Positions 1 to 64,000 of a DNA stretch of 64,000 bases are shown one piece after another. The notes under the pieces are model-generated. The model was not told where the DNA came from. It made no database searches and saw only the letters and a list, made by a program, of their open reading frames with translations. A program made the translations under genes and the position numbers. Positions within the stretch are counted from its first letter, which is position 1, and the number at the start of each line of letters is the position of its first letter. The stretch comes from Candidatus Limnocylindrales bacterium (GTDB lineage Bacteria > Chloroflexota > Limnocylindria > Limnocylindrales > CSP1-4). The stretch lies in contig JBBRSJ010000014.1 in NCBI GenBank assembly GCA_038245515.1, positions 12,955 to 76,954 on the forward strand, written 5' to 3'.

Positions 1-1
1 G

Positions 2-337
2 CCGGACGAAGGAATCATGCTCCGCTTCGGGGCCAAGGTGCCCGGGCTCGGGCTCGATGTCCGGTCGGTGACGATGGATTTCACCTACGGGTCGGCGTTC
101 ACCGTCGACTCGCCCGACGCATATGAGACCCTGATTCTCGACGCCCTCCTCGGCGACGCGTCGCTGTTCACCCGGGCCGACGAGGTCGAAGGCGCCTGGG
201 CTCGTGTCACGCCGATCATCGAGACCTGGATCGATGGACCCCCGCCCGACTTGCCGAACTACGAGGCGGGCACGTGGGGCCCGGAGGAAGGGGATCAGCT
301 CCTCGCCCGCGAGGGCAGGAAGTGGCGACGGATCTAG
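2..337 (+). CDS. zwf: glucose-6-phosphate dehydrogenase, C-terminal fragment (5' end lies outside the window)
   Basis: C-terminal sequence LLGDASLFTRADEVEGAWARVTPIIETW...YEAGTWGPEEGDQLL matches the conserved Zwf C-terminus. It is followed by opcA and pgl, as in actinobacterial OPP operons. Confidence 0.85.
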   Translation, partial: PDEGIMLRFGAKVPGLGLDVRSVTMDFTYGSAFTVDSPDAYETLILDALLGDASLFTRADEVEGAWARVTPIIETWIDGPPPDLPNYEAGTWGPEEGDQLLAREGRKWRRI

Positions 338-1605
338 CGGCCGGCGGGGCCCTCGCTCCCGTCGGTCGCCCGAACGAGCCCCTCCTCCGCTGGCGCGCGC
401 GCGCTCACAGCATCGAGGAAGTCGAGACCGAGCTCGCCCGGATCTGGGCCCAGTCGAGCCTGGAGACCGTGGTTGACGAGGACGGCGACCACGTCGCGGA
501 TCGTCACATCGCCGCGCGGACGAGCGTGATGAACCTCGTCGTGATCGCGGCCCGGCCCGAGGTCGGCGAGCGCTGTGCCGCAACGATCCAGCGGCTCACG
601 GGCCGCCATCCCTCGCGAACCACGATCGTCCAGCCGGCCGATCCGGACGGACCGTCGTGGCTCGACGCCCAGATCGTCGTCCATTGCGTCATGCCCCGGC
701 CCGATGCGCCGGAGACCTGTGCGGAGACGGTCCACCTGACCTGCGGCGGCGAGGCCGGCCGCCATCTCGACGGGATCGTCGCGCCGCTCCTGATCCACGA
801 CCTGCCAGTCACGGTCTGGTGGCCCGACGAACCGCACTTCGGGAGTTCCCAGGTCAATGACCTCCTCGCGATGGCCGACCGGCTCGTTGTCGACGGCTCG
901 GGCTGGCACGGGACGGGCCTCGACCAGCTCCGCAGGATGGCGACCGTCTGTGCCCGCCTGCCGATCGCGATCTCCGATTTCGCGATGGTCCGCCAGTCGC
1001 GCTGGCGCGAGGCGATCGCCGCGATCTTCGACATCCCCGACTTCCTGCCGTACCTCCGCCACATCCGGCGGATCGCGGTGACCTTCAGCGTTCGCGACGA
1101 GGTCGCCGCCGAGACGACGAACATCGTGAAGCCGATCTATCACGCCGCGTGGCTGGGCTCCCGGCTCGGCATGCAGGTCGTGAAGCCGTTGACGCCGATG
1201 ACCGCCCTCGCGAGGAAGGCACCGGTGCGCGGTCATGGCGGCCGGGTGACGGCCCTCGCCAACCCGAGCGCCGGTCTCGGCGCGACACTCCGCCTCGAAC
1301 GGACCGACGTGGCCGTCGTCATCCGTCCGGTCCTGTCCGAGATGCCCGCCGGGACCACGCTCCGGATCGAGCTGCTCGCCGACTGGCGCGGTTCCGAGCT
1401 CCGGGCCGACGTCACCGCCGAGCAGGACGCTGTCCACGTCCGCGTCTGGCAGGACGGCGTCCATGCCCTCGAGCGCGGGTTCACGGCTCCGCGCCGGACC
1501 GAGGTCGACCTCCTGGCGGAGGCCATCGAGGGCGGCGGGCGCGACCCGGTGTCCGTCGGCACGCTCGAGCTCGCCGCAGCTCTGGCTGGAGGCCCGCTGG
1601 AATGA
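322..1605 (+). CDS. opcA: glucose-6-phosphate dehydrogenase assembly protein OpcA
   Basis: Lies between zwf and pgl and is about 430 aa. The ORF-track start is 274. GTG 322 is the only in-frame start near the zwf stop at 335-337. Confidence 0.75.
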   Translation: MATDLAAGGALAPVGRPNEPLLRWRARAHSIEEVETELARIWAQSSLETVVDEDGDHVADRHIAARTSVMNLVVIAARPEVGERCAATIQRLTGRHPSRTTIVQPADPDGPSWLDAQIVVHCVMPRPDAPETCAETVHLTCGGEAGRHLDGIVAPLLIHDLPVTVWWPDEPHFGSSQVNDLLAMADRLVVDGSGWHGTGLDQLRRMATVCARLPIAISDFAMVRQSRWREAIAAIFDIPDFLPYLRHIRRIAVTFSVRDEVAAETTNIVKPIYHAAWLGSRLGMQVVKPLTPMTALARKAPVRGHGGRVTALANPSAGLGATLRLERTDVAVVIRPVLSEMPAGTTLRIELLADWRGSELRADVTAEQDAVHVRVWQDGVHALERGFTAPRRTEVDLLAEAIEGGGRDPVSVGTLELAAALAGGPLE

Positions 1606-2393
1606 CCGAGCCCACGACCGTCACCCTCGCCGATCCCGAAGCCTGCGCCCTCGCGGCGGCGGAGCGCATCGTCGAGATCCTCGACGTCGCGATCGACACC
1701 CATGGCGAGGCCCACTGGGTCACGACGGGCGGATCGGCGCCGGCGGCGATCTACCGCCACCTTGCCCACGCCGATCTCCGGGACGAGCTCGACTGGCGCA
1801 AGGTCCATCTGTGGTTCACCGACGAGCGCTTCGTCCCGCCCGACCATCCCCTCTCGAACGCCAAGATCGCCAACGATATCCTCCTGAACAGCGCGTATCG
1901 ATCCAGCGAAACGAGCGCCGGCGGGATCACGATCCCGATCGACCAGGTCCATCCGATCGAGACCTCCGTCGCGATCGCCGAGGGCCACGACCAGGACTGG
2001 TGCGCCGCCCGCTACGTCGAGGACATCCAGGCCGACGGCCCGGACACGAACGACGATGGGCTGCCGGTGTTCGACCTGATGCTGCTTGGCGTCGGCCCGG
2101 ATGGCCACATCCTGTCAGTGTTTCCGGGCTCCGACGCGTTCGACCGGCCGGCCTGGGCGCTCGGCGTGGCGGCACCCACCCACGTCGAGCCGCACGTCGC
2201 GCGGATCACGCTCAACCCGGCGCTCGTGCCGGCAACCGCCGAGCTGCTGGTCGTGAGCCATGGCGAGTCCAAGGCCGAGATCCTCCGGGCGATCCTGCGC
2301 GGCGAACGTGACCCGCGCGCCTTGCCGGCCCAGCTGGCCCGCCGGCCGGGCGCGACGTGGATCCTCGATCGGGCGGCCGCAAGCCTGCTGTGA
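1602..2393 (+). CDS. pgl: 6-phosphogluconolactonase
   Basis: Motifs HWVTTGGSAPAAIY, WFTDERFVP and LLGVGPDGHILSVFPGS are present. ATG 1602 overlaps the opcA stop (ATGA). The upstream part of ORF 1149..2393 is Arg-rich and non-coding-like. Confidence 0.9.
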   Translation: MTEPTTVTLADPEACALAAAERIVEILDVAIDTHGEAHWVTTGGSAPAAIYRHLAHADLRDELDWRKVHLWFTDERFVPPDHPLSNAKIANDILLNSAYRSSETSAGGITIPIDQVHPIETSVAIAEGHDQDWCAARYVEDIQADGPDTNDDGLPVFDLMLLGVGPDGHILSVFPGSDAFDRPAWALGVAAPTHVEPHVARITLNPALVPATAELLVVSHGESKAEILRAILRGERDPRALPAQLARRPGATWILDRAAASLL

Positions 2394-3223
2394 CGCCGCG
2401 CCCGATCGTCGCCCCCGACGGCGTCCCGATCGCGGTGTTCGAATCGGGCCGCGGCCGACCCATCGTCCTCGTCCACGGCGCCACCGCCGATCACACGACG
2501 TGGCGAACGAGCGGTCCGCTGCTGGCCGCGCGGCACGTGCTTGCGGCGATCGACCGGCGCGGCCGTGGCGCATCCGGTGACGGGCCGCCCGAGGAGCCCT
2601 ACGCGATCGAGCGCGAATTCGGCGACCTCGCAGCGATCGTCGACGAGGTCGCGACCACTTGGGGCGCGCCAGTCGATGTCGTCGGGCACTCATACGGCGG
2701 CCGGATCGCACTTGGCGCTGCCCTCCGGACGGCCAACCTCCGCCGGATCGTCAGTTACGAAGGGGCGCCGCCGGCCACAGAGCGCGGATACCAGGACGCG
2801 GACGCGGGCACGGTGCGGCGAATCGAGGAGCTTGTCGCCGCGGGCGACCGAGACGAGGCGCTGGCGACGTTCATGCGCGACATCGTCGGGATGCCGGAGC
2901 CGGATCTCGCCGCCTTCCGGGCCGACCCGATCTGGCCCCGCCGTGCCGCCGCAGTCGACACGACGATCCGCGAGCTCCGCGCCGAGACCTCGCCGGCGGG
3001 ATCGCTCGAGGCGCTTGGCGCCGTCCGCCAGCCAGTCCTGCAGATCCTCGGCGGCGTGTCGAGCGAGCCGTTCGCGGCCGCGACACGCGCCCTGAACGCG
3101 CGGCTGCGGAACGGGCGGGTCGTGACGATCCCGGGCGCGCGGCACGCCGCCCACCACACCCACGCCCCGGTCTTCGTCGCCGCGATCGAGGCCTTCCTGG
3201 CGGATCCTGACGTGGCAGACTGA
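2390..3223 (+). CDS. alpha/beta hydrolase fold protein
   Basis: Contains VLVHGATADH and the nucleophile elbow GHSYGG. GTG 2390 overlaps the pgl stop (GTGA). Confidence 0.8.
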   Translation: MTPRPIVAPDGVPIAVFESGRGRPIVLVHGATADHTTWRTSGPLLAARHVLAAIDRRGRGASGDGPPEEPYAIEREFGDLAAIVDEVATTWGAPVDVVGHSYGGRIALGAALRTANLRRIVSYEGAPPATERGYQDADAGTVRRIEELVAAGDRDEALATFMRDIVGMPEPDLAAFRADPIWPRRAAAVDTTIRELRAETSPAGSLEALGAVRQPVLQILGGVSSEPFAAATRALNARLRNGRVVTIPGARHAAHHTHAPVFVAAIEAFLADPDVAD

Positions 3224-3228
3224 CCGCC

Positions 3229-3492
3229 ATGGGCGACCTCATCTACTGGATCGTGATCGGGTTCATCGCCGGGGCCCTGTCGGGCGCGGTCGTGGGCGGG
3301 CGCACGGCCCGCGGCTGCCTGCCGAACATCGTCGTCGGCATGATCGGGGCCATCGTCGGCGGCTGGCTCGCTGGACAGCTCGGCTTCGAGCGTGGACCGG
3401 GCTTCGTCGCCGCCACGATCGTCGCCATCGTGGGCGCGATCGTCGTGCGGGTCATCCTCGAGGCGCTCAGCCCGAACGACCGGCGACGCTGA
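3229..3492 (+). CDS. GlsB/YeaQ/YmgE family small membrane protein
   Basis: 87 aa and Gly-rich, with three predicted TM helices (WIVIGFIAGALSG, IVVGMIGAIVGGWLAG). Confidence 0.8.
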   Translation: MGDLIYWIVIGFIAGALSGAVVGGRTARGCLPNIVVGMIGAIVGGWLAGQLGFERGPGFVAATIVAIVGAIVVRVILEALSPNDRRR

Positions 3493-3568
3493 GCGAGAAC
3501 GGCAACGCGGCTTCGGCAGCCGAGCACTTGAAGCGGCGAACGAAACCACTCGGGGCTACCATCGACCG

Positions 3569-4708
3569 ATGACATCCTCGACCTCATCCGCCGCCACTCC
3601 CTCCCAGCCGGCGGCTCCCGACGAGCGACCGTACTCGCCCGGGCTCGAGGGCGTGATCGCCGGCGAGACGTCACTCAGCAAGGTCGACGGCGCGAACGGT
3701 CGCCTGATCTACCGCGGCTATCGCATCGGCGACCTCGTCGAGCGCGGCTCGTACTCGGCGGTCGCGAACCTCCTGTGGACCGGTGACTGGGATCGCACGG
3801 CCCGTCTCCCGACCGGCCCGATCCCCGACGCCGTCCTCACGACGCTCCGCGCCCTGCCCCGCTCCGCCAAGCCGATGGACGCTCTGCGGACCGCGGTGTC
3901 GGCATGGGGCGCGACGCAGACGCTCGACTGGCCGCCGACCGTCGAACAGGCCCGGGACCTGACGGCGTTCTCGCCGTCGGCCCTCGCGGCCTTCGCCCGG
4001 ATCCGCCAGGGCCTCGACCCGGTCGAGCCGGACCCGTCGCTCGACATGGTCGAGGGCTTCCTCTATCAGCTCAACGGCGAGAAGCCCGATGCCGCGACCG
4101 CACGCGCCCTCGACGCGTACTTCATCGTTGGCGCCGAGCATGGCTTCAACGCATCGACGTTCACCGCCCGCGTCGTGATCGCGACCCAGTCGGACATCGC
4201 GTCGGCGATCGGCGGCGCGATCGGGACGATGAAGGGACCGCTCCACGGCGGCGCCCCGTCCGAGGTCGTCGATCAGCTCGCGAAGATGGGCTCGGTCGAG
4301 CACGCCGAGGAATGGCTCCGCGGCGCGCTCGACCGGCACGAGCGATTGATGGGCTTCGGCCATCGCGTCTACCGCGCCTATGACCCGCGTGCCGCCGCGC
4401 TCCGCAAGGTCGCCGAGGGGATGGAGCACAAGCCGAGTTGGCTCCAGCAGGCGATCGACGTCGAGGACGTGGCGCTGCGGCTGCTCGCGGAGAAGTACCC
4501 GGACCGGCCGCTCAAGACGAACGTCGAGTACTACGCGGCGCCGGTCCTCATGGGCGTCGGCCTCTCGCCGGATCTGTTCCCGGCGACCTTCTCGCTCGCT
4601 CGCCACGCCGGCTGGACCGCCCACGTCCTCGAGCAGGCCGCCAACAACCGCCTGATCCGCCCGGACGTCCGATACGTCGGCCCCGCGGAGCGCGACCTCC
4701 CGAGCTGA
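3569..4708 (+). CDS. citrate synthase (about 380 aa type)
   Basis: Contains PGLEGVIAGETSLS, LIYRGYRIGDL, GPLHGGA and GFGHRVYRAYDPRA. ATG 3569 was chosen because the upstream part of ORF 3392.. is low-complexity. Confidence 0.9.
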   Translation: MTSSTSSAATPSQPAAPDERPYSPGLEGVIAGETSLSKVDGANGRLIYRGYRIGDLVERGSYSAVANLLWTGDWDRTARLPTGPIPDAVLTTLRALPRSAKPMDALRTAVSAWGATQTLDWPPTVEQARDLTAFSPSALAAFARIRQGLDPVEPDPSLDMVEGFLYQLNGEKPDAATARALDAYFIVGAEHGFNASTFTARVVIATQSDIASAIGGAIGTMKGPLHGGAPSEVVDQLAKMGSVEHAEEWLRGALDRHERLMGFGHRVYRAYDPRAAALRKVAEGMEHKPSWLQQAIDVEDVALRLLAEKYPDRPLKTNVEYYAAPVLMGVGLSPDLFPATFSLARHAGWTAHVLEQAANNRLIRPDVRYVGPAERDLPS

Positions 4709-4726
4709 ACCTCGCCGACCACGGCC

Positions 4727-5764
4727 CTACAGCCAGCCGCGGCGGCGGAACAGGATCGTGAGGAACACCAGCACGACGCCCATGATCGCGACCACGACCC
4801 AGAACGAGAACGGCTCGTTCTCGCCGGGCACCGGGACGTTCATTCCGTAGACCGACGCGATCAGCGTCAACGGCAGGAGGATCACCGAGGCCGCGGTCAG
4901 GATCCGGAACGAGTCGTTCAGCCGGTGGGTCAGCACCGACTCGTTCGTCGACTCGAGCGCCTCGATGACCTCCTTGTCGTTCTCGAGCGTGTCCCAGATC
5001 CGCTCGGCGGCGTCCGAGACGTCGTCGAAGTAGATCTCCATCTCCTCGGCGAGGTAGCGCTGCTTGGTCCGCTCCAGGTCGCGCAGGACCGCGCGCTGGG
5101 GCCGGACGATCCGCCGGAAGTTGATGATCTCCTGCTTGGCGTTCGAGATATCGCGGACGATCTCGCTCGAGCGGCCCTCGAGGATGTCGTCCTCGAGGCG
5201 GTCGAGCTTGTTGCCCATCTTGCGGAGCATCGGGAAGGCGGCGTCGACGTTCGTGTCGACGATCTTGTAGAGCAAGTAGCCCGAGCCCTTCGAGAAGGTC
5301 GACTCGCGGAGCTCTTCGCGCGACTCCATCCGCTCGAACATCGCCTGGAGCGGCGGCAGCGGGTGCTCGGTGAGCGTGATCAGGTAGTCGGGCCCGACGA
5401 AGAGATCGACCTCGGCGACGAGGAGCCGTCCCGACGACTTCTCGAAGAACGGGAAGTGCATGACGAGGAACAGGTAGTCGTCGTAGACATCGAGCTTCGA
5501 GCGCTGGTTCCGAGAGTAGACGTCCTCCCAGTCGAGGGGGTGGAAGTCGTAGTGCTGCTCGAGCCACTCGCGGTGGGCCAGGCGCGGATCCTCGATGTGG
5601 ATCCAGCGGAGGCCGCTGGCCTCGACGACGCGGGGGTCGTCCACCTCGCCGATGCCGGGCGCGTCGCTCTCGCCGATCGGGTCGGATCGGCGGAGCCGCG
5701 GGCGTGGGAGGGGCGGCAGGTTGGGCATCGACTGGTTGGCTCCATGGTGCGGCAACGCCGGCAT
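4727..5764 (-). CDS. corA: magnesium/cobalt transporter CorA
   Basis: C-terminal YGMNV motif followed by the last TM helix and an RRRGWL tail. ATG 5764 has an AGGA 6 nt upstream, and ATG 5770 is an alternative start. Confidence 0.85.
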   Translation of the reverse strand: MPALPHHGANQSMPNLPPLPRPRLRRSDPIGESDAPGIGEVDDPRVVEASGLRWIHIEDPRLAHREWLEQHYDFHPLDWEDVYSRNQRSKLDVYDDYLFLVMHFPFFEKSSGRLLVAEVDLFVGPDYLITLTEHPLPPLQAMFERMESREELRESTFSKGSGYLLYKIVDTNVDAAFPMLRKMGNKLDRLEDDILEGRSSEIVRDISNAKQEIINFRRIVRPQRAVLRDLERTKQRYLAEEMEIYFDDVSDAAERIWDTLENDKEVIEALESTNESVLTHRLNDSFRILTAASVILLPLTLIASVYGMNVPVPGENEPFSFWVVVAIMGVVLVFLTILFRRRGWL

Positions 5765-5793
5765 GGTCATTCCTGTGCGACAGCCGGCGGATG

Positions 5794-6744
5794 TCAGTGG
5801 CGCGCCTGGTCGGCGCGGGCCTCCCAGAGCACGTGCTCGGGCGTCTCGAGCTGGAATGTCGAGTGGTTGATGTCGAAGTCGTCCGACAGGCACAGCCCGA
5901 GGTGATCGAGGATATCGCCAGGCCGGGCGTCCTCGGCGAGGACGACATGGGCCGAGACCACGTTGATCCCGCTCGTGATCGTCCAGGCGTGGAGATCGTG
6001 GACGTCGACGACCCCGGGCGCCTCGCGGATGTGGCGCTCGACCACCGCCAGGTCGACGCCTTTCGGCGTCGCCTCGAGCAGGACGTCGACGCTGTCGCGC
6101 AGGAGGAGCAGCGTCCGCGGCACGATCAGGACGGCGACGAAAAGCGACGCCGCGGCGTCCGCGCCGCGCCAGCCGGTCGCGAGGATGACGAAGCCGGCGA
6201 CGAGGACCGCGGCCGCGCCGACCAGGTCGCCGGCGACCTCGAGATACGCGCCACGCATCGTGAGGCTCTCGCGCTGCGCGCCGGCAAGCAGCCGCAGGGC
6301 GATGAAGTCGCCGGCCAGCGCGATTGCCGCTGTGACGATCACGATCGTCGGCTGGACGTCGGGCGGATCGGCGAGGCGGCGGATCGCCTCGATGACGACG
6401 ATCGCGGCGATGGCCAGGAGCAGGACCGCGTTCAGCGCCGCGGCCACCATCTCGAGCCGGTACAGCCCGAAGGTCCGGGCGTCGGTCGGCGGCCGCGCCG
6501 CCAGACGGATCGCGCCGAGCGAGAGCGCCATCCCGGAGACGTCGGCGAACACGTGGCCGGCGTCGGCGAGGAGGGCGAGGGAATTACCGATCGTCCCCGC
6601 GATGACCTCGACGACGAGGACTGCGAGGCCGATCCTGATCGCGGCGGTCAGGCGGCCCGAATGACGACCGGCAGCCGAGTGCGAGTGCGACACGTCGCGA
6701 GCGTACGTCACAAGCGTATGAAATCGCGCGGCGCCGCAAGTCAC
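5794..6744 (-). CDS. cation diffusion facilitator family transporter (CzcD/ZitB-like)
   Basis: His-rich N-terminus (SHSHS), the TM motif LLADAGHVFAD, and the C-terminal cytoplasmic domain signature DVHDLHAW. An alternative GTG start lies at 6693. Confidence 0.85.
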   Translation of the reverse strand: MTCGAARFHTLVTYARDVSHSHSAAGRHSGRLTAAIRIGLAVLVVEVIAGTIGNSLALLADAGHVFADVSGMALSLGAIRLAARPPTDARTFGLYRLEMVAAALNAVLLLAIAAIVVIEAIRRLADPPDVQPTIVIVTAAIALAGDFIALRLLAGAQRESLTMRGAYLEVAGDLVGAAAVLVAGFVILATGWRGADAAASLFVAVLIVPRTLLLLRDSVDVLLEATPKGVDLAVVERHIREAPGVVDVHDLHAWTITSGINVVSAHVVLAEDARPGDILDHLGLCLSDDFDINHSTFQLETPEHVLWEARADQARH

Positions 6745-6794
6745 GCCCGAATCTCGGGCCGCGGTCCGATTCCGGATTCCGAGTCGGGATTCCC

Positions 6795-7460
6795 TCAGGT
6801 ACCCGGCGGCACCTCGAGCCAGCCCTCGCGGAGAGCCCGGGTCGCAAGCTCCGTCCGGGACGCCAGGTCGAACCGCTCGAACAACCGTCGCAGGTGCGAT
6901 TCGACCGTCTTCGGACCGATTCCGAGCCGCGCCCCGATCTCGTCGTTCGAGCGACCGTCGACAACGAGACGGACGACGTCAAGCTCGCGCTCGCTCAGGC
7001 GAGCGAGGCCCGAGCCGGCGCGGGGCCGGATCGAGAACGCCATCCCGCCCCCGGCGACGCGGCGGATCGCGTCGAGGAGCTCCGCGAGCGGCGCCGTCTT
7101 GAGCACGAAGCCGGACGCGCCGAGGCGGAGCGCGGCCTCGGCGTATTGCGGGTAGTCGTAGGCTGTCAGGACGATGATCGCGGGCGCGTCGCCCGGCGTC
7201 TCGGTGAGCAGCCGCAGGCCCGAGTCTGTGCCCAGCCGGATGTCGAGGAGGACGACGTCGGCAGGCGTCGCGGCGATCAGCGCGGTGGCCTCGTCGATCG
7301 AGCCGGCGGTCCCTACCACGTCGATCCCGGGCTGGGCGGCCAGCAGCGCCGCCGTGCCGTCGCGCACGACCGGGTGGTCATCGACGATCAGGAGACGGAT
7401 GGCGGGCGCTGGCGGGTCGGACGCGCCCGGCGCCGGGGCGTCGGTCAACGCGGCCGCCAC
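6795..7460 (-). CDS. NarL/FixJ-family response regulator (REC + LuxR HTH)
   Basis: Receiver domain signatures LLIVDDHPVV and VVLLDIRL, plus a C-terminal LSERELDVVRLVVDGRSNDEIG helix-turn-helix. Confidence 0.9.
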   Translation of the reverse strand: MAAALTDAPAPGASDPPAPAIRLLIVDDHPVVRDGTAALLAAQPGIDVVGTAGSIDEATALIAATPADVVLLDIRLGTDSGLRLLTETPGDAPAIIVLTAYDYPQYAEAALRLGASGFVLKTAPLAELLDAIRRVAGGGMAFSIRPRAGSGLARLSERELDVVRLVVDGRSNDEIGARLGIGPKTVESHLRRLFERFDLASRTELATRALREGWLEVPPGT

Positions 7461-9130
7461 TCGAGGGCGACGTGCGTGCCGCCGCTCGGCCAGCGTTTCA
7501 CGTCGAGAATCGCGCCGATCTGATCCGCACGCTGAGCCATGTTCAACAGGCCGAACCGGCCGGCCTTCTCCGCGTCGGCCGGCGCCGCGTCCGAGATGCC
7601 CGGACCGGCGTCGTCGATCGCGAGCGAGATCCCACCCGGTGTCGAGCGATAGCGGACGACGATCGGCGGCTTGCCGTGCTTGACCGCGTTCGCGAGCGCC
7701 TCCTGGGCGACCCGGAAGATCGCCAGCTCCACGTCGGGGTTGTGACGGGCGTCATCGCTCCGCTCGAGCCGGACCTCGCCGCCCGCCAGGCGCTCGATCC
7801 GGAGGACCAGCCAGTCAAGCGCCGGCCCGACGCCGAGATCGTCGAGGATCGGCAGGCGAAGGTCGCCGCAGATCGCCCGAAGCCGGTCCGCGACCGTTCG
7901 CCCGATCTCAGCGCCTTCGCTGTCGCCCGAGGCCTCGAGACGCCGGACGAGCAGCGTCAGCTCCTGGAGAGCGTCATCGTGGATGTCCGCCGCCAGGCGA
8001 GCCCGCTCAGCCTCGGTGGCGGCGACGACGAGATCGCGCTGGAGGGTTGCACGGGTTGCCAGCCGGGCCAGCGGCCGGACGGTGAACCGCCCGGCGAGAG
8101 CGATCGCCGTCAACCACAGGGCCAGCGGCCAGACCCCGAGGCCGCCACCCGCCGCCAGGGCGAACAGCGGGGTCGCTCCCGCGAGCCCGAGCTCCGTGGC
8201 CCGGAGGAGGCCGCCCGCGCCCGGGTTCGTCCGACCTGCCCGGAGATCGAGCGGACCGGCGGCAATGAACCCCGGCAGGATCGGGATGGCGCCGGTGAAC
8301 GCCCAGCGCAGGTTGTCGAGGGTGTCGCGATTCAGCGGCTGGCTGATGGAGCTGACCGCCATGATCGAGGCCGCGATCGTGAACAGGGCGATCGCGACAT
8401 GGGCGAACCGGCGATCGGCCGCGTCCTCGATCCGCTCGGCGAGGACGACCGCGAGCGGGATCATTGCCGCGACGAGCAGCAAGCCCGCGAGGGCCATGGC
8501 GAGGGGGAGCCGGGAATCGGCCAGCGACGACACGGCGAAGGGTGCAGCGACAGCGGTGACGAGCGGGATCGCGAGACCGCGCAACTGCTCGCCTGCCCGG
8601 CCGGTCGCGATCCACCACGTCCCGACAAGCAGGATCGCGAGACCGATCAGCAACAGGAACGCCGAACGTTCGCCGTCGCGCCAACCTGGATAGAAGAAGC
8701 CCTGGACCACGTACCCCTGAACGGCTCTCCCGCTAACCAGGTCCCACGGTTCGATCAGATCCAAGCCGTCGATCGAGGTACCGAGGAGCGCGGCGAGCCC
8801 GTCGGGCCCGACCCGGTTCCGCGGCGCCGATGGCTCCGCACCGACGACGGTCTGGCCGCCGTTCGGGTCCGGCGAGGAGTAGATCGGCTGGGGAAGGTCA
8901 ATCAGAGGCGTGCCGTTGAACGACACGACCACCATGCCCACCTGGACGCCGTCTTGGTACGCCGGACCGAACGGATCGACGGCCGCGACGACGAGGCGCT
9001 CGCCCGTCGAGTCCAGCCCGAGGCGAATCCCCGGCTCGTAGCGGGCGATCGTCAACGGGAGCAGCCCGCAGGCGAACGCGAGCACCGCGATGACCAGTGC
9101 GAAGCGATCCCGGAGGAGCGATGCCGACAT
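7445..9130 (-). CDS. sensor histidine kinase (HisKA_3/HATPase_c) with a PDZ-like extracytoplasmic segment and a polytopic membrane domain
   Basis: H-box AADIHDDALQEL and ATPase N/G boxes (EALANAVKHG, DDGPGI). ATG 9130 sits just before the first TM helix (FALVIAVLAFACGLL). Segment GPAYQDGVQVGMVVVSFNGTPL looks PDZ-like. Confidence 0.85.
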   Translation of the reverse strand: MSASLLRDRFALVIAVLAFACGLLPLTIARYEPGIRLGLDSTGERLVVAAVDPFGPAYQDGVQVGMVVVSFNGTPLIDLPQPIYSSPDPNGGQTVVGAEPSAPRNRVGPDGLAALLGTSIDGLDLIEPWDLVSGRAVQGYVVQGFFYPGWRDGERSAFLLLIGLAILLVGTWWIATGRAGEQLRGLAIPLVTAVAAPFAVSSLADSRLPLAMALAGLLLVAAMIPLAVVLAERIEDAADRRFAHVAIALFTIAASIMAVSSISQPLNRDTLDNLRWAFTGAIPILPGFIAAGPLDLRAGRTNPGAGGLLRATELGLAGATPLFALAAGGGLGVWPLALWLTAIALAGRFTVRPLARLATRATLQRDLVVAATEAERARLAADIHDDALQELTLLVRRLEASGDSEGAEIGRTVADRLRAICGDLRLPILDDLGVGPALDWLVLRIERLAGGEVRLERSDDARHNPDVELAIFRVAQEALANAVKHGKPPIVVRYRSTPGGISLAIDDAGPGISDAAPADAEKAGRFGLLNMAQRADQIGAILDVKRWPSGGTHVALEWRPR

Positions 9131-9306
9131 GCTCGGGACGGTACCAGAGGGGTGGAACCGGACCGTACCGGGTTGTCCCGCAACGGCTCCCCGGGGAGTG
9201 CCGGCTGGGCGGAGCGCGGCCGCCACGGGACGATGACCGCGGCACGACTCGTGCAGCCGGCGCTCGCTCTGGGGGGCGGGCGCCGGCACTCTGCCGGACG
9301 GGCGCT

Positions 9307-9348
9307 GGCGACGGGTGACGGGCGACGGGCGACGGGCGACGGGCGACG
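9307..9348. repeat. tandem heptanucleotide repeat, 6 copies of GGCGACG (one copy is GGTGACG)
   Basis: Read directly: ggcgacg ggtgacg ggcgacg ggcgacg ggcgacg ggcgacg. It lies in the 278-bp divergent intergenic region between the histidine kinase and the ABC ATPase. Confidence 0.95.
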
Positions 9349-9408
9349 AGGAATGGTCCACTAGAGTGAGACCAGGCCGGCCGGACCGGCACTACCGAGG
9401 AGGGACGG

Positions 9409-10308
9409 ATGACGGCGGTCCTGGAGGCCCACGGCTTCGGCAAGCGCTACCGGCGACGATGGGCGCTGCGCGGTGTCGACCTGATCGTTCCCGAGGGCAG
9501 CATCACCGCGCTCGTCGGGCCGAACGGCTCGGGCAAGTCGACCCTGATCCGGAGCTGGATCGGGTTCGAGCGCCCGACCGAGGGCAGCCTGTCGACCGGC
9601 GGCGTCGACCCGCGCCGCGATCGGGGCGGCGCGGTCCGCAAGGTCGGCTACGTGCCGCAGACCCCGTCTCTGTACGGCAACCTCACGATCGCCGAGCATA
9701 TCCGCCTCGCCACGACCCTCCGCGACGGGTTCGACGCCGGTCTCGCCGCCGGCTACGTGGATCGGCTCGCGATCCCGCTCAGCGCGTCCGCCGGCGAGCT
9801 GTCGGGCGGCGAGCAGGCCCAGGTGGGTCTCGCCCTGGCGCTTGGGACGCGAGCCCGGATCCTGCTGCTCGACGAGCCGCTCGCCAGCCTCGACCCGCTC
9901 GCCCGGCGCGAGTTCCTGCACGTCCTCGTCGACGCTGTCCGCTCCGCGGGCCACACGGCGCTCCTGTCGTCGCACGTGATCACCGACATCGAGCAGGCCT
10001 GCGACCGGCTGATCGTCCTCGGCAAGGGCCACACCCTGCTCGACGTGTCGATCGCCGAGGCCCTCGCTCACCACCGCGTGATCGAGGGTGCCACCGCGGC
10101 CACGGCGATTCCGCCCGAGCGCCTCGTCGGCTCATTCCCGTCCCCCGCCGGCGATCAGCTCGCGCTCGTCCGGGTTCCGGTCGCCAAGGCGATCGGCGAC
10201 AGGCCCCGCGAGGACGGCCGGGCCGCGACCCTCGAAGAGGTCGTCATCGGGCACATGGCCGCCGGCCGCGTCCGGCGGACGACTGGCCGGATCGAGGCGG
10301 CGGCATGA
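9409..10308 (+). CDS. ABC transporter ATP-binding protein
   Basis: Walker A GPNGSGKST, signature LSGGEQ and Walker B LLLDEP. A GAGGAGGG Shine-Dalgarno sequence lies upstream of ATG 9409. Confidence 0.9.
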   Translation: MTAVLEAHGFGKRYRRRWALRGVDLIVPEGSITALVGPNGSGKSTLIRSWIGFERPTEGSLSTGGVDPRRDRGGAVRKVGYVPQTPSLYGNLTIAEHIRLATTLRDGFDAGLAAGYVDRLAIPLSASAGELSGGEQAQVGLALALGTRARILLLDEPLASLDPLARREFLHVLVDAVRSAGHTALLSSHVITDIEQACDRLIVLGKGHTLLDVSIAEALAHHRVIEGATAATAIPPERLVGSFPSPAGDQLALVRVPVAKAIGDRPREDGRAATLEEVVIGHMAAGRVRRTTGRIEAAA

Positions 10309-11234
10309 TCCTGACGGCCACGCGACTGACCTACCGGATCAACCGCTTCGAGATTCGCGCGATTGTCGGCGCGACCGTCCTGTCGGCGGTCGTCAGCGCG
10401 ATCGTCCTGACGTGGCTCCAGCGCAGCGGCTACGTCGACTGCATCAACGTCTTCGACACCCCCTCGATCGCCTGCCTCCAGATGATGTCGGTCGGGGCGT
10501 GGATGACCAAGATCGCATCCGTCTCGCTTCGGCTGGTTCCGGTCTTCTCGTACATGGCCGGGATCCTCCTCGGCGGGCCGCTCATCGCGCGCGAGCTCGA
10601 CCGCGGGACCGCACGGCTCGCCTGGTCGCTCGGGCCATCGCGAATCCGTTGGTTCGCGCAGCGCGTCGTGCCGATCCTGATCCTCGTCGCCGGCCTGTCG
10701 TTCGCAATCGGCGTCGTCGGCGAGCGCCTCGTGGCGATCTTCGCGCCGGATGCGGATCTGCCGAACTCGTTCGCCGGCTACGGGACACGTGGCGTCCTGA
10801 TCCCGACGACCGCCTTGCTGGTCGCTTCTATCGCCATCGCCGTCGGCGCGCTCGTCGGGCGAACGATGCCGACGCTGCTGCTCGCCCTGATGCTGAGCGG
10901 TGCGTCCTTCGCGGCCATCCACGTCGTCAACGAGAAGATGATGGCCGCCGAGGCCGTCCCGCTCGCCGAGAACTCGAGCAACGACCTCCAGCTCGACTCG
11001 CGGTTCCGGTTGCCGGATGGACGCCTGGTGACGTATGAGGCGCTCTCCGTGATCGATCCGTCCATCAACGACGTCAATGGTCTCGGTCCGACGACATACC
11101 CGTACGTGGCGATCGGTATCCCGGGGACCCGCTATCGCGAAGTGGAGGGTCGCGAGGCGCTCGTCCAGCTCGTCGTCGCCGCCGCGTTCCTCGGCCTGGG
11201 CGCGTTCGTCGTCGGGCGTCGTCGGCCCGGCTGA
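10305..11234 (+). CDS. ABC-2-type transporter permease (putative)
   Basis: ATG 10305 overlaps the ATPase stop (ATGA). The protein has about 6 hydrophobic helices. The family assignment is by context only. Confidence 0.7.
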   Translation: MILTATRLTYRINRFEIRAIVGATVLSAVVSAIVLTWLQRSGYVDCINVFDTPSIACLQMMSVGAWMTKIASVSLRLVPVFSYMAGILLGGPLIARELDRGTARLAWSLGPSRIRWFAQRVVPILILVAGLSFAIGVVGERLVAIFAPDADLPNSFAGYGTRGVLIPTTALLVASIAIAVGALVGRTMPTLLLALMLSGASFAAIHVVNEKMMAAEAVPLAENSSNDLQLDSRFRLPDGRLVTYEALSVIDPSINDVNGLGPTTYPYVAIGIPGTRYREVEGREALVQLVVAAAFLGLGAFVVGRRRPG

Positions 11235-11284
11235 TCGACCGACGACGAACCCGTCGCGCCACTGCCGCGCGCTAGGCTGGGCGG

Positions 11285-12190
11285 GTGACCGACGCCCTTG
11301 CCACATTCGACCGAGCCGCCGACCGGGCCTTCGACCGCTTGCGTCGTCTGGCAGTCGGGCGCGTCCCGCCGCTGGTCCGGCTCGAGACGGCGCCGTGGAT
11401 CGGGGTCGCCGTCGCGGTCGCCGCGTGGGCCCTGATCGTCGTCTTCGCCGAGCCGTGGGGGCGGCTGTGGGGGACGGGCCAGGACGCTCGCTGCTACTGG
11501 CAGGCGACACTCGCGAACCCGTACCTCCACTCCGACTGGAACGACCCGATCGCGTACGTCTATTCGCCGGCCTTCCTCCAGCTCGTCTCGCCGCTGACCG
11601 CCTTGCCGTGGCAGGCGTTCATGGCCGTCTGGACGGCGATCCTCGTCGGCGCCGTCCGGTTCCTGACCGGCCCCCGACTCCTCGTCGCGGGACTGCTGTT
11701 CCCGTTCGCGCTCATGGAAGTCGCCGGTGGCAACGTTTCGCTGCTGCTGGCGGCAGCGATCGTCATCGGGTTCCGCTGGCCCGCCGCCTGGGCCCTGGTG
11801 CTGCTGACGAAGATCACGCCCGGGATCGGACTGCTCTGGTTCGCCGTCCGGCGCGAGTGGCGATCGCTGGCGATCGCGCTCGGAGCCACAGCTGCGATCG
11901 CGCTCGTCTCGTTCGTGCTCCTGCCCGTCCAGTGGCGAACCTGGATCGACGTCGTCATCCGGAACGCGACCGCGGGCCGAGCCGGGACCTGGGCGTCCGT
12001 TCCCGTCCCGCTTGGGATCCGCCTGCCGATCGCCATCGTCCTCGTCGTATGGGGCGCCCGGACCGATCGTCACTGGACGGTCCCGGTTGCCTCGATGGTG
12101 GCGCTCCCGGCGCTCTGGTACGGCGGGATCTCCATGCTCCTCGCCGTCATTCCGCTGCTCCCCGCCCGGGCCCGCCGACGACTCGATTGA
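11285..12190 (+). CDS. polytopic membrane protein, DUF2029/GT87-like glycosyltransferase (putative)
   Basis: Multiple TM helices, with PWQAFMAVW and LLTKITPGIGLLWF segments resembling polyprenol-phosphate-dependent GT-C enzymes. The function is tentative. Confidence 0.55.
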   Translation: MTDALATFDRAADRAFDRLRRLAVGRVPPLVRLETAPWIGVAVAVAAWALIVVFAEPWGRLWGTGQDARCYWQATLANPYLHSDWNDPIAYVYSPAFLQLVSPLTALPWQAFMAVWTAILVGAVRFLTGPRLLVAGLLFPFALMEVAGGNVSLLLAAAIVIGFRWPAAWALVLLTKITPGIGLLWFAVRREWRSLAIALGATAAIALVSFVLLPVQWRTWIDVVIRNATAGRAGTWASVPVPLGIRLPIAIVLVVWGARTDRHWTVPVASMVALPALWYGGISMLLAVIPLLPARARRRLD

Positions 12191-12274
12191 GTGGCGAGCA
12201 TGAGCACCGCCGATCGGGCGGGCTCGTTCGCCGATGCTGGCCCAGGCGCGGGACGCCGCCGCGGGACGCGAGGC

Positions 12275-13603
12275 TCAACCCGTCGCGACAACCACCTCGG
12301 TCGGCCGTCGCGGGCGGACCCGAAGCGCGACAACGACCGCGCCGACGAGGAACACCGCCGCGCCGACCCAGAACGGCCCGGTCGGTCCGGCGACGGCCGA
12401 TACCGCCCCGCCGACGAGCGGCCCAACGATCCCGGCCGCATAGAGCGGCAGGTAGACGAGGTTGAGCGTCTGCGACCGACGCTCGACCGGCACCTCCGTC
12501 GCGAGCAGGCTGAAGACCATCGCCCCAACGAGCGAGTTGGCGGCGGTGAAGACAAGGATCGCGCCGGCCAGTGGCGGGATGGCATGCACCAATGGGACGA
12601 CGAGCAGCGCGAACCCGCCGACGAACAAGGAGCCGAGGAGGACCGGCCGGAACCCGATCCGATCGCCGAGGAGCCCGCCGAGCGGTGCGATCACCGCTCC
12701 AACGAGGGCCGCGGTTCCGGCCACGAACCCGATCGACGAAGCAAGGCCGGGGCCCGGCCCGACGATCGATTCGACGATCAGGGCCTGATAGGGCCGGCTC
12801 ATCTGGTTGGCCACGAAGGCGACGCCGTAGATGGCGAAGATGCGGCGGACCGTCGGGTCGCCGAGAACGCTGCGCAGGGCGCCGTAGGCGAGCGGCAGCA
12901 CGCGCCCCGCCGGGACGACCGGCGGTCGCACTTCGGTCGACCCGAACCAGACGACGACGGCAGTCAGGATCGACAGCCCGGCCGAAACCCAGAAGATCGA
13001 CGACAGCGGCCAGCCCAGGCCGTCGACGAGCCAGCCGCCGAGGGTCGGGCCGACCGCGAACCCGATCGGACCTGACGCCCCGAAGATCGCGATGATCGTG
13101 CCGATTCGGTGGCGCGGGACCACATCCCGGATCGCGCCGAGCATGATCCCGGTGTTGCCCAGCTGGAAGCCGATGAGGAGGAGGCTGACAGCGAGCTGCC
13201 ACGGCTCACGGGACAGCGCGACGCAGGCGAACACGACCGCCTCGACGAGGCAGCTCCGGACGATGACCGCCTTGCGGCTGTACTTGTCGGCCCACACGCC
13301 CCACAGCGGGACCAAAGGCATCCCGACGACGAAGATCAGGGCCGAGAACAGCCCGACGAACGGGGCGCGATCGGCGTCCGGCACGCCGATGACCCGGAGA
13401 TACGGGGCGAGGAACGCGAAGACCTGGCTGACCCCCAGCCCTTCGACCATCGACGTGAGCCAGAAGACGGCGACGATCCGCTTCCAGTCGGCGCGGCCGG
13501 CGAGGTCGTGGCCGGCCACGTCGCGGCCAGCCACGTCGCGCCCGTCGGGATCGGCGCGATCGGCCACGGTCCGGCCGGTGTCGTCAGGTGAATGTGAGGG
13601 CAT
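12275..13603 (-). CDS. MFS transporter
   Basis: 12-TM pattern with the WGVWADKYSRK loop 2-3 motif. ATG 13603 was chosen because the rest of ORF ..14635 runs antisense to the Rieske gene. Confidence 0.85.
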   Translation of the reverse strand: MPSHSPDDTGRTVADRADPDGRDVAGRDVAGHDLAGRADWKRIVAVFWLTSMVEGLGVSQVFAFLAPYLRVIGVPDADRAPFVGLFSALIFVVGMPLVPLWGVWADKYSRKAVIVRSCLVEAVVFACVALSREPWQLAVSLLLIGFQLGNTGIMLGAIRDVVPRHRIGTIIAIFGASGPIGFAVGPTLGGWLVDGLGWPLSSIFWVSAGLSILTAVVVWFGSTEVRPPVVPAGRVLPLAYGALRSVLGDPTVRRIFAIYGVAFVANQMSRPYQALIVESIVGPGPGLASSIGFVAGTAALVGAVIAPLGGLLGDRIGFRPVLLGSLFVGGFALLVVPLVHAIPPLAGAILVFTAANSLVGAMVFSLLATEVPVERRSQTLNLVYLPLYAAGIVGPLVGGAVSAVAGPTGPFWVGAAVFLVGAVVVALRVRPRRPTEVVVATG

Positions 13604-13681
13604 GGCGGCGAAGCGTAGCGGGTCCGCGAGATCCGCCGGCGGGCTCCGCCGCGTACACTCGGACGAAGGAGGATCACGAGG

Positions 13682-14545
13682 ATGATCGGTCGCTACGTCA
13701 CCCGCGCCGTCGACGCCCAGGCGCGCTGGTCGAAGCCGTTCGGCGACTTCAATCATCGCTGGCTCGGGGCCCTCTTCCACCCGATCCGGCCGATCCAGAA
13801 CTTCCTCAACGGCACGTGGCTCGGCCACCCGGTCCACGCGGTTGTCACGGATGTGCCGATCGGCGCGATGACGGTCTCGATCGTCGCCGATGTCATCGGT
13901 CAGCCGCTCGTCGCAGACGTCTCGATGCTCCTCGGCGTCCTCGCGATGGTCGCCGCCGCCGTCACCGGCCTCGCGGATTACGCGGAGGTCGACGGAATCC
14001 CTCGCAACCGCGCGACGGTCCACGGCAGCATCATGGTCGTCACCCTCGTGCTCTACGTGATCTCGCTGGTCCTGCGCAGCGGCAGCCCCGCGGATCGCGT
14101 ATTGCCGATCGGGGTGGCGGTCCTCGGCTACCTGCTCCTCTCGCTCGGCGCGGCGATCGGCGGCGATCTCGTCTACCTGGCCGGAACCCACGTCGATCGC
14201 CATGCCTGGCGGGGCACCGGCACGAAGTGGATCGCCCTCGACCTCGGCGGCCTGCCGGACATCCCGGAGGGCGGGCCGACCAAGCTCAGGGCCGGGATCA
14301 ACGAGCTTGCGGTCATCCGCGAAGGCGATCGGATCCTCGCCGTCCACGCCCAGTGCGCCCACGCGGGCGGCCCGCTGGGAGAAGGCACTCGCGTGGGCGA
14401 CGCGATCGAATGCCCCTGGCACGGGTCGCGGTTCCGGGTTTCCGATGGTCACGTCGTCCGGGGACCTGCGATGTACGACCAGCCGGCGTACGAGGTGCGT
14501 CGGTCCGAGGCCGGGGGCTGGGAAGCGCGTCGCAAGGCAGGCTGA
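13682..14545 (+). CDS. Rieske [2Fe-2S] domain protein fused to an N-terminal DUF2231-like membrane domain
   Basis: Rieske ligand motifs CAHAGGPL and CPWHGSRF, four N-terminal TM helices, and a GAAGGAGGA Shine-Dalgarno sequence upstream. Confidence 0.85.
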   Translation: MIGRYVTRAVDAQARWSKPFGDFNHRWLGALFHPIRPIQNFLNGTWLGHPVHAVVTDVPIGAMTVSIVADVIGQPLVADVSMLLGVLAMVAAAVTGLADYAEVDGIPRNRATVHGSIMVVTLVLYVISLVLRSGSPADRVLPIGVAVLGYLLLSLGAAIGGDLVYLAGTHVDRHAWRGTGTKWIALDLGGLPDIPEGGPTKLRAGINELAVIREGDRILAVHAQCAHAGGPLGEGTRVGDAIECPWHGSRFRVSDGHVVRGPAMYDQPAYEVRRSEAGGWEARRKAG

Positions 14546-14574
14546 TGGGCGGCACGGGGGCCGGCGCAATCGGA

Positions 14575-14610
14575 CCGGATCGCGCCCCTGACTGAGCGTC
14601 AGCGATCCGG
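14575..14610 (+). terminator. GC-rich stem-loop downstream of the Rieske gene (candidate terminator)
   Basis: CCGGATCGC (14575-14583) pairs with GCGATCCGG (14602-14610), with an inner CTGAC/GTCAG hairpin. There is no clear U-tract. Confidence 0.35.
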
Positions 14611-14795
14611 GGCCCGAGACCACGGATCGCGGCAATACACCACTCCCGTTGACTCGCGGTCACCGCGCCCTTCGGGGGGCTTGCGATTTCACGAATCGTG
14701 CGAACTTCGAATCGCGGTGACGGCGAACCGGCGCCGGCGGTAGCATCGAGCGGGACGCATTCGACCAATCTCGTGCGCGCCAATCGGGGGATTGC

Positions 14796-15356
14796 ATGAG
14801 CCACCGGACGACCACGCTTCGAATCGAGGCGCCGGCCGCGACGGTCTTCGACGTCATGGCCGATCCCGCACGGAGCCCCGAGTGGCAGACGCTGGTCGTC
14901 GAGATGGGTGACATCGCAGGCAGGCCCGGCGGCATCGGCTCGAGCTTCGTCGGCTTCTATCGGTTGGCCGGTCGCAAGCTCGCCGGCCGGTTCGTGGTCA
15001 CCGCTGCCGATCGGCCCCGTTTGCTCCAGGTGAACGGCACGACGGCGGGCGGCTGGGCACGCTGGACCACGATGATCGAGCCCGACGGTGGGGCTTGCAG
15101 GCTCAAGGTCAACCTCGAGTACGAGCTGCCCGGCGAGATCGTCGGCTCGCTGCTCGGAATGCTCACCGGCAACCGCCTGGAGCGCGAGTTCCTGCGGACG
15201 TACGAGAACCTTCGCCGGCTCGTCGAGATGGGAGCTACCGCGCGGAATGCCCATCGGTTTGCGGGCGCTCCGACGCCGATCACCTCGACGCCAGCCAGCG
15301 GCCACGTCGGCAGTGACGACGATCCGGACGAACGCGGCCATCTCGCGACGAGCTGA
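14796..15356 (+). CDS. SRPBCC family protein (polyketide cyclase/dehydrase-like)
   Basis: N-terminal IEAPAATVFDVMADPARSPEWQ signature with a beta-rich core and a C-terminal helix. Confidence 0.8.
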   Translation: MSHRTTTLRIEAPAATVFDVMADPARSPEWQTLVVEMGDIAGRPGGIGSSFVGFYRLAGRKLAGRFVVTAADRPRLLQVNGTTAGGWARWTTMIEPDGGACRLKVNLEYELPGEIVGSLLGMLTGNRLEREFLRTYENLRRLVEMGATARNAHRFAGAPTPITSTPASGHVGSDDDPDERGHLATS

Positions 15357-15419
15357 CGCGGATCCCGGCCGGAGGCCCTCGCGGACGCAGACGGCAACGT
15401 CCGGCCCGCGGAGGCCGCG

Positions 15420-15965
15420 GTGACGCGCATGGCGGTCCCGGTGCCGTCGCTGGTGGTCCTGATCGGCGCGGCCGGGGCGGGCAAGTCGACCCTCGCCGGG
15501 CGCCTATTCGAACCCGCCGAAGTCCTCTCGTCGGACGATCTCCGCGCGATGATCGCGGGCGACGCTGCCGATCAGCGGGCGACCCGTGCCGCCTTCGCGA
15601 TCCTCCACCGCGAGGCGCAGGCGAGGCTGGCCGAGGGTCGTCTCGTCGTGGTCGACGCGACGAACGCCGAGCCAGCGGCCCGCTCGGCGCTCCTGGAGAT
15701 CGCAGGCCGGGCGGGCGTCCCGGCGATCGTGATCGCGCTGATCGGGCCGCCGGCCGAGATCCACCGACGGAATGCCGCCCGGATCGGCCGGGTCGTCCCC
15801 GCACACGTCGTCGACCGCCACTTGGCCCGGATCGCTCGCCTCGGAACGGAGCCGGCGGCGATCGGCGCGGCGCTCCGAGCCGAGGGATTCGCCGCGGTCC
15901 ACGTCCTCGCCACCTCTGACGACCTCGCCCGGGCCTCCATCGAGCGTCAGGCGAACCGGTGCTGA
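15420..15965 (+). CDS. P-loop kinase, AAA_33 / polynucleotide-kinase-like ATPase
   Basis: Walker A GAAGAGKST and the Walker B-like segment LVVVDATN. The size and layout resemble the kinase domain of Pnkp-type proteins. Confidence 0.75.
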   Translation: MTRMAVPVPSLVVLIGAAGAGKSTLAGRLFEPAEVLSSDDLRAMIAGDAADQRATRAAFAILHREAQARLAEGRLVVVDATNAEPAARSALLEIAGRAGVPAIVIALIGPPAEIHRRNAARIGRVVPAHVVDRHLARIARLGTEPAAIGAALRAEGFAAVHVLATSDDLARASIERQANRC

Positions 15966-16010
15966 GGCGCCGACACCCGCCTCACGTCGCACGAGGCTGA
16001 CGGCCCCGAG

Positions 16011-16316
16011 TCAGCCGTCGCGAACTCGCCCGAACGCCCGGGCTCGCAGCTCGACCCAGACCCCGTTCCGGAGGTACACGTCGTCGCGGCAGATCGCCAA
16101 CGCCGCCTCCTCGTCCGCCGCTCGGATCACCAGGATCGTCGACGACACGTCGAGGAATGCGCCAGCCTCGACGACGACGCCCTGCCGCTTGAGGTCGCGC
16201 AGCCGGGCGATGTGCTCGGCTCGGAACGGCGTGCGCGTCTCGGCGGCATCCGGGGCGTAAGACGCCTCGACGAGCCAGACGGGCTCGATCGGCGGGGCGG
16301 CGGCAGGTTCGGTCAT
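16011..16316 (-). CDS. YciI family protein
   Basis: 101 aa, with RAEHIARLRDLKRQGVV and GVWVELRARAF typical of YciI-like proteins. Confidence 0.75.
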   Translation of the reverse strand: MTEPAAAPPIEPVWLVEASYAPDAAETRTPFRAEHIARLRDLKRQGVVVEAGAFLDVSSTILVIRAADEEAALAICRDDVYLRNGVWVELRARAFGRVRDG

Positions 16317-16351
16317 CGGATGCTCCTTGCGATCTGGATCGAACGTCTGGC

Positions 16352-17296
16352 TCAGGCCCGCGCGGCCGATCCGCCGGCGATCAGCGCGATCGCCAGCGCG
16401 GCCATGATGATCCCCACGAGATGGCTCCGGGTCACGTGCTCACGGAGCAGGACGACCGCGAGAACCACCGTCGTGACCGGGTAGAGCGAGCTGAGGGTCG
16501 CAGCCACGTCGAGCCGCCCCGCCTGGGTCGCGAGGATGTACAGGCCGTTGCCCGCGAGGTCGAGGACGGCGACCGCGAGGACCGCGGGGATCATCGGACC
16601 CGGCACCCGCCATGGCCGGCGCCCGAGGACGACGAGGGCGCCGATCGGAACGAGGGTGGCGGCCTTGATCACGGCCAGCGGCCATGCGACGAGATGCTCC
16701 GGAAACGCTCCGACTGCGATGTTGAACAGGCCGAGTCCGACCCCACCAAGGAGGGCGTACTCGATGCCCGATCGGCCTGCCACCGAATCGGACGAGCGCG
16801 AGACGAGGATGACGGCACTGAGCGCGAGGGCGATCCCGACGACGACCTCCGTGCCCGGCCAGCCGAGCCCGACGAGGCCGACCGCGACCGGAAGAGACGC
16901 GGCGATGACGCCGGTGACGGGCGCGACGACACCCATGCGTCCGACCGCGAGCCCGGTGTAGAGGCCGAGGATGCCGGCGACCGCGCACAGGCCGGCCAGG
17001 ACCGCCAGGGCGAGCGTTGTCGGATTCGGAAACGGCTCGTGGATGAGCAGGGCGATGCCGACCATGACGAGCGCGCCGAGGATGTCGACGGCGATCGCGA
17101 CCCCGAGCACCGGGGCCCGCCGGCTCGTCCACCCGCCGCCGAAGTCGCCGGCACCCCAGGCGACGGCCGAGGCGAGTCCGAAGACGACGACCGCGAGGCC
17201 CGGGCCGGCCGGGTCAGGCGTGGGCGGCTCCCGCCGTGACGGGCTCGGCGGCCTCGTCGTCGACCTCGGTCGGGCCGGCCAGTTCCACGACGGCAT
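16352..17296 (-). CDS. DMT/EamA family transporter
   Basis: 10-TM pattern containing two EamA-like halves. ATG 17296 is the only in-frame start and overlaps the upstream gene by 83 nt. Confidence 0.8.
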   Translation of the reverse strand: MPSWNWPARPRSTTRPPSPSRREPPTPDPAGPGLAVVVFGLASAVAWGAGDFGGGWTSRRAPVLGVAIAVDILGALVMVGIALLIHEPFPNPTTLALAVLAGLCAVAGILGLYTGLAVGRMGVVAPVTGVIAASLPVAVGLVGLGWPGTEVVVGIALALSAVILVSRSSDSVAGRSGIEYALLGGVGLGLFNIAVGAFPEHLVAWPLAVIKAATLVPIGALVVLGRRPWRVPGPMIPAVLAVAVLDLAGNGLYILATQAGRLDVAATLSSLYPVTTVVLAVVLLREHVTRSHLVGIIMAALAIALIAGGSAARA

Positions 17297-19409
17297 CGGC
17301 CGAGGCGTGATAGCGATCCGAGGTCGTCAGGTAGATGACCTGGAAATCCCTGGCGATCTCCCGCAGGAGCTCGAGGGCCCGCCGGGCACGGTCGTCATCG
17401 AGCGTCACGAAGGGATCGTCGAAGATCAGCGGCGGGCGGCGATCGCCGGTCACGAGCCGCACGAGGCCCAGCCGGGCGGCCAGGTAGACCAGGTCGAGCG
17501 TGCCCTGGCTGAGCGACCGGACATCGACCCAGTCGCCCTTCTCGGGTGCGTGGAGCCGGAGGTCGAGCGTCTTGTCGTCCACGGTGACTCGCCGATAGCG
17601 GCCGCCCGTGATCCGGTCGATGTCGCCGACCATCACCTTCTCGAGGAACCGCGTCGCGGTCGTCATCGTTGCCTGCTCGGCCGATTCGATCTCCTTGAGC
17701 GTCCGGTCGTAGACGCGGCCGCGGCGCTGGAGCGCGCCGAGCTGCTCACGCCAGCCCGCGAGCCGCTCGCTGTGACCGGCGACCTGCTCGGAGTCGACGC
17801 CATTCGCCTCCACCCGGGCACGGGCGTTGGCCTCGTCGTCCCGGGCCCGCTCGAGACCGGCCTCGAGATCGCGAACCTCGACCTCGAGACGCTCCCGAGC
17901 GCGGGGCTCCTTGGCGATCGGGCCGAGTCCCTCGAGGGCGTGGGTCTTCTGCTCGACCTCGAGGGCCGCCCCGTCGCGGAAGCCGGGGAGCTTGGCGATT
18001 GGATCCTTGCCGACGAGGCCCTCGAGCTGGGCGGCGAGCCGGTCGATCCGGCCAACGTGCTCCTGCTCGCGGGCCAGGAGGTCCTCGGCGGCGGAGATGT
18101 CCTCGAAACCGAGCCCGGTGAGCTGCTGTGCGCTGTCGGCTTCCGCCTGGCGGAGGTCCTGCTCCATCTCCGAGCGGCCGCGGAGCCGGCGATCGATCTC
18201 GACGTCGCGCATCTCCGCCTGCATCCGGTCGCTCCGGCGAAGCCACAGCGCGACGAACGCGAGGATGAACCCGATCCCGGCGACGATCCCGCCGATCAGC
18301 GCCGGCGTCTGGCCGAGGACGAGGATCCGGGTGACGCCGAGGCCCGTGCCGAGAGCGGCGACGACGAACCCGGCCAGGACCATCCCGACGGCTACCCGGG
18401 ATAGCGGCCGCCAGGTCGGCTCGGGCGGGACCTCGAACGACACCGCGACCTCGCCCGAGAGCGCCGCCTTGAGCTCGCGGATCTTCGCGTCGAGGGAGCG
18501 CAGCCGTCCGACGACCTGCTCGAGGACAGGCAGCGGATTGTCCGATGGGTGGCTGCCATGGAGGCCTGCGAGCTCATCGGACACCGCCACGGCCTGGCGA
18601 TAGCGCTCGAACCGCTCCTGGGCACTGAGCCGCTCGGCGGCCAGGCGTTCGGCCTGGCGCGCCTTCTCGAGGAGCGAGCGCCGCTCTGCCAGACCGGTCT
18701 CGGTCTCGGCCCGTCGCTCGCGGGCACCTGACAGTGTGTCCCGATCGCGCTCGAGCTGCTCGAGCGCAACCTCGCCCTGCTCGACCGCCAGCCTCGCCTG
18801 CTCGACGGCGTCCTCGGCGACCTTCAGCCGGCCGGGGTTCTTGGCGCCCTTGGTGTTGAGGTCGAAGAGCGCCTTCTCGAGCTTGCGGCGCGCCCGCGAC
18901 GTGCCCCGATCGGCGCCGCTGATCGAGGCCTGGAGGCGGTCGCGCAGGGTGGCTTCGTCGCGGTCGAGATCCGCGAGCTCGTGATGGCGGACCGACGCGG
19001 TCGAGCGGAAGAAGGCCTCGCTCGGGATGCCGGTGAGCTCGGCGAGGGCCTGGTCGGCGAGCGTCGGATCCGTGATCGTCTCGCCGTCGACATCGAGGCG
19101 GACCGTGCCCTTGGCGCCGCGGAACGCCTTCTCGAGCGTCCCGGTCCGGACGCCGCGCTCCTCGTCCTCGATCTCGAACTCGAGCCCGATCACCGGCCGG
19201 GCGTCGTCCGGGGCGTCCCACGACCGGAGCGCGTCGAGATCGGCGCTGCTGCTGGTGACCTTGCGGGTCAGTGCGAGCTCGATCGCCCGCTGGATCGTGG
19301 TCTTGCCGGCCTCGTTCGGGCCGTGGACGATCGTCAGGCCGGGGGCGAGCGGGATCTCGAGCTCGCGGTACCGGCGGAAGTCGTGAAGGGTCAGCCGCGT
19401 GATCCTCAC
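17214..19409 (-). CDS. SbcC/Rad50-like AAA ATPase (YhaN-like) with long coiled coils and an internal membrane hairpin
   Basis: N-terminal Walker A GPNEAGKTT, C-terminal signature LSQGT and Walker B LIFDDPF. Two hydrophobic helices (VAVGMVLAGFVVAALGTGLGV and LIGGIVAGIGFILAFVALWL) lie mid-protein. Confidence 0.85.
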   Translation of the reverse strand: MRITRLTLHDFRRYRELEIPLAPGLTIVHGPNEAGKTTIQRAIELALTRKVTSSSADLDALRSWDAPDDARPVIGLEFEIEDEERGVRTGTLEKAFRGAKGTVRLDVDGETITDPTLADQALAELTGIPSEAFFRSTASVRHHELADLDRDEATLRDRLQASISGADRGTSRARRKLEKALFDLNTKGAKNPGRLKVAEDAVEQARLAVEQGEVALEQLERDRDTLSGARERRAETETGLAERRSLLEKARQAERLAAERLSAQERFERYRQAVAVSDELAGLHGSHPSDNPLPVLEQVVGRLRSLDAKIRELKAALSGEVAVSFEVPPEPTWRPLSRVAVGMVLAGFVVAALGTGLGVTRILVLGQTPALIGGIVAGIGFILAFVALWLRRSDRMQAEMRDVEIDRRLRGRSEMEQDLRQAEADSAQQLTGLGFEDISAAEDLLAREQEHVGRIDRLAAQLEGLVGKDPIAKLPGFRDGAALEVEQKTHALEGLGPIAKEPRARERLEVEVRDLEAGLERARDDEANARARVEANGVDSEQVAGHSERLAGWREQLGALQRRGRVYDRTLKEIESAEQATMTTATRFLEKVMVGDIDRITGGRYRRVTVDDKTLDLRLHAPEKGDWVDVRSLSQGTLDLVYLAARLGLVRLVTGDRRPPLIFDDPFVTLDDDRARRALELLREIARDFQVIYLTTSDRYHASADAVVELAGPTEVDDEAAEPVTAGAAHA

Positions 19410-20581
19410 AGCGTGACCTCGTGGCCGGCCAGCAGGAGACGGCCGAGCCGCAGGACGTCGCGCAACTCCGCCGCCTCGTGCGCCGAAGGCTCCGAGCCGT
19501 CCGCCTCGAGCTCGGCGATCCGGCCCTCGACGTTTCGGATGAACGCCCCGGGGATCGTGTCGGGCGAGGGCAGCGCGCCCTCCGTCAGTGCCGGCGTCGA
19601 CTGGTCGCGGACGCGGAGCTTCAGGAAGCGGCCCTTCAGACGCTCCTCGATCTCATCGATGTCGAGGTCGAGCTCATCCGGCCGGACGCCCATCAGCCGA
19701 ACGTCGAGGACGAGGTCGGGATCGGCCGCGGCCGCGATCCGGTCGATGACCTTCGGTTGATCGACTGCGGTCGCGGCATCGATGGCGAGCTTCTCGAACC
19801 GGGTCTTGCCGACGAGGCGCTCCTCGATCGACACCGTGCGCTTGCCGTTCTGCTCCTCGAGTTCAACGAGGAGAACCTTGCCGGCCCCGTCCTGCGTGAC
19901 CGCGACCGGTTCCGGTGCGCCGGGGTACGCCCAGGTGGTGGCGCCGGCCTTGCCCTGCTGCGCCGAGTGCCAGTGGCCGAGGGCGAGGTAGTCGAGACCG
20001 GTCCCCTCGATCTCGTCGCGGGTGAAGACGACCTCGTCGCGATCGGTCCGGTCAGGGATCGCGAGGGAGCCGTGGACCATCGCGACGTTCCAGGTGGCGC
20101 CATCGCCAGGGGTGACCTTCAGGTCACGGAGAGGGCTGTGGGGTGCCCGCTTCGTTGCGAACACGGGACCGTGGACCACGACGTCGCAGGCAGCGAGACG
20201 GACGCTTGGGAGGTCGGGCGTCAGGACCGTGACGAGGTCGTCGTCGACGCCCGAGCCGGCGAGCGCGGCCAGGTCGTGAACGCGGTACAGCGACGATCGG
20301 TCGTAGACGTCGTGGGTGCCCGGGATGATCACGGTCCGAATGTGGGCATCGACGAGCCGCTTCAGCTCCGCGGCCACGCGCTCGACCGACCGTCGCGGCT
20401 GCGTGTTCGAGTCGAACAGGTCGCCGGCGATCAGGACGATGTCGACCTTCTCCGCGATCGCGAGGTCGACGGCGGCGGCGAACGCCGCGAACTGGCGCTC
20501 TCGCTGAGCTGCGGCCTGCTCACCGAGATCGGCGTGGCGGGCGCCGAGATGGACGTCGGCCGTGTGGAGGAGTCGGAGCAT
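19406..20581 (-). CDS. SbcD/Mre11-like metallophosphoesterase (YhaO-like)
   Basis: Calcineurin-like motifs HTADVHLG, IAGDLFD and GTHD. ATG 20581 was chosen. The stop overlaps the downstream ATPase start by 4 nt. Confidence 0.85.
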   Translation of the reverse strand: MLRLLHTADVHLGARHADLGEQAAAQRERQFAAFAAAVDLAIAEKVDIVLIAGDLFDSNTQPRRSVERVAAELKRLVDAHIRTVIIPGTHDVYDRSSLYRVHDLAALAGSGVDDDLVTVLTPDLPSVRLAACDVVVHGPVFATKRAPHSPLRDLKVTPGDGATWNVAMVHGSLAIPDRTDRDEVVFTRDEIEGTGLDYLALGHWHSAQQGKAGATTWAYPGAPEPVAVTQDGAGKVLLVELEEQNGKRTVSIEERLVGKTRFEKLAIDAATAVDQPKVIDRIAAAADPDLVLDVRLMGVRPDELDLDIDEIEERLKGRFLKLRVRDQSTPALTEGALPSPDTIPGAFIRNVEGRIAELEADGSEPSAHEAAELRDVLRLGRLLLAGHEVTL

Positions 20582-20756
20582 CCGGGCGAGCAGGCCTCCT
20601 GTGCCGTCGCGGCTGAGGACGAAGCGAAGTGGCTCGCCAGGCGGCGACGCGTCCCTCGTATGCCGATCTGGTGCGAGCGAGGCGCCCCCTGGCCCTCGCT
20701 CGCCACCTCGACTGTCAGGGGTCATTGTGACAGGTCGGGTGTCACGGTCGCCAGCC

Positions 20757-20843
20757 GGGTCGGGTCGCCAGATCGGCGGCCGACGAGTCGGCGGGTCGGG
20801 TCGCCGCGTCGGCGGCCGGGCCGCCCGGCGGGTCAGGTCGACC
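20757..20843. repeat. three imperfect copies of GGGTC(G/A)GGTCG(C/A)C spaced 36-37 bp apart
   Basis: Copies begin at 20757, 20793 and 20830. The first two are an identical 13-mer, GGGTCGGGTCGCC. Confidence 0.8.
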
Positions 20844-21307
20844 GCGGCTGCGCGACCCGTGCCGGCCGATTTCTTGCGCCCAGGAACGTGGCGCCAGTTG
20901 CGCGACGCTGCGCGCCGAATGTCCGCCTCCCAGGATTCTCTCGCCTGAGTCACGGCTACGACCCGCCCGCTTGAGCGTGGGTCGGCCGGCGTTGCGGGGG
21001 GTCCGCCCGGACAACAGCAACCACTCGCCTGTGGCGCCGAGAATCGCGGGCGGCGAGAATCCCGGTCGCCGGAGCCTGTCGCCGCTGGCGGACCGGGCGT
21101 CCCGGCAGTTGCAACGCCGGATCCGGGAGATCGGTGTATGGTCCCGACCATCGATCAATCCTTGCGCCCCGACAGGGACTCCATAGCGGCACCTGGATAG
21201 CGCGGCGCCGGCCGTTCCCGACGCATCCGCTCCCTCCCGTCTTCCGTTGTGGTCGCCCCGCCCGGGCTCGCGGCGCCGCAATCGCGCTCAAGAGGAGAGG
21301 AATTTTC

Positions 21308-21646
21308 GTGACCTACGTCGATCGCACGTTGACCTGCGTCGACTGTGGAGTGGAGTTCATTCACTCGGCCGCCGATCAGGAGTATTACATCCAGAAGGGC
21401 TTCGCCTCGGACCCGAAGCGCTGCACGAGCTGCCGCGCCAGCCGCCGCGCGACGCGCGATGCGGGCTCCGATGTCCGCGACATCGGAGGGCCCCGCGGCT
21501 ACGAACGCGGCGACGAGCATGTCGCTCGGGAGTACTTCGCCGTCGTCTGCTCCTCCTGTGGCAACCAGGCCCAGGTGCCGTTCAAGCCGCGCATGGATCG
21601 GCCCGTGTACTGCTCCGATTGCTTCCGGCAGGTCAAGCCCGACTGA
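21308..21646 (+). CDS. zinc-ribbon protein with two CxxC...CxxC modules (zf-trcl / CxxC-x17-CxxC type), function unknown
   Basis: Cysteine pairs CVDCG...CTSC and CSSCG...CSDC. GTG 21308 is preceded by AAGAGGAGAGG. Confidence 0.8.
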   Translation: MTYVDRTLTCVDCGVEFIHSAADQEYYIQKGFASDPKRCTSCRASRRATRDAGSDVRDIGGPRGYERGDEHVAREYFAVVCSSCGNQAQVPFKPRMDRPVYCSDCFRQVKPD

Positions 21647-21714
21647 CGCTTTCCTGACCGCACCCGGTCGAGCGCGGTGGCCCAGACCCGCGTTTCCCGG
21701 ACCCCCTCGCATCA

Positions 21715-21745
21715 GAACGCCCCGGTTCATCCAACCGGGGCGTTC
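21715..21745. terminator. perfect 13-bp hairpin between convergent genes (bidirectional terminator candidate)
   Basis: GAACGCCCCGGTT - catcc - AACCGGGGCGTTC, followed by gcgattt. Confidence 0.6.
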
Positions 21746-21757
21746 GCGATTTCGGCC

Positions 21758-22483
21758 CTACAGGCGGAACACGTCTCCCCGCCGGAAGCGCTCGCGGGTG
21801 CGGCCGTGCCACACCGTGACCCGGCCGCGGCCGTGGACCTGCCACGAGCCGTCGCGCCCGACCGCCGCGGTCTCATCGTCGACGCCGAGCGTGGCCAGAC
21901 CCCCTGGGGTCTGCAGCACGATGATCGCCGACACGGGCTCGGGGAACGCGTCGTAGTGCGGGATCACACTGGCCCCGGGCGCCAGACCGAGGCCGTCGCG
22001 CCAGCGAAGCGGCCAGATCAGCCGCCCCTTGCGGAAGTCCCAGTGGCGCGCGGCGAGGGCCATCGCGCCGGCTGAACACCCCGCAAGGGTTGCGCCGCGC
22101 GCGTTGGCGGCAACGAGGGCGGCACCGACGGGCGAGCCGACGAGGGCGTCGGTGAGATGGCCCGGTTTGCCGCCGGACAGGTAGATCAGGTCCGCCTCGC
22201 CGATCGCCTGGGCGTGGGCGTCGTCGTCGGCATCGAAGCGATCGCGGACGAGGACCGGCTCGACCTCGGCCCCCAGCGCGCTGAAATGCTCCACGCCCAT
22301 CGCCGCCCAGCGCCGGAAGACGTCCTCGCCATCTGGCCACGAAGCGGTCGGCAGGATCGCCACTCGCGGCCGTCGCCGACCGGTCCCCGCGAGCAGGGTG
22401 GCGTCGATCTCGTTCATCGCGGGCAGGAACTCCCCGGAACCGACGAGGGCGATGGGTCCGGGTCCTGGCATCGTCGTGAGCAT
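21758..22483 (-). CDS. peptidase S51 / cyanophycinase-like type 1 glutamine amidotransferase-like protein
   Basis: Segments IALVGSGEF, ILPTAS, LIYLSGGKP and GCSAGAMAL. ATG 22483 (alternative 22471) is divergent from the MFS gene. Confidence 0.7.
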   Translation of the reverse strand: MLTTMPGPGPIALVGSGEFLPAMNEIDATLLAGTGRRRPRVAILPTASWPDGEDVFRRWAAMGVEHFSALGAEVEPVLVRDRFDADDDAHAQAIGEADLIYLSGGKPGHLTDALVGSPVGAALVAANARGATLAGCSAGAMALAARHWDFRKGRLIWPLRWRDGLGLAPGASVIPHYDAFPEPVSAIIVLQTPGGLATLGVDDETAAVGRDGSWQVHGRGRVTVWHGRTRERFRRGDVFRL

Positions 22484-22512
22484 ATCCGTGCCTGTGCGAC
22501 ACTGCCCGCCAC

Positions 22513-24129
22513 ATGACCCGCGACCAACGGTGGACCCTCCTGGCGGCGATCGTCGCGTCGGGGATCGTCTTCCTCGACAGCACCATCGTGAACCTGGCGC
22601 TGAAGAAGATCGGCCAGGAGCTCCCAACCACGACGTCGCTCGGCGTGCTCGAGGCCCAGGCCTACGTCGGGAGCGGCTATCTCGCCGTCCTGGCCGCCCT
22701 CCTGATCGTCGCGGGCGCCCTCGCCGACCGCTACGGACGACGGCGCATCTTCGTCATCGGGCTCGCCTCATTCGGGACGATCTCGGTGCTGTGCGGGCTC
22801 GCCCCGACCCTCGAGATCCTGATCGTCGCGCGGTTGCTTCAGGGAGCGGCCGGGGCGCTCCTCGTGCCTGGATCGCTGGCGATCATCACAGCAGCCTTCG
22901 ACGGCGCGGCTCGCGCCCGCGCGTTCGGGCTGTGGGCTGCGTCGACGTCGGCCCTGACCCTGCTCGGGCCGATCCTCGGCGGACTCCTCGTCGACAACGT
23001 GTCGTGGCGGGTCGCGTTCCTGATCAACGTCCCGCTCGTGGCAATCGCGATGTGGTCGGCCATCCGCCATGTCGCCGAGTCGCGCGACCCGGACAGCACC
23101 GGCCATTTCGACTGGCTCGGGTCGGCTGTCGGGGCGGTGGCCGTCGGTGGGCTCGCCTTCGGCGCGATCCGCGGCCAGGAGTCGCAGTGGGTCGACAACC
23201 GGGCGTGGATCGCGCTCGGGATCGGCGCGATCTGCCTGGTCCTGTTCCCGATCCTCATGGCGATCCGGCCGCGGCCGCTGGTGCCCCTGTCGTTGTTCCG
23301 CAACCGCGAATTCGCCACGATCAATCTCGCGACGTTCCTGATCTACGGCGCCCTGTACGTGTCGTTCACCTACACCGCCCTGCTCTACCAGGGGACGCTC
23401 GGCTACACCGCCACCGGTGCCGCGATCATCGGCCTCCCGGCGGGCATCCTGCTGGCCACGCTGTCTGCGCGGGTCGGCGGGTTGACGGCGCGGTTCGGGT
23501 CGCGGATCTTCCTCGTCGTCGGGCCGCTCATCGTCGCTGCCGGCCAGCTCTGGCTCGCCCGGATCCCGGCGAGCTCGGACCCGTGGCTGGCCGACCTGAG
23601 TCATCCGGCAACCCTGATCCCGCCGATCGACGCCCTGGTCGACGTCCTGCCGTCGGCGATCGCCTTCGGCGTCGGGATGGCGATGGTCGTCGCACCCCTC
23701 ACGAGCACGTTGATGGGTGCGATCCCGGCGCGCAATACGGGTCTCGGATCGGCGATCAACAACGCCCTGTCTCGGGTTGGGCAGCCGCTGCTCGGGGCGG
23801 TCATCTTCGTGGCGATCACCGCCTCGTTCTACACGGCGCTGGCGGCAAGTGTCCCGGGCCTTGATCCGGCCGACCCGGCGATCCGCAGCGCGATCGTCCC
23901 GCTCAACCCGCCGAAGGCAGGCACGCCCGGGGCGCAGGTGGTGGCGGCGAAGGTCGCGTCGGTCGATGCCTTCCACCTTTCCGCGCTCGTCTCGGCCGGC
24001 CTCATGATCGCGGGATCGGCGACGTCGTACGTCGGCTTGCGGCCGGCGACCGGACGGGTGGGCGGGACGTCCGGCGCGGCGGCGTCCGACCGCCCGAGCG
24101 CCGACTCGATCGCGGCCGGTCCGGGCTGA
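22513..24129 (+). CDS. MFS transporter, DHA2 (EmrB/QacA, 14-TM) family
   Basis: FLDSTIVNLAL and LADRYGRRR motifs, with about 14 TM helices. Confidence 0.9.
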   Translation: MTRDQRWTLLAAIVASGIVFLDSTIVNLALKKIGQELPTTTSLGVLEAQAYVGSGYLAVLAALLIVAGALADRYGRRRIFVIGLASFGTISVLCGLAPTLEILIVARLLQGAAGALLVPGSLAIITAAFDGAARARAFGLWAASTSALTLLGPILGGLLVDNVSWRVAFLINVPLVAIAMWSAIRHVAESRDPDSTGHFDWLGSAVGAVAVGGLAFGAIRGQESQWVDNRAWIALGIGAICLVLFPILMAIRPRPLVPLSLFRNREFATINLATFLIYGALYVSFTYTALLYQGTLGYTATGAAIIGLPAGILLATLSARVGGLTARFGSRIFLVVGPLIVAAGQLWLARIPASSDPWLADLSHPATLIPPIDALVDVLPSAIAFGVGMAMVVAPLTSTLMGAIPARNTGLGSAINNALSRVGQPLLGAVIFVAITASFYTALAASVPGLDPADPAIRSAIVPLNPPKAGTPGAQVVAAKVASVDAFHLSALVSAGLMIAGSATSYVGLRPATGRVGGTSGAAASDRPSADSIAAGPG

Positions 24130-24197
24130 GCGCGGGCTGCCACGTCTCGACCGGGCGTCCGGACCAGCGGGGGTCGGGTTGGCGGGCTGGAAACGAC

Positions 24198-24224
24198 GAA
24201 CCGGGCGGTGACCCCGCCCGGTTC
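24198..24224. terminator. perfect 11-bp hairpin between convergent genes
   Basis: GAACCGGGCGG - tgacc - CCGCCCGGTTC. Confidence 0.55.
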
Positions 24225-24250
24225 GAGGATGAGACGGGCGAAGCGCCCGG

Positions 24251-24799
24251 TCAGGCCGGCGGGGGCTCGTCCGCCTGGTCGATCGGCGGAGCCGTCGGCG
24301 CCGCAGCAGGTGGTGCCGCGACGGGCGGTGCCGCGACGGGCGGCGGCGCAGCGGGCGTCGAGGCGGGCGGTGTCGTGGTGGTCGTCGAGCCGAAGTTCGG
24401 CATGGGCGGCTTGACGACCTGGTACTCCTGCCAGGCACCCCAGGCCATGACGGCGGCTCCGGCGACCTCGAGCAGAATCGCGAGGATCGCGGTCGCCCCG
24501 AAGAAGCTGAGCACCCCAATGACGCGGAGCAGATCGAGCAGGACCAGGAGGGCCACGATCCCGCTGATGCCGAGGATCAGCAGAGGGGCGGGCGCCGGCC
24601 AGGTCACGTTCATGTTCGGCGCGTACTTGACGTACAGGATCCCGAGCACGGCAATCGCACCGATGAGGGCGACCGATCCTGCGCCAACGCCATAGCTCGT
24701 GAGGCTCACGATGAAGCCGAGGATGATCAGCCCCGCACCGATCGCCGAAAGTCGCTCTCGTGGATTGAGCTTGTTCCAGACGTCCTGGAGTTGTGCCAC
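24251..24799 (-). CDS. hypothetical membrane protein with a Pro/Ala-rich C-terminal tail
   Basis: GTG 24799 is preceded by GGAGGGTGACA. Four to five TM helices are followed by PPVAAPPVAAPPAAAP repeats. Confidence 0.6.
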   Translation of the reverse strand: MAQLQDVWNKLNPRERLSAIGAGLIILGFIVSLTSYGVGAGSVALIGAIAVLGILYVKYAPNMNVTWPAPAPLLILGISGIVALLVLLDLLRVIGVLSFFGATAILAILLEVAGAAVMAWGAWQEYQVVKPPMPNFGSTTTTTPPASTPAAPPPVAAPPVAAPPAAAPTAPPIDQADEPPPA

Positions 24800-24915
24800 T
24801 GTCACCCTCCGTTGTGTTCCGTCGCGGGTCGGCGGACTGCGTCCCCGTGTACTAGGGTAGCGATGCGGAGCCGCGGAATCTAGGCCTGACGATTCGTTCA
24901 TCCCATACTGCCTCG

Positions 24916-25668
24916 ATGACGCCGCCACGCGACTGGGATGCAGAGACCTACGACCGGGTCGCCGATCCCCAGACTCGGTGGGGCGGCGCCGTCCTCGATC
25001 GACTGCCGCTGGGCGGCGACGAGACCGTCCTTGACGCCGGGTGCGGGAGCGGCCGCGTGACCGAGCTCCTCGCCGAGCGGCTCCCGCGCGGACGGGTCGT
25101 GGCGCTCGATGGGTCGCCCGCGATGGTCGATCAGGCCCGCCGCCGCCTCGACCGGTTCGGCGATCGGGTCGACTACTTCGTCGCGGACCTCGCCCGCCCG
25201 TTCGACCTGCCCGATGGCGTCGTTGCCGACGCGATCCTGTCGACCGCGACGCTCCACTGGATCCTCGATCACGACGCGCTGTTCGACAACCTTGCGGCCG
25301 TCATCCGACCGGGCGGACGGCTGGTGGCGCAGTGTGGCGGCGCCGGCAACATCGCATCCATCATGGCCATCCTCGCGACCACCGGCGACGGCTGGCTTGG
25401 CGACAAGCAGTTCGCGACGCCCCAGGCGACGGCGGGCCGGCTCGCGACGGCCGGCTTCACCGACATCGAGACGTGGCTCCAGCCGGAGCCGACGCGCTTC
25501 GAGCCCGGCGAGCCAGTTGAGAGCTTCCTTCGGACGGTCATCCTGGGCGGACATCTCGCCCGCCTTCCGGCGGAGGAGCGCGACGCGTTCGTCCACGAGG
25601 TCGCCCGCCAGATGCCCGAGCCGGTGATCGACTACGTCCGCCTCAACATCCTCGCGACCCGAGCCTGA
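24916..25668 (+). CDS. class I SAM-dependent methyltransferase (trans-aconitate methyltransferase-like)
   Basis: Motif I VLDAGCGSGRVT, followed by VVALDGSPAMV. Confidence 0.85.
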   Translation: MTPPRDWDAETYDRVADPQTRWGGAVLDRLPLGGDETVLDAGCGSGRVTELLAERLPRGRVVALDGSPAMVDQARRRLDRFGDRVDYFVADLARPFDLPDGVVADAILSTATLHWILDHDALFDNLAAVIRPGGRLVAQCGGAGNIASIMAILATTGDGWLGDKQFATPQATAGRLATAGFTDIETWLQPEPTRFEPGEPVESFLRTVILGGHLARLPAEERDAFVHEVARQMPEPVIDYVRLNILATRA

Positions 25669-25842
25669 CGGGCGCCCCGCGCCCTGTGCGCCGGACGCAG
25701 GAAACACAGAAGAGGGGTGCCGTCAGCCGTGGGCAATGCGTCCGAAACACGAATCGGCCGAGGAACGGGTCACTTCGGGGTCTGCAGGCGCGCCCGGCCC
25801 TCGCTTGACGCGCCTGATGCATCACGGAGCGCCGGGTCGGCG

Positions 25843-26397
25843 TCAGCGTTCGACGCGGAATGCCTCGCCGTGGCCGGGGATGACGATGTCGGCGACCTCG
25901 AGGACCCGCGCCCGCTGCGTCTCGAGGATCGCCTGGTCCGGCGCGAGCGGGTCGATGACGGGCGTGCGGTCCTAGCGCCACCAGAGATGCGTCAGGGCGT
26001 AGACGCCGTCATCGGCCCGGACGATCAGGGACGCGTCCTCCTCAGTGTGGCCCGGCGTGAGCCAGAGGGTTGCGTGCTCGGTCATCTGCCAGCCGTCGCC
26101 GTCGTGGTCGAGCCACAGGTCGTCCCTGTACCGCGCCCAGAAGTCGATCACCTCCGCGTTCGGGAACAGCGCGACGTTCATCGTGTGGTCGGGGTGGTGA
26201 TGGCTCAGGAACACGTGTGTCACGTCGCCCGGGTCGATGTCACGCGCCGCGAGCGGATCGAGGATCCGGGCGTGGGACGCGACCATGCCAGGGTCGGCGA
26301 CGATGATCGCGTCGCCGTCGCGGATGAGGCTGATGCTGCTCCCGACGCGGCTGTCGTCGCGGATGTAGCCAGCATGGATGAGCTCGACGGTCGTCAC
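25843..26397 (-). pseudogene. MBL-fold metallo-hydrolase interrupted by an in-frame TAG (25972-25974)
   Basis: ORF 25972..26466 carries HHHPDH and TPGHT. Reading straight through the TAG adds 42 in-frame codons ending in IVIPGHGEAFRVER, the conserved last His motif. The start is GTG 26397 or 26466. Confidence 0.7.
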
Positions 26398-26492
26398 CAG
26401 CGGAGCATAGGCGGCGCCGGGGAGCGAACGCGCGGGTACGCGGCCTCGTCTCGCGGACCGGACCACGGGGCCCCGCCGGAGCGGAGCCCGTC

Positions 26493-28175
26493 ATGCTCGT
26501 CCCCATGACGCACTCCGGAGGTCCCGCCGACCTCGTCCTGACCGGCGGCCACGTTCACACGGTCGATCCACGGCGGCCGCGGGCCGAGGCCGTTGCCGTC
26601 CGCGATGAGCGGATCGTGGCACTCGGCACGGCGGCCGATGTCGCCGACCTCGTGGGTCCCAGGACCCGCGTCGTCGACCTTGCCGGGCGCCTCCTCCTGC
26701 CCGGTTTCCAGGATGCCCACATCCATCCGATCTTCGGTGGCGTCGACCGCCTTCAGTGTGATGTCCGCGACGCCCGTGGCCGCGAGGCCGTCCTCGCCAC
26801 GATCCGGACCTACGTCGCCGCCCATCGGGCTGACGACTGGGTCATCGGCAGCGGCTGGTCGATGGCGGACTTCGAGAACGGGACGCCGCGACGGGAGGAC
26901 CTCGACGCCATCGTCGCGGACCGGCCGGCCTTCTTCCCGAACCGCGATGGCCACTCGGCCTGGGTCAACACCCGGGCTCTCGAGCTCGCGGGGATCGATC
27001 GGAATACGCGCGACCCCGACGACGGCCGGATCGAGCGCGATCCGGACGGGACGGCGAGCGGATCGCTCCACGAGGGCGCATTCCGGCTCGTCGAACGGCT
27101 GATTCCGCCGCCCACCGCCGAGCTGATGGCCGACGGGCTGCGCCTCGGCCAGGCGTATCTCCACTCGCTGGGCATCACCGCCTGGCAGGACGCGATCGTC
27201 CGGCCCGAGGACCAGGCCGTCTATCGGGCCGCGGCGGAGGCCGGCTGGCTGACCGCCCGCGTCGAGGCGGCGCTGTGGTGGGAGCGCGACCGCGGCGACG
27301 ACCAGGTCGACGAGCTGATCGAGCGATCGCGCGGTGGCGCCGTCGGAACGTTCCGGGCGAACAGCGTGAAGCTGATGCAGGACGGCGTCCTCGAGACCTT
27401 TACCGGCGCGATGATCGACCCGTACCTCGGCGCCGACGGCCGGCCGACCGACAACCGCGGGATCAGCTTCATCGATCCCGAGCGACTGCCCGGCTGGGTG
27501 ACGCGGCTCGACGGGGCCGGGCTCCAGCCCCACTTCCACGCGATCGGCGACCGGGCCGTCCGCGAGTGCCTGGACGCCGTCGCAGCCGCCCGGTCGGTCA
27601 ACGGCCACACCGACACCCGGCCTCACATCGCCCACATCCAGGTGATCCACCCCGACGACCTGCCGCGGTTCGCCGCTCTCGACGTCGTCGCCAACGCGCA
27701 GCCGCTGTGGGCCGTCGAGGAAGCCCAGATGACGGTGCTGACGATGCCGTTCCTGGGACCCGAGCGCACTGCCTGGCAGTACCCGTTCAAGTCGCTCCTC
27801 CGGTCGGGCGCGCGCCTCGCCATGGGCTCGGACTGGAGCGTGTCGACGCCCGATCCCCTCGAGGAGATGGACGTCGCGGTGACTCGTCTCGTCCCGCGCA
27901 AGGACCGCGCCGGGACGCCCGGGGCGACGACGAACCCGTTCCTGCCGGCGGAGCGGCTCACCCTCGCGGAGGCGATTGCCGCCTTCACCTCGGGCTCCGC
28001 ATTCGTTAACCACCTCGACGCGGACACCGGCACGATCGAGGTCGGCAAGCTCGCCGACCTGACGGTCATCGACCGCGACCTGTTCGCGCCGGACGCCGGC
28101 CCGATCAGCGACGGGCGGGTGCTCGGAACATTCGTCGGCGGCGTGGTCGTGTTCGAGGACCCGCAGCTCGGCTAG
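26493..28175 (+). CDS. amidohydrolase family protein (Amidohydro_3 type)
   Basis: LLPGFQDAHIHP metal-binding motif, plus HFHAIGD and a C-terminal GKLADLTVIDRD segment. Confidence 0.85.
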   Translation: MLVPMTHSGGPADLVLTGGHVHTVDPRRPRAEAVAVRDERIVALGTAADVADLVGPRTRVVDLAGRLLLPGFQDAHIHPIFGGVDRLQCDVRDARGREAVLATIRTYVAAHRADDWVIGSGWSMADFENGTPRREDLDAIVADRPAFFPNRDGHSAWVNTRALELAGIDRNTRDPDDGRIERDPDGTASGSLHEGAFRLVERLIPPPTAELMADGLRLGQAYLHSLGITAWQDAIVRPEDQAVYRAAAEAGWLTARVEAALWWERDRGDDQVDELIERSRGGAVGTFRANSVKLMQDGVLETFTGAMIDPYLGADGRPTDNRGISFIDPERLPGWVTRLDGAGLQPHFHAIGDRAVRECLDAVAAARSVNGHTDTRPHIAHIQVIHPDDLPRFAALDVVANAQPLWAVEEAQMTVLTMPFLGPERTAWQYPFKSLLRSGARLAMGSDWSVSTPDPLEEMDVAVTRLVPRKDRAGTPGATTNPFLPAERLTLAEAIAAFTSGSAFVNHLDADTGTIEVGKLADLTVIDRDLFAPDAGPISDGRVLGTFVGGVVVFEDPQLG

Positions 28176-28354
28176 GTCGACGTTCGATGCGGCGCCGCTG
28201 GGCGGGCGCCACGGCAACGCGGCGAGGCGGCGTGCCCGGCCTCGGCCGGATGACGTAGGTCAATTCACGTCGCGCGACGGTGGGTCGCGCATTCGGGCTG
28301 ATCCACTATCTCGTTGTGATCCCGAACCCAGCGATCGGAAAGGAGAGATCAGAC

Positions 28355-28561
28355 GTGTTCCCAATGAACCACCTCTACGTCGCGGCTCACCTCGACGAGA
28401 TGCGCAAGCAGGCAGCCAGCGAGCGCTTCGCGAAGAGCCAGTCCGCCAGCCACAAGCCGGACCTCGGCGCGGCCGCCCGCAGCGTCCGGTCCTTCTTCGG
28501 CGGTCCGGCCGAGCGGCCGATGACGCTTCCGACCCTCACCAACTACCCGTACCGGGGCTGA
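28355..28561 (+). CDS. small hypothetical protein (68 aa)
   Basis: GTG 28355 lies 6-7 nt after AAGGAGAG, in a locally lower-GC region. I recognised no family. Confidence 0.45.
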   Translation: MFPMNHLYVAAHLDEMRKQAASERFAKSQSASHKPDLGAAARSVRSFFGGPAERPMTLPTLTNYPYRG

Positions 28562-28592
28562 CCTCCACAGCCTCCTCGCTCCCTCCTCCACG

Positions 28593-28624
28593 CGAACGCG
28601 TCCGTCCTCCGACGGGCGCGTTCG
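28593..28624. terminator. 14-bp stem hairpin between convergent genes
   Basis: CGAACGCGTCCGTC - ctcc - GACGGGCGCGTTCG, followed by tcgtcgtcgt. Confidence 0.5.
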
Positions 28625-28654
28625 TCGTCGTGTCGGGCTATTCGGACGCACCCG

Positions 28655-29272
28655 TCAGGCGCGACCCTCGAGGTCGCTCGGCGTGTCGATGTCGCGGAGC
28701 GTCGCGCTCTCGGGATCGAGCGGGCGCCAGGCGCCCTCCTCGATCATCCGGGTCGGCAGCCGCTCAAACAGGCCACGCAGGCTGCGCTCGCCGTCGGCGA
28801 CCAGGCGGGCGGCGCTGCTCGACGCGACCCCGGTCCGCACCGCGACCGGGAGCGGCTCGAGCCGGCCGCGCGACTCCAGGGCGATCGCCGCGATGCCGTC
28901 GTCGGCATGGACCAGCGTCCGGATCAGCAGCTCGAGGACCGTCGCGCGCAGGTCGGGCATGTCGCCGGCGACGACGATCGCAAGCGGTTCGGCAACGGCT
29001 TCGAGGCCGGCGACGAGGCCGACGAGCGGGCCGCCGTCGGCCTCATGATCGTGGACGGTCCGGATCGCGACGCCGCCGGAAGGCACCGCGCGCCGATCGC
29101 CGAGCGCGACGACGACGACGACGTCGGTCGCAACCGCGGCGACGCCCCGGATCGCGCGCTCGAGGAGCGGCGAGCCGTCGACGGAGGCCCGCAGCTTGTC
29201 CCTGCCGAACCGGGTCGAGCCGCCACCGGCGAGCACGATGCCACTGACTGCGGCGCGATCTCGGTCGGTCAC
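28655..29272 (-). CDS. mobA: molybdenum cofactor guanylyltransferase MobA
   Basis: LAGGGSTRFGRDK, GGPLVGLVAGL and AGDMP motifs. GTG 29272 overlaps the selB stop (GTGA). Confidence 0.85.
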   Translation of the reverse strand: MTDRDRAAVSGIVLAGGGSTRFGRDKLRASVDGSPLLERAIRGVAAVATDVVVVVALGDRRAVPSGGVAIRTVHDHEADGGPLVGLVAGLEAVAEPLAIVVAGDMPDLRATVLELLIRTLVHADDGIAAIALESRGRLEPLPVAVRTGVASSSAARLVADGERSLRGLFERLPTRMIEEGAWRPLDPESATLRDIDTPSDLEGRA

Positions 29273-31167
29273 CGCGGCGAGACGGGCTCAGCCACCGTCG
29301 ACGCCCGTGGCCCGGGCACGTGCCCGTCCGGCGTGCGGCGCAGGATCGCCCGGCGGTCGAGGTCCTCGAGGATCGCCATTGCGTACTTGCGGCTGCTCCC
29401 GGTCGCGTCGCGCAATGCGGCGGGCGTCAGCGGCGCAGCCGCGGCCATCGCGAGCGCCTGCGCGGCAACCTCGCGCCACGCCGCTGCGGACCAGGCGAGG
29501 TCATCGGCGAGCCGGACGATCCGGCCGTCGCGTTCGAGCAGCCGGACGCCCTCCGGCGAGCAGCCGGCATCCCGGGCGGCGGCGGGCAGCGGCGGCGGCG
29601 TGGCGCCGGAGAGCAGTGCGACCAGGCGATCCATCGCGGCGATCAGCTCCGGTGGAGGCGTCGGGGCCAGGGCGCCAAGCGGCCGGATCCGGTCGCCATC
29701 GCGCACGAGACGCCCGTCCGCGACGAGCGCATCGACCCGGTTGGAGACGAGGCGCCGAGCCGGGTCGACGGCGGCGTCCGCGGCGGCCAACGGCCCGACA
29801 CGGCGACGGAGCTCGGCCTGGCCGACCCGCGCAAGCTCGCCCGAGCGGATACCCGGCGACGCGTCGACGGCGCCGACGAGCGCCGCATCGACTGCAGCGG
29901 CGACGTCCGGCGCGACATTCGGTGGCGACCCGTCGAGGGCGCCGTGGAGCTGGACCCGGGCGTCTAGCCAACCAACGGACGAGGGCGCCGCCGCCGCCAG
30001 TGCCCCAAGCCGTTCCGAGGTGATCCGGCGGCGGGCCACGCCGTGGGCCGGACGCGGGTCGAGGATCCGCCCACCGGCCAGCGTCTCGACCGGCGAGGGA
30101 CGCCGGAGGACGAATCGATCGCCCGGCGCGGCGGCGATGGGGTGGGCCAGCCGGAGGATCGCCGACGTCTCGCCAGAGCCGAGATCCTGGCTGTCGCGCC
30201 CGGCCCGGCCGACGGCCGCCGCGACGCGCGCAGTCCCGAGATGGAGGACCGTCGGGGTTCGATCCGGTGGCAGCGACGAGACCACGTCGTGGCGCTGTCC
30301 GAGGTCGGCGGGCGGCCGCAGTGCGACGAGGACGCGGTCGGTCGTCACGATCGCGGGATCGTCGGTGAGGACGGCGCCGCGCTCGAGACCGGCGACGAGT
30401 TCGCCGCCGAGGTTGAGCGCGACCCGGCCCGGGACGCCCCGCTCCATCGTTGCGCCGTGGACCTGGACCTCGCGGATGCGGACGTCAGCGGCGTCCTTGC
30501 CCGCCGGCACGACGCGCAGCCGGTCGCCGCGCGCGATTGGCCGTCCGCGAAGCGTCCCGGTGACGACGGTGCCGCGGCCGCGGATCGAGAAGACGCGGTC
30601 GATCGCGAAGCGGGTCGTCACCCCGTTGGAGGCGGCGTCCGCAGCGCGAGCAATCTGGATGCGGTCCCGGAGGGCGGCGAGCGCCGCGCGCACCCCGGCG
30701 AGCCCCGCGCCAGTCGTCGCCGAGGCCGCAATGACGTCGATGTCGCGGAGCGCCGTCTTCCCGAGCAATGCACGGACCTCCGCCATCACCACGGCCACAC
30801 GCTCCGCCGGGACCGCGTCGGCCTTGGTCACGACCGCCAGGCCATCGCGAATCGCGAGCGCGTCGAGGAGCTCGAGGTGCTCTCGCGTCTGCGCCCGCGG
30901 CCCGTCATCGGCGGCGACAACGAGCAGCGCCGCGTCGATCTCGCCCGCGCCGACGAGCATGTTGCCGACGAGCCGGTCGTGCCCCGGGACGTCGACGAAA
31001 TCGATCTCGGGCCCGCCGTCCGGGGCGCCGTGCGCGTACCCGACGTCGATCGTCATCCCACGCTCGCGCTCCTCGGGCAGCCGATCGGCGTCGATGCCGG
31101 TGAGCGCTCGCAGGAGCGTCGTCTTGCCGTGATCGATGTGGCCCGCGGTGCCGACGACGACGGTCAT
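29269..31167 (-). CDS. selB: selenocysteine-specific translation elongation factor SelB
   Basis: GTPase G1 GHIDHGKTTL, then DVPGH and VVTKAD. The C-terminal winged-helix tail is SRKYAMAILEDLDRRAILRR. ATG 31167 overlaps the selA stop (ATGA). Confidence 0.9.
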   Translation of the reverse strand: MTVVVGTAGHIDHGKTTLLRALTGIDADRLPEERERGMTIDVGYAHGAPDGGPEIDFVDVPGHDRLVGNMLVGAGEIDAALLVVAADDGPRAQTREHLELLDALAIRDGLAVVTKADAVPAERVAVVMAEVRALLGKTALRDIDVIAASATTGAGLAGVRAALAALRDRIQIARAADAASNGVTTRFAIDRVFSIRGRGTVVTGTLRGRPIARGDRLRVVPAGKDAADVRIREVQVHGATMERGVPGRVALNLGGELVAGLERGAVLTDDPAIVTTDRVLVALRPPADLGQRHDVVSSLPPDRTPTVLHLGTARVAAAVGRAGRDSQDLGSGETSAILRLAHPIAAAPGDRFVLRRPSPVETLAGGRILDPRPAHGVARRRITSERLGALAAAAPSSVGWLDARVQLHGALDGSPPNVAPDVAAAVDAALVGAVDASPGIRSGELARVGQAELRRRVGPLAAADAAVDPARRLVSNRVDALVADGRLVRDGDRIRPLGALAPTPPPELIAAMDRLVALLSGATPPPLPAAARDAGCSPEGVRLLERDGRIVRLADDLAWSAAAWREVAAQALAMAAAAPLTPAALRDATGSSRKYAMAILEDLDRRAILRRTPDGHVPGPRASTVAEPVSPR

Positions 31168-32555
31168 TGGCGAGCCGGGGCGAGGCCCCCGATCCGGCGC
31201 ACGATCGTGCCGTCGTCGAACGGCGCGACGGTCCGCAGGTCGAAGACGATCGTTTCGTCGACGATGCGGGCCAGGATCCGGTCGGGGCCCGCTCGCAAGG
31301 CGGCGGCGGCCCGCGTCGCCGACGCGACGGGCACCGACACGCCGACCGACGGCAGGACCTGGCCCGGAAGCGAGCCGCCGCCGACGGGCGACTCGAGCGC
31401 GATTGCCGTCAGGTCGGTGCGGCCGGCAACGGCCATGACCTGGCTGAGGATCCACTCCGCCCGAACTCGGAGCGACTCGACCGGAAGGGCGATCATCCGC
31501 CAGACCGGGATGGTATCGGCGGCCCGACCGGAGCGGTAGATCGCGAGCGTGGCGGCGACACCGGCGAGGATCGCCTTGTCGGGACGGACCGCCCGTGCCA
31601 GTGGGTCGCGCCGAAGCTTCTCGACCAGATCCGCGCGACCGACGATCAGCCCGGCCTGCGGCCCGCCGATCAGCTTGTCGCCGCTGAACAGGACGAGATC
31701 CGCGCCGAGGGCGAGCCGCTCGGCCGGCGTGGGCTCGTGGGCGAGGCCGAACATTGTCGTGTCGAGCAGGGCCCCGGATCCGAGGTCGTCGATCACGATC
31801 GCGCCGTGGCGATGGGCGATGCCCGCGACCTCGGCCAGGTCGGCGCTCTCAGTGAAGCCGCTGATCGCGAAGTTCGACGGATGGATCCGGAGGACGAGGC
31901 GGGTCTTGCCCGCCGCGAGCGGCGGCTCGAAGTCCGCAGCCCGGGTCCGGTTCGTCGTGCCGACCTCGATCAGACGGACGCCGGCCCGGCCGAGGACATC
32001 GGGGATCCGGACGCCGCCGCCGATCTCGACGAGCTCGCCGCGCGAGACGACCGCAGAACCGCCGCGCCCCGCGAGTCCGACCGCCAGCGCGAGGGCGGCG
32101 GCGTTGTTCGACACCACCATCGCGTCCTCGGCGCCGGTCAAGGCCACCAAGTGGTCCTCGGCGGCGCGATAGCGCGGTCCCCGGCGGCCGGTCGCCTCGT
32201 CGAGCTCCAGATAGCCGTAGGAGCGGGCGGCGGCCATTGCGGCGACGCGTGCCGCGCGCGGCCACGGCGCGCGGCCGAGGTTCGTGTGGAGGATCACGCC
32301 GGTCGCGTTGATGACGTGCGGCGGGATCGTGAGGAGAGGATCGTCGAGGTCGTCGAGGCGGTCCTCGACTGCCTCGGCCAGGTCGCCCTCGGGCGTCGGC
32401 GGCGCCCCGGCGGCCAGGCGGCGTCGTTCCTCGGCGACGACCGCGCGGGCGAGGCGGGTGAGGGCGTCGCGTTCCGAGACCTCGATGCCGTTCGCCTCGA
32501 GGATCGAGAGCAGGCGGTCGACGCTCGGCGGTCGCGCGGCCGGAGCCTCAGTCAC
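31164..32555 (-). CDS. selA: L-seryl-tRNA(Sec) selenium transferase SelA
   Basis: PLP-lysine region FSGDKLIGGPQAG, VINATGVILHTNLGRAP, and N-terminal SVDRLL. GTG 32555 lies 36 nt downstream of tRNA-Sec. Confidence 0.9.
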   Translation of the reverse strand: MTEAPAARPPSVDRLLSILEANGIEVSERDALTRLARAVVAEERRRLAAGAPPTPEGDLAEAVEDRLDDLDDPLLTIPPHVINATGVILHTNLGRAPWPRAARVAAMAAARSYGYLELDEATGRRGPRYRAAEDHLVALTGAEDAMVVSNNAAALALAVGLAGRGGSAVVSRGELVEIGGGVRIPDVLGRAGVRLIEVGTTNRTRAADFEPPLAAGKTRLVLRIHPSNFAISGFTESADLAEVAGIAHRHGAIVIDDLGSGALLDTTMFGLAHEPTPAERLALGADLVLFSGDKLIGGPQAGLIVGRADLVEKLRRDPLARAVRPDKAILAGVAATLAIYRSGRAADTIPVWRMIALPVESLRVRAEWILSQVMAVAGRTDLTAIALESPVGGGSLPGQVLPSVGVSVPVASATRAAAALRAGPDRILARIVDETIVFDLRTVAPFDDGTIVRRIGGLAPARQ

Positions 32556-32591
32556 GATCGGGCACCCTCTCGTCGTCCTCCTGGGCCGCGA

Positions 32592-32688
32592 TGGCGGGAG
32601 CGCATGGGAGTCGAACCCACCACGCCACGCCAAGCGCAGCGTCACCGGTTTTGAAGACCGGGGGACCCACCGGGACCCAACCACTCCC
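32592..32688 (-). tRNA. selC: tRNA-Sec (anticodon UCA), 97 nt with encoded CCA
   Basis: Hand-folded. The D-stem is 6 bp (GGGTCC/GGGTCC with G-U pairs) with a 4-nt D-loop. The anticodon loop CTTCAAA has TCA at 32652-32654 (plus-strand tga). The variable stem is 8 bp, and the T arm is GTGGG-TTCGACT-CCCAT. The acceptor stem is 7-8 bp, with a G discriminator and CCA. Confidence 0.9.
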
Positions 32689-32827
32689 CCGCCAGCGATG
32701 GTAGCGCGGCGGCCGCGACGGACCGATGAGTTTCCCGGCGGAGCGACGTCTGAACGGTTGGCGCCGACGGAGACTCAATTCACGAGGCTTCGCCGGCGCC
32801 TCCGTCCGTCCGCCCTATCATCGGCCG

Positions 32828-33907
32828 GTGACCACGCTCGACGCCCCGACCCTCCCGCCGATCCGCCTGACCGAGCTGACCGACTGCGGCGGCTGCGCGG
32901 CAAAGCTCGGGGCGGACCTGCTCGCGGATGCGCTGAGCGGGCTCGGGGCGGGATCCGCGGAGCCCGAGCCGGCCAAGCTGATCGTCGGGCTGGAGCATGC
33001 CGACGACGCCGCCGCGTACCGCATCAGCGACGACCTCGCGATCATCGGCACGCTCGACTTCTTCCCGCCGCTCGTCGACGATGCCCGGACGTTCGGCGAG
33101 ATCGCGGCCGCGAACGCGCTGAGCGACGTGTTCGCGATGGGTGGCCGCGTCCTCTTTGCCCTGTCAATCGCGGCGTTCCCCGAGGAACTGCCGCGGGACA
33201 CGCTGGCGGCCGTGTTCGACGGTGCCGCGGCCAAGGTCCGCGAAGCGGGTGGCACGCTCGCCGGCGGCCACACGATCCGCGATCCGGAGCCCAAGTACGG
33301 GCTCGCGGTGATCGGCGCCGCCCACCCGGACCGCCTGTTGCGCAAGGGCGGCGCCCGGCCCGGCGACGTGCTCGTGCTCACCAAGCGCCTCGGCACCGGC
33401 CTGCTCGTCAGCGGGCACCGTCAGGGCAAGGCCGACGCGACCGATCTCGCGGCGGCCATCGACCAGATGCGACGCCTCAACCGGGCAGCGTCGGAGGTCT
33501 TCGTCGCCCACGCGATCGCCGGCGCCACGGACGTCACCGGGTTCGGCCTCCTCGGTCACGCCCTCGAGATGGCGCGCGCCTCGGGCACCCGCTTCGTGCT
33601 CATCGCTTCAGACCTGCCCGCCCTCGGGGGCGCGCTCGACCTGGCCGCCGCCGGCGTCGAGACCGGAGGGGCGGCCTCCAATCGGCGCTTCGTTCTGCCG
33701 GCTCTGGATGTCGCGGAGGGTGTGCCGGCGGAGCTCGTCTCGCTGGGCCATGACCCGCAGACCTCGGGCGGGCTGCTTGCCGCCGTGACGCCGGCGGCCC
33801 TCGACGCCGTCCGGGCAGGGCTGATCGACGCCGAGGTCGAGCACTGGATCGTCGGACGGGTCGAAACGGTCGATCCGGAGGGGGCGCCCGGCGTCCGTCT
33901 GGCGTGA
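32828..33907 (+). CDS. selD: selenide, water dikinase SelD (Cys-type)
   Basis: N-terminal LTDCGGCAAKLG (Cys rather than Sec), plus DDAAAY, LDFFPP and NALSDVFAMGG. The start is GTG 32828, with the ORF-track alternative at 32726. Confidence 0.9.
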   Translation: MTTLDAPTLPPIRLTELTDCGGCAAKLGADLLADALSGLGAGSAEPEPAKLIVGLEHADDAAAYRISDDLAIIGTLDFFPPLVDDARTFGEIAAANALSDVFAMGGRVLFALSIAAFPEELPRDTLAAVFDGAAAKVREAGGTLAGGHTIRDPEPKYGLAVIGAAHPDRLLRKGGARPGDVLVLTKRLGTGLLVSGHRQGKADATDLAAAIDQMRRLNRAASEVFVAHAIAGATDVTGFGLLGHALEMARASGTRFVLIASDLPALGGALDLAAAGVETGGAASNRRFVLPALDVAEGVPAELVSLGHDPQTSGGLLAAVTPAALDAVRAGLIDAEVEHWIVGRVETVDPEGAPGVRLA

Positions 33908-34578
33908 TCGTTGCCGTGATTCCGGCCCACGACGAGGCGCCGCGGATCGCGGCGGTCGTTGCGGGGGCGCGGGTCCACCTGCCGGTTGTCGTCGTCGACG
34001 ACGGCTCGAGCGATACGACGGCCGCCACAGCGCGTGAGGCCGGAGCCACGGTCGTCGAGCAGCGCCCGAACCAGGGCAAAGGCGCCGCGCTCCGAGCCGG
34101 CTTCCGGCGCGCGCTCGACGACGGCGCGGAGGCGATCCTCGCCCTGGATGCGGACGGCCAGCACGATCCGGCGGAGATCCCGCGGTTTCTCGCCGCCCGC
34201 CTCGCCGACCCGAACGTCGATCTCGTCATCGGAGCGCGCAACTTCCGCTCGATGCCGCCGTCCCGGCGGCTGTCGAACGTGCTCGGCGGACGAGCATTCT
34301 CGTGGGCCGTCGGGCGCGAGATCCCCGACAACCAATCGGGCTACCGGCTCGTGTCGAGGCGTCTCGCGGAAGCGACCCTTGGCAGCACGGAGACCGGCTT
34401 CGCGTTCGAGGTCGAGCAGATCACGACCTGTATCCGACTGGGCGGCTCGATCGCCTGGGTCCCGATCCGGACGATCTACGCCGGCGCGCCATCGCACATC
34501 CGCCCGATCGCCCACCTCCGCGAGTTCGTCCGGATCGTCCGGACCGCCCGCCGCGACGTCCGCCGCCGACTCGGCTGA
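33904..34578 (+). CDS. glycosyltransferase family 2 (GT-A, DPM1-like), 224 aa, soluble
   Basis: Contains VIPAHDE, VVVDDGSSD, QGKGAALRAG and the DxD-type segment LDADGQHD. GTG 33904 overlaps the selD stop (GTGA). Confidence 0.85.
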   Translation: MIVAVIPAHDEAPRIAAVVAGARVHLPVVVVDDGSSDTTAATAREAGATVVEQRPNQGKGAALRAGFRRALDDGAEAILALDADGQHDPAEIPRFLAARLADPNVDLVIGARNFRSMPPSRRLSNVLGGRAFSWAVGREIPDNQSGYRLVSRRLAEATLGSTETGFAFEVEQITTCIRLGGSIAWVPIRTIYAGAPSHIRPIAHLREFVRIVRTARRDVRRRLG

Positions 34579-34584
34579 CGGCCG

Positions 34585-34761
34585 TCACGGCCGACCGCTC
34601 GCTGGCGGCCCGGCGAGCGTCACGACTTCGATCACGACCCGGTTCGCGTAGCCGCCGACCACGTAGACCAGGACCAGGACGAGGGCAGCGACGCTCAGCG
34701 TGATCGCCAGTCCGGCGACTCTCGCTTCGTGGACGCGCGATCGATCGCGCTGAACGGGCAT
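34585..34761 (-). CDS. possible small single-TM protein (58 aa)
   Basis: Found by manual translation: MPVQRDRSRVHEARVAGLAITLSVAALVLVLVYVVGG... It has no clear Shine-Dalgarno sequence and is below the ORF-track length cut-off. Confidence 0.25.
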   Translation of the reverse strand: MPVQRDRSRVHEARVAGLAITLSVAALVLVLVYVVGGYANRVVIEVVTLAGPPASGRP

Positions 34762-34911
34762 CGCGGGAGCCTAGCAGCGGTGGGGAGGCGCTTGCGCGGT
34801 GCAGCGACCGACGGGGCCTACCGATGCCGCCCACCGTCGTCCTCCACGATCGTTCCGCCGGCCCCTGCGCAGCGATAGACTCCCAAGGTCAAGCGTTCGC
34901 AGGAGGCACTC

Positions 34912-36825
34912 GTGCCGAAGAACTACGTTCGACTGACCCAGCCACTCGTCCGCGACTCGAAGGACGCGCCGTTGCGCCCGGCGAGCTGGGACGAGGCCCT
35001 CACCCGGGTCGTCGCGGGCTTCCAGGCGGCGAAGGCCGCTCACGGACCGACGACGTTCGGGGTCTTCTCGTGCTCGAAGGCGACCAACGAGGTCAACTTC
35101 GCCGCTCAGAAGTTCAGCCGGGCCGTGCTGGGCAGCAACAACATCGACAGCTGCAACCGGACCTGACACGCCCCGAGCGTCGCCGGTCTGGCGACCGTGT
35201 TCGGTGCCGGTGGCGGCACAAGTTCATACCGTGAGGCCGAAGAGACGGACCTGATCGTCCTGTGGGGCAGCAATGCCCGCGAGACGCACCCGATCTTCTT
35301 CCACCACCTCCTCCGTGGCGTCCGCAACGGCGCCCGGCTGTACGCGGTCGACCCGCGTCGGACGAGCAGCGCCGAGTGGGCCGACGTGTGGCTCGGGCTC
35401 GACGTCGGCTCGGACATCGCCCTCGCCAACGCCGTCGGCCGCGAGATCATCGCCGCCGGCCTCGAGGACAAGGCCTTCATCGACCGCGCGACGAGCGACT
35501 TCGAGGCGTACAAGGCCAAGGTCGAGAGCTACACCCTCGAGTACGCCGAGCGCGAGACGGGCGTCCCGGCCGACGCGATCCGCGAGCTCGCCCATGCGTT
35601 CGCGACGGCCGACAAGGCGATGATCTGCTGGACCCTCGGGATCACCGAGCACCACAACGCGGTCGACAACGTCCTCGCCCTGATCGATCTCGTGCTCCTG
35701 ACCGGGCATGTCGGGCGCTGGGGCAGCGGCGTCAACCCGCTCCGCGGCCAGAACAACGTCCAGGGCGGCGGCGACATGGGCGCCCTCCCGGACCGGCTGC
35801 CGGGCTTCCAGCACGTCGAGAACGACGAGCTCCGGGCGAAGTTCGACGCCCTCTGGGGCGTCACCGTCCCGCCGAAGCGCGGCTGGCACCTGTCGGGCAT
35901 GTTCGACGCGATGGAGCGAGGCGAGCTCCAGGCCCTCTACGTGATCGGCGAGAATCCGGTCCAGTCCGAGGCCGACCAGAAGCGCGCCAGGCATCTTCTC
36001 TCGACCCGCGACTTCATGGTCGTCCAGGACATCTTCCTGACTGCGACCGCGGAGCTCGCCGACGTCGTCCTTCCGGCCGCCGCCTCGTGGGCCGAGAGCG
36101 AGGGCACCGTCACCAACTCCGAGCGACGCGTCCAGCGGGTCCGCAAGGCGCTCGAGCCACCGGGCGAGGCCCGCGACGACCTGTGGATCGTCGAGGAGAT
36201 CGCGCGCCGGATGGGCGCCGACTGGGGCTGGAAGACCGCAGAGGACGCCTGGAACGAGGTCCGGGCGTTGTCGCCGGTCCATGCCGGGATGTCCTACCAG
36301 CGGCTCGAGGAGCTCGGTGGGCTCCAGTGGCCGTGCTACGACGAGAACCACCCCGGCGAGCTGTTCTTGCACAGCCGGCTGTGGGAGGACCCGGTACCGG
36401 GCAACCGGGTGCCATTCGTCGCGGTCGACCACGATCCGCCGGTCGACAAGCTGTCCGACGACTTCCCGATCCGGCTCACCACGGGGCGCCGGCTCGACTC
36501 GTACAACACCGGTGTCCAGACCGGCGGCTACACCTCGCCATTGCGGCGCGGCGAGTCGCTCGACATGTCGCCGGAGGACGTCGCGGCATACGGGCTGGCC
36601 GAGGGCGAGCGGGTCCGCGTCGTGTCGCGCCGGGGCCAGGTCGAGGTTCCGATCCGTCTCGACGAATCGCTTCGGCCGGGGCTGACGTTCATGACCCTCC
36701 ACTTCCAGGACGACGTGGCGACGAACCTGCTGACGATCGACGCGACCGACCCCAAGTCCGGAACGGCCGAGTTCAAAGCGACCGCGATCCGGATCGAGAA
36801 GCTCGTGGCCCCCGTCTCCGCCTGA
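34912..36825 (+). CDS. fdhA: formate dehydrogenase catalytic (molybdopterin) module, selenocysteine-containing; lacks the N-terminal Fe-S domains
   Basis: ORFs 34912..35166 and 35197..36825 are in the same frame and are joined by TGA 35164-35166. The context NIDSCNRT-U-HAPSVAGL matches the FdhF ARV-U-HGPSVAGL active site. AGGAGG lies 5 nt before GTG 34912. Confidence 0.9.
35164..35195 (+). promoter_or_regulatory. UGA(Sec) codon plus bacterial SECIS hairpin
   Basis: After the TGA come 18 nt and then the apical loop GGTCT, flanked by GTCGCC/GGCGAC. The loop sequence and the spacing are the same as in the E. coli fdhF SECIS (UGA + 18 nt + GGUCU). Confidence 0.8.
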
Positions 36826-37164
36826 CCGCGAATGCGCGTGACGATGCCTCCCGGCTCCTCCCGGGCCCTCCCTCCCGGCCCCGAAATTGACAATCGAATC
36901 TCACCCGGGCGGTAGGCGAGAACGTTCTGTCCAGCGACCGCGTGGGATTCGCATGACAAGTACTCGATCGGTTTCCACGCTCAGCGGGGACGGAGTCGGC
37001 GCGGACGCGCTGTCTTGCGACCGTCTGGGATCCGTTTGACAAGAATCACGTCGGCCCCGGGGTGAGCGCCCCTGCAGACCGCGTTGAAACGGAGCGAGTC
37101 GCGCGGACCTCGGTCTGGGAACGCGTCGCGACAGGGCCAAGCGGAGCGCCGTTAGACTGCGTCG

Positions 37165-37592
37165 ATGACCCTCCCCGCCCGGATCAGCATCGTGACGATC
37201 GGAGTGGCCGATGTCGCCGGCTCGGTCCGGTTCTACGAAGCCCTCGGCTGGGAACGCTGCAGCTCCTCGATGGACGCGATCGCCTGGTTCCGGACCGCCG
37301 GCAGCTACCTCGGGGTCTTCGGTTGGCACGATCTGGCCGAGGACGCCAACGTCGTCGAGCCGACCCGCGGTTCGTTCGGCGGGATCACGCTGGCGATCAA
37401 TGTCGAGATGCCGAGGCCGTCGATGCCGCGCTGGATGAGGCCGTTGCGGCAGGTGGCACCATCCTCAAGCCGGGAACAGAGCTCCCGTTCGGCTATGGCG
37501 GCTACTTCGCCGACCCGGACGGCCATCCCTGGGAGGTCTGCCACAACCCGGGCTTTCCGATCGGCCCGGACGGCCGAATCACGGTCGACTGA
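37165..37592 (+). pseudogene. VOC (glyoxalase/bleomycin-resistance) family protein with an apparent 1-nt frameshift near 37407
   Basis: The N-terminal half (MTLPARISIVTIGVADVAGSVRFYEALGW...GGITLAINVE) is in the frame of ORF 37165. The C-terminal half (DAEAVDAALDEAVAAGGTILKPG...YFADPDGHPWEV) is in the frame of ORF 37062..37592. Confidence 0.7.
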
Positions 37593-38074
37593 TGGCGGAC
37601 CTCGGGCATCGCACGTCGCGCGTGGTCGACCAGGGGCCCGGCATCGTCCACGATCGGCTGCTCCAGCTCGCAGCACGCCTGAAGACCGAGCTGCCGCCGA
37701 TCGAGCCCGGAACACAGGCGGCGACCGTCCTCGGGGTCAGCGGCCCGATCGAGGTCGAGATCGTCGATCGCGGGCCGAGTCGGATCGAGCTCCGGACGAC
37801 CGAGGGCCGGATCCGCGGCGAGGGGGCCGTCGTCCTGGCGCCGGTCGACGACGGCGCCCGGACGAACCTGGCGATGGCCCTCGACATCAGGCCCCAGGGG
37901 TTCGCCGCGAACATGATGCTCGGCGTCGCACTCAAGACAATGCCGAACATCGAGCGCCAGGTGATCGACGGGCTCGAGACGGCGCTCGACGACCTCGCCC
38001 GCGAGCTTGCGAAGCCGGACGATCAGTGGGACCCGGCCGCCTGGAACCCGCCGGGGCTGCCAACCCGCGGCTGA
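37592..38074 (+). CDS. hypothetical protein, possibly SRPBCC/CoxG-like
   Basis: ATG 37592 overlaps the VOC stop (TGATG). The 160-aa protein has a beta-rich core and a C-terminal helix. The family assignment is tentative. Confidence 0.55.
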   Translation: MADLGHRTSRVVDQGPGIVHDRLLQLAARLKTELPPIEPGTQAATVLGVSGPIEVEIVDRGPSRIELRTTEGRIRGEGAVVLAPVDDGARTNLAMALDIRPQGFAANMMLGVALKTMPNIERQVIDGLETALDDLARELAKPDDQWDPAAWNPPGLPTRG

Positions 38075-38148
38075 GACTTTCCGCCGCCCCACCGCGGGTG
38101 CATCATGCGGCCACAGGTCAGACATCTGGAGCGGGTGGGAGGCTGGAC

Positions 38149-38580
38149 ATGCCCGGCGCGGAACGGACGATCGTGATCGATCGCAGCCTCGACGAGGTCT
38201 TCGCTTTCTTCGCGACGCCCGGCAACGACCCTCGCTGGCGACCGCACGTCAAGGAGATCCGGGCGGAGGGACCGGCCGGCGCGGGTGCCCGCGTCCATCA
38301 GGTCGTCGACGGGCCGGGCGGCCGCGGGATCGCCGCCGACATCGAGATCACCGCGTACAACCCGCCGTCGCGCTACGCGTTCAAGGTCGTCGCCGGTCCC
38401 GCCCGTCCGGTCGGCGAGTTCCGGTTCGAGCCGTCCGGTGCGGGGACGAGCGTCCACTTTTCGCTCCGCGCGGACCTTGGCGGGCTGAAGGGACTGATCA
38501 TGTCGCGCCCCGTCCAGTCCTCGATGAATGGCGAGATGGCGGCGCTCGACACGGCCAAGCGCCTGATCGAAAGCAGCTGA
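38149..38580 (+). CDS. SRPBCC family protein (polyketide cyclase/dehydrase-like)
   Basis: ATG 38149 follows GGGTGGGAGG. The N-terminal signature is IVIDRSLDEVFAFFATPGNDPRWRPHV. Confidence 0.8.
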   Translation: MPGAERTIVIDRSLDEVFAFFATPGNDPRWRPHVKEIRAEGPAGAGARVHQVVDGPGGRGIAADIEITAYNPPSRYAFKVVAGPARPVGEFRFEPSGAGTSVHFSLRADLGGLKGLIMSRPVQSSMNGEMAALDTAKRLIESS

Positions 38581-38937
38581 GGCCGGCCCATCGCCCACGT
38601 CGAGAGGCGCAGACGCCGGCTTGATCGTGGCCGCGGCTGTCGCCACCACGTCGTCGTCTCGAGCACCGTAAACGACCGCGGGACTCGATCGAGCTGCCCG
38701 GGACCCGGTCCGTTCCGAGCGGCCGCGCGGCGCGGCTCGATCACGCCCAGCCGGCTGCACGCGAGCCGTTCCGACTCGACAAACCAAGGCACCATGCCGG
38801 CAGACTCGGCTTCGACAACGACGAGCCTCGTCAGGGCCGACGAGTCGACGTGCGCCCAAACGTGATTCTCGACCCGCCATCCTGTCACCCTCAGGTTCCA
38901 CGGTCGCGAGGGGCGATCGACCATTGAAGGAGTCCCG

Positions 38938-39258
38938 ATGGGCCACTACCTGATCAAGGCGTCGTACACCCAGGCAGGCATCCAGGGAGTCCTGAAGGAT
39001 GGCGGCAGCGGTCGCCGGGCAGCGATCGACGCCCTCGTCGCGAGCGCCGGCGGGACGATCGAATCCTGTTACTGGGCTCTCGGTGAGGACGACATCTTCA
39101 TCACGGTCGAGTTGCCGGACAATGCCGCGGCCGCCTCGATCGCGGCCACGGTCGGAGCGACCGGCGCCGCATCGATCACGACCACCGTGCTCCTGACTGC
39201 GGCCGAGGTCGACGCCGCGGTCGCGAAGCATCCGTCGTATCGCGCTCCGGGCGGCTGA
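38938..39258 (+). CDS. GYD domain-containing protein
   Basis: MGHYLIKASYTQAGIQGVL...GGTIESCYWALGEDDIFITVELPD is typical of the GYD family. A GAAGGAG Shine-Dalgarno sequence lies upstream. Confidence 0.85.
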   Translation: MGHYLIKASYTQAGIQGVLKDGGSGRRAAIDALVASAGGTIESCYWALGEDDIFITVELPDNAAAASIAATVGATGAASITTTVLLTAAEVDAAVAKHPSYRAPGG

Positions 39259-39313
39259 TCAGACCCAACCTCGATCCGGAGCAAACTGCGCCGCGGGCGC
39301 GCGTCACGCGTCC

Positions 39314-41182
39314 GTGACCGCCGCGGCTACACTCGGCGGGATGGATCTGCACGTCATCGGGCCGCTTGCGAGCGCCGCCGAGCGGGCGGCCGTTGACGCC
39401 GTCCTCGGACCGCCCGAGTCGGGCTGGCGCGGCGGCGTCCGCGACAGTGGGCTCGACGGCCATATCGCCCGCGGCGGCCACGACGCTCGTTCCCGGCGCG
39501 ACCTCCTGATCCCCGCGCTCCATGCCGTCCAGTCCCGGATCGGCTGGATCAGCCAGCCAGCGATCAACGACATCTGCAAGCGGCTGACGATCCCGCCGGC
39601 CGAGGCGTGGGGCGTCGCGACGTTCTACGCCTTGTTCGCGACGACGCCGCGCCCGGCGGTGGTCGCCCACGTCTGCGATGACCTTGCGTGTCGCCTCGCT
39701 GGCTCCGAGGAGCTCTGCGCCGATCTCGAGCGGACGATCGGCCCCGAGGGTGCGGCGGGCGTCGACGGCGACCGGACGTGGCTGCGCTCGCCGTGCCTCG
39801 GGGTCTGCGAACGCGCGCCAGCGGCGATGATCACGAACGCCGGAACGGAGCCGACGACGATCGTCGCCGCGCCGGCGGATGCGGCCGGGATCCTCGCCCG
39901 GACGGAGCCGAACGGCGGCTCGACCTCGTATGGCGACCCACCGATCCCCCAGGCCGGCCGGGCCGGCCTGCGCCTCCTTGCCCGGGTCGGCGTCGTCGAT
40001 CCCGAGTCGCTCGACGACTACCGCGCCAACGGCGGCTTCCGCGCTCTCGAGCGGGCTCGCGCGATCGGCCCGCAGCGGGTGATCGACGAGGTCACCGCGG
40101 CCAACCTCGTCGGTCGCGGCGGAGCGGCCTTCCCCACCGGCCGGAAGTGGGCCGCGGTCGCCACCCAGCCCGTGCAGCCGCACTACCTCGTCTGCAATGC
40201 CGACGAGTCGGAGCCCGGGACGTTCAAGGACCGCGTCCTCATGGAGGGCGACCCGTTCGCCGTCGTCGAGGCGATGGCGATCGAGGCGTTCGCCGTCGGG
40301 GCGCAGAAGGCGTACCTCTACATCCGCGGCGAGTACCCGCTGGCGGAGGCACGAATCACGAACGCGATCGATGCCAGCCACGATGCCGGGCTCCTCGGCG
40401 ATCTCGACATCGAGCTCCGGCGCGGCGCCGGTGCCTACATCTGCGGCGAGGAGACCGCGCTCTTCGAATCGATCGAGGGCAAGCGCGGCGAGCCGCGCAA
40501 CAAGCCGCCATTCCCGGTTGAGGTCGGGCTGTTCGGCAAGCCGACGGCGGTCAACAACGTCGAAACGTTGCTCAATGTGCTCCTGATCGTCGCCGAGGAG
40601 GGCGGGGCCGAGGCGTACAAGGCGATCGGCACGGACGGCTCGACCGGCCCGAAGCTGTTCTGCGTGTCTGGCAATGTCGCCAAGGCCGGCGTCTACGAGG
40701 TCGAGTTCGGCGTCACGCTCGGCGAGCTCCTGGCCCTCGCCGGCGGCATCCCGGACGGTCGCGCGCTGAAGGCGGTCCTGATGGGCGGCGCTGCCGGCGT
40801 GTTCGTCGGATCCGAGGCCCTCGACACGCCCCTGACCTTTGAGGCGACGCGCGCGATCGGAGCCACTCTCGGCTCGGGCGTCGTGATGGTCTTCGACGAG
40901 AGGGCGGATCTCGTCGGAGCGCTGACCCGGATCGCGCGCTTCTTCCGCGACGAATCGTGCGGCCAGTGCGTCCCGTGCCGGGTGGGGACCGTCCGCCAGG
41001 AGGAGCTGATGGCGCGGTTGGCGTCCGGCGCCGCCGCGGCGCACGGCCGGCGGGACGACGAGCTGGCACTCCTAACGGAACTCGGGCGGGTCATGCGCGA
41101 CGCCTCGATCTGCGGTCTCGGCCAGACGGCCAGCTCGGCGATCGAGAGCGCCATGCGCCGGCCGGACCTGGTGGCGCTGTGA
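39314..41182 (+). CDS. NAD-dependent formate dehydrogenase diaphorase subunit, NuoE-NuoF fusion (FdsG-FdsB-like)
   Basis: NuoE-like region: HVCDDLACRLAG. NuoF region: GRGGAAFPTGRKW, ESEPGTFKDR and the 4Fe-4S motif ESCGQCVPCRVG. Confidence 0.9.
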   Translation: MTAAATLGGMDLHVIGPLASAAERAAVDAVLGPPESGWRGGVRDSGLDGHIARGGHDARSRRDLLIPALHAVQSRIGWISQPAINDICKRLTIPPAEAWGVATFYALFATTPRPAVVAHVCDDLACRLAGSEELCADLERTIGPEGAAGVDGDRTWLRSPCLGVCERAPAAMITNAGTEPTTIVAAPADAAGILARTEPNGGSTSYGDPPIPQAGRAGLRLLARVGVVDPESLDDYRANGGFRALERARAIGPQRVIDEVTAANLVGRGGAAFPTGRKWAAVATQPVQPHYLVCNADESEPGTFKDRVLMEGDPFAVVEAMAIEAFAVGAQKAYLYIRGEYPLAEARITNAIDASHDAGLLGDLDIELRRGAGAYICGEETALFESIEGKRGEPRNKPPFPVEVGLFGKPTAVNNVETLLNVLLIVAEEGGAEAYKAIGTDGSTGPKLFCVSGNVAKAGVYEVEFGVTLGELLALAGGIPDGRALKAVLMGGAAGVFVGSEALDTPLTFEATRAIGATLGSGVVMVFDERADLVGALTRIARFFRDESCGQCVPCRVGTVRQEELMARLASGAAAAHGRRDDELALLTELGRVMRDASICGLGQTASSAIESAMRRPDLVAL

Positions 41183-42255
41183 GCGGCGACGGCGTGAGCA
41201 TGGATCGTGACCCGGCCGGCGTGTCCAACGTGCCGCACGCCGGGGAACCGCCGGCGGCCCAGCCACTCACCGACATCCTGCTCCGTCCGGCCGCCCGGTC
41301 CAGCCGGCCGCCGGAGGCACCGCCCGCGCCGGTGCGGGCTCCGGTCGAGCTCACGATCGACGGCGCGCCGGTCAGCGTCCCGGCCGGCTCGACGATCCTC
41401 GAGGCCTGCCGAGCGGAGGGCATCGACACGCCGACGCTCTGCTACCTCGAGAACCTGACGCCAGTCAACGTCTGCAGGGTCTGCGTGGTCGAGGTAACTG
41501 GGTCGCGCGTGCTCGTCCCGGCCTGCTCGCGCAAGGTCGAGGCGGGGATGGACGTCCAGACCGATTCGGAGCGGGTCCGCCACAGCCGGAAGATGGTGCT
41601 CGAGTTCCTCGGCTCGTCGGTCGACCTCTCGACGGCGCCGGCCGCCAATGCCTACATCGAGCGCTACGACGCGAACCCGGCACGCTACGGTCCGCCGACC
41701 CCACCGGCGGCCGTCGGCGAGCGCGACGCCCACGAACCGGGCCATCACCACGCTCCGCCGGTGACGGCCGCTCAAACCGTCGCGCAGCCGGTCAAGGTCG
41801 ACAACGACCTCTACGTCCGGGACTACTCGAAGTGCATCCTCTGCTACAAGTGCGTCGAGGCCTGCGGCGAGGATGCCCAGAACACGTTCGCGATCGCGGT
41901 GGCCGGACGGGGCTTCGACGCCCGGATCTCGACCGAGGCCGCGGTTTCCTTGCCCGAGAGCGCCTGCGTCTACTGCGGCAACTGCATCGGCGTCTGTCCG
42001 ACGGGCGCCCTGATGTTCAAGAGCGAGTTCGACATGCGGGCGGCCGGCACCTGGGACGAGAGCGCCCAGACGGTGACCGAGACGATCTGCCCGTACTGCG
42101 GCGTCGGCTGCGCCCTCGAGCTCCACGTCCAGGACAACACGATCGTGACGGTGACCTCGCCGCTCGACTCGTCCGTGACCGACGGCCACCTCTGCGTGAA
42201 GGGCCGGTTCGGCTTCGCCTTCGTCCAGAGCCGGGGACCACGCCAGGTTCCCTGA
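41179..42255 (+). CDS. formate dehydrogenase alpha subunit N-terminal Fe-S module only (NuoG-like 2Fe-2S, two 4Fe-4S ferredoxin motifs, Molybdop_Fe4S4)
   Basis: Cluster motifs CYLENLTPVNVCRVC...C, CILCYKCVEAC, CVYCGNCIGVCP and CPYCGVGC...C. The protein ends at VKGRFGFAFVQSRGPRQVP, with no molybdopterin domain. GTG 41179 overlaps the upstream stop, and ATG 41200 is an alternative. Confidence 0.85.
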   Translation: MSGDGVSMDRDPAGVSNVPHAGEPPAAQPLTDILLRPAARSSRPPEAPPAPVRAPVELTIDGAPVSVPAGSTILEACRAEGIDTPTLCYLENLTPVNVCRVCVVEVTGSRVLVPACSRKVEAGMDVQTDSERVRHSRKMVLEFLGSSVDLSTAPAANAYIERYDANPARYGPPTPPAAVGERDAHEPGHHHAPPVTAAQTVAQPVKVDNDLYVRDYSKCILCYKCVEACGEDAQNTFAIAVAGRGFDARISTEAAVSLPESACVYCGNCIGVCPTGALMFKSEFDMRAAGTWDESAQTVTETICPYCGVGCALELHVQDNTIVTVTSPLDSSVTDGHLCVKGRFGFAFVQSRGPRQVP

Positions 42256-42266
42256 CGGCCGGACGA

Positions 42267-43133
42267 TCAGTCGAACGCGAGCAGGTCGCGGAGGTCGATC
42301 CGCTCGTCGTGGGCGTAGACGTTGAAGCCGGCGCCGCGGAGGAAGCCGACGAGGGTCACGCCAAGCCGATCGGCCGCTTCGATTGCGAGGTCGGAGGGCG
42401 CCGACACGGCACAAAGGACCGGGATGCCCGCGACCGCGGCCTTCTGGACGATCTCGAAGCTGACCCGCCCGCTCACCATCAGGATCCGGTCGTTGAGCGG
42501 CAGCGCGCCGGCCATCACCTGCGAGCCGACGAGCTTGTCGAGCGCGTTGTGGCGGCCGACGTCCTCGCGCAGCGCAAGGAGCTCGCCGGTGGGCGTGAAC
42601 AGGCCCGCGGCGTGGAGCCCGCCCGTCTGGTCGAACGCCCGCTGGGCGGCCCGGAGAAGGTCGGGCAGGGCGAGGATCACCGATCGCTGGACGACCGGGC
42701 CGTCGGGGATGGACTCGGATCGGACGGTCACCTCGTCGAGCGAGGCCTTGCCGCAGATCCCGCACGACGCGGTCGCAACGAAATGGCGCTCGGCGACCTT
42801 CGAGGCATCGAACGCCTTGGCCAGGTGGACGGTGATTTGGTCGTCCGGCTGGCTCATCGCCGTCGGGTCGCCGACCGTGGCCCGGATCACCTCGGGCCCG
42901 GCGATCAGGCCTTCGGTCCGGAGGAACCCGATCGCGAGCTCGTCCTCGTGGCCCGGAGTTCGCATCGTGATGGCGACAGCCACGGGCTCCTGGCCGGGAC
43001 CGGCGGCGCGGATCTCGAGTGGCTCCTCGCCCACGACCCGGTCCGCGCGGAACTCCAGGGAGTTGCCCCGAACGGCCACGATCCGGGTCGTCGTGACGTG
43101 CCGCGTCGGGGGAGCGAGGGGGTCGGGATCCAC
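42267..43133 (-). CDS. fdhD: formate dehydrogenase accessory sulfurtransferase FdhD
   Basis: The SCGICGKASLD active-site loop and GLHAAGLF are present, and the protein is about 288 aa. Confidence 0.9.
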   Translation of the reverse strand: MDPDPLAPPTRHVTTTRIVAVRGNSLEFRADRVVGEEPLEIRAAGPGQEPVAVAITMRTPGHEDELAIGFLRTEGLIAGPEVIRATVGDPTAMSQPDDQITVHLAKAFDASKVAERHFVATASCGICGKASLDEVTVRSESIPDGPVVQRSVILALPDLLRAAQRAFDQTGGLHAAGLFTPTGELLALREDVGRHNALDKLVGSQVMAGALPLNDRILMVSGRVSFEIVQKAAVAGIPVLCAVSAPSDLAIEAADRLGVTLVGFLRGAGFNVYAHDERIDLRDLLAFD

Positions 43134-43200
43134 GCGAGCAGTGTAGGTGGGGCCGACCGCGCGAAGGGCCCTCGGCCCGTCCCCGTCGACTGGCGCGAGG

Positions 43201-43692
43201 ATGCATCATCGGGCGATGACCGACATCTCGATTCTCGACGCGGCCGCCCGCCGATTTCTCGACTCGGCCCGAACGGCGACCCTGGCGACGATCGCGCAGA
43301 GCGGCCGGCCGCGCCTCGTCCCGATCTGCTTCGTGGCCGGGCCGGACGCGCCAGACGGGCGACCTCGGCTCTACAGCCCGCTCGACGACAAGCCGAAGGC
43401 GTCGGCCGACCCGCGCACCCTCGCCCGCGTCCGCGACCTGCTTGCACGGCCGGCCGCCACGCTCCTCGTCGATCGCTGGTCGGAGGACTGGGACCGGCTC
43501 GCCTGGCTGCGCCTGGACGTCCGCGCCCGGCTGCTCGAGCCGGGAGCACCCGACGAGGTCGAACACGCCGCGGCGGTGGCAACGCTCCGCGCGAAGTACC
43601 CGCAGTACGCCATGCATCGTCTCGAGGAGCGACCGATCCTCCGATTCACGGTCGAGCGGGTCCTGGCCTGGGGCGATTTCGGCACGACTTGA
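43201..43692 (+). CDS. PPOX-class (pyridoxamine 5'-phosphate oxidase-like) probable F420-dependent enzyme
   Basis: Segments ATLATIAQSGRPRLVPICF, YSPLDDKPK and WLRLDV, with the tail LRAKYPQY. Confidence 0.75.
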   Translation: MHHRAMTDISILDAAARRFLDSARTATLATIAQSGRPRLVPICFVAGPDAPDGRPRLYSPLDDKPKASADPRTLARVRDLLARPAATLLVDRWSEDWDRLAWLRLDVRARLLEPGAPDEVEHAAAVATLRAKYPQYAMHRLEERPILRFTVERVLAWGDFGTT

Positions 43693-43841
43693 CGAGTGAT
43701 CGCCGCCACGATCAGTTTGCGCACGAACGAGCGTGACGAGAGGGCGAATCCGGGCGAATGCTGTCGGAACTTGGTCGCGGCAACGCTCATTCGTGAGAAA
43801 TTGATCGCCCCGGCGATCACGGCCGCCCGGCATGACCGAGC

Positions 43842-45110
43842 TCAGCGATCGAGGTAGAGCGCCTCGGCGTGCGGGCGCAGGCAATGGGTCGAGCTCATCG
43901 CCTGGTGGTAGCCGCCGGCGTTGAGGAGCGCCACGATGTCACCCTCGGCGACCGGCGGCAGGAGGTAGTCCTCGGCGAACACGTCGCCGGCCTCGTTGAT
44001 GTGGCCGGCGATCGTCACGCGCTCGGTTCGTGGCGCGGCTGCCGCCCGGCACACGACGATCTCCTGGGCGTAGCGGTAGATGAAGTACGAGCAGTTCACG
44101 TTCCAGCCGGCATCGAGCCCCACGAATGTGGTCCCGGAACGCTCCTCGACGGTCACGACCTCGGCCAGGAGGATCGCGCTGTCCTTCGCGAGGTAGTCGC
44201 CGGGCTCGCAGCCGACGGCAACGTCGAGGTCGCCGACCTGACGCCCGATCGCGGCCACGTAGGCGTCCGGATCGACAGGCCGCTCCTCGGCGCGGGCGGG
44301 CACGCCGAGCCCGCCGCCGACATTGACCTCCGCGATCGGATGGCCGTCCGCCAGGAGCCGGCGGGCGACCGCCGCGACACGGGCCAGGGACGCCTCGAAT
44401 GCCGCGAGCCCGTCCGCCAGCCAGCCCGAGCCGGCGTGGACATGGATCGTGTCGATCGGGAGTCCGTGCCGGGCGGCGGCCGCCACGGCCTCGTCGAGGC
44501 GATCGGGATAGATCCCGAACTTGGTCGGCCGATCCCCGCTGTAGGCGAGCTTGTCGTTGTAGCCCGCGCCGGCACCGGGGTTGATCCGCAGGCCGATCGG
44601 GCGCGGCGGCAACCCCTTCCCCGCGAGCCGGCGCCCAAGCCGCTCGACCTGGCTGACGGCGTCGAGGTTCAGATGGACGTCGTGGACGAGGATCGCGTCG
44701 AGATCGCGGTCGGAGAGGTTCGTGGCGGTGACGCTGATCTCGGGCGCCGTCCAGCCGCGGGCCAGCGCCCGCTCGACCTCACCCGGAGAGCACGCGTCGA
44801 CGCCGACGAGCGGTCGCAGCACTTCCAGCGCGGCCGGATCGGGATTGGCCTTCAGGGCGAACCGGAGTCGATGCCGCAGGCCAGCCCGCTCGAACGCGGC
44901 GAGGAGCCGCTCGACGTTCTCGGCCAGTCGCCGCCGGTCATACGCGAACAGAGGCGTGCCGTGGTCACGCGCGAGCCGTTCCGCGTCCCGGCCGGCGATG
45001 ACGAGCCTGCCATCGATCGCTTCGAGGCCCGGTCGCGACCACCACGGACTAGCGGGCGCCGGGTCGATGCGGCGGCCTGGGTCAGTGTGGCGGCCAGGGG
45101 CGACCGTCAT
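43842..45110 (-). CDS. Orn/DAP/Arg decarboxylase family 2 PLP enzyme (diaminopimelate decarboxylase-like)
   Basis: GTPLFAYD, the PLP-lysine motif FALKAN, HVHAGSG and EPGDYL are present. Confidence 0.8.
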   Translation of the reverse strand: MTVAPGRHTDPGRRIDPAPASPWWSRPGLEAIDGRLVIAGRDAERLARDHGTPLFAYDRRRLAENVERLLAAFERAGLRHRLRFALKANPDPAALEVLRPLVGVDACSPGEVERALARGWTAPEISVTATNLSDRDLDAILVHDVHLNLDAVSQVERLGRRLAGKGLPPRPIGLRINPGAGAGYNDKLAYSGDRPTKFGIYPDRLDEAVAAAARHGLPIDTIHVHAGSGWLADGLAAFEASLARVAAVARRLLADGHPIAEVNVGGGLGVPARAEERPVDPDAYVAAIGRQVGDLDVAVGCEPGDYLAKDSAILLAEVVTVEERSGTTFVGLDAGWNVNCSYFIYRYAQEIVVCRAAAAPRTERVTIAGHINEAGDVFAEDYLLPPVAEGDIVALLNAGGYHQAMSSTHCLRPHAEALYLDR

Positions 45111-45373
45111 GCAGGAGCGGCCGGCCGGCGAGCCCGGCCGGAGCCGGGATGCCAGTGATCGGGCCCGACCTCGACGGTCGCCCCGATCTCCTCGAGCATT
45201 CGCCTCGAGACGACGGCGATTTCCTCGATCGCGGCCTCGAAGGCGGCGCTGTTGCGCTGGGACGGCGTTCGGTAGCCACTGACCTTGCGGACGAACTGGC
45301 GGGCGGCCGCCTCGATCTCACCGGTCGTCGCCGGCTCGTCCGGACGGCGAAGAACCTTGATGCTTCGGCACAT
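45107..45373 (-). CDS. DUF2277 domain-containing protein
   Basis: The N-terminus is MCRSIKVLRRPDEPATTGEIEAAARQFVRKVSG. The ORF-track start at 45376 is a TTG, and ATG 45373 is preferred. Confidence 0.8.
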   Translation of the reverse strand: MCRSIKVLRRPDEPATTGEIEAAARQFVRKVSGYRTPSQRNSAAFEAAIEEIAVVSRRMLEEIGATVEVGPDHWHPGSGRARRPAAPA

Positions 45374-45421
45374 CAACGGAGGGTACCCGGTCCGCCGAAG
45401 GCGAGCGATCGCAGGCCCGAG

Positions 45422-46021
45422 CTACGGGAGCTTCCAGGCGAGCGGCCCGGTGTAGCAGTGGCCGAGGGCGCGGCACAGTCCGCCGGTGAGGTCCCACGAC
45501 CGGCCCGAGACGTACGGACCGCGATCGACCACGATGGTCGTGACGATCCGCCCATTCTCGGGGTTGCGGAAGCTGACCCTGGTGCCGCACGGCAGCGTCC
45601 GATGAGCGACGCCGATCAGCGTCTCGGTCATCGCGTACCCGCAGGCGGTGCGCTTGCCGTAGAAGCCGGGGCCGTACCAGGACACGTTGGAATCCCAGTG
45701 CCACTGCGGGATCGCGATCGACCCGACGGGCGCATCGGGCTGGATCGCGGCCGCGTCGGGGCGACCGGCCGGGGCGGGGCGCTGATCAGGATCCAGCAGG
45801 ACCGTCGTATCGGTAAGCGCACCATCGGACCGGTACGCAGGGTCTAGATCGGGAATCGTCGCCGCTGTCCCGGCGATCGCTGCCGCGTCCACCCCTCGGA
45901 AGAGGTTCGCATCGATCGGTCGTTCAGGGCTGGGGCCCTGGGATCCCACGGATCCGGGGACGGCGGCCGCGGCGAGCAGGGCGATGAGCGCCATGATCGC
46001 GACGACTCTGGGGCGTCGCAC
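45422..46021 (-). CDS. secreted RlpA-like double-psi beta-barrel (DPBB) protein
   Basis: Signal peptide MALIALLAAAAVPG, with the C-terminal DPBB region WYGPGFYGKRTACGY...LPCGTRV...VVDRGPY. Confidence 0.8.
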   Translation of the reverse strand: MRRPRVVAIMALIALLAAAAVPGSVGSQGPSPERPIDANLFRGVDAAAIAGTAATIPDLDPAYRSDGALTDTTVLLDPDQRPAPAGRPDAAAIQPDAPVGSIAIPQWHWDSNVSWYGPGFYGKRTACGYAMTETLIGVAHRTLPCGTRVSFRNPENGRIVTTIVVDRGPYVSGRSWDLTGGLCRALGHCYTGPLAWKLP

Positions 46022-46251
46022 GTCCGCGGAACCTTACCAGCGGGGTTCCGAACGCGCCCATCACAGGCCGTTGCCGAAAGGTTGCGGGTGTGTGACAGGA
46101 CGTGCTTCGTGCACGACGCGACGACCCCCGCGCGCCGAGTTGTGCACGAACGGTGCGCCTCCGCACCATGTTGCGGTCACCGCAACGCGACCGGACGGGC
46201 TGTCGGAGGCGCTCCCGCGAGACGCGGCGGAAACCTGCGAGACTGGCACGG

Positions 46252-47154
46252 ATGCCGACTCGGACGCTCCCTGTCGACGGCCCGTTCGACCTCCACCGGA
46301 CCGTCGCGATCCACCTCCGCGGCTCCGGTGACCCGACGATGCGGATCTCGGCGGACGGGCGGATCGTGCGCGCGACGAGGACGCCGGACGGCCCCGCGAC
46401 GATCGAGCTCGTCGCATCCGGCGGCCGCGTCCAGGCGGAGGCGTGGGGACCGGGCGCCGATCGGGCGCTCGAGGCCCTGCCGGCGCTCATCGGGCTCGAC
46501 GACGACCGCTCCGGCTTCGAGTCCGCTCGTCACCCGCTGGTGGCCGAGCTCGATCGGCGCCAACGTGGGATCCGGATCGGGCGAACCGGCGCCGTCCTCG
46601 AATCGCTCGTTCCCGCGATCCTCGAGCAGAAGGTGACCGGCATCGAGGCCTGGCGCGGCCTCCGCGGCATCGTCCGCCGCTGGGGCGAGCCCGCCCCGGG
46701 ACCATTCGGCCTATGGCTCCTGCCCGAACCCCGGGTGATCGCGACGATCCCGTACCACGCCCTGCACCCGATCGGAATCGAGCGACGTCGGGCGGACCTC
46801 GTTCGTCGCGTGGCGGATCGGGCCGTGCGGTTCGAGGAGGTCGTGGGTCTGCCGCGCGATGCGGCGTATGCGCGCCTCACCGCTCTGCCCGGGGTCGGCC
46901 CCTGGACCGCGGCCGAGGTGATGCTGCGCGCCGCGGGCGATCCGGACGCCGTCAGCGTCGGCGATTTCCACCTGCCGCATCTCGTGGCCTTCGCCCTGAC
47001 CGGTGAGATCCGGGGCAGCGACGCCCGGATGATCGAGCTGCTCGAGCCGTGGCGAGGCCACCGGGCGCGGGTGATCCGGCTGCTGGAAGCGAGCGGCTTC
47101 CGCCCGCCCGCGTTCGGACCGCGTCTCACGCCACGCTCGATCGCCGCGATCTGA
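46252..47154 (+). CDS. DNA-3-methyladenine glycosylase II-like HhH-GPD protein (AlkA-like)
   Basis: HhH-GPD region LTALPGVGPWTAAEVMLRAAGDPDAVSVGD with the catalytic Asp. ATG 46252 was chosen. Confidence 0.8.
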   Translation: MPTRTLPVDGPFDLHRTVAIHLRGSGDPTMRISADGRIVRATRTPDGPATIELVASGGRVQAEAWGPGADRALEALPALIGLDDDRSGFESARHPLVAELDRRQRGIRIGRTGAVLESLVPAILEQKVTGIEAWRGLRGIVRRWGEPAPGPFGLWLLPEPRVIATIPYHALHPIGIERRRADLVRRVADRAVRFEEVVGLPRDAAYARLTALPGVGPWTAAEVMLRAAGDPDAVSVGDFHLPHLVAFALTGEIRGSDARMIELLEPWRGHRARVIRLLEASGFRPPAFGPRLTPRSIAAI

Positions 47155-47694
47155 CCGGTCTCGATGACGTCGTCGGGCGGCGGACGACCGGACCCTGGAG
47201 GAGCTGGCCGAGGATCGAGCGGCGCTCCCGACCGGTCGGGCCCAGGGCGCGGGCGGCCCCGACCCGGCCTCGATCGGTGGGCCGGGGGGCCGGGGGGCCG
47301 CGCCAGGCACCGCGACAAGCGACGCCTCGCCCGCGGCGTCGACCGGTGGCGCGTCGCAGCAGAAGGCGATGTAGTGGATCCCGCTGCCGTCGCCGACCGA
47401 CGCGCCGCGGCCGACGCCACGACGGCTCGGCCCGACCTGGAACGCAACGTCCTCGCCATCGACGCCGGACAGGACGATCACGAGGGCGATCGGGCGGTTG
47501 GCTTCCCGCTCGAACGAGTCCGGCATGCCGGCGACCGGCGAGCCCAGGCCGCTGATCTCGACGGTGACGGTCCCATCGGTCCGGAAGCCATTGGCGAGTG
47601 TGTCGGCATCGATCCGCATCCGATGGCGGGCCATGCGGCCCACCCCGCGAAGCAAGGTGGCGGAGGGGTCAATCGGGATCGCGGCGCGGTCCAT
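46711..47694 (-). CDS. hypothetical protein; only the 5' part (about 47340-47694) looks coding and the 3' boundary is doubtful
   Basis: The N-terminal 120 aa have normal composition (for example GSGIHYIAFCCD). After the GGCCCCCCGGCCCCCCGG runs the ORF becomes Pro/Arg-rich and runs 444 nt antisense into the alkA-like gene. Confidence 0.3.
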   Translation of the reverse strand: MDRAAIPIDPSATLLRGVGRMARHRMRIDADTLANGFRTDGTVTVEISGLGSPVAGMPDSFEREANRPIALVIVLSGVDGEDVAFQVGPSRRGVGRGASVGDGSGIHYIAFCCDAPPVDAAGEASLVAVPGAAPRPPGPPIEAGSGPPAPWARPVGSAARSSASSSRVRSSAARRRHRDRSDRGDRAWRETRSERGRAEAARFQQPDHPRPVASPRLEQLDHPGVAAPDLTGQGEGHEMRQVEIADADGVRIARGAQHHLGRGPGADPGQSGEARIRRIARQTHDLLEPHGPIRHATNEVRPTSLDSDRVQGVVRDRRDHPGFGQEP

Positions 47695-47847
47695 CGTTGA
47701 GGTTCCTTCGAGTGAGGCGGACCGGGTGACGGACCGCCGGGCTGGCGTCTCGACGGATGCACCATCTGGCGGACGCCTCGGATGGCCTCAAGCTCTTCGG
47801 TTGGCGCGGCGTCGGCCACGGACGGTCGTCGATGCCGACGCTCGTCG

Positions 47848-48222
47848 TCAGGCCACGGAACGTGCCAGCCACAGGCCGCCCACGACGGCGACGAGCCCGA
47901 GAGCGGTCGAGCCGACGATGTTCGCGAGGGCGAGGACCGGCAGGCCGTCCTCGGCCAGGCGCCAGCTGTCGAGCATGAGCGTGGAGAACGTCGTGTACGC
48001 CCCGAGAAAGCCGACCATCAGCGGCGCCCGGAGGTCGGCGGGGAGCACGCCGCGATCGACGATGAGGCCGCCGAGCAGGCCAACGGCGAACGCGCCGGTG
48101 ACGTTGACGACGAGGATCCCGAGCGGAAAGGCACCGCCATACCGATCGAGAACCGCATTGTCCAAGAGGTACCGGGCAACCGCGCCGACGGCGCCGCCCG
48201 CGGCGATGAAGAGAAGCGTCAC
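47848..48222 (-). CDS. crcB: fluoride ion channel CrcB/FluC
   Basis: 124 aa with GAVARYL, NVTGAF and GFLGAYTTFSTL motifs. Confidence 0.9.
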   Translation of the reverse strand: MTLLFIAAGGAVGAVARYLLDNAVLDRYGGAFPLGILVVNVTGAFAVGLLGGLIVDRGVLPADLRAPLMVGFLGAYTTFSTLMLDSWRLAEDGLPVLALANIVGSTALGLVAVVGGLWLARSVA

Positions 48223-48356
48223 GGGCGGCAGGATCGCGGGCCGACGGCGATGGCGTCAACTCGGCTTGATTCCGAGCAGGCGAGACGCACGGACTGTGCC
48301 CCCGCTAGGGTTGACCGACCGGTGCGGCGCCGATCGCACGGCGAGGAGGAACGACG

Positions 48357-48716
48357 ATGGCAGAACGCGCGATGCCCAGCTTCACGAAATCGCCGCCCGC
48401 CCTCGTCGAGCGGTTCGCGGCGATCCTCGACGGCTATCCGGCGGCGGACCGCAAGAAGATGTTCGGCTTTCCGGCGGCATTCGTCGGCGGCAACATGGCG
48501 ACCGGGCTGTTCGCCGATCGCTGGGTCGTCCGACTGCCCGACGGCGAGATCGAGGCCGCGAAGGCAGCGGGCGCCGGACCGTTCGAGCCGATGCCCGGCA
48601 AGCCGATGAAGGCGTTCGTCGTGGTCCCGGCAGCCGACGTCGACGACGACGCCGCGATCCGCGCCTGGGTCGCGCGCGGCCTTGCCCACGCCGCGAGCAT
48701 GCCCGCGAAGCGCTAG
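48357..48716 (+). CDS. TfoX/Sxy N-terminal domain family protein
   Basis: The KKMFGFPAAFVGGNMATGLF core is present, with a GGAGGA Shine-Dalgarno sequence upstream. Confidence 0.75.
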   Translation: MAERAMPSFTKSPPALVERFAAILDGYPAADRKKMFGFPAAFVGGNMATGLFADRWVVRLPDGEIEAAKAAGAGPFEPMPGKPMKAFVVVPAADVDDDAAIRAWVARGLAHAASMPAKR

Positions 48717-48781
48717 CTCAGCGGCGCCGGGCGCCAGGCCGTCGGTCGCTCGATTCGCCGCTGCACCCGGCGGGCCGGTCG

Positions 48782-50005
48782 CTACGGGAGCTTCGCGGCG
48801 ACCTCGGTCGCGACCCGGGCGTCGGACGTGTCGATCACGATCACGTAGTCGGCCTTGCCGTACACGTACTCGATCGTGCTGCCGTCGCCGTAGTCGACCT
48901 TGGTCAGCTTCTTTCCGGCAAGGTCCACTTCAGTCGTCTTGACCCCCGGGGCGCTCGCCGACAGCCACGTCTCGAGGATCGCGGCACGCAGTTTGGCGCC
49001 GTCGGCGTTGGGCAGCCGGAAGGCGATGATCGAGAGATCGATGCCGCCCGTCTCGTCGAACGCCTGCGCGATCTGGAGCTGATCCAGGGTTCCGCCAAGC
49101 GACCGGATCCGGGCGGCCAGCGCACGCGATGCCGGATCCTGGCCGAAGACGTCGGTCGCGCTCGCGCTCTGGATCGTCAGGGCGACTGCGGGAGCCGCCG
49201 ATGCACCGGACGGGGCGGCGACCCCGCCGATCTGCCTCGGTAGCAGCGCCTCGAGCTCCGGCGCGAACGGCGAGCCGGATGGTGACGCACCGGCGCCCGA
49301 ATCTGACGAGCCCGGCGTCGAGCTCCCGGTCGCGCCATCGCTGGCAGCGGCCCCGGGCGCGCCGGCGGCGGCCCGATCGCCCATCGCAGTGGCGAGGGCG
49401 TCGGTGATCTTGGCAAGATCGGCCGGGGTCGACGTGCCGGCATCGGCAACCTGGCCGACGAGGTCGCCGACCCGAAAGAGAGTCGTGACCGATCCGGTCG
49501 TCGGGTTGTCGACGTCGTAGGCCTGGCCATCGGCCGTTCGATCCGTGACCGTCGAGCCGGCCGCCTGTGCCGCCTTCCGGTTGTCGGAGAGCGCCGTGAC
49601 GGCCGAATCGCCGTAGCAGGTGACGCTGGCATACACGGTGGGCGGGCTGGTCGTGCCGTCGGCCGGCGCCGGACCCACCACCGAGATCGTCATCCCGTTG
49701 GCGTTGAGGTCCGTGGAACCGAGGGCCCAGCTGGCCGGCAGGTTCTTCGAGTCGGGGATCGCCGACCATGCCGCCGAGCGGCACGCCGTCAGGTCGGGGT
49801 TGGCCGACGACCGTCCGAGGATCAGGTACAGGGCGGTGCCGGCAGCCAGGACGAGCGCGACGATCGCGAGCCACGGAGCGACGCTGGCCAGGAAGCCGGG
49901 TCGATCGTCGAAGTCGTCGAAGTCGTCGAGCGGCTCTGGGGCGCGCTCGTACGGCGTGCCGGGCCGAGTGATCGTGCGCCGTGGGCTGGTCCGTCTGGTG
50001 GGCAT
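48782..50005 (-). CDS. hypothetical membrane-anchored extracytoplasmic protein with a Ser/Gly/Ala-rich linker
   Basis: N-terminal TM anchor WLAIVALVLAAGTALYLIL, then two globular-looking halves joined by AGAPGAAASDGATGSSTPGSSDSGAGASPSGS. Confidence 0.65.
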   Translation of the reverse strand: MPTRRTSPRRTITRPGTPYERAPEPLDDFDDFDDRPGFLASVAPWLAIVALVLAAGTALYLILGRSSANPDLTACRSAAWSAIPDSKNLPASWALGSTDLNANGMTISVVGPAPADGTTSPPTVYASVTCYGDSAVTALSDNRKAAQAAGSTVTDRTADGQAYDVDNPTTGSVTTLFRVGDLVGQVADAGTSTPADLAKITDALATAMGDRAAAGAPGAAASDGATGSSTPGSSDSGAGASPSGSPFAPELEALLPRQIGGVAAPSGASAAPAVALTIQSASATDVFGQDPASRALAARIRSLGGTLDQLQIAQAFDETGGIDLSIIAFRLPNADGAKLRAAILETWLSASAPGVKTTEVDLAGKKLTKVDYGDGSTIEYVYGKADYVIVIDTSDARVATEVAAKLP

Positions 50006-50074
50006 GTGGCCTCACGGTCCCGGGGGCAGATGAGAGACGTCTGAGTCTGGCTCACCGCGCCGCTGCCGGTGTGT

Positions 50075-50151
50075 TGGTCGGGGCGGCGGGATTCGAACCC
50101 ACGACCTTATCGTCCCGAACGATACGCGCTACCAAGCTGCGCCACGCCCCG
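50075..50151 (-). tRNA. tRNA-Pro (anticodon CGG), 77 nt with encoded CCA
   Basis: The reverse complement reads CGGGGCGTGGCGCAGCTTGGTAGCGCGTATCGTTCGGGACGATAAGGTCGTGGGTTCGAATCCCGCCGCCCCGACCA. It folds as a cloverleaf with anticodon loop TTCGGGA. Confidence 0.95.
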
Positions 50152-50214
50152 ACCGGATGCCCGTTTCCACAGGGCCCGCGCATGATAGCAGAGGCGGGAT
50201 CGATGGCTGTCACC

Positions 50215-50435
50215 CAGGCGACTCTCGCCCGTTTCTCGACGACTGCGGCGTTGGCCGAAGCCGAATTCTGCTCGTCAGGCGACTCTCGCCTGTTGCGCAA
50301 CGATCACGCTCGAATTCCCGCCCCTCAGGCTCTCGCCTGGCCGGGAGCATTCAACGGATGAACCTGAGCGTGCGCCGCGTGTCGCGTCGTGGACAACCTT
50401 GCGCAACAGGCGAGTATTTCCTGAGCGCAGGAAAT
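50215..50435. repeat. cluster of direct and inverted repeats upstream of tRNA-Pro
   Basis: An identical 15-mer, CAGGCGACTCTCGCC, occurs at 50215 and 50276, with a shortened copy at 50326. Each of the last two is preceded by CGAATTC. CTCGCCTGTTGCGCAA (50285-50300) is inverted at 50399-50414. A hairpin ATTTCCTG-agcg-CAGGAAAT lies at 50416-50435. Confidence 0.85.
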
Positions 50436-50490
50436 CGGACGAGCGCAGGCCCTCGCGCCCGGTCGCGCCACGCGGGTCATGTCGGCCCGG

Positions 50491-51762
50491 CTACCCCTCC
50501 GCGGGCCGATGCCGCTCGCGGATCGGGATCACCGCCAGCGCTGCGAGGACGAACGAGACAGCCATCAGCCCGAACACCACGGGCAGGCCGCCGGGGCCGA
50601 GGACCGACTCGTCGATGATCAGCCCGTAGAGCGCCGTCCACAGCGATCCGACCCCGAAGGCAAGGGTGAAGTAGAGCGCGAAGGACGCGTCGCGGATCCC
50701 GACCGGCGCGACGTCGGCGAGGAGCGCCTGGAGCTGCGGCGACTCGGCGAAGCTGAACAGACCCATCAGCACGATCGCGAGCCACAGCCCGGCACTGGAC
50801 GCGCCGACGAGCAGGAAGACCGCGAAGGCGATCGCCCCACCCACATACACGCCGATGATCACCGGCCGGCGGCCGACCCGATCCGACAGCCAGCCCGCGA
50901 TCAGCGGCATCGGAACCGAGAACACGATCAGCGCGCCGTACATGGGATCGGTGGTTCCCTGGGGAAGGTGGAGCACCGAGGTGAGATAGAGCAGGGCGAA
51001 GAGGTTCACGACGCCCAGCCCTCGCCCACCGCCGCCGAGCACCGACGCGAGGTAGATCCAGCGGTGATCGGCGTCGTGCAGGATCGTGTTGAATGCCTGG
51101 CGGACGCTGCCGTGCGCCTCCGCCGCGCGGCGGTCGGCGCCGCTCTCGCGGACGACCAGGAGGATTGCGAGCGCCACGATGACCGCCGGAACGCCGAAGA
51201 GGACCACGACCCAGCGCCATCCGAGCGCAGCGAGAAGCCCAGCCCCCGTCAGCGCGACGATCACGGTCCCGACATTGCCGCCGCTGATGTGGGCGCTGAT
51301 CGCGAAGCCGCGCCGTTCCTCGGGAAACTGCTCGGCGAGCAGGCCGTTGCCGACCGGATGCTGGGGCGACCCGCCGATCCGCGACAAGACATTGACGATG
51401 CCGAAGGGCAGGAAGCTGCCGGTCAGGCCCTGGGCGGCGAACCCGGTCCCGAAGACGATCCCGCCCGCGCCGAGCAGGGCCCGTCGCGACACGATCCGAG
51501 TGAGCTTGGCGTAGCTCAGCTGGACGATCCCGCTGGCGAACGCGCCGATCGCCGCGAGATAGGCGACCTGCGATTCCGTGACGTGGAACTCGAGGATGAT
51601 CTGGACGTAGATCAGCGGCAGCAGGACCGCCTGGGCGTGGTTGACAGCATGGGCGATCGACAGCAGCCAGAGCGTGAGGTTCGGATGGATCCGCGCCCCG
51701 GACTCGGTGACGGCGTGGCCAGCCGTGGCGCGGTCGGGCACCGTGTGGGGGTCGGTGGGCAC
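50491..51762 (-). CDS. MFS transporter
   Basis: 12-TM pattern with the loop GLLAEQFPEERRGFA. The start is GTG 51762 or 51741. The upstream part of ORF ..52338 is Arg-rich and overlaps glnN. Confidence 0.8.
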   Translation of the reverse strand: MPTDPHTVPDRATAGHAVTESGARIHPNLTLWLLSIAHAVNHAQAVLLPLIYVQIILEFHVTESQVAYLAAIGAFASGIVQLSYAKLTRIVSRRALLGAGGIVFGTGFAAQGLTGSFLPFGIVNVLSRIGGSPQHPVGNGLLAEQFPEERRGFAISAHISGGNVGTVIVALTGAGLLAALGWRWVVVLFGVPAVIVALAILLVVRESGADRRAAEAHGSVRQAFNTILHDADHRWIYLASVLGGGGRGLGVVNLFALLYLTSVLHLPQGTTDPMYGALIVFSVPMPLIAGWLSDRVGRRPVIIGVYVGGAIAFAVFLLVGASSAGLWLAIVLMGLFSFAESPQLQALLADVAPVGIRDASFALYFTLAFGVGSLWTALYGLIIDESVLGPGGLPVVFGLMAVSFVLAALAVIPIRERHRPAEG

Positions 51763-52072
51763 GGCGAGAGGATCGCATGCGTGATGCCCCGCCGTCGGAC
51801 CGTTGCCGCTCCCCGAGGGTGGTCCCGTTGGCGACGCGATTGCCGGAGCGCGACGGGTCAAACGCGGCCGTCGGCGGCGGCCCGTTGCTCCATCCCCACA
51901 TCTGCGAGCACGTAGCCCGGACCGCAATGCGCTGAAGCGGCCGGCAAGCCTCGGTTGATCCAGGGTCCGCGGCGGCCAGGTGAGGTGCCGAATAAGCCTC
52001 CTTGGCATATCCGGCTCAAGGGGGGACTGCGGCGGAGCGGAGGCGGCGCCCCGACCGCGGGTCGCACGCAGA

Positions 52073-54220
<2,148 letters not shown>

Positions 54221-54267
54221 GGGACTCCTGCAGCTGCGGCCGTGGACTCGACGGTTGACGGAGGCTC

Positions 54268-55632
54268 CTAGAAGGCCTCGAGGTATCTCTTCAATTCCCA
54301 GCCGGTGACCTGGGTGCGGTACTCATCCCACTCCGCTCGCTTGGCGGAGACGTAGTGCGACAGGACGTGCTCGCCGAGGGCGGCGCCGATCACGGGGTCC
54401 CGTTCCAGCTCGTCGATCGCCTCGCCGAGGGTGCCCGGCAGCTCGCGGATCCCTTTCTCGGCGATCCGGGCGGCATCCATCTCGAACAGGCTCTCCTCGA
54501 CCGGCTCGCCGAGCGTCAGGCCGCGCTCCACCCCGTCGAGGCCGGCGGCGATCATCGCGGCGAAGGCGAGGTAGGTGTTCGAGGACGGATCCGGGCAGCG
54601 GACCTCCACCCGGGTGCCCTCGATCGACTTGCCCGGCGACACCTTCGGGACCCGGATCAGGGCAGAGCGATTGGTCCGGCCCCAGGTCAGGTAGGTCGGC
54701 GCCTCGAAGCCCGGGACGAGCCGCTTGTAGCTGTTCACGAGCGGGGCGAGGATCGCGATCATCCCGCGGGCGTGAGCGAGGATGCCGGCCATGTACGACC
54801 GGGCGACCTCCGAGAGCCCGTACTGATTGTCCGGATCGGCGAAGGCGTTCCGCCGATCGGCGATCGACCACAGGCTCTGGTGGGTGTGCATCCCGGAGCC
54901 GTTGATCCCGTGGATCGGCTTCGGCATGAACGTCGCGTACAGCCCGTGCTGCTGGGCGATCGCCTTGAGCGCGAACTTGAAGGTGATCGCGTTGTCGGCG
55001 GTCTTGAGTGCGTCGGCGTACTCGAAGTCGATCTCGTGCTGGCCGGCGGCCACCTCGTGATGAGCCGCCTCGACCCGGATCCCGAACGCCTCGAGGGCGT
55101 CGACCATGTCCTGACGGACCTCCTGGGCGAGGTCGGTCGAGAAATCGAAGTAGCCGGCCTCGTCATGCGGCAGCGGCTCGATTCCGCCGTCGGCGCCGCG
55201 CCGGAACAGGAAGAACTCGAGCTCGGGGCCGGTGTTGACGATGTAACCCAGCTTGCGGGCCCGCTCGACCTGGCGCCGGAGGACGCCCCGTGGGTCGCCG
55301 ACGAACGGCTCACCATTGGGCGTGAACACGTCGCAGATCACCCGGGCAGTGCCGCGCGGTCCGGCCGCGGTCTGCCATGGGATCTCGGCGAACGTCGTCA
55401 TGTCGGGCATCAGGTACTGGTCGCTCTCGGCGATCCGGGTGAAGCCCTCGATCGAGCTGCCGTCGAACCAGGTGCCGTGGCGCACGGAGCCCTCGAGCTG
55501 GTGGATCGGGATCGTGACGGCCTTGACCAGCCCGAGGATGTCGGTGAACTGGAGCTGCACGAAGCGGATGCCGCGCGCCGTCGCGTCGGCGATCCGCTCG
55601 GCGCCGTCGACCGACTCGAGCGCGCCCACCAC
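54268..55632 (-). CDS. glnA: glutamine synthetase type I
   Basis: FVQLQFTDILG, HHEVAAGQHEIDF, INGSGMHTHQS and NRSALIRVP are present. Confidence 0.9.
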   Translation of the reverse strand: MVGALESVDGAERIADATARGIRFVQLQFTDILGLVKAVTIPIHQLEGSVRHGTWFDGSSIEGFTRIAESDQYLMPDMTTFAEIPWQTAAGPRGTARVICDVFTPNGEPFVGDPRGVLRRQVERARKLGYIVNTGPELEFFLFRRGADGGIEPLPHDEAGYFDFSTDLAQEVRQDMVDALEAFGIRVEAAHHEVAAGQHEIDFEYADALKTADNAITFKFALKAIAQQHGLYATFMPKPIHGINGSGMHTHQSLWSIADRRNAFADPDNQYGLSEVARSYMAGILAHARGMIAILAPLVNSYKRLVPGFEAPTYLTWGRTNRSALIRVPKVSPGKSIEGTRVEVRCPDPSSNTYLAFAAMIAAGLDGVERGLTLGEPVEESLFEMDAARIAEKGIRELPGTLGEAIDELERDPVIGAALGEHVLSHYVSAKRAEWDEYRTQVTGWELKRYLEAF

Positions 55633-55776
55633 CGATCCTGCCTCCTCGCTCCCCTGCCGGATCCGGCGGACCGATCGACGTGTTGTGCCGATCGCACGAG
55701 TCAGCGCCGGGTGACGGGCTGCTGTCAGGATATCGCGGGGTGTCGCCTGGATGAAGGTTGCACGACGATGTTCAAC

Positions 55777-57360
55777 TTATTCATCTTGCACAAGCCGCAG
55801 CGCCAGGGCGAGCGGAAACCGGAGCTCGGGATCGGCGAGGCGCCAGCCAGTGACCTCCTCGATCCGGCGGATGCGGTAGGCGACGGTGTTCCGGTGCACG
55901 CCCAGCGAGTCCGCGGCCTCGGCGAGGCCGGGCTGGTCGAGCACTGCCTGGAGCGTGGCAAGGCGCTCGCGGCGAACGTCGACCCGGCCCACGAGGAGAG
56001 GCGCGAGCAAGGCCCGCGCCTGGCGAGTGCCGTCGGGCAGGTTGTGCAGGTTGCCCAGCAGCCGGTAGGCCGGCAGACGATCGGCCCGGACGACCGCTGG
56101 TGGCGAGGCGAGGGCTTCCGCCGCCTCGAGGGTGGCCCGCGCGTCCGCCTCGGCCGTCGATCGTGCGGCGGCCTCGACGAAGGGCTTCGAGACGGCAACA
56201 AGCCGGCCGAGGAACGCGCCGATCCGGGTGCCGATCCCGACCCCGTCAGGATCGGCCTCGTCGACCGCGGCGACGATCCGGATCTCGACGCTCAGGGCGT
56301 CGCCGCGGAGTGCGAGACGACGGGCCGGCGCAAGCGAGCGGAGGTCACGTCGGAGGGCCTCACGTCGGAGGGCCTCGCGCCGGTCGGCCTCGATCCGACC
56401 GAGGTCCCCGTCGGATCCATCGGCCGAGGTGGCCCCGGCGCTGTCCGTCGATCCACCGGCCTCGGCCCGTTCGACCGGGCCCTGGCGGGCGACCAGGACG
56501 ACCCACGGCGGACCGTCGGCCGGCAGCGGCTCGCGCCGGGCGCTCTCGATCGCCCGGCCGAGCGCCTCGTCGCGGGCCAGGCCCAGGGCGAGCAGGCCGG
56601 CGATCCGGGCCGTCACGACCCGCTCGAGCTCGGTCGGCGGGCGGTCTCCGAGGAGCGCGAGCGCACCGCTGCTCGTCGCGGCCTCGCCCGGGATCGGAAG
56701 CGGGATGCGGGCCGCGGCCGCCCGCCGCCGGTCGTGGTACGCAGCGACCGCGGCCGCGGCGCCGGGCACGTCCGGCGGCACGTGGACCGCGAGGGTCGCC
56801 CCGCGCCGGCCCTCGATCGCGACCGGCCGGCCGAGGAAGGCCGCGATCGCGGCCGCGAGGCCGTCGGGGCCGCCGCCGAGCAGCGCGAGCTGCTCGAGGC
56901 GCGTCTCCAGGATCGTCGCCTGGCGCTCCAGCTCGGCCCGGTGGTTGACGAGGAACCCGATCGCGCTGCGCTCGATGGCCGTCGCCTCGACCGGCCCCGC
57001 GTCGAGGACCGGCAGCCCGGCCGGGGCCGCGGCCGCGGTCAGGATCGCCGTCGCCAGATCCTCGACATCGGTTCCCGCCGGATCGCCGACGAGGACGATC
57101 CCGCCGCTCCGGGCCTCCACGCAGCCGCGGACGAGGGCCACAATCCCGTCTGCATCCGGAGCCACGATTGCGAGCGCCGACCGGGGCACGATCGCGATGT
57201 CGCCGGCCTCGAGGGCGTCGAACGCCGGCGTCCGGGCCCGCATCAGGCGGACCCAGCCGAGGTCCTGGCTGGTGGCCGTCGACGGCGCGATATCAGGACC
57301 GGCGGCGAGCCACCGGGCGCCCGGCAGGACTGCGGCGCGGAGGTCGGCGAGGGTTGCCAT
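55777..57360 (-). CDS. PucR family transcriptional regulator
   Basis: C-terminal PucR helix-turn-helix AADSLGVHRNTVAYRIRRIEEVTG and an N-terminal purine-catabolism-regulator-like domain. ATG 57360 was chosen. Confidence 0.85.
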   Translation of the reverse strand: MATLADLRAAVLPGARWLAAGPDIAPSTATSQDLGWVRLMRARTPAFDALEAGDIAIVPRSALAIVAPDADGIVALVRGCVEARSGGIVLVGDPAGTDVEDLATAILTAAAAPAGLPVLDAGPVEATAIERSAIGFLVNHRAELERQATILETRLEQLALLGGGPDGLAAAIAAFLGRPVAIEGRRGATLAVHVPPDVPGAAAAVAAYHDRRRAAAARIPLPIPGEAATSSGALALLGDRPPTELERVVTARIAGLLALGLARDEALGRAIESARREPLPADGPPWVVLVARQGPVERAEAGGSTDSAGATSADGSDGDLGRIEADRREALRREALRRDLRSLAPARRLALRGDALSVEIRIVAAVDEADPDGVGIGTRIGAFLGRLVAVSKPFVEAAARSTAEADARATLEAAEALASPPAVVRADRLPAYRLLGNLHNLPDGTRQARALLAPLLVGRVDVRRERLATLQAVLDQPGLAEAADSLGVHRNTVAYRIRRIEEVTGWRLADPELRFPLALALRLVQDE

Positions 57361-57383
57361 TGAGGGCGGCCGGTGAAGGCTGC

Positions 57384-58898
57384 TCAGCCCGCGCCGGTCG
57401 ACGGCCGCGCCGCCGGGCGCGAACTCGGGCTCGTCGGCGGGCCCGGGCTCGTCGGCGGGCTCGACGGTGCGCGGCGGCGCGCGACGAGATCGTCGAGCAG
57501 CCGCCCGAACTCCCGCTCGAGGTCGACATACCGATCGGACCGGGCGACGAGGTTGAGCTCGCCGCTCGGCGACAGGCGCGCCCAGATCCGACGCCGAGGC
57601 AGGTAGAACGTGATCGCGAGGCCGACGATCAGGAGCAGGAACGCGGACCAGACGATCCCCTGCCCCGGGTCCTTCTTGGCGATCAGGAGCACGTAGTCGC
57701 TGAACTTCCGGACGCCGATCGAGATGTCGAGGCCGGCGGGCACCTGCGCCTCGCCGGCGCGTAGGGCGACCGCGGCATTGTCGAGGTAGGCGATCGTGGG
57801 CGAGCCGTCGGGCTCGGTGCCGGTGACCCGGTACGGCAGGATCAGGAGGACGCCGATGCCGTTGGTGTCGCGCTTCAGGAGGAGGCTCAGGCCGAGCTCG
57901 CGGCCCGGCACCGCGAGCGTGCTGTAGGGCAGGCCGTCGGCCTGGTCGGGCAGCGGCACCGGTCCGTCCCACAGGGGCTTGCCCGAGGCGTCGCTGATCA
58001 GCAGGTCCGGTGCTGCGCCGAAGCCGTTCTCGTGGAACGAGTACCCGTTCACCTCGAGCGGATCGTTCACCCGGATCGTCTTCCGAGCGACCTCGCGGCC
58101 GTTCTGGAAGACGCCGAGATCGGTCGTGAAGTCGCGGGCCTGGCCGGTCTCGAGGAAGCCGGGTGCCTCGAAGTTGTAGTTCTTGACGAGCAGCAGGCCG
58201 GGTGTCCCGATCGGCTGGACGGTCAGGGTGTCGCCCTCGGCGACGATCAGCCCCTGCTCGTCGCCGAATCGCCAGGTCACGACGCCGGCGACCAGGAACA
58301 GGATCAGCCCGAGATGGCTGAGGAGGGTCGCGAGCTTGACCCAGCGGTGCCGATCGCCATACAGGTAGCGGACGCCGTCGACCTCGGCCTCCCGGACCGT
58401 GAACCGGCGACCGCGGAGCGCCGCGCCAACGGCCGCCGCGTCGAGCCCCGAGAGTTCCGCCCGATCGGGCAGGTCAGGATCGTAGAATGCGTCCGGCTGG
58501 ACGACTCGGAAGTCCTTCGACTGGCGCCACAGCTTCGGCGTCCGATCGAGCGTGCAGACGATGATCGAGATCACGAGCACGATCAGTCCGATCGTGAACC
58601 AGGTCGACGTGAAGACGTGGAACAGCTGGAGCCGCTCCATCGCGTCGACGAGGCCGCGCCCGAGGGTCGGGTCGTAACGGGCGTGGAGGTCGGCCATCGC
58701 GGCGGCATAGTCGCCGGCCGAGCGGAACGCGAACGTCGGCAGCTGCCGGACCGTCATTCCGACGACGGCGAGGAGCGACAGCCCGATGATCTGGACGACC
58801 GCGAAGTCGACCGAGGTGAAGAGGCGCAGGACGACCCGACCCAGCCGCTCGAAGACGTCGGGCGCAGGCGGCCGGGCCGAGTCGGCCCACGTCGTCAC
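57384..58898 (-). CDS. resB: cytochrome c biogenesis protein ResB/Ccs1 family
   Basis: N-terminal LRLFTSVDFAVVQIIGLSLLAVVG, then FTSTWFTIGLIVLVISIIVCTLDR, a large extracytoplasmic domain, and the C-terminal TM segment WSAFLLLIVGLAITFYLPRRRIW. GTG 58898 was chosen. Confidence 0.75.
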   Translation of the reverse strand: MTTWADSARPPAPDVFERLGRVVLRLFTSVDFAVVQIIGLSLLAVVGMTVRQLPTFAFRSAGDYAAAMADLHARYDPTLGRGLVDAMERLQLFHVFTSTWFTIGLIVLVISIIVCTLDRTPKLWRQSKDFRVVQPDAFYDPDLPDRAELSGLDAAAVGAALRGRRFTVREAEVDGVRYLYGDRHRWVKLATLLSHLGLILFLVAGVVTWRFGDEQGLIVAEGDTLTVQPIGTPGLLLVKNYNFEAPGFLETGQARDFTTDLGVFQNGREVARKTIRVNDPLEVNGYSFHENGFGAAPDLLISDASGKPLWDGPVPLPDQADGLPYSTLAVPGRELGLSLLLKRDTNGIGVLLILPYRVTGTEPDGSPTIAYLDNAAVALRAGEAQVPAGLDISIGVRKFSDYVLLIAKKDPGQGIVWSAFLLLIVGLAITFYLPRRRIWARLSPSGELNLVARSDRYVDLEREFGRLLDDLVARRRAPSSPPTSPGPPTSPSSRPAARPSTGAG

Positions 58899-58929
58899 GG
58901 GGCTGGCGATCGGATGGTCCTCCGGGGGG

Positions 58930-60294
58930 TCAGACGAGGGTCGGTTCGGGGGTCGGTTCCTGTGCCGCGTCGGCCGCGGCTGGCCCGGCACCAGCCACTG
59001 TGCCCGCCCCCACGGTTGCGGCACGCGCTGCCGCGAGCGCCCGGGTGAAATCGGCTGTCAGGTCATCGAGGTCCTCGAGTCCGACCGAGCAGCGGAGCAG
59101 CCCGGAAGTGATTCCGGCGGCCGCGAGGGCGTCGTCGTCGAGCTGGCGATGGGTGGTCGAGGGCGGGTGGCTGACGATCGTGAAGACGCTCCCGAGCGAC
59201 GCCGTCCGCTCCGGGATCGTCAGGCGGTCGATGAACGCCCGGCCCGCGGCCCGTCCGCCCTCGAGCTCGAACGCGAGCATGCCGCCGCCGAGCAGCGCCG
59301 ACCCGCGGATCAGCTCCCGCCGGGCGACCTCGTGCTGGGGATGGCTCGCCAGCGCCGGGTGCCACACGCGACGGACCCCCGGCTGTGCCTCCAGCCACGC
59401 CCCGAGCGCCGCCGCGGTCGCCGAGTGGCGCTCCATCCGCAGGGCAAGAGTCGAGAGGCCACGCATCGCGAGGAACGCCGCGTGCGGATCGAGGCTTGCG
59501 CCCGTGTCGACCTGGAAGTCGCGGACCCGGTGAACCAGGCTCGTCGCGCCGCTGACGACGCCGGCCATCACGTCGCTATGGCCCGCCAGGTACTTCGTTG
59601 CTGACTCGACGACGAGATCCGCACCGAGCTCCGCCGGCCGGCACAGATAGGGCGAGGCGAACGTGTTGTCGACGATGTACAGGGCACCGAACCGGTGGGC
59701 GAGGTCGGCCAGGGCGACGTGGTCGGCGATGACGATCGTCGGGTTGGCGATCGTCTCGGCGTAGAGGACCCGGGTCGGCGCCGCGGCGAGGGCCGCCTCG
59801 ACCGCGATCAGGTCGGTGATGTCGACGAAGGTCGTCGCGACGCCGAGCCGCCCGAAGACACCCGTGAGCTGGGCGCGGGTCGTGCCGTACGTCGCCTGGG
59901 TCACGACGACGCGATCGCCGGCCGAGAGCACCGTACCGAGCGCGGCGTGGATCGCGCCCATCCCGGACGCGAAGGCGAACCCGGCCTCGGCGCCCTCGAG
60001 CTCGGCGACGGCCGCGGCGAAGGCGACGACGGTCGGGTTGTCGAGGCGGCCGTAGGCGTAGCCCGGGACCTCGCGGTTGGCGACGGCACCGAGCTCGTCG
60101 GCGTCGGCGGCCGAGAACGTCACGGTCTGGTAGATCGGCACCGATGTCGGGGCCTGGTCGACGACCGGCAGGCGGTGGGCCGCGAGGATGGCGCGGGTGG
60201 CGAAGCCGGTCGGCGCTGGATCCGGGATCGGGTCGGCCGGGCTGGCATCTGCGGTGAATGCGCTTGGCGGCGACGGGAGCTCGGGATCGGCCAT
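58930..60294 (-). CDS. Cys/Met-metabolism PLP-dependent enzyme (cystathionine gamma-synthase / O-acylhomoserine sulfhydrylase family)
   Basis: PIYQTVTF, YGRLDNPT, SGMGAI and the PLP-lysine motif ESATKYLAGHSD are present. Confidence 0.85.
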   Translation of the reverse strand: MADPELPSPPSAFTADASPADPIPDPAPTGFATRAILAAHRLPVVDQAPTSVPIYQTVTFSAADADELGAVANREVPGYAYGRLDNPTVVAFAAAVAELEGAEAGFAFASGMGAIHAALGTVLSAGDRVVVTQATYGTTRAQLTGVFGRLGVATTFVDITDLIAVEAALAAAPTRVLYAETIANPTIVIADHVALADLAHRFGALYIVDNTFASPYLCRPAELGADLVVESATKYLAGHSDVMAGVVSGATSLVHRVRDFQVDTGASLDPHAAFLAMRGLSTLALRMERHSATAAALGAWLEAQPGVRRVWHPALASHPQHEVARRELIRGSALLGGGMLAFELEGGRAAGRAFIDRLTIPERTASLGSVFTIVSHPPSTTHRQLDDDALAAAGITSGLLRCSVGLEDLDDLTADFTRALAAARAATVGAGTVAGAGPAAADAAQEPTPEPTLV

Positions 60295-60304
60295 CGAGCC
60301 GATG

Positions 60305-61606
60305 CTACACCGACTCGTCGGCCGGCCGGCGCGCGGCCTCCAGCGGCCCGTCGGAAGCCTGACGGCCGGGCGCGTCGTCGTCCATCACCGGGACCCCGGT
60401 CACGCGGTTCTTGCCCATCCGCTTCGAGTGATACATCGAGCTGTCGGCGGTGATCATCAGCTCGTCGCTCGTCCTGCCGTCCTCCGGGTAGCTGACGACT
60501 CCGATCGAGATCGACGGCTGGATCATCGAGCCCGCCACGTCGACCCGTAGCTCGGCGACGCCGAAGCGGACCTTCTCGGCGAGGACGTAGGCGCCGGTCG
60601 GATCGGTCTCGGGCAGGAGGACGACGAACTCATCGCCGCCGTAGCGGGCTGCCGTGTCGATCCGCCGGCCGCCCGAGCGGATCACCTCGCCGACGCCACG
60701 CAGCACCCGATCCCCGAAGAAGTGGCCGTGCCGGTCGTTGATCAGCTTGAGCTCGTCGAGATCCATCATCAGCAGGCAGAAGCCGCGGCCCGACCGCGCG
60801 CTCCGGGCGATCTCGCGCTCGACCGCGGCGAAGAAGAAGGTCCGATTGAACAGCCCGGTCAGCGGGTCGATCGTCGAGAGCCGGATTGCCGCATCCCGGG
60901 CACGCCGCTGCTCACGGGCGATGACCATCGCGACGTAGGCCAGCAGGACCAGCGCGGTCACGTTGATCCCGACGACCGCGACGGTCTGCGGCGGCAGCCC
61001 GCCGCTCCCGGGCGGCGCGATCGCGACGAGGTAGGCGATCGACGCCGCGGCGGCGAGCCCCAGGGTGATGCGCGGGCTCACGACCAGCGCGGCGCCGCCG
61101 ACGATCAGGGGAAAGGTAAAGAAGAAGGGGCTGGCGTCGCGGCCCGTGAGGACGACGAGGAGCGTTGCGAAGGTGACCGCGACGCTGCCCTCGAGCACGA
61201 ACTTGGCGGTCCCGAGCGCTCCGGTCGGGAGCAGGTCGTGGACGACGAGGACGAACAGGCCGGCGGCGGCGAGCAGGGCGAAGATCGCGGCCTGGTTGGC
61301 GATCCACAGCCCGGTGATCGCGACGATCGTCGAGGTCGCGAGGATGAACACCCAGGATACGATCCGGACGACCCGGTCGTAGGCGCCCGTCGGCACGCCG
61401 CCCGGATTGGTCAGGTCGACCGGTCCGCCCTCGCCGAGAACGGCCGCCAGCTCGGCGGTCCGGCGCTCACCCGTGTCGTCGGGGCCGATTCGGTCGAACC
61501 GCGCGCCGCGGCGACCGAGGATCGGCGGCAGCACGACAGCCGCCATCACCACCAGGTTGGCCACCACGGCGAGCAGGATCAGCGTCTGGACCGGTTCCAC
61601 CGGCAC
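60305..61606 (-). CDS. membrane-anchored GGDEF diguanylate cyclase
   Basis: About 6 N-terminal TM helices, followed by DPLTGLFNR, DLDELKLINDRHGH and the active site RYGGDEF. Confidence 0.9.
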   Translation of the reverse strand: MPVEPVQTLILLAVVANLVVMAAVVLPPILGRRGARFDRIGPDDTGERRTAELAAVLGEGGPVDLTNPGGVPTGAYDRVVRIVSWVFILATSTIVAITGLWIANQAAIFALLAAAGLFVLVVHDLLPTGALGTAKFVLEGSVAVTFATLLVVLTGRDASPFFFTFPLIVGGAALVVSPRITLGLAAAASIAYLVAIAPPGSGGLPPQTVAVVGINVTALVLLAYVAMVIAREQRRARDAAIRLSTIDPLTGLFNRTFFFAAVEREIARSARSGRGFCLLMMDLDELKLINDRHGHFFGDRVLRGVGEVIRSGGRRIDTAARYGGDEFVVLLPETDPTGAYVLAEKVRFGVAELRVDVAGSMIQPSISIGVVSYPEDGRTSDELMITADSSMYHSKRMGKNRVTGVPVMDDDAPGRQASDGPLEAARRPADESV

Positions 61607-61832
61607 GCTCGGACCTCATCAAGGCACGCCGGGGACAGGCGTCCCGCGATTCATCGCATCGTAGCCGGTCGGATGCTGCGCACGCCTCACCCGCTTCGCG
61701 TCGATCTTGCGGTCGCCCACGATTCGGGTGCCACGGCGCACCGCCGCGTAGCGACGGATCTGTCGGACGATCCGGTGGTCGCTCGGCGTCAGGAAGGCAG
61801 ATCGCGATCGGCTCCGCGATGACGAAATCCCG

Positions 61833-62318
61833 TCAGCGGGTGCCCCATTGATACGACTGCTTGACCATCCGGAGGTACACGAACGTCTCGGTCTCGCGGA
61901 CGCCATCGATCGTCCGAAGCCGCTCCGCGAGGAAGCGGAGGAGGCCCTCGTTGTCCTCGCAGACCGTCTCGATCAGGATGTCGTAGGTGCCGGCGGTGAT
62001 CACGACGTAGTCGACCTCCGGCATCTCGGCGCACTTGGCGGCGACATCCATCAGGTGGTCGGCCTCGCACCGGATCCCGATCATCGCCATCTGCTGGAAG
62101 CCGAGCTTGAGCGGATCCGTGACGCCGACGACCTGGAGGATCCCGCGCTCGACGAGCCGGTTCGTCCGGGCCCGCACGGCGGCCTCCGAAACGCCGAGGT
62201 CGGCGGCGATCTGGGTGAACGGGCGGCGGCCGTCCCGCTGGAGGTGCTCGATGATCCGCTTGTCGAGATCGGAGACGTCCTCGCCCGGCCGACCGGCCTG
62301 GCGGCGCGTGCCGGTCAC
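61833..62318 (-). CDS. Lrp/AsnC family transcriptional regulator
   Basis: The helix-turn-helix LDKRIIEHLQRDGRRPFTQIAADLGVSEAAVRARTNRL is followed by a C-terminal RAM domain. Confidence 0.9.
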   Translation of the reverse strand: MTGTRRQAGRPGEDVSDLDKRIIEHLQRDGRRPFTQIAADLGVSEAAVRARTNRLVERGILQVVGVTDPLKLGFQQMAMIGIRCEADHLMDVAAKCAEMPEVDYVVITAGTYDILIETVCEDNEGLLRFLAERLRTIDGVRETETFVYLRMVKQSYQWGTR

Positions 62319-62938
62319 GGCTTCGGGCTCGGTTTCGGGGAGGCCTGGGCCGGGGGCGCCGGAGTGAACGTGGGAGCGGCGGTCCGGCTCGGGACTGCGA
62401 CGATCGAGCGCTCGGCAAGTGGCGAGAGAAGCGGGTCGAGGGCGGCGAAGATGGATGCTGCGGCCTGCTGGCGCGTCGCGTCGGGGACCGCCGGCGGCCG
62501 AACGTCGATCGGCCCGAACCGGATCAGGACGTTCAGCCCGGCGAACGCATACGGCGCCTCACCACCACCGGGCGCGGCGCCGGGCTTCCAGTTGAGCGCC
62601 TTGTGGAGCGCCGCAGACGAGCGGTACTCGATGATCCGCAGCGGCCAGCTGCCGAGGTCGGCGTTGATCTGCTGGACGATGGCGGGGTTGCCATTCCCAG
62701 AGCTGGCATTGGTGCCGACGATCGGCAGCCGCGCCGAGCCGAGCGCCTGGAAGATCACGTCGGCGGTGACCGGCTCGGTCAGGTGCGGGTTGGGGGTGAT
62801 CACGGGCGTCGGCGCGGGCGTCGGCGAATTGGACGCGACGACGGCCGCCGGTCCGCAACCGACGGCGATCAACGCGACGAGGCCGACTGCCAGGACGGAC
62901 AGGCGGCTCCCCCGGACGGATTGATTCGAATGTCGCAT
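62315..62938 (-). CDS. hypothetical lipoprotein
   Basis: ATG 62938, followed by the signal peptide with lipobox LVALIAVGC. The stop overlaps the lrp start by 4 nt. Confidence 0.65.
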   Translation of the reverse strand: MRHSNQSVRGSRLSVLAVGLVALIAVGCGPAAVVASNSPTPAPTPVITPNPHLTEPVTADVIFQALGSARLPIVGTNASSGNGNPAIVQQINADLGSWPLRIIEYRSSAALHKALNWKPGAAPGGGEAPYAFAGLNVLIRFGPIDVRPPAVPDATRQQAAASIFAALDPLLSPLAERSIVAVPSRTAAPTFTPAPPAQASPKPSPKP

Positions 62939-63015
62939 GGCCGGCGGGATGCTAGCACGGTCTTCGCACCGATTGAGCCCTGACGGAAGTACTTCGGCAC
63001 CGGACCGTGCGGCGA

Positions 63016-63933
63016 TCACGACCGATCCAGGAATGGCAGCACGGCTGCGAATCGCTCGATCGACGGCCGATCGATCGGGTCGAGGACGACCTGGACCTCG
63101 TCGATCCCGGCCGCGGCGTACGCCCGCAGCCCGGCCGCGATCGTCTCCGGCGGCCCCTCGAGCGGGACGGTGCGCTCGGTGGTGGAGTCACCGCCCATCT
63201 GGCGCCCCGTGCCGCCCGGCATCCGGACATGGACCGCGACGGTCCGCTCGATCGTCGCGGGATCCCGCCCAACGTCCCGGCATGCGGCGTCGACGACCTC
63301 GCCCAGGGGCGCGACGCCGTCGGGAGAGTTGGCGGTGTCCGCGAACCAGGCATTCCAGGCATGGACGTACGGGAGGGTGATCCGGAGCATCCGCGGCCCG
63401 ACCGACCCGATGAGGAGCTTCGGCCCGCCCGGCCGCGGTCGCGGCAGGAGCTCGCAGTCGCGGGCCTGGTAGAACTCGCCGGCGAAGTCGATCGTGCCCT
63501 CCTGGAGGAGCGTCCGGATGATCGTGAACGCCTCCTCGAACCGCGCGATCCGGCGATCGAACGGAAAGCCGAACGCGCGGAACTCGGTCTCGTTCCAACC
63601 GGCGCCGAGGCCGAAAACGAACCGCCCGCCGGCGATCTCGTCGACGGTTGCCGCCTGCTTCGCGAGGAGTGCCGGATTGTGAAAGGCGGTGCACGCAACG
63701 AGCGGCCCGATCGTGACCCGGCTCGTCGCCGACGCGAGGGCCGCCATCAGCGTCCACGCCTCCCACGGTCCTCGGGCCGGCCGATCCGGCCACCGATAGA
63801 GGAGGTGCTCGCCGACCCACACTGCGTCGAACCCGGAATCCTCGATGGCCCGGGCGAGGTCGAGGAGCTCCGGCCAGCGGACCTCGCGCTCGACCTCGGG
63901 CAGTTGGATCCCGACGCGAAGCGGGCGGGTCAT
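63016..63933 (-). CDS. LLM-class (luciferase-like) probable F420-dependent oxidoreductase
   Basis: FDAVWVGEHLL, GRFVFGLGAGWNETEF and an overall TIM-barrel LLM pattern. Confidence 0.85.
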   Translation of the reverse strand: MTRPLRVGIQLPEVEREVRWPELLDLARAIEDSGFDAVWVGEHLLYRWPDRPARGPWEAWTLMAALASATSRVTIGPLVACTAFHNPALLAKQAATVDEIAGGRFVFGLGAGWNETEFRAFGFPFDRRIARFEEAFTIIRTLLQEGTIDFAGEFYQARDCELLPRPRPGGPKLLIGSVGPRMLRITLPYVHAWNAWFADTANSPDGVAPLGEVVDAACRDVGRDPATIERTVAVHVRMPGGTGRQMGGDSTTERTVPLEGPPETIAAGLRAYAAAGIDEVQVVLDPIDRPSIERFAAVLPFLDRS

Positions 63934-64000
63934 GACGGCCGTCCTTCGCCGACCGCAGCCAGGCCGATGGCATCGACCGCGACCGTGAACGCGAGCGCGG
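63930..64000 (-). CDS. 3' end of an unidentified gene (continues beyond the window)
   Basis: Its TGA overlaps ATG 63933 (ATGA). Only 23 codons are visible (...ALAFTVAVDAIGLAAVGEGRPS). Confidence 0.3.
   Translation of the reverse strand, partial: ALAFTVAVDAIGLAAVGEGRPS

Follow-up and report, generated by a model that had tools for sequence, protein, structure and literature searches.

A probable selenocysteine-dependent formate dehydrogenase with an alpha subunit divided between two genes in a Candidatus Limnocylindrales bacterium

Analysis of a 64,000-nucleotide stretch of DNA from a Candidatus Limnocylindrales bacterium (the window) revealed a plus-strand gene at positions 34912 to 36825 for the catalytic module of a formate dehydrogenase alpha subunit (637 amino acids including Sec85, about 70 kDa). 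Pfam detected only the pterin domains Molybdopterin (PF00384, 9e-70, residues 7 to 432) and Molydop_binding (PF01568, 9e-27, residues 521 to 624) in its product; Molybdop_Fe4S4 (PF04879) was absent from the Pfam results for this gene, as a preliminary description of the locus had claimed. These domains bind Mo/W-bisPGD, and the translation contains the active-site motifs CNRT-U-HAPS, with the Sec-His dyad, and NPLRGQNNVQG, with the RGQ arginine; the proximal 4Fe-4S cluster (FS0) is missing. Active sites of the U/C-H ... RGQ type form class I of a formate dehydrogenase scheme (PMC8808070), and the Sec, His, and RGQ arginine place the catalytic protein in this class. Comparison with FdhF, FdhH, and FdsA structures in the PDB gave E values of 1e-128 to 1e-145. 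The GTG start codon at 34912 follows, by 5 nt, an AGGAGG Shine-Dalgarno sequence (34901 to 34906, plus strand), both read from the sequence and both as previously reported. An in-frame TAG (34876 to 34878) lies 12 codons 5' of this start and the upstream translation contains no Cys motif; an overlooked in-frame Fe-S extension is thus not present. GC3 frame analysis favored plus-strand coding for this gene and for the Fe-S gene described below.

The catalytic gene contains an in-frame UGA (35164 to 35166, plus strand) within the CNRT-U-HAPS context, assigned to selenocysteine from translation and conservation. TGA is retained in every related locus covering the site except L072, an error-ridden contig. 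A predicted SECIS hairpin (GUCGCC-GGUCU-GGCGAC; 35179 to 35195, plus strand) begins 15 nt past the UGA and is nearly invariant across 53 distinct sequences, synonymous sites included; three loci (L036, L074, and L078) show a compensatory change from C-G to G-C. Its GGUCU loop presumably resembles that of the E. coli fdhF SECIS.

The maturation functions listed in the preliminary description were all recovered from the window. On the minus strand lie genes for a MobA-like molybdenum cofactor guanylyltransferase (28655 to 29287; Pfam NTP_transf_3, 3e-27), which NCBIfam MobA models match only below their cutoffs, for the Sec-specific elongation factor SelB (29269 to 31167; TIGR00475, 274 bits, cutoff 242), and for SelA (31164 to 32573; Pfam SelA, 5e-112), together with selC, a tRNA-Sec with anticodon UCA (32592 to 32688; ARAGORN; Rfam RF01852, 71 bits). 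A selD-like gene on the plus strand (32726 to 33907) has the Pfam domains AIRS and AIRS_C and, judged from these domains and the gene context, probably encodes selenophosphate synthetase. The features by which a bacterial selenoprotein is recognized are all found: the in-frame UGA, the SECIS hairpin, and selA, selB, selC, and selD. The sulfurtransferase FdhD, a formate dehydrogenase maturation factor, is encoded on the minus strand (42267 to 43133; PF02634, 1e-66; NF001943, 276 bits, cutoff 269); this gene is convergent with the Fe-S gene and adjoins the operon in most related loci.

Downstream of the catalytic gene, positions 39314 to 41182 (plus strand) encode a NuoE-NuoF fusion protein of 622 amino acids with the Pfam domains 2Fe-2S_thioredx, Complex1_51K, SLBB, and NADH_4Fe-4S. 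This protein is an NAD(H)/FMN module with one 2Fe-2S and one 4Fe-4S cluster and corresponds to Fdh1B, or to FdsG and FdsB together. It scored 422 bits with TIGR01959, and the MeFDH1 beta subunit (7e5z_B, 5.5e-103) was among its best PDB matches; FdsB was also matched. The protein ends 7 residues past the NADH_4Fe-4S domain, and Pfam found no C-terminal Fer4 domains. An electron-bifurcating complex of the Bfu/HydABC type was rejected on the grounds that the HydB-type C-terminal 2x[4Fe-4S] ferredoxin domains are lacking.

Between the catalytic and NuoEF genes lies a lineage-specific insert (36826 to 39313, plus strand) that, according to Pfam and the translations, is not part of the enzyme. It holds four plus-strand open reading frames: a VOC/glyoxalase gene (37165 to 37592), an open reading frame of unknown kind (37592 to 38074), an SRPBCC gene (38149 to 38580), and a GYD gene (38938 to 39258). 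Four unrelated genes had been reported in this gap; all four reading frames are there, but the VOC/glyoxalase gene is frameshifted. The content of the insert varies among relatives, and the insert is nearly absent outside Limnocylindria, where the gap from catalytic gene to NuoEF measures 3 to 230 nt and the three genes are tightly packed. The 4.4-kb spacing of the catalytic and Fe-S genes, correctly noted before for this window, reflects an insertion of variable genes specific to Limnocylindria and is not a general property of the arrangement. Since 2.5 kb of unrelated genes separate the catalytic gene from the other two, their coexpression in the window is not guaranteed.

The Fe-S module of the alpha subunit is encoded at 41179 to 42255 (plus strand; 358 amino acids, about 35 kDa). 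Its GTG start overlaps the TGA stop of the NuoE-NuoF gene as GTGA, the junction previously proposed. Pfam assigned Fer2_4 (residues 54 to 130) and Molybdop_Fe4S4 (298 to 350), and two ferredoxin-type Fer4 motifs lie between them (about 213 to 278), so that all of the cluster domains claimed for this gene were found. The ligands are C88/99/102/116 for the 2Fe-2S cluster, C219/222/225/229 and C263/266/269/273 for two 4Fe-4S clusters, and C304/307/311/339 for FS0, with Lys341 nearby in the sequence; all 16 Cys ligands and K341 were conserved without exception among 12 sequences labeled with diverse phyla. The protein ends in CVKGRFGFAFVQSRGPRQVP, followed directly by the stop codon. Homologues formed more than 120 clusters per search, with lengths of 293 to 404 amino acids throughout. 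Assignment of the protein as HoxU was rejected: NF005745 gave 136.6 bits against a cutoff of 333 and aligned over the 2Fe-2S region only, and the FS0 domain is present.

Taken together, the catalytic and Fe-S proteins correspond to one alpha subunit. The NCBIfam model TIGR01591 (Fdh-alpha) matches the catalytic protein over positions 53 to 672 with 656.1 bits, short of the equivalog cutoff of 666.25 bits, and the absent positions 1 to 50 match the Fe-S protein with 50.5 bits. Likewise, in R. capsulatus FdsA (6tg9_A, 958 amino acids) the Fe-S protein covers residues 18 to 303 and the catalytic protein residues 308 to 932. Pfam, TIGR01591, and the FdsA alignment thus agree with the earlier proposal of two complementary modules in permuted order. 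The catalytic protein has the domains and the active site of FdhF/FdsA-type enzymes; FS0 and the CxKG lysine are not on the polypeptide that holds the pterin domains, and both are on the product of the gene at 41179 to 42255. Of the features of Fdh1AB/FdsABG-type enzymes, the NuoF-like FMN subunit and the NuoE-like domain are present, and the NuoG-like Fe-S chain occurs as a separate polypeptide. No remnants of the missing halves were found in the window or in any related locus.

Eighty related loci were fetched, and all three genes were in view in 59. In each of these 59, the three genes lie on one strand in the order catalytic, NuoEF, Fe-S, and each shares the break point, with a stop after CxKGRFG and a catalytic gene start just before RLTxP. 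Chance is far from explaining the split, whose break point is identical in all of the related loci examined. According to the record titles, the loci come from Chloroflexota, Acidobacteriota, Planctomycetota, Actinomycetota, Gemmatimonadota, and Rokubacteria; the arrangement, described before as unusual, is no single case but a large conserved family spread, by these titles, over several phyla. Every member of the split form that was seen comes from a metagenome-assembled genome or metagenome, and no cultured host or isolate was found. The dN/dS values of the three genes lie between 0.11 and 0.37 (catalytic gene, 0.11 to 0.25; Fe-S gene, 0.16 to 0.37), indicating purifying selection, and neighbor-joining trees of the catalytic and Fe-S halves are congruent. 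A fused conventional Sec FdhA occurs in one locus (L053), in which the unbroken junction reads CLKGRFAYDFPSSPERLTTPLMR. No published description of a split, permuted Sec formate dehydrogenase was found, and the arrangement has apparently not been described before.

Comparison with characterized enzymes revealed likenesses to several systems. In M. extorquens Fdh1AB, the alpha subunit carries one 2Fe-2S cluster, three 4Fe-4S clusters, and bisPGD, and the beta subunit carries FMN, 4Fe-4S, and 2Fe-2S (PMC13397495). In this tungsten enzyme (MeFDH1; PDB 7VW6 and 7E5Z), beta is also a NuoE-NuoF fusion, the cofactor inventory of Fdh1A equals that of the Fe-S and catalytic proteins combined, and both PDB chains are strong matches. 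Fdh1A, however, is one polypeptide of approximately 990 amino acids with Cys at the metal, whereas here two polypeptides are cut after FS0 and Sec is the ligand; the gene order catalytic, beta, Fe-S differs as well. FdsABG(D) from Rhodobacter capsulatus and Cupriavidus necator (PDB 6TGA, 6TG9, and 6VW7) gave the best match for the Fe-S protein (E value 1.6e-48); it too is cytoplasmic and NAD-linked and has a maturation factor of the FdhD/FdsC type. In contrast to the genes studied here, FdsA is fused and has a Cys ligand, and FdsG and FdsB are separate proteins instead of a NuoE-NuoF fusion. FdsA also has an extra His-ligated 4Fe-4S cluster (HxxxCxxCx5C), in place of which the split family has a Cys-free segment and a conserved insert; the cofactor set therefore matches that of M. 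extorquens Fdh1A and not that of FdsA.

The top matches to the catalytic protein were E. coli FdhH and the Thermoanaerobacter kivui HDCR subunit FdhF (PDB 1FDO and 7QV7; 4e-145 and 2e-138), with which it has the Sec-His dyad and the PLRGQNNVQG arginine motif in common. Lys44 in the FS0 domain is essential in EcFDH-H (PMC12176258). FdhH and FdhF carry their own FS0 domain and lysine, whereas here both reside on the other polypeptide. Formylmethanofuran dehydrogenase FwdB/FwdD has an FDH-like Mo/W-bisPGD catalytic unit that is naturally on two polypeptides, and FwdB (PDB 5T5I_B) matches residues 6 to 175 of the catalytic protein. Its break is at the opposite end: the C-terminal dinucleotide-binding cap is separate and FS0 stays on the catalytic chain. 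In the HoxEFU diaphorase and in Gottschalkia acidurici HylABC-FdhF2, a separate Fe-S protein resembling the NuoG N terminus wires a NuoEF-type flavoprotein to the catalytic subunit. These systems keep the cluster nearest the active site in the catalytic subunit, whereas here FS0 would be delivered in trans.

On the strength of these sequence comparisons, the window very probably encodes a cytoplasmic, three-polypeptide, Sec-dependent Mo/W formate dehydrogenase of the NAD-linked Fdh1AB/FdsABG kind, with an alpha subunit permanently split between FS0 and the pterin domains. The catalytic, Fe-S, and NuoEF proteins are predicted to assemble into one complex. Formate would be oxidized at the Sec-Mo/W-bisPGD site of the 70-kDa catalytic protein, and the electrons would then leave this protein across a protein-protein interface and reach FS0, which is part of the separate Fe-S protein (about 35 kDa); the Fe-S protein would also supply in trans the conserved lysine placed between FS0 and the pterin. 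From FS0 the electrons may be relayed by the pair of ferredoxin-type 4Fe-4S clusters, whether or not the 2Fe-2S cluster takes part, to the NuoE-NuoF protein; its 4Fe-4S cluster and FMN would receive them, and NAD+ is the likely acceptor there.

The pieces could instead be the products of an assembly chimera or of a broken, decaying fdhA, two halves of one gene no longer functional. The window alone could not exclude this, and five loci (L002, L006, L013, L072, and L083) contain fragmented copies; these are confined to error-prone, low-coverage long-read contigs in which neighboring genes are broken too. The 59 assemblies that repeat this order and break point are independent, and their record titles name six or more phyla. 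At the junction, every locus provides both pieces with start and stop codons of their own; the dN/dS values indicate constraint, and all cluster ligands are invariant. We judge misassembly or decay refuted by the recurrence, the dN/dS values, and the ligands, and consider it scarcely credible; the checks for a chimera and for a decaying fragment in relatives were both negative. Since uncultured bacteria with assignments to six or more phyla share the arrangement, the split is a genuine enzyme design and no assembly error. Conservation of the split, purifying selection, and the missing upstream extension support the earlier reading of a natural, functional domain fission. It is also very unlikely that the pieces belong to different enzymes, with NuoEF and the Fe-S protein forming a HoxEFU-like diaphorase for another partner and the catalytic protein acting alone or with some other partner as an FS0-less molybdoenzyme. 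The Fe-S protein does resemble HoxU and the NuoG N terminus, some enzymes of the DMSO reductase family lack FS0, and in Limnocylindria variable genes part the catalytic gene from the other two. Yet FS0 domains that bear the CxKGRFG lysine are not known to function apart from a pterin domain, and the two pieces jointly complete TIGR01591 exactly. Moreover, all loci showing both pieces have them in one and the same order, their phylogenies are congruent, and the genes are closely spaced outside Limnocylindria.

A further alternative accepts the same architecture and assigns it CO2 reduction, with formate feeding a reductive glycine/folate C1 route, or NADP(H) as the nucleotide. Metal-dependent formate dehydrogenases are reversible, the CO2-reducing enzymes of anaerobes are often the Sec-containing ones, and one relative (L001) has genes for MetH and a glycine-cleavage T protein close to the operon. 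On the other hand, the window shows no gene set for a Wood-Ljungdahl or a reductive glycine pathway, and the NuoEF subunit does not belong to the bifurcating type, the usual driver of CO2 reduction. The NAD-linked enzymes Fdh1AB and FdsABG serve formate oxidation in their hosts (PMC13397495). We regard this alternative as unlikely and NAD-linked formate oxidation as the better reading.

The central part of a tandemly duplicated alpha-beta operon would have the gene order catalytic, NuoEF, Fe-S, which could have originated in this way. A benefit of the split may lie in the UGA at codon 85: failed Sec decoding would cost just an 84-residue peptide, whereas the same failure in a fused enzyme would yield an Fe-S protein of approximately 390 residues able to bind NuoEF. 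The split might also keep the apo catalytic protein open at the FS0 side for cofactor insertion. In NarG and DmsA, FS0 is assembled before Moco insertion and the FS0 segment touches the cofactor (PMC5123574); FS0 supplied in trans therefore demands an assembly order for which no precedent is known. Tentatively, and with more doubt than confidence, we suggest that these enzymes form a distinct, ancient, and widespread class of Sec formate dehydrogenases, with FS0 and the active-site lysine on a different polypeptide from the Mo/W center. This class may have arisen by an operon-level circular permutation, the split being kept to uncouple Sec-dependent synthesis and pterin loading from Fe-S and flavin assembly, with a cofactor order unlike the FS0-first order of NarG and DmsA.

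Molybdoenzymes of this superfamily have their FS0 domain packed against the pterin cofactor. The cofactor is considered to be inserted only once FS0 has been assembled (PMC5123574). A family whose FS0 has been kept on a polypeptide of its own in several phyla offers a natural experiment on folding, cofactor loading, and intersubunit electron transfer, and the modular split design could interest engineers of CO2-reducing formate dehydrogenases. Public records label the Fe-S protein only as "2Fe-2S iron-sulfur cluster-binding protein," "YjgC," or "HndD" and truncate the catalytic protein at the UGA; the capacity for formate oxidation is therefore probably undercounted in bacteria assigned to Chloroflexota, Acidobacteriota, Planctomycetota, and Actinomycetota.

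Analysis of the formate dehydrogenase locus revealed an alpha subunit encoded by two separate genes. The catalytic gene (34912-36825, plus strand) starts with a GTG codon 5 nt after an AGGAGG sequence (34901-34906), and an in-frame TAG is positioned upstream at 34876-34878. Its product begins with VPKNYVRLTQPLVR, and Pfam predicted only Molybdopterin and Molydop_binding domains. The Fe-S gene (41179-42255, plus strand) encodes 358 residues that comprise a Fer2_4 domain, two ferredoxin-type 4Fe-4S motifs, and the Molybdop_Fe4S4 domain of the proximal cluster (FS0); this product terminates eight residues past CVKGRFGFAFVQS. A NuoE-NuoF fusion gene (NuoEF; 39314-41182, plus strand) precedes the Fe-S gene, and its TGA overlaps the GTG of the latter. 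A GC3 frame plot favored plus-strand coding for both the catalytic and the Fe-S piece and identified a minus-strand ORF over the end of the Fe-S gene as spurious. In the protein collection, the catalytic piece appears solely as a 542-amino-acid ORF following the UGA, and the Fe-S piece is publicly listed under generic names. A promoter and terminator scan of 34500-42500 revealed no promoter-like site and a single terminator-like site, located inside a gene.

Comparison with fused enzymes showed that the two products together cover one protein. Positions 1 to 50 of the NCBIfam model for the formate dehydrogenase alpha subunit (TIGR01591) matched the Fe-S piece, and positions 53 to 672 matched the catalytic piece, which scored 656 bits (cutoff, 666). 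Alignment to Rhodobacter capsulatus FdsA (6tg9_A) placed the Fe-S piece on residues 18 to 303 and the catalytic piece on residues 308 to 932. Neither a second copy nor a remnant of either half was found in the window, and neither there nor in any of the related loci did the sequence preceding the catalytic gene or following the Fe-S gene contain traces of the missing halves. The preliminary description of split and permuted genes thus proved correct throughout with respect to ORFs, Pfam domains, the TIGR01591 and FdsA alignments, and maturation genes.

The catalytic gene contains an in-frame TGA at 35164-35166 within the motif CNRT-U-HAPS, and its active site corresponds to class I (U-H ... 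RGQ) in the classification scheme of PMC8808070. A hairpin, GUCGCC-GGUCU-GGCGAC, starts 15 nt past the UGA. Folding of this region as a single sequence was no better than that of shuffled sequences (z = -0.7); such a fold is uninformative at 70% G+C (approximately 70 to 73% in the window near the locus), and a comparative alignment was therefore used instead. The hairpin was nearly unchanged in 53 distinct sequences, third codon positions included, and three loci carried the compensatory change GUGGUC...GGCCAC. The selenocysteine (Sec) machinery (28655-33907), with selB, selA, and tRNA-Sec on the minus strand, a divergent selD, and a MobA-like gene, lies directly upstream of the formate dehydrogenase genes, separated from them only by a GT2 glycosyltransferase gene (33904-34578). 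Together with FdhD, the window thus holds all of the maturation genes that had been claimed for it. The conserved hairpin, the compensatory change, and the adjacent sel genes make Sec decoding the only reasonable reading of the TGA. One relative (L001) has a MerR/B12-binding regulator at this upstream position in place of the Sec machinery.

A scan in which each GTDB species was represented by one genome found 519 relatives; the best 80 loci were fetched and searched by tblastn with four window proteins. Wherever all three genes were in view (59 loci), the catalytic gene, NuoEF, and the Fe-S gene occurred in this order on one strand. Every locus has an Fe-S ORF that ends 0 to 40 codons past CxKGRFGxxF and a catalytic ORF that begins a few codons ahead of RLTxP, with an in-frame stop upstream. 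A TGA occupies the Sec position in all readable loci except one error-ridden contig. The record titles name Chloroflexota (mostly Limnocylindria), Acidobacteriota, Planctomycetota, Actinomycetota, Gemmatimonadota, and Rokubacteria. Operons on contigs labeled Saccharimonadales (L010), Verrucomicrobiia (L011), and Binatia (L048) were 73 to 88% identical to those of Limnocylindria; these contigs are probably mis-binned rather than derived from real hosts. With the Fe-S piece as the query, a protein search gave at least 120 clusters with 81 to 93% identity; among the matches listed, nearly all were 341 to 375 amino acids long, six were 383 to 404 amino acids long, and the named clusters were mostly Candidatus Limnocylindrales. 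The top 120 matches of each protein search included only MAG or metagenome proteins and no cultured host. No fused near relative was found in the 50% representative library, in which the matches were mostly fragments. Several apparent NuoF-Fe-S fusion proteins in this library were rejected as frameshift artifacts; one of them was traced to a long-read contig with 4x coverage (L083) in which every gene is broken.

In loci outside Limnocylindria, the genes lie close together, with 3 to 230 nt between the catalytic gene and NuoEF, whereas in Limnocylindria 0.05 to 7 kb of variable genes is inserted (2.5 kb in the window). The separation of the two halves by 4.4 kb, as previously noted, therefore holds for the window but is not a general trait; the three-gene unit is older, and the wide spacing is a local peculiarity. 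The insert between the catalytic gene and NuoEF in the window includes an ORF of 160 codons (37592-38074) with a good GC3 coding signal and no Pfam or NCBIfam match. The DUF5946 gene found between these genes in L001 showed no similarity to this ORF, which indicates that the inserted genes are variable cargo and not a conserved subunit. Just downstream of the catalytic gene, a VOC/glyoxalase gene (37165-37592) shows a frame shift near 37405-37420, with the N-terminal half read in frame 1 and the C-terminal half read in frame 3. Since both halves are in a single frame in L005 (6209-6637), the window copy represents an assembly error or a pseudogene.

A misassembly or a decaying gene could likewise give rise to two pieces, but this explanation is excluded by the recurrence of the same order and break point across the 59 loci and by the sequence constraint on the genes. 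Comparison of the window with 14 Limnocylindria loci by the Nei-Gojobori method gave dN/dS values of 0.11 to 0.25 for the catalytic gene, 0.20 to 0.34 for NuoEF, and 0.16 to 0.37 for the Fe-S gene (0.11 to 0.37 over all three). In 12 aligned Fe-S pieces with diverse phylum labels (68 to 76% identity to the window), all 16 of the 16 cluster cysteines and Lys341 were invariant. Neighbor-joining trees of the catalytic and the Fe-S pieces revealed the same groups, largely tracking phylum labels, which indicates that the operon was already split when it spread. Some loci are exceptions, suggesting a degree of horizontal transfer or mis-binning: the Binatia contig nests within Limnocylindria, and three Chloroflexota genomes (L043, L058, and L063), two of them complete chromosomes, fall within the Acidobacteriota group in both trees, which suggests horizontal transfer of the whole operon. 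It is also unlikely that the two halves function independently of each other, because they always co-occur and co-evolve and because we know of no role for an FS0 domain away from a pterin domain. The recurrence across loci, the dN/dS values in the purifying range, and the congruent trees support the earlier interpretation of the split as a natural, functional fission.

With regard to enzyme identity, the His-ligated 4Fe-4S motif (HxxxCxxCx5C) of FdsA and NuoG is missing from the Fe-S piece. At its place (residues 146 to 205; 41614-41793), a Cys-free SSVDLSTAP is found together with a conserved insert (...ERYGPP..GERD..PGHHH...) in which Y163, P167, R169, G171, R182, D183, G188, and H190 are invariant. 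Approximately the first 50 residues (41179-41328) are Pro/Ala-rich and occur only in Limnocylindria-type relatives; homologs in other phyla begin near residues 47 to 57. Given the missing motif, one 2Fe-2S and three 4Fe-4S clusters are predicted for alpha, and FMN, 4Fe-4S, and 2Fe-2S are predicted for beta (NuoEF), a cofactor set identical to that of Methylobacterium extorquens Fdh1AB in a 2026 review (PMC13397495). The NuoEF protein contains NuoE 2Fe-2S, NuoF FMN/NADH, and NuoF 4Fe-4S domains, and MeFDH1 beta (5.5e-103) and Cupriavidus necator FdsB are among its matches in the PDB. Pfam revealed no extra ferredoxin domains, and the protein is therefore not of the bifurcating HydB type. Judged by sequence, the enzyme is a formate dehydrogenase of the Fdh1AB/FdsABG type, probably NAD-linked, that differs from these systems in the split of alpha after FS0, in the permuted gene order, and in Sec instead of Cys as the metal ligand. 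The Limnocylindrales contig L053 carries the split operon together with a conventional fused Sec-containing FdhA (11780-14550, minus strand) followed by NuoE/NuoF (11610-9517), with 35 to 45% identity to the window proteins; unlike the window Fe-S piece, this paralog has the His-ligated motif (HDCLTCEATGRC). The open-access literature searched, including a long review of metal-dependent formate dehydrogenases, gave no account of a formate dehydrogenase with a split alpha subunit.

The chain ends at the split junction are adjacent residues in fused enzymes (...CLKGRFAYDFPSSPERLTTPLMR... in L053), and the complex would thus be expected to resemble a nicked FdsA or Fdh1A. Electron transfer from the Mo/W-Sec site to FS0 would pass from one subunit to another. 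The first conserved residue of the catalytic piece is the invariant Arg of RLTxP, which may correspond to the salt-bridge arginine of the NarG/DmsA type. Lys341 of the Fe-S piece would be the in-trans equivalent of Lys44 of Escherichia coli FdhH, which is essential for activity and cluster retention (PMC12176258). In NarG and DmsA, FS0 is assembled first; Moco is inserted afterward, and the pocket is then closed by a salt bridge of a conserved arginine (PMC5123574). The catalytic and Fe-S proteins might meet prior to Moco loading, or the catalytic protein might be loaded while its FS0 side is open, with the Fe-S protein capping it afterward.

An alpha-beta operon duplicated in tandem would give, in its middle part, the observed order of catalytic gene, NuoEF, and Fe-S gene. 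In P0147, a 1,405-amino-acid protein from the representative library, a single ORF spans a complete fused alpha with its Fe-S domains, FS0, Molybdopterin, and Molydop_binding, then a further Fe-S/FS0 block, and finally the beginning of an additional Molybdopterin domain; the protein is 40% identical to the window Fe-S piece. In domain order, this tandem alpha-alpha protein resembles the intermediate required by the duplication model of permutation. The split might also be of benefit: with the UGA at codon 85, failed Sec insertion would yield a peptide of 84 residues, and the same failure in a fused enzyme would yield an Fe-S protein of approximately 390 residues able to bind NuoEF. The split formate dehydrogenase is a conserved family across several phyla and not a curiosity of one genome.
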